DNA of 62,908 nucleotides, taken from NCBI GenBank assembly GCA_903854215.1, contig CAINVT010000035.1:1-62908 (forward strand), read 5' to 3'. Made by a program: the position numbers and the translations under genes. Under the pieces are notes generated by a model, which worked only from the letters and a program-made list of their open reading frames with translations, was not told where the DNA came from and made no database searches. Source of the DNA: an uncultured bacterium (GTDB lineage Bacteria; Patescibacteriota; Minisyncoccia; Phycocordibacterales; UBA2100). The first letter of the stretch is position 1. Every line of letters starts with the position of its first letter. Below, one piece after another: positions 1 through 62,908 of this stretch.

Positions 1-165
1 CCGATCGTATTTTTCCTCTTCGCAGGAGTTGCCGCTGACCGCGATCTCGGGACGCATCACCTGCTGTTGGTCTTCGGGGTAGCCACGGGTGTCGTTTTCG
101 GTGTAGTGTCGACGTATTTTTTGTTACGACCGTTCTTGAAAGATAAAGAAATAGAGCGTACATGA
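1..165 (+). CDS. 3' end of a small hydrophobic protein upstream of atpB (AtpI/AtpZ-like), partial
   Basis: Frame 1 is open from the window edge (...HHLLLVFGVATGVVFGVVSTYFLLRPFLKDKEIERT*). Its TGA overlaps the atpB ATG (ATGA at 162-165). A hydrophobic helix directly 5' of atpB is typical of atpI/atpZ. Confidence 0.35.
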   Translation, partial: PIVFFLFAGVAADRDLGTHHLLLVFGVATGVVFGVVSTYFLLRPFLKDKEIERT

Positions 166-899
166 TTCATATAGGATTACAGTCTGAATACGTAGCGTCG
201 CTCAATGGTTTTTTGATAACCAACACATTTTTGACGTCGCTCGTCGTTACCCTTCTACTTTTATTCGTCGGGATGATTTATTATCTGGAGCGTGATAATC
301 ATCAGACGTTTATCATCAAGGCGATACGAGCCGCGACATTCCAGCTGTTACAATTCATCGATATGGTCACCGAAGATCGAACGTTATCGAAACAGGTCTT
401 CCCGCTCGTCGCAACCTTTTTTATCTTTATCGTGACGGCGAATGTACTCGGACTCTTGCCGGGATTTTTGGGCGCTTTTTTCGTTCAGACGGCGAATGGG
501 GCAATTCCGATCTTCAAGTCGCCCAACAGTGACCTCTCGACAACGATCGCACTGGCGCTCATTTCTGTCGTTGCTATCCAGTATTTCTCGGTGCGGATAC
601 TCGGTGTGAAGACGTATATCGCGCGATTCGTGAATTTCAGCAGCCCCATCGCGTTCGTTCTCGGTTTTTTCGATATTATTTCCGAAAGCGCCAAGATCAT
701 TTCGTTCTCATTTCGTCTCTTCGGAAATGTTTTCGCTGGCGAGGTTCTGCTGCTCGTCATCGCATTCCTTGTGCCGTATGCGCTCCCGCTGCCCTTTATG
801 ATTCTCGAAGTATTCGTCGGGGTCATACAGGCGTTCATCTTTGCCGCTCTTACATTGACCTTCATTCAGTCTGGTACACTGCGTGTGGGGAGGTCGTAG
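162..899 (+). CDS. atpB: F0F1 ATP synthase subunit a
   Basis: 245-aa polytopic membrane protein with the conserved a-subunit arginine motif (SFRLFGNVFAGEVLL). First gene of an a-c-b/delta-alpha-gamma-beta-epsilon operon. Confidence 0.93.
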   Translation: MIHIGLQSEYVASLNGFLITNTFLTSLVVTLLLLFVGMIYYLERDNHQTFIIKAIRAATFQLLQFIDMVTEDRTLSKQVFPLVATFFIFIVTANVLGLLPGFLGAFFVQTANGAIPIFKSPNSDLSTTIALALISVVAIQYFSVRILGVKTYIARFVNFSSPIAFVLGFFDIISESAKIISFSFRLFGNVFAGEVLLLVIAFLVPYALPLPFMILEVFVGVIQAFIFAALTLTFIQSGTLRVGRS

Positions 900-932
900 T
901 GAGTATTATTAGTAATTAAACAGCAGTGATAT

Positions 933-1148
933 ATGCCTCAAGATTCATCAGCATTCGTCATGGCGATCGGTACGATCGGACCGGCACTCGCCGTCGGTAT
1001 GATCGGTGCAGCGGCATTGATTGGTATGGCGCGTAATCCGGACAATTCCAATAAGATCCAGATCGCCATGATCATCGCGATCGCGTTTGCGGAAGCTATT
1101 GCGATCTATGCACTAGTCTTCGCGCTCATCCTCAAGTTCGTCCCATAA
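933..1148 (+). CDS. atpE: F0F1 ATP synthase subunit c
   Basis: 71 aa, two helices joined by a polar loop (GMARNPD). Conserved carboxylate in helix 2 (AFAEAIAIY). Confidence 0.92.
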   Translation: MPQDSSAFVMAIGTIGPALAVGMIGAAALIGMARNPDNSNKIQIAMIIAIAFAEAIAIYALVFALILKFVP

Positions 1149-1157
1149 TCGTGACAT

Positions 1158-1976
1158 TTGAACATCACCATGCAATTTTTGGGAAGTCTCGGGATAAACA
1201 TCAATGTGCTCATCGCACAGATTGTTAATTTCGGTCTCTTGATGCTGGTGCTTTCGTACTTCGTATATAAGCCGACGATCAAAGTGATCGAAGAGAACGA
1301 ACGGAGCCTGCAAGAAGGTGATAAACAAAAAAAGTTGCTGGAAAAAGAAAAGGAATCGTTCGCCGAAGAACAGAAAAAGACCCTCGTTGAATCTCGAGAA
1401 CGCAATAGAAAGTCCGTGAAGGAGCTCGCCGTGATGACTGAAACAATCAAGAGTCGTGCGCACGAAGCGACAAAAGAAGAGTCGGCTGCGCTCATTGAGC
1501 AGACCAAGAGTATTCTCGAATCGCAAAAGCCGCAGATCGTGAACGAGATCACCAAAGAGCTCAATACAAAATTCACCGAAGATTTTCACGAGTCATTCGA
1601 TCGGCTCGTGTCGCCGCCGTATCAAGCTGAATTTCAGAGTGTACTATTCAAGATATTCATCGACCGACTCGATGCGACTGACCTTGATAGGATAAAGGAT
1701 ACAGATGCCGATGAATTGCGCGCATTACGCGAGACGAACCTCGATGAATACGAGAAGCGGTTGCGCCGCCTGATCGGTACGGTTCTGCTTGAATATACCG
1801 CCGGTGTGACGCCGCATGAGCTCGAGGAAGTGGAGCGAATCGTTTCTGAAAAGATAGGAGTGGACACGCGTATCGATGTGCGACGAAATGCACGTCTCAT
1901 CAATGGTTTCCGTCTCGAAGTCGAAGGTCGAATAATCGAAAGTAATCTGGCGAGTATCGTCACTGATCATGTCTAA
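1158..1976 (+). CDS. atpF: ATP synthase subunit b fused to the C-terminal half of subunit delta (OSCP)
   Basis: N-terminus has a b-type TM anchor (LIAQIVNFGLLMLVLSYFVYKP) and a long charged coiled coil. C-terminus (IDVRRNARLINGFRLEVEGRIIESNLASIV) resembles the delta/OSCP C-terminal strand motif. No separate atpH lies between atpF and atpA. Confidence 0.8.
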   Translation: MNITMQFLGSLGININVLIAQIVNFGLLMLVLSYFVYKPTIKVIEENERSLQEGDKQKKLLEKEKESFAEEQKKTLVESRERNRKSVKELAVMTETIKSRAHEATKEESAALIEQTKSILESQKPQIVNEITKELNTKFTEDFHESFDRLVSPPYQAEFQSVLFKIFIDRLDATDLDRIKDTDADELRALRETNLDEYEKRLRRLIGTVLLEYTAGVTPHELEEVERIVSEKIGVDTRIDVRRNARLINGFRLEVEGRIIESNLASIVTDHV

Positions 1977-3423
1977 GACGCAAAACAACACTGCATCTGA
2001 AGTCGGGCGCATCGTCTCGTTTTTTTCTGGCGTGGCAAAGATCCAAGGTTTGCCGCATGTATTCTTGCATGAAGTGTTGATCACCGATGATGGTGTGTCG
2101 GCGGCGCTCGTCATCGGTTTTGATGAGCGCTTCGTCGAAGCGGTATTTTTCGACGAGAATTTTGATACGGAGCGGTCGCTGTACCGCAGTTTTGAAAGCT
2201 TCCAAGTACCGCTCTCGCGCGCATATATCGGCAGAGTGGTCGACGGTTTCGGACATCCGCTCGATGAACTCGGTGAGATCAGCGGCGACGAATCACCGGT
2301 ATTTCGCGAAGCGATTCCGATCATTGATCGACAGCCGGTCACGGTGCCGCTTACGACAGGGATCAAGATCATCGATGCCTGTCTTCCCTTGGGTCGCGGC
2401 CAGCGCGAGCTCATCATCGGTGATCGAAAGCTCGGCAAAAGTTCCATCGCGATCGACACCGTGTTGAATCAGAACGGTGCCAACCCACCAATCTATTGTA
2501 TCTATGTCATCTGCGGTCAAAAGGAAGCGGATGTGCGTGAACTCGTTTCGACATTCGAAAAACAGAATGCGTTCTTGTACTCGACCATCATTGCGGCGAC
2601 TGCCGGTAGCTCGCTTGCGCAACAGTATGTCGCACCGTTCGTCGGGTGCGCGATCGCAGAATATTTTCGCGACAACGGCATGGACGCGTTGATCATCTAT
2701 GACGATCTTTCGAAGCATGCCAAAGCATATCGCAGTATCTCGCTCTTGCTCGAACGAGCACCCGGCCGTGAAGCATATCCGGGTGATATTTTTTCTCTCC
2801 ATGCAGGACTTTTGGAACGGGCGGCAAAATTGTCAGATGCGAAGGGAGGTGGGTCACTCACTGCGTTACCGATCGTTGAAACGCAGGAAGACGACATCAC
2901 GTCGTTCGTTCCTACGAATCTCATATCGATCACTGACGGGCAGATATATCTCGAACGCGGTCTTTTTCAAAAGGGGTCCTTACCGGCGGTGAACATCGGC
3001 CTCTCAGTCTCTCGTATCGGTTCCCAGGCGCAGCCCAAAGCACTCTCCGGTGTGGTCGGTGGTATTCGATTGACGCTTTCCGAACACCAAGAGCTGGAGC
3101 GGCTTTCGCAGCTTGAGAATAATTTGAGTCAGAAAGCGCAGCGGGGGATCATTCGTGGAACCATTCTGACGGAATTTCTAAAGCAGGGACAACATGTCAA
3201 TGTCCGATGGCCGGAGCAGACAGTTCTTTTCTATGCGATCAACGAAGGACTTCTCGATGATCTTGACCAAACGACATTGATGGAGACCAGCAGCGTGCTC
3301 GTCGAAGTGCTCGGAAGTCGTCACGAGGATCTCCTGGAGCGGATCAAAAGCGGGGTATTTGACGACACGGTGAAAGCAGATATCGCCGCCATCATCCAGG
3401 ATTTCAAACAGCAGTTCGTATAA
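1969..3423 (+). CDS. atpA: F1 ATP synthase subunit alpha
   Basis: P-loop GDRKLGKSS. Conserved blocks YDDLSKHAKAYRSISLLLERAPGREAYPGDIF and TSFVPTNLISITDGQIYL. Confidence 0.95.
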   Translation: MSKTQNNTASEVGRIVSFFSGVAKIQGLPHVFLHEVLITDDGVSAALVIGFDERFVEAVFFDENFDTERSLYRSFESFQVPLSRAYIGRVVDGFGHPLDELGEISGDESPVFREAIPIIDRQPVTVPLTTGIKIIDACLPLGRGQRELIIGDRKLGKSSIAIDTVLNQNGANPPIYCIYVICGQKEADVRELVSTFEKQNAFLYSTIIAATAGSSLAQQYVAPFVGCAIAEYFRDNGMDALIIYDDLSKHAKAYRSISLLLERAPGREAYPGDIFSLHAGLLERAAKLSDAKGGGSLTALPIVETQEDDITSFVPTNLISITDGQIYLERGLFQKGSLPAVNIGLSVSRIGSQAQPKALSGVVGGIRLTLSEHQELERLSQLENNLSQKAQRGIIRGTILTEFLKQGQHVNVRWPEQTVLFYAINEGLLDDLDQTTLMETSSVLVEVLGSRHEDLLERIKSGVFDDTVKADIAAIIQDFKQQFV

Positions 3424-3436
3424 GGAGAAAAGATAT

Positions 3437-5885
<2,449 letters not shown>

Positions 5886-5904
5886 CAACCGCACACGATC
5901 TAAC

Positions 5905-6609
5905 TTAATGCCCGAAGAAAGCTTCTGTATAAAGACGATCTTCGGCGATCCCGGCAGCCTTGAGACCGCGCCAGAAATCACGCACGAATTCGATTGATCC
6001 GCACATGAAGTATTCGGGATCGGCAGCATCACCGACCTCGCGTATGATCGCTTCTGCCGACATTCGGCCGCGCGTGATACCTGCAGGAAGCAGATCTTCA
6101 CGAGTAATAAAATGATGCACCGTAAAATTCGGATGCGTTGCGGCGAGCGCGTCGAGTTCATCGCGGAAAACGACATCGGCGATGGTTCGATTCGTGTAGA
6201 AAAGCATCAGTCGTCGTGTTGGTTCATTACGTAATGCGTCGAGTATGATGCTGCGGAACGGTGCGATACCGATGCCGGCAGCAAGCATGATGAGCGTGCT
6301 CGACTTCGATTCACTATAGAAATAGCCGCTCGGGTCCGATGCATGGAGTGTATCTCCGACGTGCATGGCACACAGGTGGCGCGAAAATTCTCCTCGTGCG
6401 CTCACCGTGATGCGAAGGGGTTCGTGCGGAGCACTGGCGATGCTATATGCTTTGCCTTCCGGCGTGGCAAGCTCCGGTAAGTAGATCGTGAGGAATTGGC
6501 CGGGCACATATGAAAGTGTTTGTTCTGACGACAACTCGAGCGTTACCGCACTGTCCGTTTCGGCGGTCGTTTTGGTCACGGTATAACGTTTCTTATTATT
6601 TGTTTGCAT
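5905..6609 (-). CDS. FAD/NAD(P)-binding oxidoreductase (ferredoxin/flavodoxin-NADP reductase-like)
   Basis: FR-type FAD site (KAYSIASAP) and NAD(P) site (MLAAGIGIAPF). Start moved to the internal ATG at 6609 (MQTNNKK), which overlaps the iscU stop by 14 nt. The track ORF extends to 6690. Confidence 0.8.
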   Translation of the reverse strand: MQTNNKKRYTVTKTTAETDSAVTLELSSEQTLSYVPGQFLTIYLPELATPEGKAYSIASAPHEPLRITVSARGEFSRHLCAMHVGDTLHASDPSGYFYSESKSSTLIMLAAGIGIAPFRSIILDALRNEPTRRLMLFYTNRTIADVVFRDELDALAATHPNFTVHHFITREDLLPAGITRGRMSAEAIIREVGDAADPEYFMCGSIEFVRDFWRGLKAAGIAEDRLYTEAFFGH

Positions 6610-7030
6610 GAGTTTCGTAGTCTTGCACCGCTTCGCGAAGCGCAAGATGCCCGAGGACGGAACAATGATACTTCCGGTCTGGCAGTCCACCGAGGCGTTC
6701 GATGATCGCTTCGGGCGTTATCTTTTTTGCCCGCGTGAGCGTCATGCCGCCGTTTTCTGTCGCCATGACGGAAAGCATCGATGTCGATGCGATAGCGGAA
6801 GCACAACCAAACGTGCGCCATTTGCACTCTGAAATACAGTTATTTTTTTTATCGATCCGTATCCATAACGCCATCATATCGCCGCAGGCAGGACTACCGA
6901 CGACGCCGATGCCATCCGCCACGTAGTCTTTCTCATCGAGCAGGATGTTGCGTGGATTGAAAAAGTGATCCTTGACGGTATCACTGTAGACCCAATCATC
7001 CACATCGCAGGTTCGTGCATCGTTGTTCAT
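6596..7030 (-). CDS. iscU: Fe-S cluster assembly scaffold IscU/NifU-like
   Basis: Three ligand cysteines in the canonical context (GSPACGDMM..., RTFGCASAIAS, RKYHCSVL). Confidence 0.92.
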   Translation of the reverse strand: MNNDARTCDVDDWVYSDTVKDHFFNPRNILLDEKDYVADGIGVVGSPACGDMMALWIRIDKKNNCISECKWRTFGCASAIASTSMLSVMATENGGMTLTRAKKITPEAIIERLGGLPDRKYHCSVLGHLALREAVQDYETHANK

Positions 7031-8247
7031 ACAGTTGCAATAGTTGGCATGACAGCGGTCAATGCAGAAAGGGAATTGAGTCGTGCGACAATACTGGGCA
7101 GTATCGTCATTACATGATCAAGATCCTCGCGTGTCGTTGCTCGCCCGAATGAGAAGCGAATGCTTCCATGCGCGAGCGCCTCATCGGTGCCAAGTGCCAG
7201 CAGTACGTGTGAGGGTCGTAGGTCGTGAGCCGAGCATGCAGAACCGGTTGATACCTCGATGCCTTCACGGTCAAGCATTAAGAGAATCGACTCTCCCTCA
7301 ATATGCGGGAAAGAAAAATGTGCATTATTCGGGAGTCGTATCAGTGGATCGCCATTGAGCGTTGCCTCGGGGATCAATCGATGCATTTCTCTGATGAAAT
7401 GATCGCGCAAATCGGCGAGTCGCGCGGATTCTTCCTCGCGCATATCATGTGATCGCCGTAAAGCCGCCGCACAGCCGACGATCAAAGGAACGCTCTCGGT
7501 ACCGGCACGCAAGCCGCGTTCCTGATCGCCGCCGACGATGAGCGGTGCGATCTGAATGCTGCTTCTTTTATAGAGAATACCGACCCCTTTCGGTCCGTAA
7601 ATCTTGGAACCATTCAGAGTCATGAGATCGACGCCGAGTTTGTGTACATCAAGTGACAGGAATCCGGCGGCTTGGCATGCATCGGTGTGCAATAGAGGAA
7701 ATCGCTTCTGAGCATGACTTCTTTTGAGAATTGCAGCAATTTCAGCGATCGGTTGGATAGTACCGATCTCGTTGTTCGCGTACATGACCGAAACAAGGAT
7801 CGTATCGTCGCGCAGCAGTCGCTCAAACGCGTCAAGATCGATGATGCCGTTTTTTGCTACGGGCGCATAACTTACCTCAAATCCTTCGCGTTCGAGTTGC
7901 CGTGCCGATTCCATGACAGCCTTGTGTTCGATGGAAGAGATAACGACGTGGCGACCATGTGCAGTATTGGCGCGTGCGACACCGAGGATCGCGAGGTTGT
8001 CCGATTCGGTACCGGAACCGGTAAAAAAGATTTCTTCCGGCGAACAGCCCAGTACCTGTGCCACTGTCGTTCGTGCCATATTGATCGCATGTGCCGATCG
8101 TCGACCGCTTGCATACATCGACGATGCATTACCATAACGATCTCCAAAATACGGTAGCATTTCCGCAAGCACCATCGGATCGGTGGGCGTCGCAGCCGCG
8201 TAGTCGAGATAGACACGCTTTTTATCTGATGAGACATTGGTCGACAT
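7027..8247 (-). CDS. iscS: Cysteine desulfurase (IscS/NifS family, PLP-dependent)
   Basis: YLDYAATTP N-terminus, PLP-lysine context (LNGSKIYGPKG), active-site loop GSACSA. 4-nt overlap with iscU. Confidence 0.93.
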   Translation of the reverse strand: MSTNVSSDKKRVYLDYAAATPTDPMVLAEMLPYFGDRYGNASSMYASGRRSAHAINMARTTVAQVLGCSPEEIFFTGSGTESDNLAILGVARANTAHGRHVVISSIEHKAVMESARQLEREGFEVSYAPVAKNGIIDLDAFERLLRDDTILVSVMYANNEIGTIQPIAEIAAILKRSHAQKRFPLLHTDACQAAGFLSLDVHKLGVDLMTLNGSKIYGPKGVGILYKRSSIQIAPLIVGGDQERGLRAGTESVPLIVGCAAALRRSHDMREEESARLADLRDHFIREMHRLIPEATLNGDPLIRLPNNAHFSFPHIEGESILLMLDREGIEVSTGSACSAHDLRPSHVLLALGTDEALAHGSIRFSFGRATTREDLDHVMTILPSIVARLNSLSALTAVMPTIATV

Positions 8248-8908
8248 ACGTGGTGAGTATTTTTTGGAATTGTTTGAATTCTTCGTCGCTATAGGTCACT
8301 TTATTCCTGAACTGTGGGTTCAGTATCTTCGTCGGAACGAATTTTTGCAAGACGTATGTTTTGGCACCTCGGATCTCACGACCGATCTGCTCGAGGTCTT
8401 CGGGGGAAAGCATGCTCTTGATGATCGTTGTCCTGAACTCGTAATCGATACCCGATGTCATGAGGATATCGATGCTCTCGCGAATCGCTTCGGTATCGAC
8501 CGGTCGTGCGACTGTCGCTCCATATGTTGCGAGCGGAGATTTGATATCCATCGCTACGAAATCGACAATGCCGTCACGGATTGCATCGCGCAAGATCGCC
8601 GGATGTGTGCCGTTCGAATCAAGTTTGACCAAGAATCCGCGTGTCTTGATCTCGCGCATGACCTGCGGCAGATCGGCGTGAATGGTCGGTTCACCTCCGG
8701 TGATGACAACCCCGTCGAGCATACCTTTGCGCGCGTCGAGGAAATCGTAGAACTCACGTTCCGAAATATGCACATCGGTCGTCTCATCAACGAGCTCGGG
8801 ATTATGACAGTACGGACATCGGAAATTACATCCGATGGTGTACACCATACAGGCTATTTTTCCCGGGTAGTCGATGAGCGTAAATTTCTCAAGCCCGCCG
8901 AACACCAT
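8222..8908 (-). CDS. nrdG: Anaerobic ribonucleoside-triphosphate reductase activating protein (radical SAM)
   Basis: CNFRCPYCHNPE radical-SAM cluster motif and GVVITGGEPT. Lies immediately downstream of nrdD. Confidence 0.9.
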   Translation of the reverse strand: MVFGGLEKFTLIDYPGKIACMVYTIGCNFRCPYCHNPELVDETTDVHISEREFYDFLDARKGMLDGVVITGGEPTIHADLPQVMREIKTRGFLVKLDSNGTHPAILRDAIRDGIVDFVAMDIKSPLATYGATVARPVDTEAIRESIDILMTSGIDYEFRTTIIKSMLSPEDLEQIGREIRGAKTYVLQKFVPTKILNPQFRNKVTYSDEEFKQFQKILTTYVDQCLIR

Positions 8909-8911
8909 ACG

Positions 8912-11134
8912 CTAGGTGACGACCGTATTTATTTGTTGCTGCTGTGCAGGGAGGCTGGCGTGGACACTTTGCGGATCGTAGGTCTCTCGAACCTTGAATT
9001 CTGCTTGTTTGGCGGTATTCCACTGGCTCAAGGGGCGCAAATACCCGACGATGCGCGAGTAGATCTCACATTCGCGATTACATTCGGGGCAATGGACGTG
9101 CTCGCCGGCAATGTAGCCGTGTGAACCACAAATACTGAACGTCGGTGTAATGGTGAAGTACGGGAGGCGGTAATTCTCACAAATCTTACGAATGAGTGCG
9201 GGAATCGCACGCGGGTCAGCAATGCGCTCGCCGAGGAACAGGTGGATCACGGTGCCGCCGGTGTACTTCGTCTGAAGGTTGTCCTGAATATTGAGCGCTT
9301 CGACGATATCGTTAGTGTACTGCACCGGAAGATGTGAGGAATTGGTGTAGAAGGGCTGAGCGCCGCGGCGTGATTCCGCATCGTTCGCCACGATGATATC
9401 CGGGAACTGTTTGCGATCCTTGTTGGCAAATCGATAGGTAACGCCTTCGCCGGGAGTTGCCTCGAGGTTGTAGAGATTGCCCGTATCCTTTTGGTACTCC
9501 ACCAGACGATTGCGCATGAAGTCGAGTGTTTCTGATGCGAAGGCTTGCCCTTCGACACTGCCAATATCGACACCGAGCAAGTTTACGATCGCTTCGTTCA
9601 GACCCAAAAGGCCGATGGTCGAGAAGTGATTTTCCCAATACGCACCATAGGATTCCTTGATCTTACGCAGGTAGAATTTGGTATACGGATAGAGATTCGC
9701 ATCCGTGAATTTTTCCAGCATCTTTCGTTTGATCTCAAGACTCTCGCGCGCGATATCCATCTTTTCAGCAAGTGCGGAGAAGAAATTCTCTTTTGCCTTT
9801 TTTACGTTTGTCTTACTGTTCTGCTTCGCGATATAGCCGAGACGCGGCATGTTGATCGTGACCACACCGACAGATCCAGTCAGTGCATTGGCACCGAAGA
9901 GTCCGCCGCCGCGGCGATCGAGCGCGTTCAAATCGAGACGCAGACGGCAGCACATCGAGCGTGTATCTTCCGGCTTCATGTCGGAATTCACGAAGTTGCT
10001 GAAGTACGGAATGCCATATTTCGCCGTAATCTCCCAGAGACCCGCAAGGTTCGGATTTTCCCAGTCAAAGTCTTTCGTCACATTGACGGTTGGAATAGGG
10101 AAGGTAAATACACGACCCGCAGCATCGCCTTCGCTCATCACCGCAAAAAATGCCGCATTGAGCACATCCATCTCCTTTTGGAATTCACCGTATGTTTCTT
10201 TTTGCGGTTTTCCGCCGATAATGACCTGCTTATCCTTGAAGTTGGGCGATGGTGTGAGATCGAGCGTGATGTTCGAGAACGGTGTCTGGAAACCGACTCG
10301 CGTCGGTACATTCATATTGAATACGAATTCCTGAACGCACTGTTTGACCTCTTCCGGGGTGAGCTTGTCGGCACGAATGAACGGAGCGAGTAGTGTGTCA
10401 AAATTCGAGAATGCGATCGCACCGGCTGCTTCGCCCTGCAGCGTGTACATGAAGTTGACCATCTGGCCAAGCGCGGTACGCAAATGTTTGGCCGGACCGG
10501 ATTCGATTTTGTCGGCAACGCCACGGAATCCTTCGGTGAGAAGATCCTCCAAATCCCAGCCGACGCAATAAACCGAGAGCGTACCGAGATCGTGGATATG
10601 CAGATCGCCGTGCTCGTAGGCGTCCTTGATATTCTGCGGATATACCTTGTTGAGCCAGTAGGTCTTGCTTACTTCGGAGAAAATGTAATTGTTCATCCCC
10701 TGGAGCGAGTACCCCATGTTGCTGTTCTCCTTGACCTGCCAGTCAAGCTCACCAAGGTAGCTATCGACGAGACCTAATGATGCGGCCGTGGCGAATGCTC
10801 GCATCTCAGCATGCTTTTCGCGATAGAGGATATAGGCTTTGGCTGTCGCAGGGAACTTTTTGAAGACCAACTGCTGTTCGACGATGTCTTGCACGCCTTC
10901 GACATTTGGCATAAAGGTCTTGTCAATCGCTATTTCGCGTTCGATCGCTTTGACCACTCCCTCGGTGACGATCAAAGGCGCTCCATCACGAAACTCACCG
11001 GCCGCCTTCATGGCTTTTTCTACTGCTCGCTCGACTTTTTTTATATCAAATGCGACGGTTGAACCATCACGTTTGACGATGCTTTTAATCCCCGGACCTT
11101 TCCGTTCATGTAATGATTTCATGCGCCGCGACAA
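8912..11134 (-). CDS. nrdD: Anaerobic ribonucleoside-triphosphate reductase, class III
   Basis: 740 aa. N-terminal ATP-cone (VKRDGSTVAFDIKKVERAVEKA), catalytic-region CCRLRLD, C-terminal Zn ribbon (CGSHG...CPECN) and glycyl-radical motif (RIVGYLRP). Confidence 0.95.
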   Translation of the reverse strand: MSRRMKSLHERKGPGIKSIVKRDGSTVAFDIKKVERAVEKAMKAAGEFRDGAPLIVTEGVVKAIEREIAIDKTFMPNVEGVQDIVEQQLVFKKFPATAKAYILYREKHAEMRAFATAASLGLVDSYLGELDWQVKENSNMGYSLQGMNNYIFSEVSKTYWLNKVYPQNIKDAYEHGDLHIHDLGTLSVYCVGWDLEDLLTEGFRGVADKIESGPAKHLRTALGQMVNFMYTLQGEAAGAIAFSNFDTLLAPFIRADKLTPEEVKQCVQEFVFNMNVPTRVGFQTPFSNITLDLTPSPNFKDKQVIIGGKPQKETYGEFQKEMDVLNAAFFAVMSEGDAAGRVFTFPIPTVNVTKDFDWENPNLAGLWEITAKYGIPYFSNFVNSDMKPEDTRSMCCRLRLDLNALDRRGGGLFGANALTGSVGVVTINMPRLGYIAKQNSKTNVKKAKENFFSALAEKMDIARESLEIKRKMLEKFTDANLYPYTKFYLRKIKESYGAYWENHFSTIGLLGLNEAIVNLLGVDIGSVEGQAFASETLDFMRNRLVEYQKDTGNLYNLEATPGEGVTYRFANKDRKQFPDIIVANDAESRRGAQPFYTNSSHLPVQYTNDIVEALNIQDNLQTKYTGGTVIHLFLGERIADPRAIPALIRKICENYRLPYFTITPTFSICGSHGYIAGEHVHCPECNRECEIYSRIVGYLRPLSQWNTAKQAEFKVRETYDPQSVHASLPAQQQQINTVVT

Positions 11135-11313
11135 GCTAAATTGGTAAATGTCTAACTATCATACCTACTGATTCGTGCGCATGATTTGATCGACACTGGG
11201 GATAAGACAATGGCGTCAAAATAGGGCGCTACTGTTGAGTAAAATACCACATGAAAAAATCGATGTGGCATTTGCATAAAAGCTCATTTTGTATCGAAAC
11301 TCGAAATTCTTTA

Positions 11314-12240
11314 TTACAAGCTACTCGGATCAAGAAACGAGCCAACGTAATGGTTAATTTCGCGCGCTTTCGGCGATTTGTACCAGTGGATATCCGTATT
11401 GCGGCGCCAATAGCCGATTTGTTTGTGTGCATAACGATGTATCACATGGTAAAGCTCATCTTCCATCTCGCGGCGTGAGATCTTTTTTTGTAAGAGGCGC
11501 GCGAGCGAACGATATTCGAGACCGAGTTCGATCATCCGTTTGTACGAAAGACCGCCGGCATGCAGCCGCTTCGCTTCTGCGATCATGCCGTGCTTGAGGC
11601 GTTCGGTGAGCCGTTTCTGTATCTTGCGGTCAAGTGCCTTCATATCGGGTGCAATGCCGATCCATAAGCAATCATATCCACCATTTTCCGCGAGGTTCGA
11701 CCTCGAGGTTGAGCCTCGCGGAGAGCATTGGGCGATCTCAAGAGCGCGGATGAGGCGGACTTTGTTGTTGCGTTCGCTCGGTGTTGCCATTGCGTGTGCC
11801 CGTATGGGATCTTTCTCTTGGAGGCGATCATACAATTGTGCGACGCTCAGTTTGTCCAGTTTTGCCCGAAGTTTCGGATTAGGAGGGACATTGGGCAAGA
11901 AAATACGTCCGACGAGCGCATCAATATAAAAGCCCGTTCCTCCGGCGATGATCGGCAGTTTGCCACGTTGTATTATGTCGCCAATCGCTGATCGTGCGTG
12001 ATCAACGAAATCCTGCGCACTGAAGACCTTCTTCGCCGATGCAACATCCAAAAGATGATGGGGGACGCCCTGCATTTCGCGCCGGGTGACCTTGCCGGTG
12101 CCGATATTGAGCCCACGATACACTTGGCGCGAATCGGCGGAGATCACCTCACCGCCCCATTTTTTGGCAAGTTCGACCGCTAAGGCGCTTTTGCCGGAAG
12201 CGGTCGGTCCGACGAGAATGAGAACTTTATTCATTTTCAT
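11314..12240 (-). CDS. miaA: tRNA dimethylallyltransferase
   Basis: P-loop GPTASGKS, then DSRQVYRGLNIGTGK and GGTGFY. Confidence 0.93.
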   Translation of the reverse strand: MKMNKVLILVGPTASGKSALAVELAKKWGGEVISADSRQVYRGLNIGTGKVTRREMQGVPHHLLDVASAKKVFSAQDFVDHARSAIGDIIQRGKLPIIAGGTGFYIDALVGRIFLPNVPPNPKLRAKLDKLSVAQLYDRLQEKDPIRAHAMATPSERNNKVRLIRALEIAQCSPRGSTSRSNLAENGGYDCLWIGIAPDMKALDRKIQKRLTERLKHGMIAEAKRLHAGGLSYKRMIELGLEYRSLARLLQKKISRREMEDELYHVIHRYAHKQIGYWRRNTDIHWYKSPKAREINHYVGSFLDPSSL

Positions 12241-12808
12241 GGTTATTTTTTTGCAGTGAGATGCTCTCGATCAGAGAGCGTGCATTGCGAGCCAGCCTGA
12301 CCGTATATTTCGTGTTACATCCTGCACTAGTTTCTGTAAATGTTGGCGAAAAACCTATGATGTTCAGCATGGCATAGACATCTTCTGCGAGAATCTTCGT
12401 GTTATTGCTGAAGTTGACCATCAAATATCCACGGTCTTCGTAGATGCTTCCGTCAGTTTGTAGTAGTCCACGGAGACATGATCGAGTGTAGGTCTTACTT
12501 TTTCGTATCCACAGTGGTACACGGGCGTTTTGGAAAAACTTCGAACCTTTTCCCACGTGCCACGGCATCCACTTTTCCAACGTATTTGAATAGACACTGA
12601 TATTGAAGTATGTCGGGGTTTTTGCTCGAACTACAGAGACAGCGTTCCTTGGAAGTACTTTTTTTAGTGCCGTTATGATTTCTTCGGCAAGCACAGGATA
12701 ACGAGCATCGCAGGTGACTCTCAGTCGAATAGCTCTACCGTTTGGATTCGAAAGGTTTCCATCGCCTAAAGCTACTCCCACGATATATGCCCATGTGTTC
12801 TTTGACAC
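12227..12808 (-). CDS. LAGLIDADG-family homing endonuclease, two-motif monomeric type
   Basis: Two LAGLIDADG-like motifs: YIVGVALGDGNL near the N-terminus and LRGLLQTDGSIY about 100 aa later. GTG start lies 2 nt after the tRNA-Leu 3' end. 14-nt overlap with miaA. Confidence 0.8.
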   Translation of the reverse strand: MSKNTWAYIVGVALGDGNLSNPNGRAIRLRVTCDARYPVLAEEIITALKKVLPRNAVSVVRAKTPTYFNISVYSNTLEKWMPWHVGKGSKFFQNARVPLWIRKSKTYTRSCLRGLLQTDGSIYEDRGYLMVNFSNNTKILAEDVYAMLNIIGFSPTFTETSAGCNTKYTVRLARNARSLIESISLQKNNHENE

Positions 12809-12810
12809 AG

Positions 12811-12894
12811 TGGGCGAGGGGGGAATCGAACCCCCACGAGCTTGCGCTCACGCGATTTTGAGTCGCGGTCGTCTACCAATTCCGACACTCGCCC
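12811..12894 (-). tRNA. tRNA-Leu (anticodon CAA), class II with long variable arm, no encoded CCA
   Basis: Hand-folded cloverleaf. Acceptor GGGCGAG/CTCGCCC + A; D arm GTCG/CGAC. Anticodon stem CGCGA/TCGCG with loop CTCAAAA. Variable arm TGAGCGCAAGCTCGT; T arm GGGGG-TTCGATT-CCCCC. Confidence 0.9.
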
Positions 12895-13078
12895 TCGAAT
12901 TCAAGTGTATACGCACTTTCAATGCCATACAATAGCGCCTCGTGGTGTCTCGTGGTGTTTTGTTGCTTCGCCAGCCCGAACGGGTCGACAACGAGTAATG
13001 TCGACAAGCATGAGGATCCGAGCCCCTCCTCCGGTACATAACTTGAAATCACTGTTCTGGGTGTTCTCGTGGTTTTGG

Positions 13079-13106
13079 TTGACAAACATCCATCAGATGA
13101 TATAAT
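13079..13106 (+). promoter_or_regulatory. Near-consensus sigma70-type promoter (TTGACA-16 nt-TATAAT with TG extension)
   Basis: ttgaca at 13079-13084, tgatataat at 13098-13106. Followed by an AGGAGG RBS and the ATG at 13177. Confidence 0.7.
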
Positions 13107-13176
13107 ACCGTCAGCGACCTGAAAATCCCAGGTTAAAACCGGTTCCACGAGCTATTTGTAATACAGGAGGAAAAGT

Positions 13177-13443
13177 ATGAGCAAACTTCCAGACTCTGGC
13201 TTCAAGATCGTCGTCGACAATTTGACGGGGCAACAGTCGGATCAGTCCATGCTCGGGCACTCGTTCGTCGGCTATCGCCGCAAGGTGTTCGATGAATTCG
13301 TCGCGGTGTTCAAGTTTACGGATAACCCTCACGAACAATGGCACGACAAGTTTGTGTGTGAGCAAATCGTCAAGAACGCCAAGCCGGGCACTGAATCGCA
13401 TGAGAGCGCGAAGAAAGCCCTCAAGCACTGGCCAAGTGCGTGA
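13177..13443 (+). CDS. Hypothetical small protein (88 aa)
   Basis: Strong promoter, AGGAGG 7 nt before the ATG, and a hairpin (GGGAGCA...TGCTCCC, 13501-13525) downstream. No recognisable motif. Confidence 0.6.
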   Translation: MSKLPDSGFKIVVDNLTGQQSDQSMLGHSFVGYRRKVFDEFVAVFKFTDNPHEQWHDKFVCEQIVKNAKPGTESHESAKKALKHWPSA

Positions 13444-13689
13444 ATGAAAACTCTGGCCCCTCATGTTGAAGGTCGGGAATGACTTAAATAATTCCACCGA
13501 GGGAGCACGGTACTATATGCTCCCTTCTATTGAGTTCATCACATAGCGTGGTGCTCTCATAGAGGAAAACTTAAAGACCAGTTCTTTGTAAACGGTTTGC
13601 CATGGCAGAAAGCTGCTCACTCGTTGGGTATCCTCCTGCTATGGCAAACCTTCAATCTGAAGGAGCCCGCTAGCGAAGGAGGAATTCCA

Positions 13690-14118
13690 ATGTCTGCTGA
13701 CACGACTGTCGTCATCGCAGCCCATCGCTTCGACGGTGATGGAGAGCTGTCGTACACGGCTGCGGTCATACAGGCTGTCGAGAACCTGACAGATCACGAT
13801 TCTGCAACCTGTCTGAAATACGCTCGTGCGCATTTCATCGACGGGCAGTATCCGTGGTTCAAGGGTTCCGGTGGTTTGCGTCGGGTGAAGCAATTCGCCG
13901 CCCTTCTCGCCGAAGAACAACGGGAGAACGGGATTCTCGAGTACGAGAATCGACCGATCATCGAAATCGGCAAAGACCGAGTGTACGTGCTGACACGGCG
14001 AGGTCAACGAAGGGATGATGTCTGCTCCACAGACAAACCTTCTCACTCGCCTTGGCAGACGACAAACGGTCATCGCGATTATGGGATACCGAATAGCTCT
14101 CGGTACGCCTCGCGGTAG
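13690..14118 (+). CDS. Hypothetical protein (142 aa)
   Basis: The internal ATG at 13690 is preceded by GAAGGAGG. The longer track ORF (13597) starts inside a 15-bp hairpin. A clean terminator follows. Confidence 0.55.
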   Translation: MSADTTVVIAAHRFDGDGELSYTAAVIQAVENLTDHDSATCLKYARAHFIDGQYPWFKGSGGLRRVKQFAALLAEEQRENGILEYENRPIIEIGKDRVYVLTRRGQRRDDVCSTDKPSHSPWQTTNGHRDYGIPNSSRYASR

Positions 14119-14156
14119 CCACGCATACGGCTCACCTGAATAGCCGCTAACAGGAA

Positions 14157-14184
14157 CCCCACACAATCTGGTGTGGGGTTTTGC
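14157..14184 (+). terminator. Rho-independent terminator
   Basis: CCCCACAC-aatctg-GTGTGGGG followed by TTTTG. Confidence 0.8.
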
Positions 14185-14247
14185 TTATTAAACCGAATCT
14201 CGAAATCAAACCATCTGGTTATCTAGCCGTGATATAATCGTGACCAT

Positions 14248-15249
14248 ATGGCAGGAATGTATCAAGGGGATTCGATATTTTGGGTCGAAGTCGATCGTAT
14301 CAAGCCCAACCCGTTTCAACCGCGTCGCAATTTCGATGAAGTTGCGCTTGCGTCACTTGCGGAATCGATCCGACAATACGGCGTGCTTCAGCCGCTGACG
14401 GTGACGCGCAAAGAGATCGAGCGACCGGGTGAGGGGATTTTTGTCGAGTATGAACTGATCGCCGGTGAACGACGTCTGCGTGCCTCGAAGCTTGCCGGCA
14501 TCGCTGCCGTGCCGGTCGTCATTCGCACATCGGAGGATACCGACCGCATGAAGCTCGAGCTCGCGATCATCGAAAATTTGCAGCGTGAGGATCTCAATGC
14601 TATCGATCGTGCGGAGGCTTTCAATCGTCTTGCTTCGGAGTTCGGCCTGAAACATGCGGAGATAGGCTTACGTGTCGGCAAAAGTCGTGAATACGTTTCC
14701 AATACATTGCGTATCCTCATGTTGCCGCAGGAAATGCGCGATGCGTTGGGTCGTGGGGACATCAGCGACGGTCACACACGTCCGCTCCTCATGCTCATTG
14801 ATCGTCCGGAAGAACAGCAGGTTTTGTTCAAAGACATCATCGCACGTCGTCTCACCGTTCGTGATGCCGAAGCGCTGGCGCGCCGTGTGGCGATAGAGAA
14901 GGCGCGGAACAAGTCGCTCGTTTCGCCGGATCTGATGTCGCTTGAGAAACAACTCTCCGAACGCCTAGGCACACGTGTGCGCATCGAGAAGAAGAATGCC
15001 GGCGGCAAACTGCTGATCGATTTCTTTTCGCCGGAAGATCTTACCGCGATATGTATGACGCTGATCACGCAACCGGCCACACTCGCGGTGCCCGAACCTA
15101 CAGAAGTCACAGATGCGGTCGTAGCGGAAGGTGAAGTAGTCGAGCAGGGGCCGCAGACTCCTGTGGAGCCTGCGGCCCCCATCGAGCCAGTCGTTCCTCC
15201 AGAACCTGAAGATGATGGGCTTTACTCGATTAATAATTTTAGTTTGTAG
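14248..15249 (+). CDS. parB: ParB/Spo0J-family partition protein with a Pro/Glu/Val-rich C-terminal tail
   Basis: ParB box (GVLQPLTV, ELIAGERRLRASKLAG) and an HTH region. The last ~60 aa are low complexity (PEPTEVTDAVVAEGEVVEQGPQTPVEPAAPIEPVVPPEPEDD). Confidence 0.9.
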   Translation: MAGMYQGDSIFWVEVDRIKPNPFQPRRNFDEVALASLAESIRQYGVLQPLTVTRKEIERPGEGIFVEYELIAGERRLRASKLAGIAAVPVVIRTSEDTDRMKLELAIIENLQREDLNAIDRAEAFNRLASEFGLKHAEIGLRVGKSREYVSNTLRILMLPQEMRDALGRGDISDGHTRPLLMLIDRPEEQQVLFKDIIARRLTVRDAEALARRVAIEKARNKSLVSPDLMSLEKQLSERLGTRVRIEKKNAGGKLLIDFFSPEDLTAICMTLITQPATLAVPEPTEVTDAVVAEGEVVEQGPQTPVEPAAPIEPVVPPEPEDDGLYSINNFSL

Positions 15250-15310
15250 GGATATTGAACAAAGCTCAGAGCTTTAAAAACGGAAAAGGAACAAAGCACA
15301 GCCTGAAGCA

Positions 15311-15350
15311 CAAAGGTCCGACCTTAAGGGAGCCCAAGGTCGGACCTTTG
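15311..15350. terminator. Bidirectional terminator hairpin between convergent parB and rel
   Basis: 15-bp stem CAAAGGTCCGACCTT / AAGGTCGGACCTTTG with a 10-nt loop. Confidence 0.7.
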
Positions 15351-15389
15351 TTCATCTTCCGTTACTGCCAAGCTCTGACCCTTTGTTCA

Positions 15390-16934
15390 TTACTTTTTTC
15401 CCTCCGCGAGCGCAATCGCCGCGCGGATATGCTTTTTTGCCATGCTGGTCTTGGCGATGTCGTGCCACTTGCGTGAGGGCTTCGCGTTGGATTTGGTGAT
15501 GATCTCAACGAGATCGCCGTTTCGAAGTGCGGTATCGAGCGAGACCATTTTCCGATTGACTCGTGCCCCTGACATGTGGTTACCGAGGTCGGAATGCACC
15601 GCATATGCAAAATCGATCGGTGTCGCCTCGATCGGGAGATCGATGACGTCGCCCTTTGGAGTGAATACGAACACGCGATGACTGAAAAAATCTGATTTGA
15701 GTGTATCGAGATATTCTGTGGATTCTTCTTCACCATGGTGCGCGAGTGCGAGTTGTTCAAGCCATGCGGGGACGTTTTCGCGCACCACTTTTTTCTCATC
15801 GTTCGTCGCTGTCGGTTGTGCCTTGCCGATACGGGGGAAAAATTGACGTATCCACTCGAGCCCGCTGCGGCGCCCGGTGCCCGATTGTATTTCTTTGTAG
15901 GTAATATGAGATGCGATGCCGTACATTGATTCGCGATGCTGCGCCTCGGTGCGCAATTGTATTTCCAAGGCGCCGCCGTCGCCGGTGTATACCGTCGTAT
16001 GAATGCTCTGATAGCCGTTGGGTTTGGGAAAGGCGATGTAGTCCTTGATCTTGCCGGGGACCGGCCGCCAATGAGCGTGAATGATACCGAGCGCCGAATA
16101 ACAGTCAGCCACGGTGGGGAAAATGACGCGAAGCGCGAGAATATCGTAGATCTGATTGATGTCCCAATTCTTGCGCTGCAATTTTCGGAAGAGTGAATAG
16201 ATGCCCTTACGTCGCGCTTCGGTGCGGAAAACACGAATGTTCGCTTCGGCGAGCTCGCGCTTGAGATCCTTCTCGGTCTTTTCGAGCCGTTTCTCGTTCT
16301 CGTTCTTGCGTTCCTTGAGAAGTTCGCGGACGCGTTCGTAGTCTTTTGGGTAAGCGAAGCGGAATGCCGCATCTTCGAGGTCGGTCTTCATGACGCTCAT
16401 GCCGAGTCGATCAGCGATCGGCGCGTAGATCTCCAATGTCTCGAGCGCGATGCGGGTGCGTTTTTGGATATTGGGAACGAATTCGAGCGTGCGTGCGTTG
16501 TGCAGACGGTCGGTGAGCTTGATGATGAGGACGCGAATGTCTTTGGCGGTGGCGGCAAAAAGTTTGCGCAAAGATTCCGTATGTCGTTCGAGGCCGCGAT
16601 AGCGCAACGTGCCGAGCTTCGTTACGCCATCGACGAGCGTGAGCACGTTCTTCCCGAATAATTGCTCGACCGTCTCTGCTTTGACCCCGGCGTCCTCGAC
16701 AGTATCGTGCAACATTCCCGCTGCGATCGTGTCGGCATCCATACCGGTCTCAGCGAGCATATAACCGACTTCCGCCGGATGAATGAAGTAGGGATCGCCG
16801 GAATAGCGCTTTTGGTCTTTGTGCGCTTCCTGTGCAAATTCATAGGCCTTGGTCACGAGCGCGACATCCTCCGGCGTACTGCTCGCCATTGCTATGATGA
16901 TATCGGATAATGGACGGGGATTGACGTTCGCCAT
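15390..16934 (-). CDS. rel: Bifunctional (p)ppGpp synthetase/hydrolase, short Rel/SpoT homologue (HD + synthetase + TGS)
   Basis: HD hydrolase motif (MLHDTVED), RelA_SpoT synthetase block (YQSIHTTV), TGS-like C-terminus (VFVFTPKGDVIDLPIEATPIDFAY). 514 aa, no ACT/RIS region. Confidence 0.92.
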   Translation of the reverse strand: MANVNPRPLSDIIIAMASSTPEDVALVTKAYEFAQEAHKDQKRYSGDPYFIHPAEVGYMLAETGMDADTIAAGMLHDTVEDAGVKAETVEQLFGKNVLTLVDGVTKLGTLRYRGLERHTESLRKLFAATAKDIRVLIIKLTDRLHNARTLEFVPNIQKRTRIALETLEIYAPIADRLGMSVMKTDLEDAAFRFAYPKDYERVRELLKERKNENEKRLEKTEKDLKRELAEANIRVFRTEARRKGIYSLFRKLQRKNWDINQIYDILALRVIFPTVADCYSALGIIHAHWRPVPGKIKDYIAFPKPNGYQSIHTTVYTGDGGALEIQLRTEAQHRESMYGIASHITYKEIQSGTGRRSGLEWIRQFFPRIGKAQPTATNDEKKVVRENVPAWLEQLALAHHGEEESTEYLDTLKSDFFSHRVFVFTPKGDVIDLPIEATPIDFAYAVHSDLGNHMSGARVNRKMVSLDTALRNGDLVEIITKSNAKPSRKWHDIAKTSMAKKHIRAAIALAEGKK

Positions 16935-17305
16935 AGAGAGGATGATACTTCGAGTTGGTCAAATAACAAAGAAAGAAGGGAATACGATCGTGGCAAAGGT
17001 AAAAAAGCCAGTTCAACTTTCGAGTTCACAGGATGATCATCCTGTAAGTGTCGCCGCCTTAGAAGAATACTCGGACGGTGACCTTGAAAGGTTGATTAGT
17101 GGCCTTAATACATCGGAGGGAACCGCAGAAAAAGGGGAGAAATATCCCTTGATACTAGCGGAACAGGAGATCTCTTCGCAGTGATCAAATTGCTCGCGCA
17201 ATAAGCGGGGAACGAACAGCAAGGCGACGCATACGCGCCGCCTTTTCTGTGCAATATATGCGTATGATATAGTTCGCGCGAAGGTATAATGATCGGCATT
17301 ACTGC

Positions 17306-17473
17306 ATGGATACTTCATCATCTGAATCTGAACATATAGATGGCATGACGGGGGCGACTCCGCCGCTCACTGCTGACGAGTCGCAGAAGCTCGATTCGAT
17401 GCTCGACGACTTTCTCGGTAGCCTTGATAAGCCGGTGACGCGGAGCGTCGAAGATACTCCTAAGTCGGATTGA
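17306..17473 (+). CDS. Possible small acidic protein (55 aa)
   Basis: ATG 15 nt after a TATAAT (17285-17290). Product is MDTSSSESEHIDGMTGATPPLTADESQKLDSMLDDFLGSLDKPVTRSVEDTPKSD, followed by a hairpin. Below the ORF-track size cutoff. Confidence 0.3.
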   Translation: MDTSSSESEHIDGMTGATPPLTADESQKLDSMLDDFLGSLDKPVTRSVEDTPKSD

Positions 17474-17496
17474 TAGACTTCATGTTATAAAAACAT

Positions 17497-17524
17497 ACAA
17501 AGGTCAGACCTTTGTGTGTTTTGG
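17497..17524. terminator. Hairpin terminator (ACAAAGG-tcaga-CCTTTGT + T-rich)
   Basis: Sits between convergent small ORFs. The stem sequence resembles the hairpin at 15311 (CAAAGGTCnGACCTTTG). Confidence 0.55.
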
Positions 17525-17525
17525 C

Positions 17526-17813
17526 TCATCCTACCGACCGAAAATAATCGCGCCACGTGTCGTCGTGGATCGCGTCGAACTGTGATTGAGAAAATGAGGG
17601 AAGTGAACCAGCATGATCCGCGAGATAGCGTTGCTGTTCTTCCAGTGGTATCGACGTAATGTGCGAACGTTGCTCATTCGAAAGTAATGAAAGATACACG
17701 AGAGTCACTTTTCCATAAATAATCTCGCCGACGTCGCGCATAATGCCCGGCACTTCGGCATCGGTGAATCCGATGTGTTTTAACTTTTCTGTGATCTCTT
17801 GTTCGTTCATCAT
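17526..17813 (-). CDS. Hypothetical protein (95 aa)
   Basis: Clean ORF with coding-like composition. No motif recognised. Confidence 0.55.
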   Translation of the reverse strand: MMNEQEITEKLKHIGFTDAEVPGIMRDVGEIIYGKVTLVYLSLLSNEQRSHITSIPLEEQQRYLADHAGSLPSFSQSQFDAIHDDTWRDYFRSVG

Positions 17814-17822
17814 AATTAGATA

Positions 17823-18116
17823 TTAGTGTTCGCCGTGAGATCCGCCAGGCGCGGCCGCTTTTTTATGATCACCTGATCCGTTCAGCATATCTTGCACGGC
17901 GAATCCGACGGCAAAAGATCCGCTCATATAGTGCGGTACGAGTACACCTGTCGCTGCGAAAAAAACTGCGGTAAGTGCCAAAGAAACGATCCCCCCTTGC
18001 AGCAAAGATTTAAATGCTTTTGTAATTTTTTCACGCCCTTGTTTCAGCCAACTGTTGCTTTTTTCCGCGTGCCCTCCGGCTTTTTCGTGTCCTCCGTGTG
18101 GTGCTTCTGAACTCAT
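17823..18116 (-). CDS. Small membrane protein with His-rich termini
   Basis: Start moved to the internal ATG (MSSEAPHGGHEKAGGHAEK...). Two predicted TM helices. C-terminus is ...GSGDHKKAAAPGGSHGEH. Confidence 0.5.
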   Translation of the reverse strand: MSSEAPHGGHEKAGGHAEKSNSWLKQGREKITKAFKSLLQGGIVSLALTAVFFAATGVLVPHYMSGSFAVGFAVQDMLNGSGDHKKAAAPGGSHGEH

Positions 18117-18233
18117 AGTCCATGCAGTATACCAGAAACGAGCAAAACAAAACCACCTCCTCGCGAGACGAACGAACACGTTCATCTCGCCGGTGTTGGT
18201 GGTTCTCCAGTCAGTCATCCATGAAATCCAACT

Positions 18234-18770
18234 TTACGTACCTTGATCATAGATGTCCTCAGGATTCCCAGAGGTATGACCATCCGGATGAACGAAAACA
18301 CACTTCTCCTCTCCTTGTCCATCTTCCTCGTGACATGCAAGTACGAGGATAGGCTCTTGAGTCTCATAAACAGAAAAACGCGGCACATGTACCACCGTGA
18401 AGAAACCAGCCCGAGCTTCGTATATCACTGGCTCCGCAGCGAAATTCGGATGTCTTCGAAACAGTTGGACGCCACCAAGAAAAGCGCGTGCCTCCACAAT
18501 ACTTTCATACCAGTCAACTCGAATGTAGCCCGGACCGTCAATCGCATCTGGACGGTCAATCTTTGTAATCTGAGGTTTGCAATTACATCGAATTATTCCG
18601 AGGACCAAGACCTCTTCGTTCAACATGTAACGGGGTGAGGATAAGTTTTCCCCATATCCTCCACCCGGGTTGAGTAAATGATCTTGCAGTCTATAGACCG
18701 TTCTTGGAAATTGACGACCGCAGATCAAGACCGGTTCTTCAATTTCGAGACCGACTCTGTGGATGCACAT
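18234..18770 (-). CDS. Hypothetical protein (178 aa)
   Basis: GGAG RBS (aaggagatgagg) before the ATG at 18770. No recognised motif. Confidence 0.55.
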   Translation of the reverse strand: MCIHRVGLEIEEPVLICGRQFPRTVYRLQDHLLNPGGGYGENLSSPRYMLNEEVLVLGIIRCNCKPQITKIDRPDAIDGPGYIRVDWYESIVEARAFLGGVQLFRRHPNFAAEPVIYEARAGFFTVVHVPRFSVYETQEPILVLACHEEDGQGEEKCVFVHPDGHTSGNPEDIYDQGT

Positions 18771-19023
18771 CCTCTCATCTCCTTAGTCGAAATTCCCACC
18801 ATCATGATGGTGCGCGGCAGCTGAAAGTCAAGATGCATGAGCACTGTGCCGGATCGTCTCCAGTCGTTACTTCGTTAACTTGTGCGGATTATGGTTGAGG
18901 CACGTCTTGTCCGAGCATCTCTCCGGTATCGTCTTCGGTCACAGATAATTTCCTCGCCGTCGCTCGGCAATTTCCGCGACCACGCCTCGCGGTCTCGTCT
19001 GCTGACGAGACATCGCTGCGGCC

Positions 19024-19061
19024 GACGAAAACAACTGGCGCACGTGGCGCAGGCCACGTGC
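19024..19061 (-). terminator. Rho-independent terminator of topA
   Basis: On the minus strand: GCACGTGGC-ctgc-GCCACGTGC, followed by GTTGTTTTC. Confidence 0.7.
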
Positions 19062-19068
19062 TACCAGC

Positions 19069-21255
19069 TTACGTTTTGAGCTTATGCGGATTATGCATTG
19101 CGCATGACTTGTCCGAACAACGCTCAGGGATAGTTTTCGTCCCTTCCATCATCAAGGCACCACAAATGGAGCAGAGATTGCCGGTCGGCTTCGCTTTGAT
19201 CGCGTATTTGCAGTCAGGATAATTCGAGCATGAGTAGAAGAGCCCAAAACGCCCGCGACGCTCAACCATTTCGCCATGCGCGCGGCCTTCTTTTGTACAA
19301 ACGGGGCACATGACGCCGGTCTTGCTGCGCGCTTCTTCCACAGGATCTTTTTTCACAAATTTACATTTCGGGTACGTTGAACACGCAATGAATCGTCCGA
19401 AACGCCCTTCACGTTCGAGAAGCTTGTTGCCGCAGAGCGGGCATGGCTCGTCGAGTTCTTTTGGCGGTTCGATGATACTACCATCTTCTTTGCGTGCGCC
19501 CATGCATTCGGGGAATTTGGCACAGCTCATGAAGCGGCCGTTCTTCGAAAGCTTGTAGACCATCTCGCCGCCGCAGACAGGACAGGGGAATTCGAGAGGT
19601 GCGGGCCCCATGTTAGTGATCTTCTCAATCTTATCCTTACTCTTTACCGCCTTGTGGAACGGACCGTAAAATTCTCGTAACGTTTTCGCATATTCGCGTT
19701 TGCCGCCGGCGATATCGTCGAGCTCATCTTCCATCTCCGCAGTGAAGGTGTCTGAAATATATTCGGCGAAGTTGGCCTCAATAAATGATGAGACAACGTC
19801 GCCGGTCGCGGTCGGAATCAATGTTCTGCCTTGTTTGTCGACATAGCCGCGATCGCCCAATGTCTTGATGATGCTCGCGTAGGTGGATGGACGGCCGATG
19901 CCGCGTTTCTCGAGTTCTTTGACGAGGCCGGCTTCGGAATACCGTGCCGGCGGCTGCGTTTCTTTTGCCTCACTGTGCATGGCGACCAGCGAGAGCGGTT
20001 CGCCATTTTTCACTTTCGGCAATTCGACATCTTCGCCGCGCGCATCCGGATCGGCCGCGAGCCAGCCATCGAAGATCACGCGCGAACCGTTGATGATGAA
20101 ATCAGGTATCTCGTTGGAAACAATGTTTGTGACGAGCCGCGTACGCATGATCTTCGCGTCGGTCATCTGGCTCGCGAGCGCACGCGCGCGGATGAGACCG
20201 TACAACTTTTTCTGTTCATCGGTGGTACCGGCGTTGCGATACTCTGCATGTGTCGGACGAATCGCTTCATGCGCTTCCTGTGCGCTCTTGCTCTTCGTCT
20301 TGTAGGTATGCGCAACCGCATAGTTCGCGCCGAATTCTTTTTTTACAACGCTCAAAAGCATTTCCTGCGCCTCTTTTGCAAGGTTGGTGCTGTCCGTACG
20401 CATGTAGGAGATATGGCCCGCTTCGTAGAGCTTCTGCGCGATACGCATCGTATTGCTCGGCGAATAGCCGAAACGCGTCGATGCAACCTGTTGCAAGGTC
20501 GATGTGGTAAACGGCGCACGTGTGGCACGCGTCGTTTCGGTCTCTTCTATAGAACGTACCAGCCACGAACATTTCTCGCCAAGCGCTACAATTTTCGCTG
20601 ATTCCTCGACAGTCTTCGGTTCCTCTTTACAGATAGCCGTAAAAGCCTCGCCTTTTTGTGATTTGAGGTCGGCAGAGATTACGAAGAACGGCTCAGGGAT
20701 AAAAGCTCGTATTTCGCGCTCGCGCTCCATCAATATGCGCAGTGCAGGAGATTGCACGCGGCCAGCCGAAAGTCCGTAGCGAACCTTTTTCCACACGAGC
20801 CCCGAGAGGTCGTAGCCGAAGAGGCGGTCGAGTACGCGGCGCGCTTCCTGCGCCTTGCGCAGGTCCTGATCAATGAGACGCGGATGCGCGAGCGCGTCTT
20901 GCACGGCGTGCTCGGTGATCTCGTGGAAGACGATGCGCTTTGGTTTCTTGAGGTGTATCGCTTCGGCCAAGTGCCACGCAATCGCCTCGCCTTCGCGGTC
21001 GGGGTCTGTTGCAAGAATCACTTCGTCGGAATGTGATGCGACTTCGCGCAACTCATCGATGACTTTTTGTTTCTCTTTGACGATCTGGTACTTCGGCTTG
21101 AAGTCGTCTTCGATGTCGACAGCGTCCTTGTTGCTCTTGGGCAGATCGCGAATGTGCCCGACCGAAGCGCGCACCACAAAACCCGTACCGAGGTACTTCT
21201 CGATCGTCTTCGCTTTCGCCGGTGATTCTACTATTACGAGTTTCATATTCGACAA
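19069..21255 (-). CDS. topA: DNA topoisomerase I with multiple C-terminal Zn-ribbon repeats
   Basis: TOPRIM start (LVIVESPAKAKTIEKYLG), active-site region (GHISYMRTDS). Four CxxC...CxxC zinc ribbons at the C-terminus. Confidence 0.95.
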   Translation of the reverse strand: MSNMKLVIVESPAKAKTIEKYLGTGFVVRASVGHIRDLPKSNKDAVDIEDDFKPKYQIVKEKQKVIDELREVASHSDEVILATDPDREGEAIAWHLAEAIHLKKPKRIVFHEITEHAVQDALAHPRLIDQDLRKAQEARRVLDRLFGYDLSGLVWKKVRYGLSAGRVQSPALRILMEREREIRAFIPEPFFVISADLKSQKGEAFTAICKEEPKTVEESAKIVALGEKCSWLVRSIEETETTRATRAPFTTSTLQQVASTRFGYSPSNTMRIAQKLYEAGHISYMRTDSTNLAKEAQEMLLSVVKKEFGANYAVAHTYKTKSKSAQEAHEAIRPTHAEYRNAGTTDEQKKLYGLIRARALASQMTDAKIMRTRLVTNIVSNEIPDFIINGSRVIFDGWLAADPDARGEDVELPKVKNGEPLSLVAMHSEAKETQPPARYSEAGLVKELEKRGIGRPSTYASIIKTLGDRGYVDKQGRTLIPTATGDVVSSFIEANFAEYISDTFTAEMEDELDDIAGGKREYAKTLREFYGPFHKAVKSKDKIEKITNMGPAPLEFPCPVCGGEMVYKLSKNGRFMSCAKFPECMGARKEDGSIIEPPKELDEPCPLCGNKLLEREGRFGRFIACSTYPKCKFVKKDPVEEARSKTGVMCPVCTKEGRAHGEMVERRGRFGLFYSCSNYPDCKYAIKAKPTGNLCSICGALMMEGTKTIPERCSDKSCAMHNPHKLKT

Positions 21256-21320
21256 GTGATACGCGTAAGACTACCACATGTCAAATAGTACCTGCATTGT
21301 TGAAAGCGAACTGTGGCATA

Positions 21321-21533
21321 ATGCCAACTATGATGAAAACGTTTCAAGAAGCGATTGTGGAGGTCGAAACGCTTCCGGAGAAAGACCATGAGCAAGATCG
21401 GTCGGCGGCTTTTGTCACATGTCGCGAAACTTCGTGAGCTTCGCGGAGATATCGATTAGTGAATTCGTTCGCTTGATGCGGGCGACGGCACATCGCTTGA
21501 TATCGAATTTTTTCTTGATGAAATGAAAAATTG
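21321..21533 (+). pseudogene. Degraded antitoxin-like gene (ParD/RHH-type C-terminal signature), frameshifted with in-frame stops
   Basis: Frame A reads MPTMMKTFQEAIVEVETLPEKDHEQ. The +1 frame continues SKIGRRLLSHVAKLRELRGDID*. After TAG TGA, the frame reads IRSLDAGDGTSLDIEFFLDEMKN*. Confidence 0.4.
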
Positions 21534-21538
21534 ATTTT

Positions 21539-22396
21539 TCAGCGTACACGCACAACTCCCAACTCTTCCACGATCAATCCTTTGATTTCCATCGTTGAGA
21601 GCAAGATATTAGCTTCGGTGATCGGAAGATCGAGAGCAGTGATGAGTTCATCGCGCGAAATGGGACTTGCAAGCAGGTCGATCACACGCATTTCGTCATC
21701 AGAGACATCACCACGCAGGATCTCGCGTTTTTCACGCGGTACGAATGAGAGTGCTTGAAGAAGATCTTCGACCGACGTGATCGGTGTCGCGCCGAGCCGC
21801 AGGAATTGATGCGTGCCTTTACTTTCGGCATTAAAGATCGAACCGGGTACCACGAGAAGGTCGCGGTTGTATTCAGCGGCAAGTTTTGCCGTGATGAGAC
21901 TGCCGGATTTTTCTTTTGCCTCGATGATGAGTGTTGCTCGGCAAAGACCGGCCATGATCCGGTTGCGTTGGGGGAAGGTGTAGTCTGTCGCTTTCTGGTC
22001 CGGTTTGAATTCTGAAAGCAGAGTGCCGCCAGCCGCGAGTATTTCCCGCGCGAGAGCAACGTTGGCACGCGGATAGAGAACACCCCAATCAAGTCCTGAA
22101 CCTGGTACGGCGACAGTGGGCAATCCGGCGTCGAGTGCAGTACGGTGTGCCAAAGCGTCGACGCCATAGGCGAGACCGCTCACGATGACGACCGGATAGC
22201 CGCGCAATCCCTCGATCAGATATTTGACGACACGTTCGCCGTAGGCAGTACATGCGCGACTTCCGACGACCGCGAGCCAGGTATGGTCGAAGTTGGGTAA
22301 CGTACCGCGTACGTACAGTTGTTTCGGGGCATCGTTTATTTGTTGCAGTAATGGCGGAAATTCATCCCGCACTAGCAGTTTGAGTTCGACCCCCAT
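21539..22396 (-). CDS. dprA: DNA processing protein DprA
   Basis: Rossmann-like DprA core (VVGSRACTAYGERV, SGLAYGVDALAH, GSLITA) plus a C-terminal winged-helix region. Confidence 0.9.
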   Translation of the reverse strand: MGVELKLLVRDEFPPLLQQINDAPKQLYVRGTLPNFDHTWLAVVGSRACTAYGERVVKYLIEGLRGYPVVIVSGLAYGVDALAHRTALDAGLPTVAVPGSGLDWGVLYPRANVALAREILAAGGTLLSEFKPDQKATDYTFPQRNRIMAGLCRATLIIEAKEKSGSLITAKLAAEYNRDLLVVPGSIFNAESKGTHQFLRLGATPITSVEDLLQALSFVPREKREILRGDVSDDEMRVIDLLASPISRDELITALDLPITEANILLSTMEIKGLIVEELGVVRVR

Positions 22397-22417
22397 AGTG
22401 GTAGTATTCTATCATAT

Positions 22418-23692
22418 ATGCTCGATATCAAATTCATTCGAGAGAATAAAGACATCATTATCGCCGGTGCCAAGAAGAAGCATGTCACGGTCGACATCGA
22501 TCAGTTGATTCTTGTCGACGAGAAACGTCGCGAGTTGCAAGCGAAAATCGATGAGATGCGCGCAGAGCAGAATAATGCATCCAACGCGATTGCGAATGCA
22601 AAGAGCGACGAGGAGCGACAGGTGGTGATCACACAGATGCAGACCTTGAAAGAGACGCTCAAGCTTGAAGAGGAATCATTGCAGTCGGTATTGAAAGAGT
22701 GGCGCGCTCTCATGGTGCAAGTTCCCAACGTTCCCGACATGTCCGTGCCCGACGGCGAGTCAGACGAGGACAATCTCGAATTGAAGACTTGGGGAGATAT
22801 TCCGGTGTTCGATTTCGAACCGAAGAATCATGTTGATCTCATGTTGCTCAACGACATGGCAGATTTCGAGCGTGGAACGAAGGTCGCCGGATTCCGTGGA
22901 TACTATCTCAAAAATGATGGTGCGCGCTTGCTCTGGGCGCTTGAACGGTTCGTTCAGGATCGCTTCATGAATCGCGAAGGTTTTACGCCGCTCATCGTGC
23001 CATCGATGCTGCGTCGCGAGCCGTTCATCGGCACCGGCTACCTGCCGCAGAGCGAGGAGGATCTGTATAAGACACAGGATGGTGACTACCTCGCCGGAAC
23101 GGCCGAAGTCGCATCAATGGGGTACTACATGGAAGAAATTATCGACAAGAAAGATCTGCCGATCAAATTCTTCTCATTCTCGCCCTGTTTCCGCCGCGAA
23201 GCGGGAAGTCACGGTAAGGACACCAAAGGCGTTTTCCGTATCCATGAATTCGTCAAATACGAGCAGGTCGTCTTATGCGAAGCGAATCACGAAGAATCCG
23301 TGAAGAACCATGAAGCATTGACCGCCAATTCTGAAGCGCTCTTGCAAGAATTGAAATTACCGTATCACGTCGTTATCAATTGTGGTGGCGATCTCGGCCT
23401 CGGTCAGGTGAAGAAATATGATATCGAAGCATGGATGCCGAGCGAGAAGAGATACCGAGAGACGCATTCATCGTCCTATTTTCATGATTTCCAGACACGT
23501 CGCCTCAACATCCGTTATCGCGATGATGATGGCACGCTCAAATTCGTTCACTCGCTGAATAACACTGCGCTCGCTATGCCCCGCATCCTCTGTCAGATCG
23601 TCGAGAACAACCAGCGCGCAGACGGTTCGATATCGATCCCTGATGTTTTACAGGGTTACATTGGAAAAGATGTCATCGAAAAACGTCATTGA
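22418..23692 (+). CDS. serS: Seryl-tRNA synthetase
   Basis: N-terminal coiled coil. Class II motifs (FRREAGSHGKDTKGVFRIHEF; GLGQVKKYDIEAWMP; NNTALAMPR). Confidence 0.95.
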   Translation: MLDIKFIRENKDIIIAGAKKKHVTVDIDQLILVDEKRRELQAKIDEMRAEQNNASNAIANAKSDEERQVVITQMQTLKETLKLEEESLQSVLKEWRALMVQVPNVPDMSVPDGESDEDNLELKTWGDIPVFDFEPKNHVDLMLLNDMADFERGTKVAGFRGYYLKNDGARLLWALERFVQDRFMNREGFTPLIVPSMLRREPFIGTGYLPQSEEDLYKTQDGDYLAGTAEVASMGYYMEEIIDKKDLPIKFFSFSPCFRREAGSHGKDTKGVFRIHEFVKYEQVVLCEANHEESVKNHEALTANSEALLQELKLPYHVVINCGGDLGLGQVKKYDIEAWMPSEKRYRETHSSSYFHDFQTRRLNIRYRDDDGTLKFVHSLNNTALAMPRILCQIVENNQRADGSISIPDVLQGYIGKDVIEKRH

Positions 23693-24767
23693 CCTGCGCG
23701 GTGGGACAAAACGGCCAGCATCGCAGCCGAGCCTGGATCTACCCCGTCCGCGTGAACGACCCGGTAAACGCATCTCGCCGGTGCGCGTGCGCCGCCGTCG
23801 CACTCGGCTTATTGTCGGGCTCGTCGTGCTCGTCATCCTTATTGCTGCGGTATACGGTGTGAGTTGGGTATCATACTTGCCGCAATATTCAGTCCAAACG
23901 GTGACTGTCGAAGGAACGCAAGTAGTCCCATCGAAGCTTGTTCACGATTTCGTCGAGAGCCAGCTCTATCCAGGGACACACCCGTTCCTTTCGAAGGATA
24001 ATATTTTCCTGTATAACCCCCGCGCACTCGAACGTGAGATCGTCGGATTTTTCCCGCGCATCGCCGCGGCGACCGTATCGCGCGCATCGCCGTTCTCGAC
24101 AACTGTCACGGTAGCCGTGCAAGAACGTCAGCCGTTCGCACTCTGGTGTTCCGATACGACTGAGTCCGATTGTTATGAAATGGATAGTACCGGATTTATT
24201 TTTGCCGCGTCAAACGCGGTTAACGCGACAAACACTGCTGGTGCCCCAGGTATATCGGTTGCTTCAAGTACGACAGCCGCGTCAAACGCGGTTGGCTCGT
24301 CAGATATACCGGTTGCTTCAAGTACTCTAACCGCGTTTGACGCGGCGGCGACATCGACATCGACATCGGCAAATCTGATCGCGCAAACGCCGAAGCAATA
24401 TGTATTTCAAGGGGGGATCGGAACCTCGACTAATGCGAGCACGCCCCCAAACCCGATCGGTCAGACATTCGTCGGTGCGCATATGCCGGGGATCATTGCG
24501 TTGTTGCAGCGACTGAGCCTTTCACAATTTACTCCGCTCGGCGCGACGGTAGAAAATGCGCAGGACTTTTGGATTCCACTGACGCAGGGATTTTATATCA
24601 AAGCCTCGTTCGGAGAAGATCCGGAAAATATCGTGAGCGACCTGCAGCTCGTGCTTTCATCTGACGTACTCGCCGGCAAAGCGAATCAGCTTGAATATAT
24701 CGATCTCCGCTTCGGCGATCGTGTGTACTATAAGTTGCGCGGTGCGGCTGAAGTGCAAAAGCAATAA
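23670..24767 (+). CDS. ftsQ: FtsQ-like cell-division protein (TM anchor + POTRA) with an internal low-complexity repeat insert
   Basis: Basic N-terminus, TM helix (LIVGLVVLVILIAAVYGV) and POTRA-like block (VQTVTVEGTQVVP...VAVQERQPFALW). Start chosen at MSSKNV (23670); the track ORF starts at 23643. Confidence 0.7.
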   Translation: MSSKNVIDLRGGTKRPASQPSLDLPRPRERPGKRISPVRVRRRRTRLIVGLVVLVILIAAVYGVSWVSYLPQYSVQTVTVEGTQVVPSKLVHDFVESQLYPGTHPFLSKDNIFLYNPRALEREIVGFFPRIAAATVSRASPFSTTVTVAVQERQPFALWCSDTTESDCYEMDSTGFIFAASNAVNATNTAGAPGISVASSTTAASNAVGSSDIPVASSTLTAFDAAATSTSTSANLIAQTPKQYVFQGGIGTSTNASTPPNPIGQTFVGAHMPGIIALLQRLSLSQFTPLGATVENAQDFWIPLTQGFYIKASFGEDPENIVSDLQLVLSSDVLAGKANQLEYIDLRFGDRVYYKLRGAAEVQKQ

Positions 24768-24773
24768 ACGCAT

Positions 24774-25763
24774 ATGAAAAATTTCTGGGCGACCCTACCA
24801 AAGCCGTTCTTCGTGCTTGCACCTATGGAGGACGTGACCGACGCCGCATTTCGGCGTCTCATCGCGCGCTATGGCAAGCCTGATGTCATGTGGACAGAAT
24901 TCACCTCGGCCGACGGGCTTGTCTTGGCACCTGAGGAGGGTAAGGCGAAGCTGCTTAAGAAATTGCTTTTTTCTGAGACGGAGCGGCCAATCGTCGCGCA
25001 ACTCTTTTCGGCGAATCCCGAACGTATGGAAATTGCGGCGCGCATGGTCGCCGAACTCGGATTCGACGGCATTGATATCAACATGGGCTGCCCCGATCGT
25101 TCGATAGAGAAAAGTCTGTGTGGATCGGGAATGATCAAACATCCCGACCTCGCCAAAGCGGTCATCTGTGCCGCGAAGCGTGGAGCCGGAGATCTGCCGG
25201 TCTCGGTCAAGACGCGTATCGGGTATGCGAGCAATGAGATCTCGACGTGGATACCGAGCCTGCTCGAAGAGGGAATCGCAGCTTTGACGATCCATGCGCG
25301 CACGCGCAATGAAATGTCCGACGTCCCTGCGCGGTGGGAACATGTGAAAGAGGTCGTTGATATACGCAATGCAATGGACGTCGACACACTCATTATCGGC
25401 AATGGCGATCTTAAGAGTATCGAAGAGGCACGAGAGAAAATCACCGCGGCCGGTTGCGACGGCGCGATGCTCGGCCGTGCGATCTTCGGTAATCCGTGGC
25501 TATTTGCGGGGGCAAATAGTCCCGAGCGAAGTCGAGGGACTGTAATTCCAAATCCACAGGAACGCGTTACCGCTCTCAAAGAGCATATTGCGCTTTTTGA
25601 CGAACTCCTCGGCGGCACCGTTAATTTCGAATCGATGAAAAAACATTTCAAGGCCTATATCCATGGCTGGGATGATGCGAAAGAATTGCGCATACACCTC
25701 ATGGAGACGCATGACGCCGCGCACGCGCAGGAAGTTTTGTCGAATGCTATACTGCCGTCATGA
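24774..25763 (+). CDS. dus: tRNA-dihydrouridine synthase
   Basis: LAPMEDVTDAAFR start, FDGIDINMGCP catalytic-Cys block, TIHARTR. Confidence 0.9.
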   Translation: MKNFWATLPKPFFVLAPMEDVTDAAFRRLIARYGKPDVMWTEFTSADGLVLAPEEGKAKLLKKLLFSETERPIVAQLFSANPERMEIAARMVAELGFDGIDINMGCPDRSIEKSLCGSGMIKHPDLAKAVICAAKRGAGDLPVSVKTRIGYASNEISTWIPSLLEEGIAALTIHARTRNEMSDVPARWEHVKEVVDIRNAMDVDTLIIGNGDLKSIEEAREKITAAGCDGAMLGRAIFGNPWLFAGANSPERSRGTVIPNPQERVTALKEHIALFDELLGGTVNFESMKKHFKAYIHGWDDAKELRIHLMETHDAAHAQEVLSNAILPS

Positions 25764-26818
25764 AAAAAGACGCACAAGTAAACGATAGCAGGCATGCGAC
25801 GCTCTATCGCACCTATCGACCTTCTACATTTGCCGAGGTGCGAGGCCAGGAACATATCGTCGGTACGCTCGAGAAGTCCATCAAGAACAACAAGATCGCG
25901 CATGCGTATCTCTTCTCTGGCGGTCGCGGGACAGGCAAGACGTCGGTGGCGCGCATTCTTGCTCATGAACTTGGCGTATCCGACAAAGATCTCTACGAGA
26001 TTGATGCGGCGAGTAATCGCGGTATTGATGATATCCGGGAACTGCGCGAAGGTGTCTACGCGATGCCGTTCTCCTCGCCGTACAAATTCTATATCATCGA
26101 CGAAGCGCACATGCTCACCAAAGAGGCATGGAACGCGTTGCTGAAAACGCTCGAAGAGCCGCCGAGTCATGCGATCTTCGTCCTCGCGACGACGGAGCGC
26201 GACAAAGTGCCCGATACGATCCAATCGCGCTGCGAGGTCTACACATTCAAGCAGCCAACGCGTGAACTCACCGCACAACTTGTCGGCGATGTTGCTAAGA
26301 GTGAAGGCTACGCGCTTGAAAGCGCGGGTGCCGAATTGATCGCACTTCTCGCCGAAGGATCATTCCGCGACGCGCTTTCCATTTTGCAAAAAGTGCTTTC
26401 GGTCGCCGATGACAAGAAGATCAGCATCGCCAATGTCGAATCAGTCTCAGGTGCGCCGCGCAGCGAACTCGTGCGGCAGATTGTCTCTGCGCTTGCGAAG
26501 CGGGATATGTCCAAAGCGCTCACTGCCGTCGAAATCGCCGTCGGGGAGAATATGGATGCGCGTACACTTACCAAGCTCTTGATCCATCGCCTGCGCGTTA
26601 TCCTACTCATACGCTTCGCACCGGATCTCGCCGAGCGTCTTGGCAACGAGCTTACCGAAGCTGATCGTGTACTCGCCAAAGAGATCTCAAAAGACCCCGG
26701 CATCACCTCTGAGACCGTGCGCATACTGCTCGAAGCGCACAGTCGCATGGCCTACGCCGCCGTCCCGCACCTTCCCCTCGAACTTGCCGTTGTCGACATC
26801 TGTAGCTCACCGAGTTAA
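25760..26818 (+). CDS. dnaX: DNA polymerase III subunit gamma/tau, short form
   Basis: AAA+ clamp-loader motifs (GGRGTGKTS, IIDEAHMLT, SRC box TIQSRC). Only 352 aa. Confidence 0.92.
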   Translation: MKKDAQVNDSRHATLYRTYRPSTFAEVRGQEHIVGTLEKSIKNNKIAHAYLFSGGRGTGKTSVARILAHELGVSDKDLYEIDAASNRGIDDIRELREGVYAMPFSSPYKFYIIDEAHMLTKEAWNALLKTLEEPPSHAIFVLATTERDKVPDTIQSRCEVYTFKQPTRELTAQLVGDVAKSEGYALESAGAELIALLAEGSFRDALSILQKVLSVADDKKISIANVESVSGAPRSELVRQIVSALAKRDMSKALTAVEIAVGENMDARTLTKLLIHRLRVILLIRFAPDLAERLGNELTEADRVLAKEISKDPGITSETVRILLEAHSRMAYAAVPHLPLELAVVDICSSPS

Positions 26819-26914
26819 TTCTTGCCAGTCCATATAACCCCTGCTAGAGTCCTCGCAGGCAATCACACGATTGCGAAAAATGGCAGCGATCTGCCACATC
26901 ATGAAGGAGTACGG

Positions 26915-27778
26915 ATGATGCAAGAATACTTGGATGATCTTGGATCCGACGTCGTAGCTACGGGGAAGACCAAAGACCTCTTCAGCTCGAAGAGCGATTC
27001 CTATCTCTGTTACGGAAAAAGCAAAGACGTCGTGACCTGGGGCAATACGCACTCTCTCCCCATGTCCGGCAAGGGAGAATGGTCGACGCGGGTGAATCAC
27101 AACCTGATGACCGTTTTCCAAAGAAGCGGTCTTCCGGTCGCATACCGCGGGTTGGCGGATGAGCTGACCTTTAAGGCGGAATTGTGCGATATGTTCCCCT
27201 TTGAGGTCGCCGTCTACGGGATTATCGACGCCAAGAGCTCGTTCCATAAGCGGCACCCGAACATCCCGCCGGAGACCAAACTTCGGGAGCCGGTCGCTCA
27301 GTTCCATCTGAAGACCTCCGGCAAGGTCTATCATGGCAGGGCATTGCCATGTGATGACCCGCTCATGGTCATTGCCGATAACGAAGTACGGATTTACGCA
27401 TCGGACAAACCGATCGGGGAACAGGAACCGATCTTTATGGTTCCTCTCGAGGTTGCCCTGCAGATCTTTCCCGGATTCGAGTTCGTTTCCGAAATGACCT
27501 CGATCGCCAAACGCGTCTACGTGACGGCTTGGCTTGCTTACGCGCCGGTGGGCGGCAGGCTTTACGACGGCAAGTGGGAATTCGGAATGCCACGTCGTCC
27601 GGCGCTCAAAGGCAGACCGCTCATCGCCGACGTCTTCGACGCCGACTCGATGAGGCTTCTTGTCAACGGACAGCGGGCCGACAAGCAACCTATTCGCGAC
27701 GGTGGGCAAGCTGCCTATGAAGAACAGGTGGAAGCGTACAAGCTCGCAGTCAGAACAAGCGAACTACTGGCTACCTGA
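26915..27778 (+). CDS. SAICAR-synthase-fold (PurC-like) protein, divergent
   Basis: GKTKDLF N-terminal motif, FPFEVAVYG (cf. PLEVVVRN), and LYDGKWEFG...PLIADVFDADSMRLL (cf. LxDxKxEFG...LADEISPDSCRLW). AAGGAG RBS before the ATG at 26915; the track ORF starts at 26822. Confidence 0.6.
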   Translation: MMQEYLDDLGSDVVATGKTKDLFSSKSDSYLCYGKSKDVVTWGNTHSLPMSGKGEWSTRVNHNLMTVFQRSGLPVAYRGLADELTFKAELCDMFPFEVAVYGIIDAKSSFHKRHPNIPPETKLREPVAQFHLKTSGKVYHGRALPCDDPLMVIADNEVRIYASDKPIGEQEPIFMVPLEVALQIFPGFEFVSEMTSIAKRVYVTAWLAYAPVGGRLYDGKWEFGMPRRPALKGRPLIADVFDADSMRLLVNGQRADKQPIRDGGQAAYEEQVEAYKLAVRTSELLAT

Positions 27779-27803
27779 TGGTCGCCGATGCAATGAATTA
27801 TTG

Positions 27804-27839
27804 AGGCGCTTCGCGGACGCGAAGCGCCTTTCTCTTTTT
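27804..27839 (+). terminator. Rho-independent terminator
   Basis: GGCGCTTCGCG-ga-CGCGAAGCGCC followed by TTTCTCTTTTT. Confidence 0.85.
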
Positions 27840-27919
27840 AGCCCTTAGCAGGGAATGAATTTTCTGGTATCCTCTCTGTGTGCACGAAGTGTGAAGTAGG
27901 ATACATAGGTAGTAAATTT

Positions 27920-27993
27920 TGGGAGATCGTCTAATGGTAGGACAGGGGCCTTTGAAGCCCTTAATCATGGTTCGAGTCCATGTCTCCCAGCCA
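27920..27993 (+). tRNA. tRNA-Gln (anticodon TTG) with encoded CCA
   Basis: Hand-folded. Acceptor TGGGAGA/TCTCCCA + G + CCA. Anticodon stem GGGGC/GCCCT with loop CTTTGAA. T arm CATGG-TTCGAGT-CCATG. Confidence 0.9.
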
Positions 27994-28255
27994 GCTTATG
28001 CTAAGTCAGGTGACTGAGGTGCGTCCATATTTTTCAACGTATTTTTGCCCCTGCGGTTCGAGTCCAAGGCGCATCACGGATTTGAGACTCGAACGACTCT
28101 AGGCAGACCGAGATGCGTTCGATTTCAAGTCCGCAGCTGGGAAGTGCAGCCGAAGTCTAGTTGCAGCGAAGGGGATAAGATAAGATGTATGCAGGTTATC
28201 AACCTTTGTCCCTCTTTGTTATACTTGTGTCCCAGATACGTGCTATTATGCTTGC

Positions 28256-29302
28256 ATGGAAATACGCAAAAAGAACATTTTAAACCTGATAAAATATCAT
28301 GCCGATAAGAATGAGAACGGCTTCAAGAATGAAGCTTATGACATAGCTAGATACTTTGACTCTATTGGAGACCTAGAGTTGGCTCAATATATTATGGCCT
28401 TGTTATCAGGCACCAACACCTTTGTCCCACAGGATAATGAATACAATTTCCCATTTTTCACAAAAGTAAATTTGACGAATGAAAGCACTCTGCCGCTTCC
28501 AACCCTGATAAAAAATGACATTGTTGGCGTTATAAATTCAATCGGTCACAAAGTTGGAGTTAACAAGTTTTTGTTTGAAGGTGATCCTGGAACAGGTAAA
28601 ACTGAAACCGCAAAGCAGATTGCGCGTATTCTTGATCGTGAACTGTATGTAATAGATTTTGACGCTCTTATTGATAGCAAGCTTGGACAGACTTCCAAAA
28701 ATCTGGCCTCAGTTTTTGAAGAGTTAGGGCATTTGCCACAACCTGAGAAGGTCATAATTTTATTTGACGAAATAGATGCAATTGCTCTTGATAGAATAAA
28801 TTCAAACGATTTGCGTGAAATGGGCCGTGTGACCTCGTCAATGCTAAAGGGACTTGATGGACTCAGTGATAACGTCGTCCTCATTGCTACTACTAATCTC
28901 TTTAGACAGTTTGATAAGGCATTACTTAGGCGCTTCGACTCAATTGTGAACTTCAGTCGATACAGCAGGGACGAGTTGATTGAGGTGGCGGAGTCCATAT
29001 TAAATAACTTCCTGCCTAAGTTTAAGTTTGCCGGACGTAACATGAGGCTTTTTAGAAAGATACTCTTAACGGCGGATCACATTCCTTATCCTGGTGATCT
29101 TAAAAATCTAATTAAAACATCACTTGCATTCAGTGATCCAAACAGCGAGTACGATTATCTAAAAAAACTATATGAATCGATAGATGCAAAAAATGACACC
29201 GCAGATCTAAAGACTTTACAAAACAAGGGATTTACGGTGAGGGATATAGAGGTATTAACGGGTGTTTCCAAAAGTCAGGTCTCAAGGGAATTGAGTGCAT
29301 AA
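28256..29302 (+). CDS. ietA: AAA+ ATPase (classical AAA clade) with C-terminal HTH-like tail; IetA-like
   Basis: Walker A GDPGTGKT, Walker B IILFDEID, sensor-1 ATTN, Arg finger LLRRFD. C-terminus is GFTVRDIEVLTGVSKSQVSRELSA. Coupled to the downstream S8 protease. Confidence 0.75.
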   Translation: MEIRKKNILNLIKYHADKNENGFKNEAYDIARYFDSIGDLELAQYIMALLSGTNTFVPQDNEYNFPFFTKVNLTNESTLPLPTLIKNDIVGVINSIGHKVGVNKFLFEGDPGTGKTETAKQIARILDRELYVIDFDALIDSKLGQTSKNLASVFEELGHLPQPEKVIILFDEIDAIALDRINSNDLREMGRVTSSMLKGLDGLSDNVVLIATTNLFRQFDKALLRRFDSIVNFSRYSRDELIEVAESILNNFLPKFKFAGRNMRLFRKILLTADHIPYPGDLKNLIKTSLAFSDPNSEYDYLKKLYESIDAKNDTADLKTLQNKGFTVRDIEVLTGVSKSQVSRELSA

Positions 29303-31547
29303 AGTCATGAACGATATTCTTCAGCTAAAAGGCACTCTTCGAGAACGTGCGCATACCAACCCGCCAGGTCCTCGAAATGTGCCTAAAAATGCTGCCGCGA
29401 TTACATCAAACAAACTCAAGTCCTTAGCCGAGGAACTTCAGAGACTCGCCACGTATTGGGCAGGACAAACTCTTATTGAAGGATGTTTGATTGATGTTTA
29501 TTACATCGATGTCATAGCCAAGAGTAACAGAATACAGGGTTTCTTTTCTGACAGTGGATCTACAAATGGTTCCGTTGTTGGCGCGAGGTTTGTTAATGAG
29601 AAAAAAATAAAACATGTTATTACACACTATGTCAGAATCGATACCGTTAAGGATGCGGTCGGAAAGCTTAACGCATGCGTCAGTCTACTAGACGAAGAGT
29701 TTGGCGGAGCAATAACTTACGATTCAATTGAGAATCTGGGAGCTAGAAATATAAAGTTCGAGAAATATGGTATTGCTAAGACAACCTTCCAAAATATTAT
29801 TGTCGACTCTCACTATATAGAAGGCTTTAAAATCCCGGATAACAGTGCGAACACCAAGAGTCAGTCCATAATTACCGTATATAGAACGAGCACAAACCTG
29901 ACGGAATTGATGAAGGCTATCGGAATAAATGTTCAGCCAGGCAATGTGTTAAGTGATACCACGCTGCTGCTGTATCCAAATCAAATCACACTCTTATCAG
30001 AAAAAGCACCTTATCTGATAGCGATGGCAACTGAGGATTTGTCCAAATTAAGTCATGAAGATGTTGTTGGTAATGCCGGGAGTCCACCCAAAATAACAAT
30101 AGATTCTCCAAATGGCGAGCCAATCGTGGGCGTTATCGATACGTTATTTGATAAATCAGTTTATTTCTCCAAGTGGGTTGATTACAGAAAGATGATCAGT
30201 GAGGAAATACCCACGGACGCAGAAGACTACGATCATGGAACTGCGGTAAGCTCAATTATCGTTGATGGCCCGTCTATTAACCCGGAGCTAGACGATGGGT
30301 GCGGAAGGTTTAGGGTAAGACATTTTGGTGTTGCTGCCAAAGGGCGATACAGCGCATTCTCGATTGTGAAGGCAATAAGAGAAATTGTTACATCAAATCC
30401 AGACATAAAAGTGTGGAATTTATCTTTAGGTTCAGATAGGGAAATTAACCCTAATTTTATCTCGCCAGAGGCGGCGGCCTTGGATAAAATCCAGTACGAA
30501 AATGACGTCATTTTCGTAATAGCAGGCACAAATAAGAGTGTGGCTGAAGCTGGGGTTGAGAAAATGATTGGTTCTCCAGCCGATTCGATCAATGCTATTG
30601 TTGTTAACTCCGTAAACGGCGCAGGAACCCCAGCGTCTTACTCTAGAAAAGGATTAGTCTTGTCGTTCTTCAATAAACCAGACGTTAGTAGCTATGGTGG
30701 CGACACAGGTAACTATATTCGTGTATGCACTCCAACAGGCGAAGGGTTTCGCAGTGGCACTTCAGTCGCCGCACCGTGGGTTACTCGAAAAGTTGCATAT
30801 CTGATAGAAGTACTTGGTCTTAGTCGTGAAGTCGCAAAGGCGCTGATCGTAGATGCTGCCGCTGGATGGAACAGTGCAGGAAAAGACGAAAAAATCGCAC
30901 CCTTTGTAGGTCATGGAGTGGTTCCTAAAAGGATTGAGGATATAGTAAGGTCCGGCGACGATGAAATAAAATTCGTGGTGAGCGGAGTATCAGAGAAATG
31001 GGATACATATACGTACAATCTTCCGATTCCGACACATAAAGAAAAACATCCCTTCGTTGCAAAAGCCACACTGTGCTATTTTCCTAGTTGCTCAATCAAT
31101 CAAGGTGTCGATTATACGAACACAGAGTTAGATATATATTTTGGCCGAGTTAAAGATGATGAAATTATATCCATCAATAAGAATACCCAGAGTGTTGATG
31201 ACGGTGAGAAACATTATCTATACGAGGGGAGCGCTAGGAAATTGTATCGAAAGTGGGACAATACAAAGCACATAGAAGAACTCCTCACGGGTAGAGTTCG
31301 TCCGCGAAGTGTTTACGGGAGTGGTATGTGGGGCTTAAGCATTAAAGCAAAAGAGAGGTTGAGCAAACGTAGCGGCGGTATTAGTTTTGGCCTCGTAGTA
31401 ACTTTGAAAGAAATCAATGGGGTTAACAGGATTGATGACTTTATCCGCCAATGTGAGCTGCGTGGTTGGTTGGTGAATCGGGTCGATGTTGACAATAGGG
31501 TCGAAATTTTCAACAAAGCTCAGCAAAGTATTACATTCAGCGTGTAA
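29295..31547 (+). CDS. ietS: Cytoplasmic S8 (subtilisin-family) serine peptidase with large N- and C-terminal extensions; IetS-like
   Basis: Catalytic D (VGVIDTLFD), H (DHGTAVSSII) and S (SGTSVAAPWV). No signal peptide. GTG at 29295 overlaps the ATPase stop by 8 nt; the alternative ATG at 29307 lies 4 nt after it. Confidence 0.8.
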   Translation: MHKVMNDILQLKGTLRERAHTNPPGPRNVPKNAAAITSNKLKSLAEELQRLATYWAGQTLIEGCLIDVYYIDVIAKSNRIQGFFSDSGSTNGSVVGARFVNEKKIKHVITHYVRIDTVKDAVGKLNACVSLLDEEFGGAITYDSIENLGARNIKFEKYGIAKTTFQNIIVDSHYIEGFKIPDNSANTKSQSIITVYRTSTNLTELMKAIGINVQPGNVLSDTTLLLYPNQITLLSEKAPYLIAMATEDLSKLSHEDVVGNAGSPPKITIDSPNGEPIVGVIDTLFDKSVYFSKWVDYRKMISEEIPTDAEDYDHGTAVSSIIVDGPSINPELDDGCGRFRVRHFGVAAKGRYSAFSIVKAIREIVTSNPDIKVWNLSLGSDREINPNFISPEAAALDKIQYENDVIFVIAGTNKSVAEAGVEKMIGSPADSINAIVVNSVNGAGTPASYSRKGLVLSFFNKPDVSSYGGDTGNYIRVCTPTGEGFRSGTSVAAPWVTRKVAYLIEVLGLSREVAKALIVDAAAGWNSAGKDEKIAPFVGHGVVPKRIEDIVRSGDDEIKFVVSGVSEKWDTYTYNLPIPTHKEKHPFVAKATLCYFPSCSINQGVDYTNTELDIYFGRVKDDEIISINKNTQSVDDGEKHYLYEGSARKLYRKWDNTKHIEELLTGRVRPRSVYGSGMWGLSIKAKERLSKRSGGISFGLVVTLKEINGVNRIDDFIRQCELRGWLVNRVDVDNRVEIFNKAQQSITFSV

Positions 31548-31608
31548 ATCATCTAAGTCGATCGTAGAATGGTTTGCTTCTAACCTTTCCGTAAGCCATC
31601 TTTGAACT

Positions 31609-32568
31609 ATGGATCCTGAACGACAAGCAGCTATTTATGGTTTTACAACTTATAAAAATTACCTGTCAGGCCTATCCCATCTGATAGATCTGCTGCATCC
31701 CAGCTATCAATCAATAACCACTTCTTTAAAAGAGATTGAAGTCCGTCCTGGCATTGATGTTAGCAAAATTCGGAAACTGTTATTTAATAGTTGGAACTCG
31801 GAAGCCCTTCTCAATCTACCAAAGTTTCTCGATGAGGACTTTATAAAATTTTCGAATCATTGGTCGCCGGTCCAAAGTTACTATGCTCAATATCTCGCGA
31901 CCAGAGCCTTAATTGTTGGGCGGGCAATGGACGCTGGAGGAACTCATGAGACAACATTAAATATTTGCGCTCACAACTTCACCGATCAAAAAATCTTCCC
32001 TGAACCTTGGAATTACATATGTGGTACGGGGCCGAGCTATAAAAATTTACCTGATGATCTAGTGGAATCAGATATCAACTCCCAGGAAAATCCCTATTTC
32101 TTTAGAAGGGAACGCGATAAATTGGTTTGTAACTATCGTCAGTTTCTTAAGACCACTAGGGAGCGGATGGTTGAAGAAAAAGCCGATGAATGGAAGTCAA
32201 GAAATCCTACCACTGCAGGCGTGCGAACACGTCTGCCGGGAGGAAAGAGGGCTGAGATTGACTCGTCGACAAGACGGGTATCTTTTCTAGATTGCTTTTA
32301 CCGATTAAGAACGCGTTCCAATTACAAAGACGTTGATATTTTTATCTTGGGTTCGAATGCTCAGGATTCTGTGAGTTACCTCAACGCTCTCTGCAACATA
32401 ACAGATAAGACTTTGTTTGTACTAGAATCTCATATAGCACGGTCAATTGGATTAGAAGATATGAAAAACTTAGTTCAACAATATAAATTGGCCACCAACA
32501 TTGATTTTGTGGCAAAGGGTACTGCGGGTATTGCAAAGAGGATTGACCTTATGTGGAAACTGAAATAG
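31609..32568 (+). CDS. Hypothetical 319-aa protein, possibly HEPN-like helical fold
   Basis: Own TAGAAT box at 31576-31581. The segments SYYAQYLATRALIVGRAMDAGGTHETTL and FYRLRTRSNYKDVD loosely resemble classic HEPN helices (QA.EKALKA...TH.L and LR..RN.A.Y). Confidence 0.55.
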   Translation: MDPERQAAIYGFTTYKNYLSGLSHLIDLLHPSYQSITTSLKEIEVRPGIDVSKIRKLLFNSWNSEALLNLPKFLDEDFIKFSNHWSPVQSYYAQYLATRALIVGRAMDAGGTHETTLNICAHNFTDQKIFPEPWNYICGTGPSYKNLPDDLVESDINSQENPYFFRRERDKLVCNYRQFLKTTRERMVEEKADEWKSRNPTTAGVRTRLPGGKRAEIDSSTRRVSFLDCFYRLRTRSNYKDVDIFILGSNAQDSVSYLNALCNITDKTLFVLESHIARSIGLEDMKNLVQQYKLATNIDFVAKGTAGIAKRIDLMWKLK

Positions 32569-32597
32569 TAGTGCTCCGTACACATTGAGAGGGACAT

Positions 32598-33932
32598 CTA
32601 TTTTGCATCGAGTACGATTTTCTTGTCCTTCAGGAACAGCTTGCTTTGGAGACATCCGAGCAACTCGCGCTTCTCTATAATCGTCCCTTCCCTCAGTAAG
32701 TACTTGGTGTAATTTCGTACATCCACATCGACGGATATTTTCTCCTGTTTGTGACCCAGCACTCCCGAGCGAAATTTGTTGAATCGAGCAATCTCATCCT
32801 CAATTCGAGCTCGTATCCCGATCTCATCTAGGTCGACGGTATCCATGAGCCCGATCAATTCCTCGATCAGACTTGGCTCGTTGATGGGGGAGTTCTTGCA
32901 GTCGATATTCCTCGCCTTTGTGCAGAAGTAGTACACATGCCGATTCACACCGCCATTCGCCAGCTTCTTGAACTTCTCGTCGGCCGATATGCCAGATCCG
33001 CAATGGCCGCACCGAATGAGTTTCGTGAACGCGAATTCCTTGCTCTCGGTCTTCGGAATGAAGTTCTCATTCAGTGCCATCTGCACCTTTTCGAATAGTG
33101 CCTTGTCGATAATGGGCGTGTGCTTGCCGGTATACCACTGGCCACCCCCGACAGGGTATTCAAATTCACCGTAGTAGAAGCTGTTTCTAAGAATCAAATA
33201 CACATTCGCCAGCACGAGTGGCTTCCCGCCGTGCGTCTTGAAGTCGGTCTCTCGAAGCCATCGATATAACCTGCGCCCGCTCCATTGCTCGCTCGCAACT
33301 TTCTCGAACATCTGCTTGATAACAGGTGCGCGTTTCGGATCGATCCGACACTGACACTTCTTGTCGATATGCTTCTCATTAAGGTAACCAGTGGGCGCTT
33401 GGCCCGGTCTCCACCCCATCTCGCATCGCGCCCGTAGACCACGCTTCACATTGACTGCCTTGTTGTCGTTCTCAAGTTTTGCCTGTGATCCGAGGATCAT
33501 CAGTAAGAACTTCTCACTGGGGTTATTGGTAAATCGTTGGCCATAGGTCCGAATTTCGATGAGGAGCTTCTGGTCCATGAGGTCTACTATTGATCCCAAG
33601 TCCCCGGCATTACGTGAGAGGCGATCCGGTGCCCACGTCAGGATCCCGTTGTACTTGCCCGCACGCACCTCAGCAAGCATCTCGTTATATACGGGCCGCT
33701 GACCCACTTCCTTCGACGAATGCGACTCTCGCTTGATCTCGACCACATTCAGGCCCTCGCGCTCAGCTAGGGCCAGCATCTCCTTCACCTGCGATTCTAT
33801 CGACAAAGCCTGCCGATCCTCGGCCTCAGTCGATTTTCTTGAATAAAGGCAGTATTTGGTTGTGAGCGGTTGCGCTTGGAGTGCCTGCCTCCTAATGCCC
33901 TCCAAACCCGCTCTAATCAGTGTATTTTCCAT
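32598..33932 (-). CDS. Large serine recombinase (resolvase/invertase catalytic domain + recombinase domain + Zn ribbon)
   Basis: Catalytic-Ser context YCLYSRKSTEAEDRQALSIESQ, then DRLSRN. Recombinase domain and Zn ribbon (CGHCGSG...YYFC). 444 aa. Confidence 0.88.
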   Translation of the reverse strand: MENTLIRAGLEGIRRQALQAQPLTTKYCLYSRKSTEAEDRQALSIESQVKEMLALAEREGLNVVEIKRESHSSKEVGQRPVYNEMLAEVRAGKYNGILTWAPDRLSRNAGDLGSIVDLMDQKLLIEIRTYGQRFTNNPSEKFLLMILGSQAKLENDNKAVNVKRGLRARCEMGWRPGQAPTGYLNEKHIDKKCQCRIDPKRAPVIKQMFEKVASEQWSGRRLYRWLRETDFKTHGGKPLVLANVYLILRNSFYYGEFEYPVGGGQWYTGKHTPIIDKALFEKVQMALNENFIPKTESKEFAFTKLIRCGHCGSGISADEKFKKLANGGVNRHVYYFCTKARNIDCKNSPINEPSLIEELIGLMDTVDLDEIGIRARIEDEIARFNKFRSGVLGHKQEKISVDVDVRNYTKYLLREGTIIEKRELLGCLQSKLFLKDKKIVLDAK

Positions 33933-34045
33933 ACAGTTACAAGGGATGACAGAATGGGTACTAGGAGTCTAGGATGCTCGGAATTGGTAAGTTGGTTCTA
34001 TTTACGAAGGCAAAGTCAGGAACCGAATTTCCATAAAATGAAGAT

Positions 34046-37000
34046 TTGTGGGATAATTTTTTTGTGATAAAAAACTTCAACAACAAAACCGAAAAGGCCG
34101 GTGACGAGCTCAAAAAGGACATAAGGCCCGGGAGCAGGGTCAATGTTGCTGCGGCAATTTTCTCCATATATGGCTACGAAAGCCTGAAAAATGAACTGAA
34201 GAATATTGATGGACTACGCTTTATATTCACGGACCCAACCTTCGTCGAAATGGACAAAGCAAGTCGCGAACAACGCTTATTTGAAATTCATGCCAATGAT
34301 CGCAAGAAGGCCATTAATGGCTCTGATTTTGAAATCAACCTAAAGAATGAACTGAAGGGAAGAGCGATCGCAAAGGAGTGCAGGAAGTGGATCGAAGAAA
34401 AAGTGACCATCAAAACCAACACGAGCAAACGATACATTCAGCCGCAACTTATCGTCGACAATGATACCGAAAAGATCCTCTACAACGGGATGGATGAATT
34501 CAGTAGTGCGGGATTCGGCTATGAGAGCGACAACGCAATCTTACGCAACATCATAAAGACAGATGACTATGAAATGACGAAGCAGTTTATAAAGAATTTT
34601 GATGACGTGTGGAACGACGAAGGCGCTCTCAAGGACGTCACAAAAGAAGTGACTGATTACATAGCTAATTTATACAAGGAAAATTCGCCGGAATTCATTT
34701 ACTATCTCACTTTGTACAACATTTTCGATGAGTTTCTCGAGGATATTACCGAAGACGAGCTGCCAAACGAGAGGACAGGATACCGGGATTCGCTTATCTG
34801 GAACAAAATGTATTCGTTTCAGAAAGACGCTGTGCTGGGGATCATTAATAAGCTCGAGCGATACAACGGCTGTATCCTTGCTGACAGTGTCGGGCTAGGA
34901 AAGACTTTTACTGCCCTTGGAGTAATCAAGTACTACCAAGAGAGAAACAAAAGCATCTTGGTTCTATGTCCCAAAAAACTCAGCGACAACTGGCAAACCT
35001 TTCTTGCAAATTACGAGGACAACCACCTCTATAAGGATCGTTTTAATTACGATGTGCTCTATCATACGGACCTTTCACGCGAGAAGGGGTTTTCGTCCAA
35101 CAATATAGACCTTTCGCGGGTAAACTGGGGAAATTACGATCTGGTCGTTATCGACGAGTCGCACAACTTTCGCAACAACGACCCGCACAAAGACAGAGTG
35201 ACTCGCTACCAAAGGCTACTCAACGACGTGATGCGTGCGGGCGTAAAGACAAAAGTGCTGATGCTTTCGGCGACACCAGTCAACAACAGGTTCATGGATC
35301 TTAGGAACCAGATTGCCCTTGCATACGAGGGGCATACAAACGAGATAGACGTGAAGATCGATGAGAAGAGGTCCATCGATGCCATTCTCACTAATGCCCA
35401 GAAGACGTTCAACGACTGGTCAAAGCTGTCAATTGAAGAAAGAACACCGGAGGTGCTTCTCGCACGTCTCAGTGCAAACTTTGATTTTTTCAAACTCCTC
35501 GACAGTGTGACTATCGCACGCAGCAGGAGACATATTGAGAAGTATTACGACATGAGCGAAATTGGAAAGTTTCCGAATCGCCTCAAGCCAATTACGCATC
35601 GCCCCAATATCACGAGTCTCCCTGGATTCATGGAGATGAAGGATCTGTACGAGCGCCTGGTGAGGCTAAATATGTCCGTGTATTCTCCCTTTGAGTATCT
35701 CTTGGCAGATAAACGAGATTTCTATAGCGAATTGTACGACAAAGAGATAAGTGAAAACCTTGGGCAAGTTCACCGAGAAAAAGGCATCCAGAAGCTCATG
35801 CGGGTCAACCTACTCAAGCGACTGGAAAGCTCCGTGGATTCCTTCCGTATCACACTAGGGAAGTTTGTAGCGAGTGTTGATGGGACGATACGTGCAATAG
35901 AAGAGTTTGAAAGGAATGGCGGATTAGGAGAGACCGAAGCAACTCAGATCAATGACGATGACATAGACGTCGATGACGATGAATGGGAGGAGGGTGAGTT
36001 CAGTATTGGAAACAAGGTAAAGGTCAATCTCGCTGATATGAACACCTCGGGCTGGAAAGAAGACCTGCTCGCTGACCTTCTCGTAGCAAAAGACATACTG
36101 AAAGAGATGGAACGAGTGACGCCCGAGCATGACCAAAAGCTTCAAGACCTCAAACAATTCATCAAGAATAAAATCGAGAACCCAGTAAACATAGGGAACA
36201 AGAAGGTCCTCGTCTTTACTGCGTTTGCCGATACTGCGAATTATCTCTACAAAAATCTGATTGCATACACCAAAGAAGAACTCGGACTCGAGACTGCCAA
36301 GATCACCGGTACGGGGAGCAACGAATGCACGCTCGATATCGATAAGCAGTTCAACAACCTCCTCATCCACTTCTCGCCTATCGCGAAGGAACACAGTCTC
36401 AAACATGCAGGGGAGAAGGAAATAGATGTACTTGTGGCGACCGATTGTATTTCCGAGGGACAGAATCTTCAAGACTGCGATACCCTCATCAACTACGATA
36501 TCCACTGGAATCCGGTCCGTATCATCCAGCGCTTTGGCCGCATTGATCGTATCGGGTCGAAGAATACCGATATCCAGCTCATCAACTTCTGGCCACAGCT
36601 ATCACTCGACGACTACATCAACCTCAAGAATAGAGTAGAGAGCAAGATGTTCATGGTCGATGCTACGGCGACCGGTGAGGATAACGTGCTCACCAACAAG
36701 TCCTCCGACCTCCTCTTCCGCAAGCAGCAGCTCGAGAAGCTTCAGGACGAGGTCGTCGATATCGAGGAAATGGGGTCGGGCATCTCTATCACCGATCTTG
36801 GGCTGAATGATTTCCGGATGGACTTAGTCAATTACATCAAGGAAAAAGGGAGTCTCGATGGAGTACCTAACGGCATGCACGCAGTCTGCAAGAAGAATTC
36901 AGAGCTCGGCATCGAAGAAGGGGTTATCTTCGTACTCAAGAACATCAATAACGAAGTGAATATCGACAATACCAACCAGCTCCATCCGTTTTATCTCGTA

Positions 37001-37315
37001 TATATCAAGGACAATGGCGAAGTGCTCTCCAACCATCTGAATGTAAAAAATACACTTGATATCGTCCGCTCGATATCGCGCGGGGTAAGTGAGCCGATTG
37101 CAGAGGTGTTCACTCAATTCAACAACGAGACTGATGACGGAAAGAATATGAGCAAATATTCCGAGCTTCTCGGCTCCTCAATCCAATCGATCCTCAATGT
37201 GAAGGATGCAAGTGATGTCGAGAGCCTCTTCAGCAGCGGTGGCACGACCGCACTCCGGAATACAGTAAAGGGGCTGGAGGATTTCGAACTGATCACATTT
37301 ATGGTCATTAAGTAA
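34046..37315 (+). CDS. SNF2-family helicase with an N-terminal degenerate PLD-like domain
   Basis: Motif I ILADSVGLGKT, motif II VVIDESHNFRN, motif III LMLSATPVNN. C-terminal lobe has ATDCISEGQNLQDC...HWNPVRIIQRFGRIDRIGS. N-terminal ~250 aa has a PLD-like layout (VNVAAAIFSIYGYESL) but QPQ where HxK is expected. Confidence 0.85.
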   Translation: MWDNFFVIKNFNNKTEKAGDELKKDIRPGSRVNVAAAIFSIYGYESLKNELKNIDGLRFIFTDPTFVEMDKASREQRLFEIHANDRKKAINGSDFEINLKNELKGRAIAKECRKWIEEKVTIKTNTSKRYIQPQLIVDNDTEKILYNGMDEFSSAGFGYESDNAILRNIIKTDDYEMTKQFIKNFDDVWNDEGALKDVTKEVTDYIANLYKENSPEFIYYLTLYNIFDEFLEDITEDELPNERTGYRDSLIWNKMYSFQKDAVLGIINKLERYNGCILADSVGLGKTFTALGVIKYYQERNKSILVLCPKKLSDNWQTFLANYEDNHLYKDRFNYDVLYHTDLSREKGFSSNNIDLSRVNWGNYDLVVIDESHNFRNNDPHKDRVTRYQRLLNDVMRAGVKTKVLMLSATPVNNRFMDLRNQIALAYEGHTNEIDVKIDEKRSIDAILTNAQKTFNDWSKLSIEERTPEVLLARLSANFDFFKLLDSVTIARSRRHIEKYYDMSEIGKFPNRLKPITHRPNITSLPGFMEMKDLYERLVRLNMSVYSPFEYLLADKRDFYSELYDKEISENLGQVHREKGIQKLMRVNLLKRLESSVDSFRITLGKFVASVDGTIRAIEEFERNGGLGETEATQINDDDIDVDDDEWEEGEFSIGNKVKVNLADMNTSGWKEDLLADLLVAKDILKEMERVTPEHDQKLQDLKQFIKNKIENPVNIGNKKVLVFTAFADTANYLYKNLIAYTKEELGLETAKITGTGSNECTLDIDKQFNNLLIHFSPIAKEHSLKHAGEKEIDVLVATDCISEGQNLQDCDTLINYDIHWNPVRIIQRFGRIDRIGSKNTDIQLINFWPQLSLDDYINLKNRVESKMFMVDATATGEDNVLTNKSSDLLFRKQQLEKLQDEVVDIEEMGSGISITDLGLNDFRMDLVNYIKEKGSLDGVPNGMHAVCKKNSELGIEEGVIFVLKNINNEVNIDNTNQLHPFYLVYIKDNGEVLSNHLNVKNTLDIVRSISRGVSEPIAEVFTQFNNETDDGKNMSKYSELLGSSIQSILNVKDASDVESLFSSGGTTALRNTVKGLEDFELITFMVIK

Positions 37316-37316
37316 T

Positions 37317-37955
37317 ATGGAATTCGTTTTACCTTCACAGGCATTCGTCAATCGCTTCGTCCCCAAGAGCAAGTTCTTTGAAAAAGCGATCGTCAACACC
37401 AAGCTGAAAAAAGAATTTACCGACTCGATTCAGAAGATAACCTGGCTGTACAAATTGGCGGACGAAACAATCGGCATCAAAGGAACTTCCAACGTCGAGG
37501 AGATACAAATCTTCGAGATTCAGCTCAAGGAGCAGATGATCCCGAAAAACGTGCTTCGTGTGATCGACAAGACCATCTCGTACCCGATACTCTATGTGTT
37601 TATACATGATACCCATTTCGCTTACGGAATCACCCTCAAGGGAGATAGCAGTAAAAACTACTACTTTTCGGACTGGGATAGTGACATTTCATTCAACTTT
37701 TCAGGCATTACGCTCGAAAAGGTATATCAGGGTATAATCACACAGTTCATCGATGGCGGTGAGGGCAGAGGCTCGGACTTCGACACACTGGTGGAAACTG
37801 ACAAGAAGCGAAAGCTTCTCGAGACAGAAATATCAGCAATGAAGAACAAGATTGCTAACGAAAAGCAATTTAATCGGAAGGTTGAACTCAATAAAGCATT
37901 ACAAGATAAAAAGAAGGACCTCGAATCCATCATCAAATCACACTTACCGTTATGA
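37317..37955 (+). CDS. DUF4391-like protein
   Basis: 212 aa, starts 1 nt after the SNF2 stop and overlaps mod by 4 nt. The block IQIFEIQLKEQMIPKNVLRVIDKTISYPILYVF matches my recollection of DUF4391 proteins found with SNF2 plus methylase. Confidence 0.6.
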   Translation: MEFVLPSQAFVNRFVPKSKFFEKAIVNTKLKKEFTDSIQKITWLYKLADETIGIKGTSNVEEIQIFEIQLKEQMIPKNVLRVIDKTISYPILYVFIHDTHFAYGITLKGDSSKNYYFSDWDSDISFNFSGITLEKVYQGIITQFIDGGEGRGSDFDTLVETDKKRKLLETEISAMKNKIANEKQFNRKVELNKALQDKKKDLESIIKSHLPL

Positions 37956-39805
37956 AAAAGCTCGACATGCAAACACCGGACCTCACGTCAGAGAATATCG
38001 CAAAGATTGCCGAGATCTTCCCGAATGTGATCACCGAAAAGGAGGGGAAGGATGGAGCGCTGGAGAAGGCGGTGGACTTTGACCTGCTTCGTCAGGCACT
38101 CCAAGGCGAGCTGGTGGAAGGCGACGATGAACGCTACCGCCTCGACTGGCCGGGCAAACGCGCGTCCATACTTAAAGCGAACACGCCGATCCAGAAGACA
38201 CTTCGTCCGGACCGCGAGAGCAGTGTGAATTTTGACACCACTCAGAATCTTTTTATCGAAGGAGACAATTTTGAAGTACTCAAAATGTTGCAGGAGTCTT
38301 ACCTTGGAAAGATAAAGATGATTTACATTGATCCGCCGTACAACACGGGGAAGGATTTTGTATACAAGGATAATTTTGCTCAGGGGAAAGTAGCGTATGA
38401 GGAGGAGATTGGTGTGGAAGGCGATGAAGGTGGAAAACTTTTTCGTAATACCGATACTAACGGACGTTTTCATAGTGATTGGCTATCTATGATGTTTGAG
38501 CGGCTCACTATTGCTCGCGATTTGCTGAAAGATAATGGTGTAATCTTTGTCTCTATTGACGACAACGAACAAGATAATTTGAGGAAAGTGCTCGATGAGG
38601 TATTTGGTTCTCAAAATTTCATTGCCCAATTTACTTGGCGAAGAACCGATAATCAGCCAAATATCGGTAAATTCGCAAAGGTTAAAGAATATATTATTTG
38701 TTATTGCAAATTTGAGGGCGGTTTTGAATTAAATAAAATGTCCCTAACCGAAAGGGCGAAGAAGGAGTACCGGTATGAAGATGATAAGGGCAAATTTCGT
38801 AGGTCAAATCTATATGATAAAACACGGGGAAGATATATATACGAAATAAATACTCCCAGTGGTATGACGCTCTCTGGCCCGTGGATGGTTCAGGAAATAG
38901 AATTTCAAGAACTACAAAAAGCGGGTAATATATATTGGGCAACGGGCGATGAGGAAACTCCCTATGGGAAAATATACCTGCATGAAAGTGGAGGTCAAAT
39001 ACCGAATGATTTTTTGGGTATTGAATTTGGTACGAATCAAGAGGCGGGCATTGACCTAGAATTATTGTTTAATGGAAAGAGGATATTTGATTTTCCAAAA
39101 CCAATCTCGTTAATTAAACACTTTATTAACATTGGGTCAAAAAATAGTGATATTATTTTAGATTTTTTTTCAGGCTCCGCAACGACAGCGCACGCGGTGA
39201 TGTCCCTCAATGCCGAAGATGGCGGTAACCGCAAGTTCATCATGGTGCAGATTCCTGAGGAAACACCGGCAGATAGTGAGGCTCGAAAAGCGGGGTATGA
39301 AACTATTGCAGAGATTGGCAAAGAGCGCATTCACCGAGCAGGCAATAAAATTCTTGCAGATAACAAAGAGGCACTCAAAAAGCGGGAGGCGCCGCTTGAT
39401 ATTGGATTCCGTGTGCTCAAGGCAGACTCTAGCAACATGAAGGATGTGTACTATCATCCCTCCGAGCTCACGCAGGGTTCGATTCTTGGACTTACGGATA
39501 ATATCAAGGAAGATCGTACTCCAGAAGACTTGCTCACACAGGTGATTCTCGATCTTGGGCTCGAACTTTCGCTCCCGATTGAAGAGAAGAAGATCAAAGG
39601 CAATACGGTGTATTTTGTGCAAGGCAATGCGCTCGTTGCCTGCTTCGACGATTCCATAGACTTCACCATTGTGGACGAGATTGCCAAGATCGAGCCGCTG
39701 AAGGTTGTCTTCAAGGACGCGAGTTTTAAAGATGATAAGGACCGGATAAATGTCGAAACACGTTTCAAACGGCTTTCTCCGGATACGGCAATAACCGTAC
39801 TGTAA
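37952..39805 (+). CDS. mod: Type III-like DNA methyltransferase (Mod; beta-class N6A/N4C)
   Basis: Motif IV IYIDPPYNTG lies upstream of motif I ILDFFSGSATTAHAV. FDFPKP block is typical of Type III Mod. Confidence 0.88.
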   Translation: MKKLDMQTPDLTSENIAKIAEIFPNVITEKEGKDGALEKAVDFDLLRQALQGELVEGDDERYRLDWPGKRASILKANTPIQKTLRPDRESSVNFDTTQNLFIEGDNFEVLKMLQESYLGKIKMIYIDPPYNTGKDFVYKDNFAQGKVAYEEEIGVEGDEGGKLFRNTDTNGRFHSDWLSMMFERLTIARDLLKDNGVIFVSIDDNEQDNLRKVLDEVFGSQNFIAQFTWRRTDNQPNIGKFAKVKEYIICYCKFEGGFELNKMSLTERAKKEYRYEDDKGKFRRSNLYDKTRGRYIYEINTPSGMTLSGPWMVQEIEFQELQKAGNIYWATGDEETPYGKIYLHESGGQIPNDFLGIEFGTNQEAGIDLELLFNGKRIFDFPKPISLIKHFINIGSKNSDIILDFFSGSATTAHAVMSLNAEDGGNRKFIMVQIPEETPADSEARKAGYETIAEIGKERIHRAGNKILADNKEALKKREAPLDIGFRVLKADSSNMKDVYYHPSELTQGSILGLTDNIKEDRTPEDLLTQVILDLGLELSLPIEEKKIKGNTVYFVQGNALVACFDDSIDFTIVDEIAKIEPLKVVFKDASFKDDKDRINVETRFKRLSPDTAITVL

Positions 39806-40818
39806 TGTCCATGCAAGAACATACTCCGCAATCTCAAATAGTAATCTACAGGGATCGAAATGGTACGACCAAAATCGATGTGCGTTTTGATGGCGCAACG
39901 GTATGGCTTACTCAGCAGGCTCTTGCGGAGCTCTTTCAAACGACGAAGCAAAATATAAGCCAGCATATCAAAAATATCCTGGAAGAAGGCGAATTACAAC
40001 AAGATTCAGTAGTAAAGGATTTCTTGACAACTGCTTCCGATGGCAAAAAGTACCATATAAAGTATTACAATTTAGATGTAATCATTTCTGTCGGATATCG
40101 CACAAAAAGCTCGATTGCTACTGCATTTCGCCAGTGGGCGACAGCACGCCTTGGCGAATACATTGTCAAAGGTTTTGTGGTGGATAGCGAACGGTTGAAA
40201 AATCCAGATTTGCCGTTTGACTATTTTGAAGAGCTCGAACGGACGATAGCCGATATACGCACTTCTGAGAAGCGATTCTACAGAAAGATAACTGATATTT
40301 ATGCGACAAGCGTGGATTATGAGCCGACGAGCGATGCAAGCGTCTTATTTTTTAAGACTGTTCAGAATAAAGTCCACTATGCTATCACCGGGAATACTGC
40401 GGCCGAGATAATAGTTGAGCGAATTGATGAGAAAAAGGAGAAGCTTGGTCTTACGTATACCAGAGGCGCAAAACCAACGAAAGAAGAAATTGTTGTAGCC
40501 AAGAATTATTACAATCAGGAAGAGCTGTTGGCACTGAACGCACTGGTAGAACAATATCTCGTATTTGCTACTGAGCAGGCGCGCAGGAGAGTTCCGATGA
40601 CTATGAAGGATTGGATAGACAAGCTGCATGGATTCTTGACCATCAATGACAGGGATATCTTGGCCGGTGCGGGCAAGATATCGCATGAGCTTATGGTGGA
40701 AATTGCAGAGAAGAAGTTTGAGAAGTATGCGCAGATTGAGTCAAGAAAGGATGTAGAGTTCGATGAAGTTGCTCTTAAGGCGCTTGCGAGTGCGAAGGGG
40801 AAGAAAAATAAAAAATAG
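39805..40818 (+). CDS. rhuM: RhuM-family protein inserted between mod and res
   Basis: N-terminus IVIYRDRNGTTKIDVRFDGATVWLTQQALAELFQTTKQNISQHIKNILEEGEL, then YYNLDVIISVGYRTKS, typical of the RhuM family. Confidence 0.8.
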   Translation: MSMQEHTPQSQIVIYRDRNGTTKIDVRFDGATVWLTQQALAELFQTTKQNISQHIKNILEEGELQQDSVVKDFLTTASDGKKYHIKYYNLDVIISVGYRTKSSIATAFRQWATARLGEYIVKGFVVDSERLKNPDLPFDYFEELERTIADIRTSEKRFYRKITDIYATSVDYEPTSDASVLFFKTVQNKVHYAITGNTAAEIIVERIDEKKEKLGLTYTRGAKPTKEEIVVAKNYYNQEELLALNALVEQYLVFATEQARRRVPMTMKDWIDKLHGFLTINDRDILAGAGKISHELMVEIAEKKFEKYAQIESRKDVEFDEVALKALASAKGKKNKK

Positions 40819-40819
40819 T

Positions 40820-43800
40820 ATGAAATTAAAGTTTAAGCAGCAACAGTACCAGATCGATGCCACGGATGCGATCGTACGCGTGTTTGCGGGGCAGGACAAG
40901 GGGTATCGCAAAGAAACCGTCGGGCGGCGGGTGGAGGGCAGCGGGAGCTTTTGGCAGAAGGAGGTTGCGGATGAGATTTTTTCAAACAAAAAACTTAGTA
41001 TCGATGACCGCGCGATCCTCAAGAATGTTCAGGAGCTCCAAAAAGAGCAGGGCATAACCGTAGTCAAAAAACTTGAGGGATTGAATTTTACGGTCGAAAT
41101 GGAAACAGGTACGGGCAAAACTTACGTTTACACGAGGGCGATGTTTGAATTGAATAAAGAATATGGTTGGAATAAGTTCATTATCATGGTCCCCTCAATT
41201 GCTATTCGTGAGGGAGTACACAAATCGCTCGAGATCACTGCCGAGCACTTTCAAGAAATCTATGGAAAGAAGATCCGATTCTTTATTTACGATACAAAGA
41301 ACAAGTCAAACTTGGTGAACATCAAGTCCTTTGCCAGTACGTCGAATATCGAGGTGATCGTGATGAACTACCAAGCCTTCGGACGCAAAGGCAAAGACGC
41401 GCTCAAGATGTTCCAAAAGCTCGACGAGATGCAGTCGGAGCGGCCAATCGACATCATCAAGCGCGCACGGCCGATACTCATCATCGACGAGCCGCAGCGC
41501 TTCGGAGACACCGCCGAGTCGATGCTTGCAGAGTTCACGCCGCTCTTCATCACGCGCTATTCAGCTACGCACAAAAAAGACTACAACAAGGTATATCGTC
41601 TTGACGCTATCGATGCCTACAACCAAAAGCTCGTGAAGAAGATCAAGGTGAAGGGTGTTGAGGTGAAGGGGAATATGGGTATGAACAGTTATTTGTTCTT
41701 GGACCGAATCCATGTGAGCGACAATGCCTATCCGACGGCGACTGTGCAAATGGAGCTCGAGATGAAGCAGGCGGGTGGCATTAAAAAAGTACTGAAACGG
41801 ATCAAAGAACAGGATGACCTCTTTGCGCTTTCTGGCGAAATGGCGCAATACAAAGGCTTTGTTGTGAAAGAGATCAACGCGCATACCAACACGGTCTCGT
41901 TCGTAAACGGCGTGTCGCTCTCGGTGGGGCAGGTCCTTGGTGATGTAGACGAGAATCATGTGCGCACCATTCAGATACGCGAAGCAATTGCTTCGCATCT
42001 CGAAAAAGAGCGGGAGTTATTTGCGCGAGGGATCAAGGTGCTTACGCTTTTCTTCATCGACGAAGTGGCGAAATATCGCGCCTATGACGAAAAAGGGAAT
42101 CAGGTGCGATCTGAATATGAGGAGATATTCGAGCGTGAATATGAACATGCTACGGCACAGAGGGAACTATTTGATGCCGAATACGGGGCATACCTTGAGT
42201 CATTCAAGCCCAATCAGGTCCATAATGGATATTTTTCCATAGACAAAAAGGGTCGATGGGTAGATTCAACAGAGTCACGAGGCCAAGAAGGTAGTGATGA
42301 TGTGAATGCCTACGACCTCATTATGAAAAATAAGGAACAGCTCTTGAGTTTTAAAGAGCCGACACGCTTTATTTTTTCACATTCTGCACTGCGTGAGGGA
42401 TGGGACAATCCGAACATATTTCAGATTTGTACCTTGAAGCACAGCGAGTCGACGATGAGCAAGCGTCAGGAAATAGGGCGCGGGTTACGTATTGCCGTCA
42501 ATGATGATGGTGATCGCATGGACGAGAGTGTGCTTGAGGGAGAATTCTTTGATGTGAACACGCTTACGGTCATCGCCAGCGAGTCCTATGATACGTTTGC
42601 AAAACAACTGCAAAAGGAGATTTTGGATTCTTTGTCGGAACGGCCTTCTCGAATGGGGGTCGGCGTACTCAAGGGTAGAATGCTCAAAAACAAAGACGGC
42701 GAGACGCTTACGTTTGATGAGACATCTGCGATGAAGTTGATTATCGATTTTCAGAAGAAGGAATACCTTGATGATGACTTCAAGATTACAGAAAAGCTTG
42801 CCGTAGCGATTGAAAATGACGAGGTCGAGGTCCCCGCCAATCTTTTGAAATTCAAATCAGAATTGACTGAGATGCTCGCAAAAGTACACGCGACGAGTAC
42901 ATTCAAGGCGGCCGAGGATGACAGAGCGACAAACGTGAATGAGATGCAACTGCGGCCGAATGAAAATTTCGCCAAGAAGGAATTTCAGGACTTATGGAGC
43001 AAGATCAAGGTAAAGACGGTGTACGATGTCGCCTTTGACTCGAAGGAGTTGGTAGACAAGTGTGTAAAAGCCATTGATGCGTATCTGGAGGTAAGTACAG
43101 TAACGATACGCATCACAGAGGGCGAACAGGCTCACGAATTAAGCCAAGAACAGTTGGAAAAAGGGGAATCACTCTCCAAGACGGCGAGTCAGATCGAGCG
43201 AACAGAAAGCATGTTGGGTAGTATCAAATATGACCTTATTGCAGAGATAGCAAAGGAGGCGAATATTACTCGCAAAACCACAGGAGAAATTCTGTCAAAA
43301 ATCAGCCCCGCCAAGTTTGCCCTCTTCCGAGCCAACCCCGAGCACTTTATCCGTGAGGTTGCTCGACACATCAATGAGGAAAAAGCGGCAACGCTGATCA
43401 ACAACATCACCTATCGCAAGACCGATCACGTGTACGAGGACGATATTTTTACGATCAACAATTTTCGCGGCTCTTTAAGCGAGAACGTACTTGAGGTAAA
43501 GAAGCACGTATATAAATATGTAAAAACTCAGTCGGATGTAGAGCGCAAATTTGCGAAAGATTTAGAACTTGAGGGGAGCAAGGTGCTCGTGTATGCGAAA
43601 CTCCCGAACGGCTTCAAGATACCGACACCCGTGGGGAACTACAATCCGGACTGGGCAATCGTGTTTGATGATAAAGAAGTGAAATATATTTACTTTATCG
43701 CTGAGACAAAAGGAAGCATGAGTACGCTCCAATTAAAGGGGGTCGAGAAACAGAAGATAGGCTATGCCAAAAAACACTTTGAATCTCTCGCCGAAGCAAG

Positions 43801-43858
43801 TATCAAATACGATGTAGTCGATAGCTATGAAACTCTGATGCAAAAAGTGATGTCTTAG
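40820..43858 (+). CDS. res: Type III restriction endonuclease Res subunit (SF2 helicase + C-terminal PD-(D/E)xK nuclease)
   Basis: Start at MKLKFKQQQYQIDA (track ORF starts at 40763). Walker A METGTGKT, DEAH-like IIDEPQRF, motif VI QEIGRGLR. Nuclease motif NPDWAIVF...FIAETKG. Confidence 0.88.
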   Translation: MKLKFKQQQYQIDATDAIVRVFAGQDKGYRKETVGRRVEGSGSFWQKEVADEIFSNKKLSIDDRAILKNVQELQKEQGITVVKKLEGLNFTVEMETGTGKTYVYTRAMFELNKEYGWNKFIIMVPSIAIREGVHKSLEITAEHFQEIYGKKIRFFIYDTKNKSNLVNIKSFASTSNIEVIVMNYQAFGRKGKDALKMFQKLDEMQSERPIDIIKRARPILIIDEPQRFGDTAESMLAEFTPLFITRYSATHKKDYNKVYRLDAIDAYNQKLVKKIKVKGVEVKGNMGMNSYLFLDRIHVSDNAYPTATVQMELEMKQAGGIKKVLKRIKEQDDLFALSGEMAQYKGFVVKEINAHTNTVSFVNGVSLSVGQVLGDVDENHVRTIQIREAIASHLEKERELFARGIKVLTLFFIDEVAKYRAYDEKGNQVRSEYEEIFEREYEHATAQRELFDAEYGAYLESFKPNQVHNGYFSIDKKGRWVDSTESRGQEGSDDVNAYDLIMKNKEQLLSFKEPTRFIFSHSALREGWDNPNIFQICTLKHSESTMSKRQEIGRGLRIAVNDDGDRMDESVLEGEFFDVNTLTVIASESYDTFAKQLQKEILDSLSERPSRMGVGVLKGRMLKNKDGETLTFDETSAMKLIIDFQKKEYLDDDFKITEKLAVAIENDEVEVPANLLKFKSELTEMLAKVHATSTFKAAEDDRATNVNEMQLRPNENFAKKEFQDLWSKIKVKTVYDVAFDSKELVDKCVKAIDAYLEVSTVTIRITEGEQAHELSQEQLEKGESLSKTASQIERTESMLGSIKYDLIAEIAKEANITRKTTGEILSKISPAKFALFRANPEHFIREVARHINEEKAATLINNITYRKTDHVYEDDIFTINNFRGSLSENVLEVKKHVYKYVKTQSDVERKFAKDLELEGSKVLVYAKLPNGFKIPTPVGNYNPDWAIVFDDKEVKYIYFIAETKGSMSTLQLKGVEKQKIGYAKKHFESLAEASIKYDVVDSYETLMQKVMS

Positions 43859-43927
43859 CCCATATTATTAAACAATAACCCGCCTGTATTCGAATTGAAG
43901 AAAGTATGTATTTGATAAATAAATAAT

Positions 43928-44431
43928 ATGGATTATCGAAATTACTATAATTTAGAGGAGTATCTTTTTCGAGAAGTCGGACCTAAGTTTCGAAAAGAAG
44001 GAGTCTTAAGTACGGCAGACTTTTTCTGTGTTGTTATCTGGAAAGCCAATAGATCGAAAACTAAGATAAAGAAGAAGTTGTCTAAAGATAAATCGCTCGC
44101 GGTATCCGTGAAAGAGATAAGTACCGCGATAGCTAATGCAAAAACCAAGGAAGAGAAGCTTGATGTTTTGAGGAAGGAATGGAAATTTGGTTTGCCGATG
44201 GCGACGGCCATTCTAAGCGTTCTATATCCGGAAGAATTTACAGTCTATGATTATCGTGTCCGTAAACAGTTGCAATTGCGTGATATATATAGTTCTAAAA
44301 AATATTTTACTGAGTTTTTGCCTCAGGTTATAACATATAAAAATTCCAAAGGTATCAGCTTAAGAGAAGCGGATAAGGAACTATGGGGAAAATCAGCATA
44401 CGATGACTTGATGAAATTAATAGGAACATAA
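43928..44431 (+). CDS. Hypothetical protein (167 aa) trailing the R-M operon
   Basis: Clean ORF, AT-rich like the island. No motif recognised. Confidence 0.5.
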   Translation: MDYRNYYNLEEYLFREVGPKFRKEGVLSTADFFCVVIWKANRSKTKIKKKLSKDKSLAVSVKEISTAIANAKTKEEKLDVLRKEWKFGLPMATAILSVLYPEEFTVYDYRVRKQLQLRDIYSSKKYFTEFLPQVITYKNSKGISLREADKELWGKSAYDDLMKLIGT

Positions 44432-44545
44432 GCAAGTGTGACTATGGACCCGGAAGAAATACTTGAGTTAGTGAAAGATGGGGTTATCGAACCCGACCAG
44501 ATCCAGGATTTTGAGGCGCTTGATTCGGAGATACAGCAACTGGTC

Positions 44546-44574
44546 GGGGGAAGGGGGACAGGCACATTTATTTT
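44546..44574 (+). repeat. Left inverted repeat flanking the RAYT gene
   Basis: gggggaagggggacaggcacatttatttt. The reverse complement of 45286-45311 matches 25 of 26 nt. Confidence 0.85.
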
Positions 44575-44602
44575 GATGAACCTGTGAGATACTAATTCGT
44601 AT

Positions 44603-45271
44603 ATGGGTCGGGTCGCCCGTGTCGATATCGGCAATCAGGTATATCACGTCATCAACCGCGCGGTTGGTCGTTTCAGAATATTCGACTCTTCGGCTGATTA
44701 CAAACTTTTCATCAATCTAATGCATGAGGCAAGGTTGATGACCGATATGCGTATCCTAGCTTTCGTCATCATGCCAAATCATTGGCATCTTCTGCTGTAT
44801 CCGCATTCTGACGGAGATCTCGGAGTATTCATGCACTGGCTCACTAATGCTCATACGCGCCGCGTCCATGCACAGACGAAAACAGTCGGGACCGGCCCGC
44901 TCTATCAAGGCCGCTACAAGTCGTTTCTGATAGAGAACGACACGCATCTGTTAACGGTCATGAAGTACATCGAGCGCAATCCTGTGCGAGCGGGACTCTC
45001 CCAATCCGTCGAGGAGTGGTTGTGGGGAAGTGCGCACCATCGACTTACGACGACAGATGCTGTGAAGTTTATAGATGAGTCTCCTGTTCTGTTGCCGCAC
45101 GATTATGGCGGTTGGGTCAATACCCCAGACAGAGAAGACGATCTGGCTCAGATTCGCACCTCAATAAAGAAAAACCGACCATGCGGCTCGGTCGATTGGG
45201 TATCGCAGATGGTGGATCGATTTGCTTTGGATGGTACGATACGAGAGAGGGGAAGGCCAATGTCGCATTAG
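44603..45271 (+). CDS. Y1 HUH transposase, IS200/RAYT (REP-associated tyrosine transposase)-like
   Basis: HUH motif (MPNHWHLLL) and catalytic Tyr helix (MKYIERNPVRAGL). 222 aa. Confidence 0.85.
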   Translation: MGRVARVDIGNQVYHVINRAVGRFRIFDSSADYKLFINLMHEARLMTDMRILAFVIMPNHWHLLLYPHSDGDLGVFMHWLTNAHTRRVHAQTKTVGTGPLYQGRYKSFLIENDTHLLTVMKYIERNPVRAGLSQSVEEWLWGSAHHRLTTTDAVKFIDESPVLLPHDYGGWVNTPDREDDLAQIRTSIKKNRPCGSVDWVSQMVDRFALDGTIRERGRPMSH

Positions 45272-45285
45272 GATACATACGGAGG

Positions 45286-45311
45286 AAAATAAATGTGCCT
45301 GTCCCCCTCCC
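45286..45311 (-). repeat. Right inverted repeat flanking the RAYT gene
   Basis: aaaataaatgtgcctgtccccctccc. Confidence 0.85.
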
Positions 45312-45676
45312 TTGAAGATCCTCATACTTGATTGAAAGCATGTGCTGGTCAGGCTCGGGGATAGTTGGAATACCTTGCTTATTCATGCGTAGACGCATAA
45401 CAAGGATATTCAGGACAGCTAAAATGTTGGAATCTTTCGGGTTCACGTCAGCATTGAATCACTATGGAACAAGGTGTCAATCGGCGCACCGCCCATCGCC
45501 GCCCCTATACGCCACGGCGTACAGGGAACCCGTAGCGGCGAGCCCCATGTGAGCGGTGCGTGGAGAATCCGCAACCGCGAAGCCAACCACCTTGTTTTTC
45601 CGCTTCTGATTTCAAACAATAAGTGGTATAGTTGGTTGCATCGAAAATACGATTTAAGTCGCGATCCTCGAACGGT

Positions 45677-45817
45677 ATGGATTTAATTATAAATGTCGTC
45701 ATACTGGCTGTTCTAGCTTTTATCGCCTATCATATTTGGTATATTCATGATCTATTAGACAACCTCAACGAGAATTTTAAAGATTTCTTCAAAGAGTGGC
45801 TGGGTGAAGATAAATAA
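45677..45817 (+). CDS. Small single-pass membrane protein (46 aa)
   Basis: MDLIINVVILAVLAFIAYHIWYI...; first of five same-strand small ORFs. Confidence 0.4.
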   Translation: MDLIINVVILAVLAFIAYHIWYIHDLLDNLNENFKDFFKEWLGEDK

Positions 45818-46040
45818 TATGTATATAAAAATCAGAGATTTATTTGATTCAAGCGAAAATGGTTTCTATAAATATAAGGGTGAATTCCCACTACAAGTTG
45901 GTGACAAACTTATTCAAATCGACCAGCAGATAGATTTAAAGCAATTGAATCTGGAGAATGTTTTTAAGGATGACGGGACGCTGCACCTAATTCTTGTCGA
46001 TCGCGTCTACCATTTAAATGGCAGCTCATTTTCTGTTTGA
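45804..46040 (+). CDS. Hypothetical protein (78 aa; alternative start 45819)
   Basis: ORF overlapping the previous one by 14 nt. No motif. Confidence 0.4.
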   Translation: MKINNMYIKIRDLFDSSENGFYKYKGEFPLQVGDKLIQIDQQIDLKQLNLENVFKDDGTLHLILVDRVYHLNGSSFSV

Positions 46041-46051
46041 TTTAAAACCGC

Positions 46052-46600
46052 ATGAAAAATGCATTCAAAAGGATTTTTACTTTTCCACGCCCTGAGCTCG
46101 AACGCTTCTGGTGGCATAGAATGTTAAAGATTCTTATTTTCGTGAGTACCGCTATTGTTTTCCTTTTTTCGATTCACTGGGCAAATGATTTTTTCAAGCC
46201 CTACGTTGTCTATTCCTTTAATCAAAATTTCTCGCAGTATACAAAGCAATATCGAACGGAAGACTGTTCGGTATCAAATTTATGTGCGGAAAATGCGGAC
46301 TTTTTCGTTGGATCTTATTCTTTATCTGGCCAACCTGGGGCGGAGGATTATGTAACTAATTTAGACAATCAAGGTTTGAACTCGGATCAAATTGTTCAAA
46401 AAATGCAAACAGACGGCTTGCTTTATAATCTAAAGGCTGTTGATCTCCAAAATGATTTTTATGGAACTTATGAGGAAATAATATACATAATCTTGTTACC
46501 ATTGCTTTGGTATTTAGTCTCCGTGCAGCTTCTCTATAGAATTGTTGTCTATATTATCGTTGGACGTATCAATCCTAAAAAGAGAACACATGACGAGTAG
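46052..46600 (+). CDS. Membrane protein (182 aa, N- and C-terminal TM helices)
   Basis: Helices ILIFVSTAIVFLFSI and IIYIILLPLLWYLVSVQLLYRIVVYIIV. Confidence 0.5.
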   Translation: MKNAFKRIFTFPRPELERFWWHRMLKILIFVSTAIVFLFSIHWANDFFKPYVVYSFNQNFSQYTKQYRTEDCSVSNLCAENADFFVGSYSLSGQPGAEDYVTNLDNQGLNSDQIVQKMQTDGLLYNLKAVDLQNDFYGTYEEIIYIILLPLLWYLVSVQLLYRIVVYIIVGRINPKKRTHDE

Positions 46601-47198
46601 CAGTATTCAATTAAAACAATTGGGGCAAGATTTTGAATCACTGCCAGCAGAAGCTGTTTTTCAATTCAAAGAGAGGCGATATGATGAGTTTCTCATATCA
46701 TCTGAAAGGATTTTGCATATCAATCCTAATAATCTAGCTGCACTTCTATACAAAGGCATAGCTATGCAGGAAAGAGAGGAATACCAAGAAGCGATTGCCT
46801 GCTTTCAGAAAGTAAATGAGCAATGTCCGTTTTTCCCTCATTCATGGTTTTGCAAAGGAGAATGTCTATTGAGAACAGGTGAATACGACGAGACGCTTAA
46901 TGCATTTAAGGAATTTACCTCTTTAAATCCTAAAAAGTCTCTTGGATGGTGTTTCTCTGCCCTGACTTTCTTTCTGATGGGTAAAGAAGCATTATCAGTC
47001 GCCCTACTTGAGCATGCTTATGATGAAGTCGAAGATAAATCGCAAGTTTTACTTTGCAAAGGAATTCTCGAAGAATATAGAGGCACTTCAAGTGAGGCCC
47101 TTATAAGTTATATACAAAGTCAGATGATGGAGAAAGATGAGAAAGAAGTGACTGCCGAAAGAATCTATAATCTTGTGAACGAGAGTAGAGAAAAGTGA
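46590..47198 (+). CDS. TPR-repeat protein
   Basis: Repeated 34-aa A/Y/G patterns (ALLYKGIAMQEREEYQEAIACFQKVNEQCP, SWFCKGECLLRTGEYDETLNAFKEFTSLNP). Start at MTSSS overlaps the upstream gene by 11 nt. Confidence 0.65.
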   Translation: MTSSSIQLKQLGQDFESLPAEAVFQFKERRYDEFLISSERILHINPNNLAALLYKGIAMQEREEYQEAIACFQKVNEQCPFFPHSWFCKGECLLRTGEYDETLNAFKEFTSLNPKKSLGWCFSALTFFLMGKEALSVALLEHAYDEVEDKSQVLLCKGILEEYRGTSSEALISYIQSQMMEKDEKEVTAERIYNLVNESREK

Positions 47199-47240
47199 CT
47201 TTAAATTCCAATCAAGTATGAATTATAGAGTAATCAGGCC

Positions 47241-47255
47241 AGTTCTAACATCGTC
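47241..47255 (+). repeat. Intergenic repeat, partial copy A
   Basis: agttctaacatcgtc, immediately followed by the ATG at 47256. Confidence 0.5.
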
Positions 47256-47612
47256 ATGTTTTATAAATTTCTGAATAGAGGAATAAGTGTGAAGATATCG
47301 GAACTTCATCCGGTAGCAATAAAGTATTTAAGTAATGATCTAGAGAAAAATTATGACGAAGCTGTTGCGGAGAGATTGAGAGTATTTAGGAATTATGCAC
47401 TGCTCTACAAACGTTTTGAAACAGATCAAAAGCGGCTTTACATGATTAATAGAAACTACTTAAGTTTTCTTAAGGCAATAATATTTTTATATCGCACAAG
47501 TCAGGCTTCTGTATCAGCTGGCGTGCTTACCGCACCAGAAGAAATTTATCGAACTATAAATGCAGTAAATGAATCCTTTCAAGTCGCTACAGAATCGTTG
47601 TCTCTTGGTTAG
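47256..47612 (+). CDS. Hypothetical protein (118 aa)
   Basis: ORF only. Its ATG directly follows a partial copy of the intergenic repeat. Confidence 0.45.
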   Translation: MFYKFLNRGISVKISELHPVAIKYLSNDLEKNYDEAVAERLRVFRNYALLYKRFETDQKRLYMINRNYLSFLKAIIFLYRTSQASVSAGVLTAPEEIYRTINAVNESFQVATESLSLG

Positions 47613-47676
47613 CATGTCAGCAAAGCAAAGATAAATATAAACAAATTACTAATGACTACTTAAAACGGCTCAATTC

Positions 47677-47716
47677 TGTCAGAAAAGTTCTATCATCGTC
47701 CCATACGGCCAGCAAG
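47677..47716 (+). repeat. Intergenic repeat copy B
   Basis: tgtcagaaaaGTTCTATCATCGTCCCATACGGCCAGCAAG. Confidence 0.75.
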
Positions 47717-47740
47717 AGTTTTAACTGCTAGAATAAACAC

Positions 47741-48196
47741 ATGTCACGCCACCCAATCGCACAAGAGTATCAGTGGAGTATCTTAAAAGAGTACGAGTAT
47801 TGGACTTTACTATTATACGAGAAACCAACACCGTTTCTCGGCAGAGCAGTTGTATGGCTTGCCCGCGACGGTGATATGCAACGTTACTCGGAACTCACCA
47901 TCGCTGAACTGACAGAACTTAAGCAAGTCATCTTGGAATATGAGACGGTACTCGCGAATCTATGGAAACCCGACCACATGAATTATATGTGGCTCGGAAA
48001 TTTTTTCCACGAGCACGCAGGACATGGCCACATGCATCTTTTTCCCCGCTATAAGGAGCCACGCGAATTTGATGGAGTGGATTTTATAGATACAAGGTAT
48101 GGTGCATTCCACTTCCCGTATGAAAACCCTCAATTCTCACGAAAACAAATGGAGAAAGTATGCGACGTGATAAAAGAACAATTCAAAAACATCTAA
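47741..48196 (+). CDS. HIT-family (histidine triad) protein
   Basis: HxHxHxx motif AGHGHMHLFPRY near the C-terminal third. TGcTAGAAT box lies 6 nt before the ATG. Confidence 0.7.
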   Translation: MSRHPIAQEYQWSILKEYEYWTLLLYEKPTPFLGRAVVWLARDGDMQRYSELTIAELTELKQVILEYETVLANLWKPDHMNYMWLGNFFHEHAGHGHMHLFPRYKEPREFDGVDFIDTRYGAFHFPYENPQFSRKQMEKVCDVIKEQFKNI

Positions 48197-48238
48197 ATGT
48201 TCCAACAAAGTCCAAATCTCCTCAAGGATGGCTCAACT

Positions 48239-48280
48239 CTGTTAGAAAAGTTCCAACATCGTTCCAGACCCCTAGCCAGT
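48239..48280 (+). repeat. Intergenic repeat copy C
   Basis: ctgttagaaaaGTTCCAACATCGTTCCAGACCCCTAGCCAGT. Confidence 0.75.
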
Positions 48281-48347
48281 CTGAAAAAGAAGCATTTGAA
48301 GGGTCACAATTAATCCGCCGCTTATGTGACATTTTTCCCCCATTTTC

Positions 48348-48947
48348 CTACGGCTTTATTTTCCTAAAGATACATCGATAGATATGCCAGTGCTTCACCT
48401 TATTGTGTAGAACATCTGATTGGTCATGTTCAACCTCATCGAAATACATACACTGCAAGTCTGAGAATAGTTCCAAGACCTCTTGTTTTGAAAAGAATGA
48501 CATATCGGGACGAGATGCCCAGTCGTCTTTATGGCCGAGTAATGTAATGCAAAGTACGCCGTTTATGGTCAGACCGTCTTGTATTCCGAGGATAACTTTT
48601 TTGATCAAAGCGCTCGAAAGAAAAGGTAATGAATTAAGCGCAACGATAAGCGAATAGTGGTTTGGTGCAATTTGATATTCAGCGATATCGAGCGCTGTAA
48701 CCGTAAGATCGCGATTTTGCATCTCCGAAGCTATTGCAAGGATGATCGGGTCGCGATCTACTGCGTCAACAGTAAAGCCTGCCGCAAGCAATGCTCGTGC
48801 CTCATTTAACGCTCCTGCACCGAGATCCAAGGCATACCCATCATGATTCATTTGAATCTCGATCGCTTTTTTGATCAATATATGTGGCGCTCTGTTCCGT
48901 GTGAGAGCCGCATATGAATCTTCCGTGCCCGATTCCTTCTTTTGCAT
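48348..48947 (-). CDS. Class I SAM-dependent methyltransferase
   Basis: Motif I ALDLGAGALNEA and the acidic loop TVDAVDRD. Confidence 0.75.
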   Translation of the reverse strand: MQKKESGTEDSYAALTRNRAPHILIKKAIEIQMNHDGYALDLGAGALNEARALLAAGFTVDAVDRDPIILAIASEMQNRDLTVTALDIAEYQIAPNHYSLIVALNSLPFLSSALIKKVILGIQDGLTINGVLCITLLGHKDDWASRPDMSFFSKQEVLELFSDLQCMYFDEVEHDQSDVLHNKVKHWHIYRCIFRKIKP

Positions 48948-48976
48948 GAACTGAACTATATCAAGAATTTAGCACG

Positions 48977-49520
48977 GTGCTCATTTCAATAGAAAGCGAT
49001 GTAATTTTAAAGTACAGGGGAAGGGGGGAAGGAGGGGAAGGGGGACCCCTCCCAACGTCGTACCAAACTCCCAGCTCGAAATTCAAAAGAAAATCCGCGG
49101 CAGCTTTTGGCCACCGCGGACTGATATGTGGGGAGAGGCGTACTAGTCGCTCATTCGAACTCGCTTTCGCTGCGCCTACACCTTACGGCTTAAGCTCGCA
49201 CGCGTGATTTCTCCCCGACGAAGAGACACTTAGGCTTGGGGGGATCACTGTAAGCCAGCGGCTTGTGATACCCCCATGTTCAGGTTGGGCTTGTCGCAGC
49301 TTACCCCTACTCGATCTCCTTTGAATGAGGCACACTGTACGAGACTTTGGGGCCCGAAAGCCCCACCCTCTGTGGTTGACTCACTAAGTCATTCCAGATC
49401 GCTTTCAAAGGATCATAGGCCTGGTCCGGTTTTGGATACGACACCTATTCCCGGAGTCTCACTGTTGATCTCTCATCTCCTCGTCCTACTAAAAATGTAG
49501 CACAAGCACTATCGGTGAAC
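48977..49520. ncRNA. Candidate structured non-coding RNA or structured DNA element of unknown class
   Basis: About 530 nt without a credible ORF, GC-rich relative to the island. Multiple strong hairpins are listed in the finding for this region. UUCG and GAAA tetraloops appear only if it is read on the minus strand. Confidence 0.3.
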
Positions 49521-49529
49521 AATGTTGAA

Positions 49530-49571
49530 TGTTTAGAAAAGTTCTAAACATCGTCCCACACCCCCAGCAGT
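49530..49571 (+). repeat. Intergenic repeat copy D
   Basis: tgtttagaaaaGTTCTAAACATCGTCCCACACCCCCAGCAGT. The 5' part forms the 9-bp hairpin TGTTTAGAA/TTCTAAACA. Confidence 0.75.
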
Positions 49572-49598
49572 CTAGTCTTAGTTCGGATGGGGTAGAGG

Positions 49599-49629
49599 GG
49601 TTCCACCATCGTCCCAGCCCCCAGTAAGT
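49599..49629 (+). repeat. Intergenic repeat copy E
   Basis: gGTTCCACCATCGTCCCAGCCCCCAGTAAGT. Confidence 0.75.
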
Positions 49630-49652
49630 AGTTTCTTGCTATAATTCTTGGA

Positions 49653-49895
49653 ATGCAGCCGAAAAATACTAAGAAATTGACTCCTGTTTTGAGGGCCTTG
49701 ATCGAGGTCAGCTTTATCATTTTTCTTTTTTACTCAAACCTTCTAATGGGTGAATTCTTACAGTCCGGGCCGGGGCAAAGCAGGGGATTGTTATGGGCGG
49801 TCCGCAACATCTTCACAGAAGCAAATTTCGTCATCGCCATAACCTCGGCAGTCGTCGGTTACATAGTCTTTGAATTTTTGAGAAAAAGATTGTGA
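49653..49895 (+). CDS. Small membrane protein (80 aa)
   Basis: Two hydrophobic helices. TGcTATAAT box 7 nt before the ATG. Confidence 0.55.
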   Translation: MQPKNTKKLTPVLRALIEVSFIIFLFYSNLLMGEFLQSGPGQSRGLLWAVRNIFTEANFVIAITSAVVGYIVFEFLRKRL

Positions 49896-49901
49896 TCAGC
49901 A

Positions 49902-49941
49902 TTGAAGAAAGTCCCAACATCGTCCCGTACAGCCAGCTCGG
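49902..49941 (+). repeat. Intergenic repeat copy F
   Basis: ttgaagaaaGTCCCAACATCGTCCCGTACAGCCAGCTCGG. Confidence 0.7.
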
Positions 49942-49956
49942 TGTTACAATCTACAC

Positions 49957-50265
49957 ATGGCATGGTATCTCTATATAGCGAGTTTCTTCGCCGGAATCTT
50001 TTTGGCGAACGCGGTCCCGCATTTCGTGCAGGGTGTTTCGGGAAATACATTTCCCACACCGTTCGCCAAACCGCACGGTAGGGGACTTTCATCTGCGACA
50101 GTCAATGTGGTGTGGGCGCTGTTTAATGTGGTAGTCGGATATCTACTATTGGTAGTAGGGCACGTGAATTCCGGCAACGTACCGTCACTCATCGTTTTCT
50201 TTATCGGCGTTGCGGCAATCAGTATCATGTCGAGCGTCAATTTTCAGAAGAAAGAGAGAGAATGA
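49957..50265 (+). CDS. Small membrane protein (102 aa)
   Basis: Three hydrophobic helices. TGtTACAAT box 6 nt before the ATG. Confidence 0.55.
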   Translation: MAWYLYIASFFAGIFLANAVPHFVQGVSGNTFPTPFAKPHGRGLSSATVNVVWALFNVVVGYLLLVVGHVNSGNVPSLIVFFIGVAAISIMSSVNFQKKERE

Positions 50266-50297
50266 TCGAAAGTTCCTACATCCGTCCAAACTCACGG
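50264..50297 (+). repeat. Intergenic repeat copy G (degenerate)
   Basis: gatcgaaaGTTCCTACATCCGTCCAAACTCACGG. Confidence 0.55.
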
Positions 50298-50348
50298 AAA
50301 GAATGGGGATAAGTTCGATATATCATGCTTGTTTGTTAAGCTTGTTGA

Positions 50349-50672
50349 ATGAAAAAAGATCACAGATCCGGCGGCAAATACACGGGCAGTCATACGACCG
50401 TCATCCCCGCCGCGGGATTGTTGACTGACATTGCTGACCAGCAGCCCGAAGTGACGAAGATAGCTTTGGGATACATTAAGGCCGGTTTGCCGTCAGCGGC
50501 AGGGAAGCGGCGTGCAAAAATCACCGAGCGGCTGGGCAATCTTCTGCTGTCGGTACGGGATAATGTTTCGCAACAAGAAATAACGGTATACTCGACGGAT
50601 CTCAAACAGTCGAAACGCGCACTGTATCAAGGCGCGCTCAAATTCGGTATCGAAGTTTCTTTCGTGGATTGA
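50349..50672 (+). CDS. Hypothetical protein (107 aa)
   Basis: ORF with host-like GC. No motif recognised. Confidence 0.5.
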   Translation: MKKDHRSGGKYTGSHTTVIPAAGLLTDIADQQPEVTKIALGYIKAGLPSAAGKRRAKITERLGNLLLSVRDNVSQQEITVYSTDLKQSKRALYQGALKFGIEVSFVD

Positions 50673-50761
50673 AGGGATGCGGTCAACAGTCATTCTCATT
50701 TTCTATAACTCCGCAGACAGTCATCCATTTCAAAATCCGCAGACTCGTGTATAACTGCTCT

Positions 50762-51349
50762 ATGAATAAAATGAATGTAACTTCGGCGCGGTTCGTCAAA
50801 GGCGTTGTCGGAGAGGACGATATCCTTACTGATGGAATATCGCAGTATGCCTTCGTGGGGCGGTCGAACGTGGGGAAGTCGAGCATCATCAACTCACTCG
50901 CCGGTGCGAACGATATGGCGCGTGTCGGCAAGAAACCGGGGAAGACTACGGAGATCAACTTTTTTCTCGCGAACGATGCGTTCTACCTCGTCGACTTGCC
51001 GGGGTATGGCTTTGCCAAGGCGTCGCTCGCGACTCGTGAGAAGATCCGCGCACTTATCGTATGGTATCTGACTGAATCTGGTGCCCGGCCAGCATGTGTC
51101 GCTCTTGTGGTTGATTCAAAAGTAGGATTGACTGATTTTGACCGCGAGATGCTCTCGCTCCTTATCCATGAACATCATCCGTTCGTGATCGCACTCAGTA
51201 AAGTCGATCGTCTCACGCAAAAGGAGACGAGCGCATGTATCAAAGATGTTGAGGCGCTTGCTCCCGGGGTGCCCATCATCGCATGCTCATCGCAGACCGG
51301 ACGCGGTATCGGTCAACTCGATGGGGCGATATTCGGACCGAGTTCGTGA
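50762..51349 (+). CDS. engB: Ribosome-biogenesis GTPase EngB/YsxC/YihA
   Basis: G1 GRSNVGKSSIINSL, G3 DLPGYGFA, G4 SKVDRL. Start at MNKMNV (the track ORF starts at 50669). Confidence 0.9.
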   Translation: MNKMNVTSARFVKGVVGEDDILTDGISQYAFVGRSNVGKSSIINSLAGANDMARVGKKPGKTTEINFFLANDAFYLVDLPGYGFAKASLATREKIRALIVWYLTESGARPACVALVVDSKVGLTDFDREMLSLLIHEHHPFVIALSKVDRLTQKETSACIKDVEALAPGVPIIACSSQTGRGIGQLDGAIFGPSS

Positions 51350-51389
51350 CCGCCCCTCATTTCATCATTGATTTTGATAGAATCCGGTT

Positions 51390-52010
51390 ATGCGAAAGCC
51401 TATGTTGAACCGAGAACTTGTTGAAAGGGAATTACCAAGGGAAGGTCTTCTGGTATTCAACGAATCCCTACTTAGGAATCAGGAGTTGTCGGGAGCGCAC
51501 TTTGAAGAAGCTCGTCTTGACCAATGCAAACTTGAAAACATTACATTCAGCGAGGTGGAGATTGATGAGTCGAAAGTGACCGACTGTATTTTTAACAAGT
51601 GTAATTTTGCGGGGGTCAGACTTAATGAGGCTTTCTTTTCTCGCACCGAATTCGTACGTTCTCGACTGCAAGGTCTTCAAATAGATGCGGCGATACTGAA
51701 GGATGTGAACTTCAAGTCATGCAAGCTGCAATCATCGAATTTTCGTTTCGCGAAGCTGAAGGATGTCGTATTTGAAGACTGCGATCTGTCGGAAGCAGAT
51801 TTCGTCGGTGCAGAGCTCGAGAACGTGACCTTTAAGAATTGCAACGTAGCGAGCGTCGAATTTTCCCAGGCACGACTCAAGGTTGTGAAATTGAGCGGTT
51901 CAAATATCGAAAATATCCGCATTACTGCCGACTCTTCCAGAGGACTGATCGTTGATACCGGCCAAGCACTTTATTTGGCTTCCCTGTTCGGTCTGTCTAT
52001 CGAAGATTAG
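51390..52010 (+). CDS. Pentapeptide-repeat protein
   Basis: Continuous A(D/N)LxF-type pentads (LSGAHFEEARLDQCKLENITFSEVEIDESKV...). Confidence 0.85.
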   Translation: MRKPMLNRELVERELPREGLLVFNESLLRNQELSGAHFEEARLDQCKLENITFSEVEIDESKVTDCIFNKCNFAGVRLNEAFFSRTEFVRSRLQGLQIDAAILKDVNFKSCKLQSSNFRFAKLKDVVFEDCDLSEADFVGAELENVTFKNCNVASVEFSQARLKVVKLSGSNIENIRITADSSRGLIVDTGQALYLASLFGLSIED

Positions 52011-52030
52011 ATTATGTGTTCTGGACATTG

Positions 52031-52063
52031 GATGAAGGTTCCGACATTGTCCATGATATGCGG
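52031..52063 (+). repeat. Intergenic repeat copy H (degenerate)
   Basis: gatgaagGTTCCGACATTGTCCATGATATGCGG. Confidence 0.5.
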
Positions 52064-52090
52064 TAAAAAAGTTTTGATATAATTCTCCTT

Positions 52091-52342
52091 ATGAAAAAGA
52101 AAATGATCGCCGGTGGTGTGGTACACAAAATTCCGGATGATCTTCGGAAAGCTCTCACCTCGACTCCAGCCGCGCGGGCAGTGTGGGAAGATATCACACC
52201 GCTTGCACGCAATGAGTGGATCTGCTGGGTGACGTCCGGCAAAAAAGCGGAAACAAGAGGTATCCGGATTGAGAAGGCGCTCTCGAAACTTACCGGCGGA
52301 ATGCGTCGACCGTGTTGTTGGGCGGGCTGTACGCATCGTTAA
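52091..52342 (+). CDS. YdeI/OmpD-associated-family small protein
   Basis: The blocks IPDDLRKAL...AARAVWEDITPLARNEWICWVTSGKKAETRGIRIEKA are typical of this family. Confidence 0.6.
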   Translation: MKKKMIAGGVVHKIPDDLRKALTSTPAARAVWEDITPLARNEWICWVTSGKKAETRGIRIEKALSKLTGGMRRPCCWAGCTHR

Positions 52343-52416
52343 ATGATACAGACGGCGATGGATGAAGTGTTTCCAGCCCCATATCATCTTCACTGGTCAC
52401 GTGCTATATTTTTCAT

Positions 52417-52971
52417 ATGAAAAAATACTTAGTGATCGCGGCGCTTATCGGACTCCTTATTGTTGCTGCAGTATTGATCTGGCCGGGTAAATCTGAAGCT
52501 CCTATACAATCCCCGACGGGAGCAGAGGCCGGATACAAAGATGCGGCGTACATCATCGAAGGACAACCGGTCAAGCTTGTCGACGGAAGATCGGCTATTG
52601 CGATTGCGCCAGGTTCCGCGTCAGAGATCGTCACACAATATTTTGGTAATGAAGCGGCAGGTGATCTCAATGGTGACGGCGTTCCTGATGTCGCATTCAT
52701 CCTCACGCAAACCACCGGCGGAAGCGGTACCTTTTATTATGTCGTCGCGGCGTTGAAGACCGCGACCGGCTATCAGGGAACCAATGCGGTATTGCTGGGT
52801 GATCGCATTGCGCCGCAAACGACCGAGATTGCTAATGACCGAATTGTCGTCAATTATGCCGATCGCGCAAAAGGGGAACCGATGAGCACGGCTCCATCTC
52901 TCGGCATAAGCAAATATTTGACGATCACCGGTACGACGCTTGCGGAATCTCCGACGACTGCTTTGAAATAA
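52417..52971 (+). CDS. Membrane-anchored/secreted protein with an FG-GAP-like Ca-binding motif
   Basis: N-terminal signal anchor (KKYLVIAALIGLLIVAAVLIW) and GDLNGDGVPDVAF. Confidence 0.55.
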   Translation: MKKYLVIAALIGLLIVAAVLIWPGKSEAPIQSPTGAEAGYKDAAYIIEGQPVKLVDGRSAIAIAPGSASEIVTQYFGNEAAGDLNGDGVPDVAFILTQTTGGSGTFYYVVAALKTATGYQGTNAVLLGDRIAPQTTEIANDRIVVNYADRAKGEPMSTAPSLGISKYLTITGTTLAESPTTALK

Positions 52972-53034
52972 AAGCTACATAAAAAATAAACGTGTCCGCG
53001 CTTTCATTTCGTGGTAAGCTATCGACCATAAAAT

Positions 53035-54342
53035 ATGGATACGGTTTCAAAAAAAGCGTCATGGACTGAACGGACTGTCGCATCGGCACAGTCCGTCATT
53101 TCTGGTGAACAAAAAGGATGGCGTCGCCTGTTGCCGTTCCTTGGTCCGGCGATCATCGCGTCGATCGCCTATGAAGACCCGGGTAATTTTGCGACCAACA
53201 TCCAAGGTGGCGCGGAATTCGGCTACATGCTCCTCTGGGTGATCGTGGTCGCCAATGTAATGGCGATGCTGTTTCAGGGACTTTCGGCGAAGCTCGGTAT
53301 CGTGACGGGCAAGAGCTTGGCGACGCTGTGCAAAGAACAATTTCCGCAGTGGCTCGTGTATTGCATGTGGGCGGGCAGCGAGGTCGCCGCGATTGCGACT
53401 GATCTGGCAGAATTTCTCGGCGCATCGATCGGCTTGAGTCTTCTTTTTGGGTTGCCGCTTCTCGTGAGTTTTGTGATCGTCGGGATCGGTACGTACGCGA
53501 TACTGCATTTGCAAGGATACGGATTTCGTCCGATGGAAATGGTCATCGCGGGTTTTGTTTCTGTCATCAGCTTGAGCTATCTCGCCGAGATCATCTTTTC
53601 GCGGCCGGATTGGATCGCGTTCGCATACCATTCAGTGGTACCGCACCTTGCAGGACCGAGCAGTGTGACGCTTGCGGTCGGGATCGTCGGTGCAACGGTC
53701 ATGCCGCACGCCATCTATTTGCATTCAAATCTCACCCAGAACAGAGTGCCGACAAAAACCGATGAAGAACGACATGTGGTCCTGCGATTCTCGAATACGG
53801 AAGTTTTGATTGCGCTCGTCATGGCGGGCATTGTAAACATGGCGATGCTCGCGATGGCGGCATCGGTGTTTTACATGTCGGGCAATCAGGGTGTTGCCGA
53901 TATCACGACGGCGTATCGAACACTCATTCCTTTGATGGGGCCCGCTGCCGGCGGTGTCTTTCTCGTATCGCTCCTCGCGTCGGGTTTCTCGAGTTCTGTA
54001 GTGGGAACGATGGCGGGGCAGACCATCATGCAGGACTTCGTCGGCTTCGTTATTCCGCTGTGGGTTCGTCGGCTCGTGACTATGGTGCCGCCCCTTGTGA
54101 TCATCGCAATGGGTATCGATGCGACGCAGGCGCTCGTCGTAAGCCAGGTCGTGTTGAGTATCATTCTTCCGATACCAGTCATCGCGCTCATCGTGCTCAC
54201 TTCGCGTCGCGATATCATGGGTGTATTCGTCAACAAACGTCTCACAAAAGCTGCGGCGATTGTCGGTGGTTGTGTCATTGTGATACTCAATGTGATCTTG
54301 CTATCACAACTCGCCGGAATCGGGATTCCATTTTTGAAGTGA
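53035..54342 (+). CDS. mntH: Nramp-family divalent metal (Mn2+/Fe2+) transporter
   Basis: Nramp signature blocks (IAYEDPGNFATNIQGGAEFGY; GATVMPHAIYLHS). About 11 TM helices. Confidence 0.9.
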   Translation: MDTVSKKASWTERTVASAQSVISGEQKGWRRLLPFLGPAIIASIAYEDPGNFATNIQGGAEFGYMLLWVIVVANVMAMLFQGLSAKLGIVTGKSLATLCKEQFPQWLVYCMWAGSEVAAIATDLAEFLGASIGLSLLFGLPLLVSFVIVGIGTYAILHLQGYGFRPMEMVIAGFVSVISLSYLAEIIFSRPDWIAFAYHSVVPHLAGPSSVTLAVGIVGATVMPHAIYLHSNLTQNRVPTKTDEERHVVLRFSNTEVLIALVMAGIVNMAMLAMAASVFYMSGNQGVADITTAYRTLIPLMGPAAGGVFLVSLLASGFSSSVVGTMAGQTIMQDFVGFVIPLWVRRLVTMVPPLVIIAMGIDATQALVVSQVVLSIILPIPVIALIVLTSRRDIMGVFVNKRLTKAAAIVGGCVIVILNVILLSQLAGIGIPFLK

Positions 54343-54370
54343 TATCAATGCGGTTCTGTAGTATGATGTC

Positions 54371-55108
54371 TTGAATATGGCAATCGTCTATCACACGCAT
54401 CATACGCATAACGAACCGCATTCGATGACTGATGCCGGCTCAAAGCTCAACTGGTTGCGTGCCGCAGTCTTGGGGGCGAATGACGGGATCGTCTCGGTCG
54501 CGTCGATCGTCGTCGGTGTCGCCGGTGCGTCGAATAATTCCCCCGGTTTTATTCTTACAGCGGGCGTCGCGGGGCTCGTGGCTGGTGCGCTTTCGATGGC
54601 GGCAGGGGAATATGTGTCGGTGAGTACGCAAAGCGATACCGAAAAAGCATTGCTCGCAAAAGAACGCTGGGAATTGGAAAATTTGCCCGAAGAGGAACTG
54701 AGCGAACTTGCGAATATCTATGAGCAAAAAGGCTTGAGCAAAGCGACTGCACACACGGTCGCTCTCGAGCTTACGGCGCACGATGCATTCGCAGCGCACG
54801 TCGATGCTGAACTGCATATCAATCCCGACGACCTGACCAATCCATGGTACGCCGCGATCGCGTCGGCACTGTCGTTTTTTGTCGGTGCGATCATTCCGCT
54901 CATCGCTATCCTTCTACCGCCCGCCCCTTGGCGCATACCCGTCACCTTCATCTCCGTTCTTGTCGCACTTGCGGCGACCGGTGCACTCTCGGCTCATGTC
55001 GGCGGGGCAAAGAAGATGAAAGCGACGATACGCGTCATTATCGGCGGTGCCGTTGCGATGGTAGTCACCTATTCGATCGGAAAGGCGTTCGGGGTAATGG
55101 GGATCTAG
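54371..55108 (+). CDS. VIT1/CCC1-family iron/manganese transporter
   Basis: LRAAVLGANDGIVSVASIVVGVAGA, SMAAGEYVSVSTQ, a central acidic helix region, and C-terminal TM helices. Confidence 0.85.
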   Translation: MNMAIVYHTHHTHNEPHSMTDAGSKLNWLRAAVLGANDGIVSVASIVVGVAGASNNSPGFILTAGVAGLVAGALSMAAGEYVSVSTQSDTEKALLAKERWELENLPEEELSELANIYEQKGLSKATAHTVALELTAHDAFAAHVDAELHINPDDLTNPWYAAIASALSFFVGAIIPLIAILLPPAPWRIPVTFISVLVALAATGALSAHVGGAKKMKATIRVIIGGAVAMVVTYSIGKAFGVMGI

Positions 55109-55112
55109 CCCG

Positions 55113-56408
55113 CTATTTATTTTTTTTATTTGCAACGCTCGCTGCCGCCGAAGATCCGGCGACATATCCGGTCGTCCAGCATAGTTGCAGGCTGTAACCA
55201 CCGGACGGCCGATCGATGTCGAGGAGGTCTCCTATAATGTACAGATTTTCATACATGTGCGAACTCATCGTTTTGAAATCGATCTCGGTAAGCGCGACGC
55301 CGCCTGACGTGATGATCGCTTTCTCGGAGCCGAGTACGTGACTGACTTCGAAGCGGAGATGCTTAAGCGTTTTCATGAGCGCGATACGAGAATCGCGTGT
55401 CACGCTGTGGCATGCGGTGTCGGGGTCAATGCCGGTGCGCGACAGGATATGCGGGACGAGTGCCGGAGCGACGACGGTCCGAAGTGCGTTCCGTATCACT
55501 TTGTTGGAATTTTCTTTGAATAAAGCCTGGAGCGAAGCGTTCACTTTTTCATAACCCATGTCAGCCATGAGATCGAGTTCGATCGTGACATTGCCGTATT
55601 TGAGCAATTCGTCTACTTCGCGGCTCATGTTGAGTATGCCGGGGCCGCTCAGACCCACATGCGTGAAAAGCACTTTGCCACGACTCTGTGCTTGCTTCAC
55701 GTTGTTTTGAAAAAGTGTGATTTTCGCGTCGGGTAGGCTCACTCCAGCAGCATCTTTCACCGGCTCGGTGAGTGCAATCGGGACGAGCGAAGCGGATGGT
55801 TCGCGCACCGTGTGGCCGAGCGTGCGCAACCAGGTATACCCGTCGCCCGTAGAGCCAGTCTCCGGATGCGAAGTGCCGCCAGTGGCGAGGACGAACGATT
55901 TCGCGCGGATGATTTTTCCGCCGCGGATATTCGCGTGAGTTACGTTTGATTCGTCAGTACTGAGTCCTGTTACGGTCGCATCCGAAAGTATAGTCACCGA
56001 AGATTCTCTAAGATAGGCGACCAGTACGTCCCAGACCGACTGTGAAGAATCGGAAACAGGAAAGACTCGTTGGTGTGCTTCGACTTTTGTCTGCATGTTG
56101 CGCGTATGAAAAAAGTCGAGCGTTTCGAGGATGCCCCATGCGGCGAAAGGGGATGCGAGGAACTTGCCGTCATCTTTGTACTTTGCGAGGAACTTCTGAC
56201 GATCCGGTTCCGCATTCGTGACATTGCAACGCCCCCCGCCGGTGATGAGCAGCTTCTTCCCGAGTGAATGATTCTTCTCGATGAGGATCACTCGTGCCCC
56301 GAGCGAAGCAGCACGTCCTGCCGCCATCATGCCTGCCGGTCCGCCGCCGATCACCGCGACATCCCAGAGAGTTTCTGATGCGGCCTCGATCGCTGAGAAT
56401 ATCTGCAT
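55113..56408 (-). CDS. HI0933/YhiN/BaiN-like NAD(P)/FAD-dependent flavoprotein
   Basis: Dinucleotide fold VAVIGGGPAGMMAAGRAA, then LLITGGGRCNVTN. Confidence 0.85.
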   Translation of the reverse strand: MQIFSAIEAASETLWDVAVIGGGPAGMMAAGRAASLGARVILIEKNHSLGKKLLITGGGRCNVTNAEPDRQKFLAKYKDDGKFLASPFAAWGILETLDFFHTRNMQTKVEAHQRVFPVSDSSQSVWDVLVAYLRESSVTILSDATVTGLSTDESNVTHANIRGGKIIRAKSFVLATGGTSHPETGSTGDGYTWLRTLGHTVREPSASLVPIALTEPVKDAAGVSLPDAKITLFQNNVKQAQSRGKVLFTHVGLSGPGILNMSREVDELLKYGNVTIELDLMADMGYEKVNASLQALFKENSNKVIRNALRTVVAPALVPHILSRTGIDPDTACHSVTRDSRIALMKTLKHLRFEVSHVLGSEKAIITSGGVALTEIDFKTMSSHMYENLYIIGDLLDIDRPSGGYSLQLCWTTGYVAGSSAAASVANKKNK

Positions 56409-56507
56409 CGCGCTATACTATCTCAGATTCACGCTATTTGCAGGTGTCCGCGGTACCATATCCACGTATGAGTTTGCAGTCTATACTGAGCGGCGTAATG
56501 ACCTGAT

Positions 56508-57128
56508 ATGAATCTATCCAATACCGTGCAACTCCTCATCGAATATCGGTATTTGATCCTGATACCGCTCGCGATCATCGAAGGACCGATCGTAGCTTTT
56601 ATCGCGGGAACTTTGGCGAGCCTCGGCTATTTTAATATCTATGTGCTCTCGGTCTTCTTCTTCATACGAGATGTCGGAATGGATAGTTTATTTTACAGCG
56701 TCGGATATTTTGGCACGCGTACCGCGCTCGCCCAGCGTCTCTTGCGGAAACTTCATGTCACCGAACAGAATCTCGATGGCATCCGCTTGCTCTGGGAACA
56801 TCATCCGATGTCGACGATGTTCATCGGCAAGATCTCATTCGGGCTCGGATCGACCTTCGTCTTTATCGCCGGTACGGTGAAGATGCGATTCGCGACGTTT
56901 TTCAAATACGGATCAATCGTCGCCGCTACGCAATATTGGACACTGCTCGCGCTCGGGTATTTTTTCGGTAATTCGTTCGGCGGGAATATTTCAAATATCT
57001 TGTCGAACATCGAGTATCTCATCGCCGGTATCAGTATCGTCGTCATGATCTATTATTTCGTCAGTTGGCGTCTGCGACGCCGTTTGTTGAATGAGGCGGA
57101 AGGGGAGGAAGAAGTGCAAGAAAAATAG
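56508..57128 (+). CDS. dedA: DedA/SNARE-associated family membrane protein
   Basis: YLILIPLAIIEGPIVAFIAG re-entrant motif. 206 aa. Confidence 0.8.
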   Translation: MNLSNTVQLLIEYRYLILIPLAIIEGPIVAFIAGTLASLGYFNIYVLSVFFFIRDVGMDSLFYSVGYFGTRTALAQRLLRKLHVTEQNLDGIRLLWEHHPMSTMFIGKISFGLGSTFVFIAGTVKMRFATFFKYGSIVAATQYWTLLALGYFFGNSFGGNISNILSNIEYLIAGISIVVMIYYFVSWRLRRRLLNEAEGEEEVQEK

Positions 57129-57249
57129 TTGATCGTAAGAGGTTTAGTCATTACGTAGATGCTTTAAGCAGACAGAAACAACAGGTTTACAAAAAATGAC
57201 ACCGAGCGTAGTATCGGCCTAGGTTGACAACAGTTCAAACAGCGAGGTA

Positions 57250-58290
57250 ATGCTTATGTCCCAATCGTCCTTCAAGGATCGCGCCTTGCGCGAGTTGGAC
57301 GTTTTGCATCCGTCCAAGATGCGGCTCATCACGATGCTTCCACCGCTTTCCGAGCGTCTGAACCCCTTCGTTGGAGACGGTGTCATCATCCGTCCGGCCC
57401 TGATGTATTCCGCTCAGGGCGGGTTCAACAAACTCGCACCTGCGTGGGGAATGATCAGAAGAGGGATAGAGAACGACACGATTACCGAAAGAGCGACACT
57501 CGTCGCGGCCTCAAGCGGACAGACCGCTCGCGGACTTGCGCACATCTGCAAACGTCTCGGGCTAGGATTCATTGCAGTAATGAAATCGGACGTTCCCAGT
57601 CAGAAGGTGAACGCTGTTTCGTTCTACGGCGTTCCGGTCGAAGTCCTGCAGACACCGTTCAACACCATCGAGCGCGCCATCAAGGAAGCGAAGATGGAAA
57701 ATTGTGTCGTTATTGATCAGTACAATGATCCCGCCAATGCCGGGTCGCAGTGCGAGTTCATGGCACCGCAACTCTGGTTGGATCCCGAATGCCACAATGA
57801 TGTCATCGTCATTGCAGGCGGAACGCTCGCCACTGCAATCGGCACTGAACAACACGCTAAAAAGCACGGATATTCGAGTTCGGTCATTCTTGCTATCTGC
57901 GCGGACGGAGAAGAAATTCCAGCCGGCCGCACTGAACAGAGTATCCGTAGGGAAGTCAAGAACGGTTCGCTGGATGATTTCAGTGAAGTGTACAAAGTCA
58001 GTAGGTATGCCGCGTTTGTTGCAGCTGCCGCGCTTTCCCACGAGCTAAACTGGACTATGCCTGGACCGACTTCAGGGATGGCTTTCGTAGGTAGTCTAAA
58101 GCTCATCTCCAAGCATCGGCAGGAAGGAACACTCGATCGAATGCGTGGCCCCGATGGAACCATCCATATTACGTTCTTGTGTCCGGATGGAATGGAATGG
58201 TACTTTGAGATCGCGAAAGCCGAATTGCACGGGGAACGCGACTTCGAAGCCAAACGAATCTTGGGTGAACGTCTACTTCTGCTCCCGTAG
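57250..58290 (+). CDS. Tryptophan-synthase-beta-fold (PALP) protein, divergent
   Basis: LVAASSGQTARGLAHICKRLGLGFIAVM resembles the SSGNxG...A block of cysteine synthase/threonine dehydratase folds. The canonical PLP-lysine context is unclear. A likelier start is 57256. Confidence 0.5.
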   Translation: MLMSQSSFKDRALRELDVLHPSKMRLITMLPPLSERLNPFVGDGVIIRPALMYSAQGGFNKLAPAWGMIRRGIENDTITERATLVAASSGQTARGLAHICKRLGLGFIAVMKSDVPSQKVNAVSFYGVPVEVLQTPFNTIERAIKEAKMENCVVIDQYNDPANAGSQCEFMAPQLWLDPECHNDVIVIAGGTLATAIGTEQHAKKHGYSSSVILAICADGEEIPAGRTEQSIRREVKNGSLDDFSEVYKVSRYAAFVAAAALSHELNWTMPGPTSGMAFVGSLKLISKHRQEGTLDRMRGPDGTIHITFLCPDGMEWYFEIAKAELHGERDFEAKRILGERLLLLP

Positions 58291-58301
58291 CAGAACCTCG
58301 T

Positions 58302-58337
58302 GGCCCGACTGCTGTACGCAGTCGGGCCGCTATTTTT
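58302..58337 (+). terminator. Rho-independent terminator
   Basis: GGCCCGACTGC-tgtac-GCAGTCGGGCC followed by GCTATTTTTAT. Confidence 0.85.
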
Positions 58338-58357
58338 ATATGTTACAATCCATTTTC

Positions 58358-59386
58358 ATGATTGAACAACCATTGACCTACTCAGAGATGAAAGACAAGA
58401 CGGGGCTCACGATTCTCTATTCACCACGGGCGGATGCGAGTGTTGCGGTCATTGCAGAGTCTGACAACGCGGCGCCGCTTGAAGTCGTTTTCTCAAATAT
58501 GCAGATTGATGAAGCGCATATTCTCTACATGGAAGCGACCGAGTTGTTGCATTCGCGCGCGGGGATGAACGAAGATCCGGCATCTATTCGTGATGCAGTT
58601 GCGAAACTCTTCGCACTATTTCGCGGCGAGAAGGTCACTTTCGCGCCACCTCCCATTGCTCCGCGACCGCCGTCGGGAGAATTCGTAGCGAATCCCGGCA
58701 AGGTAATCGATATCGACGTCGATGGTGTGACCTATGCGCGCCTTCCGGTGCGTACACGGCTCATCACGATGGAGGAAACCGATATCATGCCGCTCTTGGA
58801 TGAATACGTCGGTCCATATCTCAAACCCGACGACCTACTCTTCATCAGCGAAAAGGCGCTCACGATCACGCAGGGTCGGGTGGTTGATATGAGTACGATC
58901 AATCCGAGCTGGCTCGCGCGCATCCTTGCGCGGAATGTCGGCAATAATTACGGATCAGAAGATTTCCATGGATTTGGTCATGGTACGACAATCGCCATGC
59001 AACTCTTCATCGAGGAGGCGGGATATCCGCGCATTATCTTCGCGGCATTCATCTCTGCTATCACACGCCCCCTTGGTATTCGCGGACTTTTTTATAGCAT
59101 TTGCGGCCTACGTGCAAAGTCGATCGATTGCCCGATGTCATTCCTCATTCTCGAATATGCGCACAGCGCGAAGCTCGCTCCCAATTATCCATCCGGCGTC
59201 GCACGCGACATACGAGATCGTTTCCAGTGCGAGACTGTCATTCTCGATGCCAACTATCGCGGCGCGTTCAGTCTCGGCAAATCATCGCGCGCGCTTACAG
59301 AAATCTTCATCGGCAAACTCTTCCGTGACAATCCGCTCGGTCAATCCGACGAAATGACACCGTTTTGTATCGTACGGAAGGTCTAA
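58358..59386 (+). CDS. CofE-like (F420-0:gamma-glutamyl ligase family) protein
   Basis: The FISEKALTITQGRVVD block is typical of the CofE fold. Start is placed after the terminator, 8 nt downstream of TGtTACAAT (track ORF starts at 58145; another in-frame ATG at 58340). Confidence 0.6.
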   Translation: MIEQPLTYSEMKDKTGLTILYSPRADASVAVIAESDNAAPLEVVFSNMQIDEAHILYMEATELLHSRAGMNEDPASIRDAVAKLFALFRGEKVTFAPPPIAPRPPSGEFVANPGKVIDIDVDGVTYARLPVRTRLITMEETDIMPLLDEYVGPYLKPDDLLFISEKALTITQGRVVDMSTINPSWLARILARNVGNNYGSEDFHGFGHGTTIAMQLFIEEAGYPRIIFAAFISAITRPLGIRGLFYSICGLRAKSIDCPMSFLILEYAHSAKLAPNYPSGVARDIRDRFQCETVILDANYRGAFSLGKSSRALTEIFIGKLFRDNPLGQSDEMTPFCIVRKV

Positions 59387-59411
59387 ATGTGGGACTTACG
59401 AAGTCCCACAT
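59387..59411. repeat. REP-like 25-nt palindrome, copy 1
   Basis: atgtgggactt-acg-aagtcccacat, starting 1 nt after the CofE-like stop. Confidence 0.9.
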
Positions 59412-59418
59412 CAATTCG

Positions 59419-60075
59419 TCATTCGAGCCTCATTCCTTTTAGTATGGTAACTTCGCGGTCTCGCAAGAAGCTTGATGTTGCTTTCCGTATGTCTCCGAAT
59501 ACGCCGATAAACAGCTCCTTTGTGATTAGTGATGGAATGTTGTGCTGACCGCAATAATCGAGATAGCTACTCCACCGGTATTCATCTAAGTGGTTCAATG
59601 CATTTTCTGTACTTTGGATATATCCCTCTCGCCAATTTTTGGAATCTTCAAAAAAATCGAGCGGGTTGAGGTGAATATAGTGGAGTATGTATAAGAAATG
59701 AGGTTCGGATGCGATCAAAATCTTCTTTGTCCGTCCCTGGAATAAAGTGCCACTACGCTCATATCGCTCATTAAAATATTTTGCATATCCGATATTGAGC
59801 TTACGGATAAACTGCGTAAGGCCGCCCTCAATGCGCTCAGACAATAGTAAATGATAGTGGTTTCCCATCAAGACCCAGCCGTGTATATCCACCAATCTTT
59901 GGCGTTTGTGCAATGTGGGACTTACGAAGTCCCACATGGGAGAACGATAGGCATCGGGAGCAGGTATTGTGTCGTTGAACTCGTAGAGATTATGAACGAA
60001 GCGCGCACGATCGCCGTCATCGATGAAGATCTCTCGCTTATCTACGCCTCGATTAAGTACATGGTAAAGTTCCAT
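59419..60075 (-). CDS. Y1 HUH transposase, RAYT/IS200-like (second, divergent copy)
   Basis: YHVLNRG start, HUH motif MGNHYHLLL, Tyr helix LHYIHLNPL. 218 aa. Confidence 0.85.
   Translation of the reverse strand: MELYHVLNRGVDKREIFIDDGDRARFVHNLYEFNDTIPAPDAYRSPMWDFVSPTLHKRQRLVDIHGWVLMGNHYHLLLSERIEGGLTQFIRKLNIGYAKYFNERYERSGTLFQGRTKKILIASEPHFLYILHYIHLNPLDFFEDSKNWREGYIQSTENALNHLDEYRWSSYLDYCGQHNIPSLITKELFIGVFGDIRKATSSFLRDREVTILKGMRLE
59913..59937. repeat. REP-like palindrome, copy 2, inside the RAYT coding sequence
   Basis: Sequence identical to copy 1. It encodes PMWDFVSPT on the minus strand. Confidence 0.9.
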
Positions 60076-60081
60076 ATCACA

Positions 60082-60106
60082 ATGTGGGACTTACGAAGTC
60101 CCGCAT
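60082..60106. repeat. REP-like palindrome, copy 3
   Basis: atgtgggacttacgaagtcccgcat (one mismatch), 7 nt upstream of the RAYT ATG. Confidence 0.9.
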
Positions 60107-60191
60107 AAATCGACGTCGACGCAAAACGTCAAATATAAAAACGGCGAGCGAAGACCCCTTCCGCATCCATTAAGTATATCAAAAATAATTT

Positions 60192-60578
60192 CTATTTCAG
60201 CGGATGATGCACAGTACTATGGTGCTTCACCTCGGTCACTCTATTTTTTTCATCAACGAAAACGACGACGGGGTCGAGCGTGTCGAGCTCTGACGGTTCG
60301 ACCAACACTTCAGCAAGAATGATGATCTTGTCGCCGGGGGCGAAAAGTCGCGCCGGCGGCCCGTTGAGGCAAATATCACCCGCACCTCGTTTGCCGGCCA
60401 TCGCATAGGTGCGCCAGAAGGTCGCGTTTGATACGTTGGTGATGTTCAAATACTGAAATGGTTTGATACCGGCTGCGTCGAGCAAGTCTTCATCGATCGT
60501 AATCGAGCCGACATAATTAAGATCAGCCTGTGTGACCGTTGCGCGGTGGATCTTCGATTTGCATGCGTGGATCAACAT
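60192..60578 (-). CDS. panD: Aspartate 1-decarboxylase (pyruvoyl-dependent)
   Basis: MLIHACKSKIHRATVTQADLNYVGSITID, with the G-S self-cleavage site. Confidence 0.92.
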   Translation of the reverse strand: MLIHACKSKIHRATVTQADLNYVGSITIDEDLLDAAGIKPFQYLNITNVSNATFWRTYAMAGKRGAGDICLNGPPARLFAPGDKIIILAEVLVEPSELDTLDPVVVFVDEKNRVTEVKHHSTVHHPLK

Positions 60579-60718
60579 GCGTTGAATGTATCATTCAACG
60601 ATACAAAGGCAAAATGTCGATTGTCATAATTTCATACCATGCGGTGTACTAGGTGTGTAGCGCGTCTTCTGGGGTGGGTCCGATGCGCCACATAATTATC
60701 GGTTTATTGAATATAATC

Positions 60719-61555
60719 ATGAAACAATCAGCAACAATGACGAAGGTGGGGGCTATTATCGGAAGTACGGCGATTATCACGACGCTCGCCCTGAGTGGCA
60801 CGGCGTTCGCGCAAACAGCGACAGCTCCAAACGCTACTGCGCAGGGACGTGGCGGCTTTGGCGGCGGCATGCATCGCGCACCTGGCGTGTTCGGTACCGT
60901 CGCATCGATATCCGGTAATACGATTACTGTTACGAGTAAAGGCTTCGGATCAAATGCGACCGCGACGACGTATACGGTCAATGCTACCAATGCGACCGTG
61001 ACTAAGAGCGGAGCAGCTTCGACGGTCGCAGGTATTGCGATCGGCGACTCGGTGATGGTGCAAGGTACCGTGAGTGGTACGAGTGTCACCGCGACGGCCA
61101 TTCGTGACGGTGTCACGGGCGGTCGAATGGGCGGTACTGGCATGCGTGGGTTTGCTTCGAGTACGACTCCGGATGGTAAAAAGCCGAATGCCGCACTCGC
61201 GAATATCACGGGTAACGGCCAGCCGGTCATCGGCGGTACGGTCGCTTCGATCAGCGGTACGACACTGAGCATCACCAACAAGAGCAATGTGAGCTTCTCA
61301 GTTGACGCAAGCAATGCAACTGTCAATAAGGGCGGTGCGACCTCGACGGTCGCAAGCATCGCAACGGGAGATTCTGTCATCGTGCAAGGAACGGTGAATG
61401 GCAGCTCAGTCGTCGCTTCGTCAGTCATTGACCAGGGAGTGGTATCTACAGCTTCCACATCAGCAACTCCGTCTACGTCGGGTGCTCATGGCGGTTTCCT
61501 CGGAGGACTCTTTGGCGGTATCGGCGGATTCTTCCAACACCTCTTCGGATTCTAA
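60719..61555 (+). CDS. Secreted protein with three DUF5666-like repeats and a Gly-rich C-terminus
   Basis: Signal peptide (...TLALSGTAFAQ). Three ~70-aa repeats (GTVASISGxT(I/L)...VxxxxAT(V)xKxGAxSTVAxIAxGDSVxVQGTVxGxSV.A). The antisense 269-aa ORF is a shadow. Confidence 0.7.
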   Translation: MKQSATMTKVGAIIGSTAIITTLALSGTAFAQTATAPNATAQGRGGFGGGMHRAPGVFGTVASISGNTITVTSKGFGSNATATTYTVNATNATVTKSGAASTVAGIAIGDSVMVQGTVSGTSVTATAIRDGVTGGRMGGTGMRGFASSTTPDGKKPNAALANITGNGQPVIGGTVASISGTTLSITNKSNVSFSVDASNATVNKGGATSTVASIATGDSVIVQGTVNGSSVVASSVIDQGVVSTASTSATPSTSGAHGGFLGGLFGGIGGFFQHLFGF

Positions 61556-61638
61556 CTAAAGTTCTCGGAAGCCAATTCAAGAGCGGCCCTCATTCTGAGG
61601 GTCGCTCTGCGTTTGGATTACGAAAATACGCATAAACA

Positions 61639-62850
61639 ATGTACAATATGTCGATTGCGACCGACATGCGAAATCCTTTTGATCATAAGCGCAAGCACAA
61701 TGACGACGACAAGACTCGCCCGTTGTTCGTTATCGGTGCGGTAGCTATCGGAATCATCGGCATCGCGCTTTTTATGGTCGGCTACACGACCGTTTTTGCC
61801 CTGCTCGGTTCTGGATCAGTGGCATATGAGCGACAGGCTGGAAATGGCGGAGCAACGACGACGAATGCTACGAGCTCAGCACCGGTCCCTGTTCTAGATG
61901 TTGACGCCTACAACAAAAAACTGCTGGCGATTGCCAATTACAAGACTCCTCTGGCGACCACGACACCTGTGAGTGTCGGAAGCTCGACCGTATCGACCCA
62001 TAGCACGTCAACACCGGCCGTCCATCGCCTCTGGCCGGCAAAAGCAGTGTTGCCATTAGCTGGGGCACTGCTGCCGTTCAATCGCCTCGTCGCGTACTAC
62101 GGCAACTTTTATTCGACCGGCATGGGCGTCCTCGGCGAATATCCCGAAGATCAGGTGCTCGCCATGCTCGCCTCAACGACCGCCATGTGGCGCCGCGCCG
62201 ATCCCTCGACTCCTGTCATTCCAGCGATCGACTACATCGCGGTGACCGCACAGGGCAGTCCGGGTGCTGATGGTAAATATCGCTTACGCATGCCGGATAG
62301 TCAGATCGACAAGGCGCTCGAAATGGCCACGAAGGTCAATGGCATCGTTTTCCTCGAAGTGCAACCGGGACTTTCCAATATGGAAATCGAAGTGCCAAAA
62401 CTTGAGAAATACTTGAAGATGCCGAATGTCGAGCTTTCTCTTGATCCCGAATTCTCGATGCAGACGAGCGGCTTGCGCCCCGAAGCGGTCATCGGAACCT
62501 TGGATGCGAAGGATATCAATTGGGCCGCCAATTATCTCGCCGGTCTCGTCACACAGTACAACCTCCCGCCGAAGATTCTCGTCGTACATCGCTTCACCGA
62601 AGATATGGTCACGCACTATCGCCAGATCACGCCGCTGCCGCAGGTGCAGATCGTGATGGACATGGACGGTTGGGGATCAAAGGCAAAGAAGATCGGCACG
62701 TACACCAACGTCATCTATGCGGAGCCCGTGCAATTCACCGGATTCAAGCTCTTCTATAAGAACGACCTCAAACCGCCTTCCACCGGCCTTCTCACTCCCG
62801 CCCAAGTTCTCAACCTCATCCCCGCACCCTCGTTCATCCAATACCAGTAG
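61639..62850 (+). CDS. Membrane-anchored hypothetical protein (403 aa)
   Basis: N-terminal TM helice (LFVIGAVAIGIIGIALFMVGY), a Thr/Ser-rich linker, and a ~270-aa extracytoplasmic domain with no recognised motif. Confidence 0.55.
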   Translation: MYNMSIATDMRNPFDHKRKHNDDDKTRPLFVIGAVAIGIIGIALFMVGYTTVFALLGSGSVAYERQAGNGGATTTNATSSAPVPVLDVDAYNKKLLAIANYKTPLATTTPVSVGSSTVSTHSTSTPAVHRLWPAKAVLPLAGALLPFNRLVAYYGNFYSTGMGVLGEYPEDQVLAMLASTTAMWRRADPSTPVIPAIDYIAVTAQGSPGADGKYRLRMPDSQIDKALEMATKVNGIVFLEVQPGLSNMEIEVPKLEKYLKMPNVELSLDPEFSMQTSGLRPEAVIGTLDAKDINWAANYLAGLVTQYNLPPKILVVHRFTEDMVTHYRQITPLPQVQIVMDMDGWGSKAKKIGTYTNVIYAEPVQFTGFKLFYKNDLKPPSTGLLTPAQVLNLIPAPSFIQYQ

Positions 62851-62908
62851 CGTTTTTACAAACGGGGCTCTAGAAATAGGGTATCGCAGAAGTGATATAC
62901 TTCTGATA

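Follow-up and report, generated by a model that had tools for sequence, protein, structure and literature searches.

An IetAS-family ATPase–protease gene pair beside tRNA-Gln in a Patescibacteria genome, with a conserved candidate operator

Background

Two tightly spaced genes for an AAA+ ATPase and a subtilisin-like protease follow a tRNA gene in the contig CAINVT010000035.1, assigned to the Patescibacteria. We asked whether they constitute the IetAS defence system, and what the pair may do in such a genome. The analysis covered a window of 62,908 nucleotides, the whole stretch of DNA examined here. A sequence-only reading had proposed an IetAS-like pair in a CPR-like host. Both parts of this proposal held, as the IetA and IetS profiles of PADLOC match the two products and the best named matches of the SerRS are from Kaiserbacteria/Paceibacteria (~81%). 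The assignment could have failed on a signal peptide in the protease, on separation of the two genes in related genomes, on absent profile matches or on neighbourhoods poor in defence genes. All four points were checked and none contradicted it. We therefore regard the two genes as an authentic, unremarkable example of the catalogued IetAS defence/toxin–antitoxin (TA) module.

Results

Gene boundaries and family assignment

The genes are adjacent and co-oriented with the ATPase gene first, as in the Gao-2020 IetAS defence system (IetAS in PADLOC, Gao_Iet in DefenseFinder), and their products carry intact S8 catalytic residues, Walker A and B motifs and arginine fingers.

28256–29302, forward strand: ietA, AAA+ ATPase (predicted antitoxin), 348 aa
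29307–31547, forward strand: ietS, cytoplasmic S8 serine protease (predicted toxin/effector), 746 aa

The TAA stop codon of ietA occupies 29300–29302 and the ATG of ietS follows at 29307, after a gap of 4 nt. Initially the junction had been described as either an overlap or a 4-nt spacing, with a protease of 750 aa. The spacing stands, while the overlap, which would require a GTG start at 29295 (8 nt inside ietA), was rejected because homologs begin at the conserved MNDILQLKG of the ATG product; the database protein also has 746 rather than 750 residues. A single putative promoter serves ietA and the tightly coupled ietS.

IetA matches the PADLOC profile PDLC02196 with E = 4.9e-44 over residues 6–346 of 348 (profile positions 5–368 of 374), and three more IetA models match at E ≤ 1e-20. 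IetS matches PDLC02197 with E = 2e-60 (203 bits) over residues 265–737, with the N-terminal 264 residues outside the match, and is recognized by eight IetS models. Both proteins also belong to phage protein families, IetA to phrog_3757 (E = 3.9e-78) and IetS to phrog_3964 (E = 1.8e-121).

The IetA ATPase

IetA consists of an N-terminal helical region (residues 1–95), an AAA core (~100–235), a lid and a C-terminal HTH-like tail (325–346). All the elements first noticed in this 348-aa protein, including the tail, were located.

28580–28603: Walker A motif GDPGTGKT
28673–28693, forward strand: pore-loop-1 position D-S-K-L-G-Q-T, with K-L-G at residues 142–144 and no aromatic residue
28757–28777: Walker B motif ILFDEID
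29228–29293, forward strand: HTH-like tail GFTVRDIEVLTGVSKSQVSREL

The Pfam AAA domain is matched with E = 3.4e-26. Walker A (GxPGTGKT), Walker B (ILFDEID), sensor-1 (ATTN) and RRFD are kept across 83 IetA homologs, so that the ATPase motifs, the arginine fingers among them, are all intact in this AAA+ protein. It belongs to the classical AAA clade, and its nearest relatives in the PDB are Cdc48/p97, AFG2 and NSF. The aromatic-hydrophobic-Gly pore loop 1 of classical threading unfoldases of the Cdc48/FtsH type is absent from IetA, the position having been assigned by pairwise alignment, and K-L-G is conserved there at 90% or more among the 83 homologs.

In the tail, the predicted recognition-helix region SKSQVSREL is almost invariant among homologs, and the tail has sub-threshold Pfam matches to HTH_7 (E = 0.0054) and MarR_2 (E = 0.0044). 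An exact-sequence look-up found no other contig bearing the identical IetA.

The IetS protease

29307–30110, forward strand: N-terminal domain, residues 1–268, a clade-specific alpha/beta domain
30129–30926, forward strand: S8 catalytic domain with D278, H310, N409 and S486
30927–31544, forward strand: C-terminal beta-rich domain, residues 541–746, with the motifs QGVDYTNTELD and RKWDN.KH

The sole Pfam match of IetS is Peptidase_S8 (E = 2.7e-32, residues 276–541 in the 750-aa numbering from the GTG). The subtilisin triad recognized at the outset is present as D278 (codon 30138–30140), H310 (30234–30236) and S486 (30762–30764), and these residues, together with N409 (30531–30533), are invariant in an alignment of 35 IetS homologs. 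No signal peptide or transmembrane segment was detected, in agreement with the initial description: KD19 values peak at 1.28 for the whole protein and at 0.09 within the first 50 residues. A Pfam scan likewise yielded no I9 propeptide. The protein is accordingly a subtilase of the cytoplasm whose Asp/His/Asn/Ser active site is intact, and it lacks the signal peptide and I9 propeptide by which secreted housekeeping subtilases are recognized.

The termini of the protease had been thought to match nothing, which proved incorrect for both. The C-terminal ~200 aa are part of the IetS/IteS profiles, up to residue ~737, and the N-terminal ~265 aa recur in phrog_3964 and, conserved, in homologs numbering in the hundreds. 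The AF2 model of the N-terminal domain has a pLDDT of 78.5 and a pTM of 0.75, and Foldseek searches of this fold against the PDB and BFVD returned nothing significant (best E 0.13 and 0.017, TM < 0.25). The weak matches are generic ferredoxin-like alpha/beta domains. All occurrences of the domain are N-terminal and in proteins as long as IetS, and it is the least conserved and fastest-evolving part of IetS, with a mean identity of 55%. We regard it as the best candidate for the surface on which IetA and/or the trigger acts.

The C-terminal domain is beta-rich in its AF2 model, which is of low confidence (pLDDT 56), and its two motifs are invariant. Its Foldseek matches, weak and non-significant, are all jelly-roll beta-sandwiches. 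Kexin/furin-type subtilases bear a C-terminal P-domain, and they share with IetS the order of an S8 domain and, directly after it, a conserved beta-rich one; the resemblance is no more than an analogy, and IetS differs from them in having neither signal peptide nor I9 propeptide. A P-domain-like role in supporting the catalytic domain is probable for this part of IetS.

A repeat pair at the promoter

28207–28234, forward strand: putative operator, a direct-repeat pair of (T)GTCCC(A), cores 28208–28212 and 28229–28233, 21 nt apart
28241–28249, forward strand: extended -10-like element TGcTATTAT of the predicted ietAS promoter, read from the sequence

The element TGcTATTAT aligns with the family-consensus TATAAT approximately 8 nt past the second repeat. 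A promoter proposed by a sigma-70 scan (TTATCA-18-TATACT) was dropped in favour of this family-conserved arrangement. Among 79 unique upstream regions from homologs of many phyla, 73 have the TGTCCCA pair, with a spacing of 20–21 nt, overlapping the ietA promoter. In five of the six exceptions a correctly spaced copy differs by a single mismatch, and the count with one mismatch allowed is 78 of 79. Shuffled sequences gave a mean of 0.02 of 79, no pair occurs inside ietA (0 of 83), and the pair has a single occurrence in the entire window. This candidate operator is what is new in the present analysis.

The repeats and the HTH of IetA are both nearly invariant across homologs, and this co-conservation fits a predicted HTH tail that recognizes the TGTCCCA repeats. 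Nucleic-acid sensing or autoregulation had been suggested from the tail; the idea of autoregulation gains support from the conserved operator-like repeats.

Island context and distribution of the family

27920–27993, forward strand: tRNA-Gln(UUG) (ARAGORN; Rfam tRNA, 63.7 bits), left border of the low-GC island
32598–33932, reverse strand: large serine recombinase, probable integrase (Pfam Resolvase, Recombinase and Zn_ribbon_recom; phrog_95 integrase, E = 1.7e-64)
34046–37315: HKD-SNF2 helicase, 2.5 kb downstream of the pair

The GC content falls from ~0.55 to ~0.42 at 28 kb and amounts to 41.5% in the ietAS pair compared with 51.9% in the upstream core. The position after tRNA-Gln in an AT-rich island was therefore correctly recognized from the start, as were the neighbouring serine recombinase and R-M-like operon. 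Homologs of the recombinase adjoin ietAS in two Saccharibacteria loci (L010, with 55% identity and likewise by tRNA-Gln, and L055, with 64%), and the enzyme is the probable integrase of the element that bears the pair. A search for att sites between 27.85 and 51 kb found the 3' end of tRNA-Gln nowhere repeated as a long direct copy, as expected for a recombinase of the serine type. An Rfam scan for tRNA-like fragments at ~28.05 kb recovered only the intact tRNA.

Between ietS and the SNF2 helicase lie an unrelated gene of 319 aa and the opposite-strand recombinase. The helicase leads its own operon, followed by DUF4391, a type III methyltransferase, RhuM and a Res-like endonuclease. The 319-aa gene was considered as a third component and rejected, as it is absent from 84 of 84 homologous loci; its product had no match in Pfam, PADLOC, PHROG or NCBIfam, and the 31 members of its orphan family are encoded in unrelated surroundings.

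The pairing of ietA with ietS is kept in 82 of the 84 homologous loci, and the other two are truncated by contig ends; the genes are thus together in every testable locus. The junctions range from -8 to +9 nt in all 83 pairs. The family is spread patchily across phyla in at least 578 species and counts ~7,800 homologs, with full-length IetS homologs at 50–81% identity, and homologs from CPR, Patescibacteria and Saccharibacteria are already known from public databases. Its carriers include plasmids, where the pair may stand beside ParAB, and the phage families phrog_3757 and phrog_3964. Shedu SduA, GmrSD, type III R-M, Druantia DruA and plasmid partition loci are found in homolog neighbourhoods, and the expectation of defence-related surroundings was borne out.

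Discussion

Proposed function and alternative explanations

We consider it likely that ietAS is a self-contained module of the IetAS family, acting as a type II-like toxin–antitoxin and abortive infection system on a tRNA-Gln serine-recombinase island. In relatives from pTiC58, mycoplasma and ietHAS the protease is toxic and is neutralized by active ATPase (PMC13069673; PMC8562856). IetS has been identified as the toxin and IetA as the antitoxin, ietA mutants were impossible to construct, and defence of the IetAS type needs protease activity (PMC13069673). Systems of other clades from E. coli and B. cereus protect from phages by abortive infection (PMC13069673; bioRxiv 10.1101/2022.08.27.505566), which is set off by a phage gene, yosG of SPbeta for the B. 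cereus system (bioRxiv 10.1101/2022.08.27.505566). By analogy with these experiments, active IetA would be required continuously to keep IetS harmless, and loss, titration or inhibition of IetA would free IetS to cleave cellular proteins, leading to growth arrest or death. The trigger could be a phage protein, comparable to yosG, or loss of the element, and the outcome would be an aborted infection as well as an addictive island. We further propose that the C-terminal HTH of IetA may bind the TGTCCCA direct repeats, which lie on either side of the -35 region and take up the spacer of the promoter, and that the antitoxin would thereby autorepress the operon in classical type II TA style.

The pair could also be an addiction module only, which stabilizes the tRNA-Gln island by post-segregational killing and plays no part in phage defence. 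The first report of IetAS was as a TA that stabilizes the plasmid pTiC58 (cited in PMC13069673 and PMC8562856), the pair directly adjoins the serine recombinase of the island, the trio of tRNA-Gln, recombinase and ietAS recurs in the Saccharibacteria locus L010, and a pair in C. perfringens lies on a plasmid next to ParA/ParB. However, relatives protect from phages through abortive infection (PMC13069673; bioRxiv 10.1101/2022.08.27.505566), homologs lie in defence islands in several cases, and addiction and defence are not mutually exclusive roles. We consider a purely addictive function unlikely. It is very improbable that the pair is a housekeeping machine for protein quality control, in which an AAA+ unfoldase feeds a partner protease as in FtsH, Lon or ClpXP-like systems. 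The relationship of IetA to Cdc48/p97, AFG2 and NSF and the tight coupling of the ATPase gene to a protease gene would be consistent with such a machine. Against this stand the patchy, HGT-like spread across phyla, islands, plasmids and phages, the GC content of 41.5% compared with 52% in the core, and the Lys that replaces the aromatic pore-loop residue in this IetA clade. In addition, a predicted HTH tail and promoter operator are typical of TA antitoxins, and in relatives the protease becomes toxic when the ATPase is missing, contrary to what a cooperative machine would show (PMC8562856).

The SNF2 helicase gene 2.5 kb downstream of the pair raises the possibility of a three-component system resembling ietHAS, a validated variant that requires an SNF2/DrmD-like helicase (PMC13069673). 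Here the helicase gene is separated from the pair by the unrelated 319-aa gene and the opposite-strand recombinase and heads an operon of its own, and an SNF2 homolog within 6 kb of the pair was found in 0 of 84 loci. A role of the helicase as ietH is effectively refuted by synteny, and we assign this explanation hardly any probability. A different view of the mechanism is that the mycoplasma-type clade forms a distinct IetAS subtype, in which one DNA-anchored AAA+ antitoxin couples sensing with effector activation. Having no aromatic pore loop, IetA would not thread the protease; an IetA oligomer bound to the paired TGTCCCA operators would instead hold IetS by its clade-specific N-terminal domain, and takeover by a phage, through transcription shut-off, through DNA damage or through a phage protein directed at IetA, would cause derepression and protease release together. 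Taken as a whole, this scheme appears rather improbable.

For the preferred reading, a self-contained TA and abortive infection module, the conceptual gain is small, as the family is catalogued, homologs are public and the architecture has been validated in minimal-genome mycoplasmas (PMC8562856). The practical value lies in a documented mobile TA/Abi module beside a type III-like R-M operon, in a tRNA-Gln island of a CPR genome. Three features offer testable handles on the mechanism, namely the pairing of the conserved TGTCCCA candidate operator with a near-invariant predicted HTH of the antitoxin, the fast-evolving clade-specific N-terminal domain of IetS, which has no structural relative and is a candidate regulatory or sensor surface, and the replacement of the aromatic residue by Lys in the IetA pore loop.

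Comparison with known systems

The top NCBIfam matches are IteA_antiphage (NF042959; 122.7 bits, cut-off 510) and IteS_antiphage (NF042956; 155.1 bits, cut-off 900). Both scores are far under the equivalog cut-offs, which puts the pair in a distant clade of the phage-defence-tested family rather than among the equivalogs. As a reference we used the pair from the At plasmid of A. tumefaciens, whose IetS scores 145 bits with PDLC02197 compared with 203 bits for the IetS of the window. In this pair, too, an AAA+ gene lies upstream of an overlapping or abutting gene for a cytoplasmic S8 protease of ~740 aa. Identity between the AAA cores is 41%, homology of the proteases extends through the S8 and C-terminal beta domains (25% identity over residues 262–701, E = 3e-22), and the Agrobacterium IetA likewise ends in an HTH-like tail, ITGVSRDTIRKY. 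In contrast, the N-terminus of Agrobacterium IetS has no detectable similarity to the ~265 aa found here (hhalign probability 0.3%), and triggers and regulation may therefore differ. Pore loop 1 reads K-L-G here and canonical Y-L-G (S-Y-L-G) in Agrobacterium-type IetA. Promoter repeats are present in both, as two direct TGTCCCA repeats in the window and as a 10-bp palindrome in Agrobacterium. The ietHAS system (Liu-DS4) has IetA and IetS in common with the pair, whose island also holds a gene of the SNF2 family. It differs in having the helicase within the operon (PMC13069673), which contains none in the window.

The clade is widespread and has been shown to work as a toxin–antitoxin pair in mycoplasmas, where pairs of the same size are validated TA systems (PMC8562856). 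That paper describes TA132/133 (MMCAP2_0132 AAA-ATPase and MMCAP2_0133 subtilisin-like protease; JCVISYN2_132/133), with 353 and 757 aa compared with 348 and 746 aa here, the antitoxin ATPase gene first and almost no intergenic space; in JCVI-syn2.0, loss of the antitoxin gene alone is lethal. The initial view that an IetAS pair in a small genome would be a novelty did not survive this comparison, as mycoplasmas and the JCVI minimal cell had already provided validated cases (PMC8562856). Like the pair in the window, TA132/133 is chromosomal, resides in a very small genome and carries signatures of horizontal transfer, while its host belongs to the Mycoplasmatota rather than to the Patescibacteria. 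Mollicutes homologs fall into one full-length family with the window protein and are 42–54% identical to it over the whole length including the N-terminal domain, figures that do not refer to the tested M. mycoides proteins themselves. The passages of PMC8562856 considered here mention neither operator repeats nor a domain analysis for TA132/133, and the behaviour that the paper demonstrates is that of a toxin–antitoxin pair rather than phage defence.

Identity and layout of the gene pair

The adjacent genes for an AAA+ ATPase (ietA) and an S8 serine protease (ietS), which a sequence-only reading had compared to the anti-phage pair IetAS, are a bona fide member of the IetAS family, of the mycoplasma TA132/133-type clade. 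Both ORFs and every motif quoted in that reading are present where it placed them, and the profiles it named match both proteins. The best PADLOC models are PDLC02196 for IetA (E=4.9e-44, residues 6–346) and PDLC02197 for IetS (E=2e-60, residues 265–737), full-length PHROGs families match both (phrog_3757, E=3.9e-78, for the ATPase; phrog_3964, E=1.8e-121, residues 34–734, for the protease), and Pfam places AAA at 106–234 of IetA and Peptidase_S8 at 276–541 of IetS (numbering of the 750-aa GTG-start reading), with no other Pfam domain found in the pair. The top NCBIfam matches are IteA_antiphage and IteS_antiphage, with scores far under the strict equivalog cut-offs, which makes the pair a distant member clade of the IetAS family. 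PDB sequence searches returned Cdc48/p97, AFG2 and NSF as the closest solved relatives of IetA and no solved IetS-like structure, the sole match of IetS being subtilisin BPN' (E=2.7e-4).

Features of the gene pair and its upstream region
27920–27993, tRNA-Gln (ARAGORN, Rfam)
28208–28212 and 28229–28233, candidate operator repeat cores upstream of ietA
28241–28249, -10-like TGcTATTAT, followed by the ietA ATG at 28256
28256–29302, + strand, ietA, 348-aa ORF in the ORF list
29307–31547, + strand, ietS, 746 aa from ATG, long ORF in the ORF list

The junction of the two genes reads GAA TTG AGT GCA TAA AGTC ATG, with the ietA stop at 29300–29302. Both arrangements allowed by the earlier reading exist: a GTG at 29295 would give an 8-nt overlap with ietA, and a 4-nt gap precedes the ATG at 29307. 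Because M1-N2 is invariant at the start of IetS homologs (MNDILQLKG) and the window's protease is listed with 746 aa in the database, the comparison places the true start at ATG 29307, not GTG 29295, and shortens the 750-aa protein proposed earlier to 746 aa. No hydrophobic N-terminus or transmembrane segment was found along the protease, in line with the claimed lack of a signal peptide, and as judged from its sequence IetS is cytoplasmic with an intact active site. The catalytic motifs of IetA are likewise intact, and since 83 homologs keep Walker A, Walker B, sensor-1 and the RRFD arginine fingers, an active oligomeric ATPase is expected.

Distribution and gene neighborhoods

IetS homologs number in the thousands; among species-representative genomes, at least 578 loci were counted, spread over very diverse phyla. 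The best 120 homologs are full-length with 56–81% identity, and their named carriers include Patescibacteria, Shapirobacteria, Magasanikbacteria, Saccharibacteria, Janthinobacterium, Acidithrix and C. perfringens plasmids. The co-conservation anticipated by the sequence-only reading is nearly complete: a full-length IetA homolog (56–87% identity) lies immediately upstream of ietS in 82 of 84 loci, the remaining two being interrupted by contig ends, and the spacing from ietA stop to ietS start is -8 to +9 nt in 83 of 83 pairs, most commonly 4 nt. The defense-type neighborhoods it expected elsewhere were also found, with Shedu SduA, GmrSD, DUF2130, a methylase and Druantia DruA among the neighbors and type III methylases nearby in Mesomycoplasma; a plasmid homolog is accompanied by ParA/ParB. 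Among companions from the window's island, only occasional RhuM and serine-recombinase homologs recur in the 84 loci. A 103-aa ORF follows ietS on the same strand in two hosts that are distant from each other, a Patescibacteria MAG (10853–11164 of locus L001) and Acidithrix (8075–8386 of locus L002); the two ORFs, comparable in length and position, have no Pfam match, and no counterpart follows ietS in the window.

The genomic island

The pair lies beside tRNA-Gln in the AT-rich island described earlier, where GC content, ~0.55 before 28 kb, is ~0.42 beyond it, with low values as far as ~49 kb; the pair itself has 41.5% GC vs 51.9% in the upstream core. The flanks are ordinary core genes (ATP synthase, NrdD, TopA, SerRS, RelA), and the proposed CPR host is confirmed by SerRS, whose best named relatives (~81% identity) are Candidatus Kaiserbacteria, Parcubacteria group and Paceibacterota.

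A second defense module of the island is the five-gene R-M-like operon at 34046–43858 (+), comprising an HKD(PLD)+SNF2 helicase (PADLOC C3a139, E=4e-133), DUF4391, a type III methyltransferase (E=2e-221), RhuM/PDC-S05 (E=8e-128) and a ResIII helicase of 1031 aa whose C-terminal domain is RE_endonuc. The 319-aa protein downstream of ietS (31609–32568, +) has no match in Pfam, PADLOC, PHROGs or NCBIfam. Its small orphan family comprises 31 proteins, one in Parcubacteria, encoded by single genes in unrelated contexts, once within a type I R-M operon next to ClpP; considered as an IetAS partner, it showed no link, with 0 of 84 loci containing it.

An IS200-like Y1 transposase gene lies at 44603–45271 (+) within the low-GC island (Pfam Y1_Tnp, E=4.9e-15), and toward the right end are genes for a TPR protein (46542–47198) and a TehB-like methyltransferase (48348–48947, -). 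Near the right edge is a family of ~50-nt direct repeats (47667–47716, 48230–48279 and 49891–49940; the later two are 80% and 60% identical to the first); shorter relatives occur at 49549 and 49600, and this family might mark the island boundary. Just 3' of tRNA-Gln, 28040–28140 holds the T-arm-like strings GGTTCGAGTCCA (~28056) and GTTCGATTTCAAGTCC (~28119), by appearance tRNA 3'-end remnants and possibly old integration scars; for this segment ARAGORN and Rfam report no second tRNA, only the intact tRNA-Gln.

In a Ca. Saccharibacteria MAG (locus L010, CAZKAF010000001.1, 2488–8241), tRNA-Gln(CTG), a 271-aa ORF, a serine recombinase and ietAS are clustered in a different gene order, with the recombinase 55% and IetA 87% identical to those of the window. 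This suggests that a family of tRNA-Gln-associated serine-recombinase elements carries ietAS in CPR bacteria.

Terminal domains of the protease

The sequence-only reading regarded both protease termini as orphans. This stands for the structure of the N-domain (residues 1–268), whose predicted model, a confident one (pLDDT 78.5, pTM 0.75), has no significant neighbor in PDB (best E=0.13, TM<0.25) or BFVD. It does not stand for the sequences: the N-domain profile finds 502 cluster representatives among 1.84 billion proteins, and the C-domain (541–746) is common to Agrobacterium IetS. The best 150 of the 502 matches are all ~730–770-aa IetS-type proteins, with the domain from residue 1, or short fragments, and therefore the N-domain, as far as these matches indicate, belongs to the window's IetS clade only, rather than being a shuffled module. 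Of the parts of IetS it is also the least conserved (mean identity 55%; S8 74%, C-domain 72%). The C-domain contains the invariant motifs QGVDYTNTELD and RKWDN.KH; modeled alone it is beta-rich with low confidence (pLDDT 56), and Foldseek gave weak jelly-roll resemblances only (best E=0.006, TM~0.3). Kexin-type subtilases have a P-domain, to which the C-domain may be likened as an analogy, not a finding.

Candidate operator and the ATPase tail

The 150–200 nt 5' of ietA cannot be aligned across phyla except for a direct repeat, (T)GTCCC(A), present in two copies. In 73 of 79 unique upstream regions the distance between the copies is exactly 20 or 21 nt, compared with a mean of 0.02 of 79 in composition-preserving shuffles and 0 of 83 in a 200-nt segment inside ietA, and five of the six exceptions keep the correct spacing with a copy that has one mismatch (GTCCA, GTCCT or GTCTC). 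In the family promoter consensus, tGTCCCAA-n4-TTGAC-n-TTTGTCCCAA-n~8-TATAAT, repeat 1 adjoins the -35 element and repeat 2 occupies the spacer immediately 5' of the -10. The paired motif has no second copy elsewhere in the 62.9-kb window.

The last 22 residues of IetA are highly conserved, with a near-invariant helix SKSQVSREL, and alone give sub-threshold Pfam matches to HTH_7 (E=0.0054) and MarR_2 (E=0.0044); the Agrobacterium IetA terminus (ITGVSRDTIRKY) resembles them. Because this tail is the sole DNA-binding candidate in the cassette and is as invariant as the repeats, we infer that IetA may repress its own operon through the predicted HTH and the repeats, like type II TA systems.

Possible mechanism and alternatives

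Judged from the DNA, the genes are tightly coupled behind one promoter on a mobile island. By analogy with relatives, in which alone these steps have been shown, free IetS would be toxic to the cell, active IetA would neutralize it, and a phage trigger would lead to abortive infection. The predicted HTH on the candidate operator would provide autorepression, the IetS N-domain could be a regulatory or sensor surface, and the C-domain could give structural support.

It is plausible, and compatible with a defense role, that the pair serves purely as an addiction module for the island, as the serine recombinase is adjacent to it and the Saccharibacteria locus has the same trio of tRNA-Gln, homologous recombinase and ietAS. 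A housekeeping AAA+-protease machine is disfavored: the distribution is mobile and patchy, the GC content is foreign, relatives show toxin behavior, and the candidate operator is TA-like. Synteny excludes a three-gene ietHAS-type system, with an SNF2 helicase within 6 kb of the pair in 0 of 84 loci.

Comparison with known systems

IetAS was first reported as a plasmid-stability toxin-antitoxin in which the protease is the toxin and the ATPase the antitoxin (PMC13069673). IetAS protects against phage and this defense needs protease activity; ietA mutants were not constructible, and the mechanism "remains unknown" (PMC13069673). For a B. cereus IetAS, the trigger is the SPbeta gene yosG and the mode of action is abortive infection (bioRxiv 10.1101/2022.08.27.505566). 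In Mycoplasma mycoides, according to PMC8562856, a 353-aa AAA-ATPase and a 757-aa subtilisin-like protease form a validated TA, the M. bovis and M. gallisepticum homologs are functional, and loss of the antitoxin gene alone is lethal in JCVI-syn2.0. Mollicutes genomes also hold full-length members of the window's IetS family, so a small-genome host of IetAS is not new; the earlier assignment to IetAS is supported and its novelty was overrated. The candidate operator, the N-domain and the pore loop are modest, testable additions to what is known of the system.

Against annotated plasmids, IetS proteins fall into two tiers, an upper one of full-length relatives with 42–57% identity and a lower one of Agrobacterium, Rhizobium and Enterococcus-type proteins that align only over ~262–716 with 23–27% identity. 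An A. tumefaciens At-plasmid pair, compared directly, has the same layout, with overlapping genes for an ATPase of 381 aa and an S8 peptidase of 739 aa, and is 41% identical to the window's pair in the AAA cores and 25% in the S8 and C-terminal domains (E=3e-22), whereas the N-domains show no similarity (hhalign probability 0.3%). The PADLOC IetS model scores the window's protein higher (203 bits) than that of Agrobacterium (145 bits). At pore-loop-1, IetA has S-K-L-G, and the alignment puts its Lys opposite the canonical aromatic residue of Agrobacterium S-Y-L-G. The ietA promoter of A. tumefaciens pAtG3_79a (1540–1580 of locus L085) contains a perfect 10-bp inverted repeat, AAATAACTAT-n19-ATAGTTATTT. 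The candidate operators thus differ, being TGTCCCA direct repeats in the window's clade and a 10-bp palindrome in the one Agrobacterium-type locus examined.
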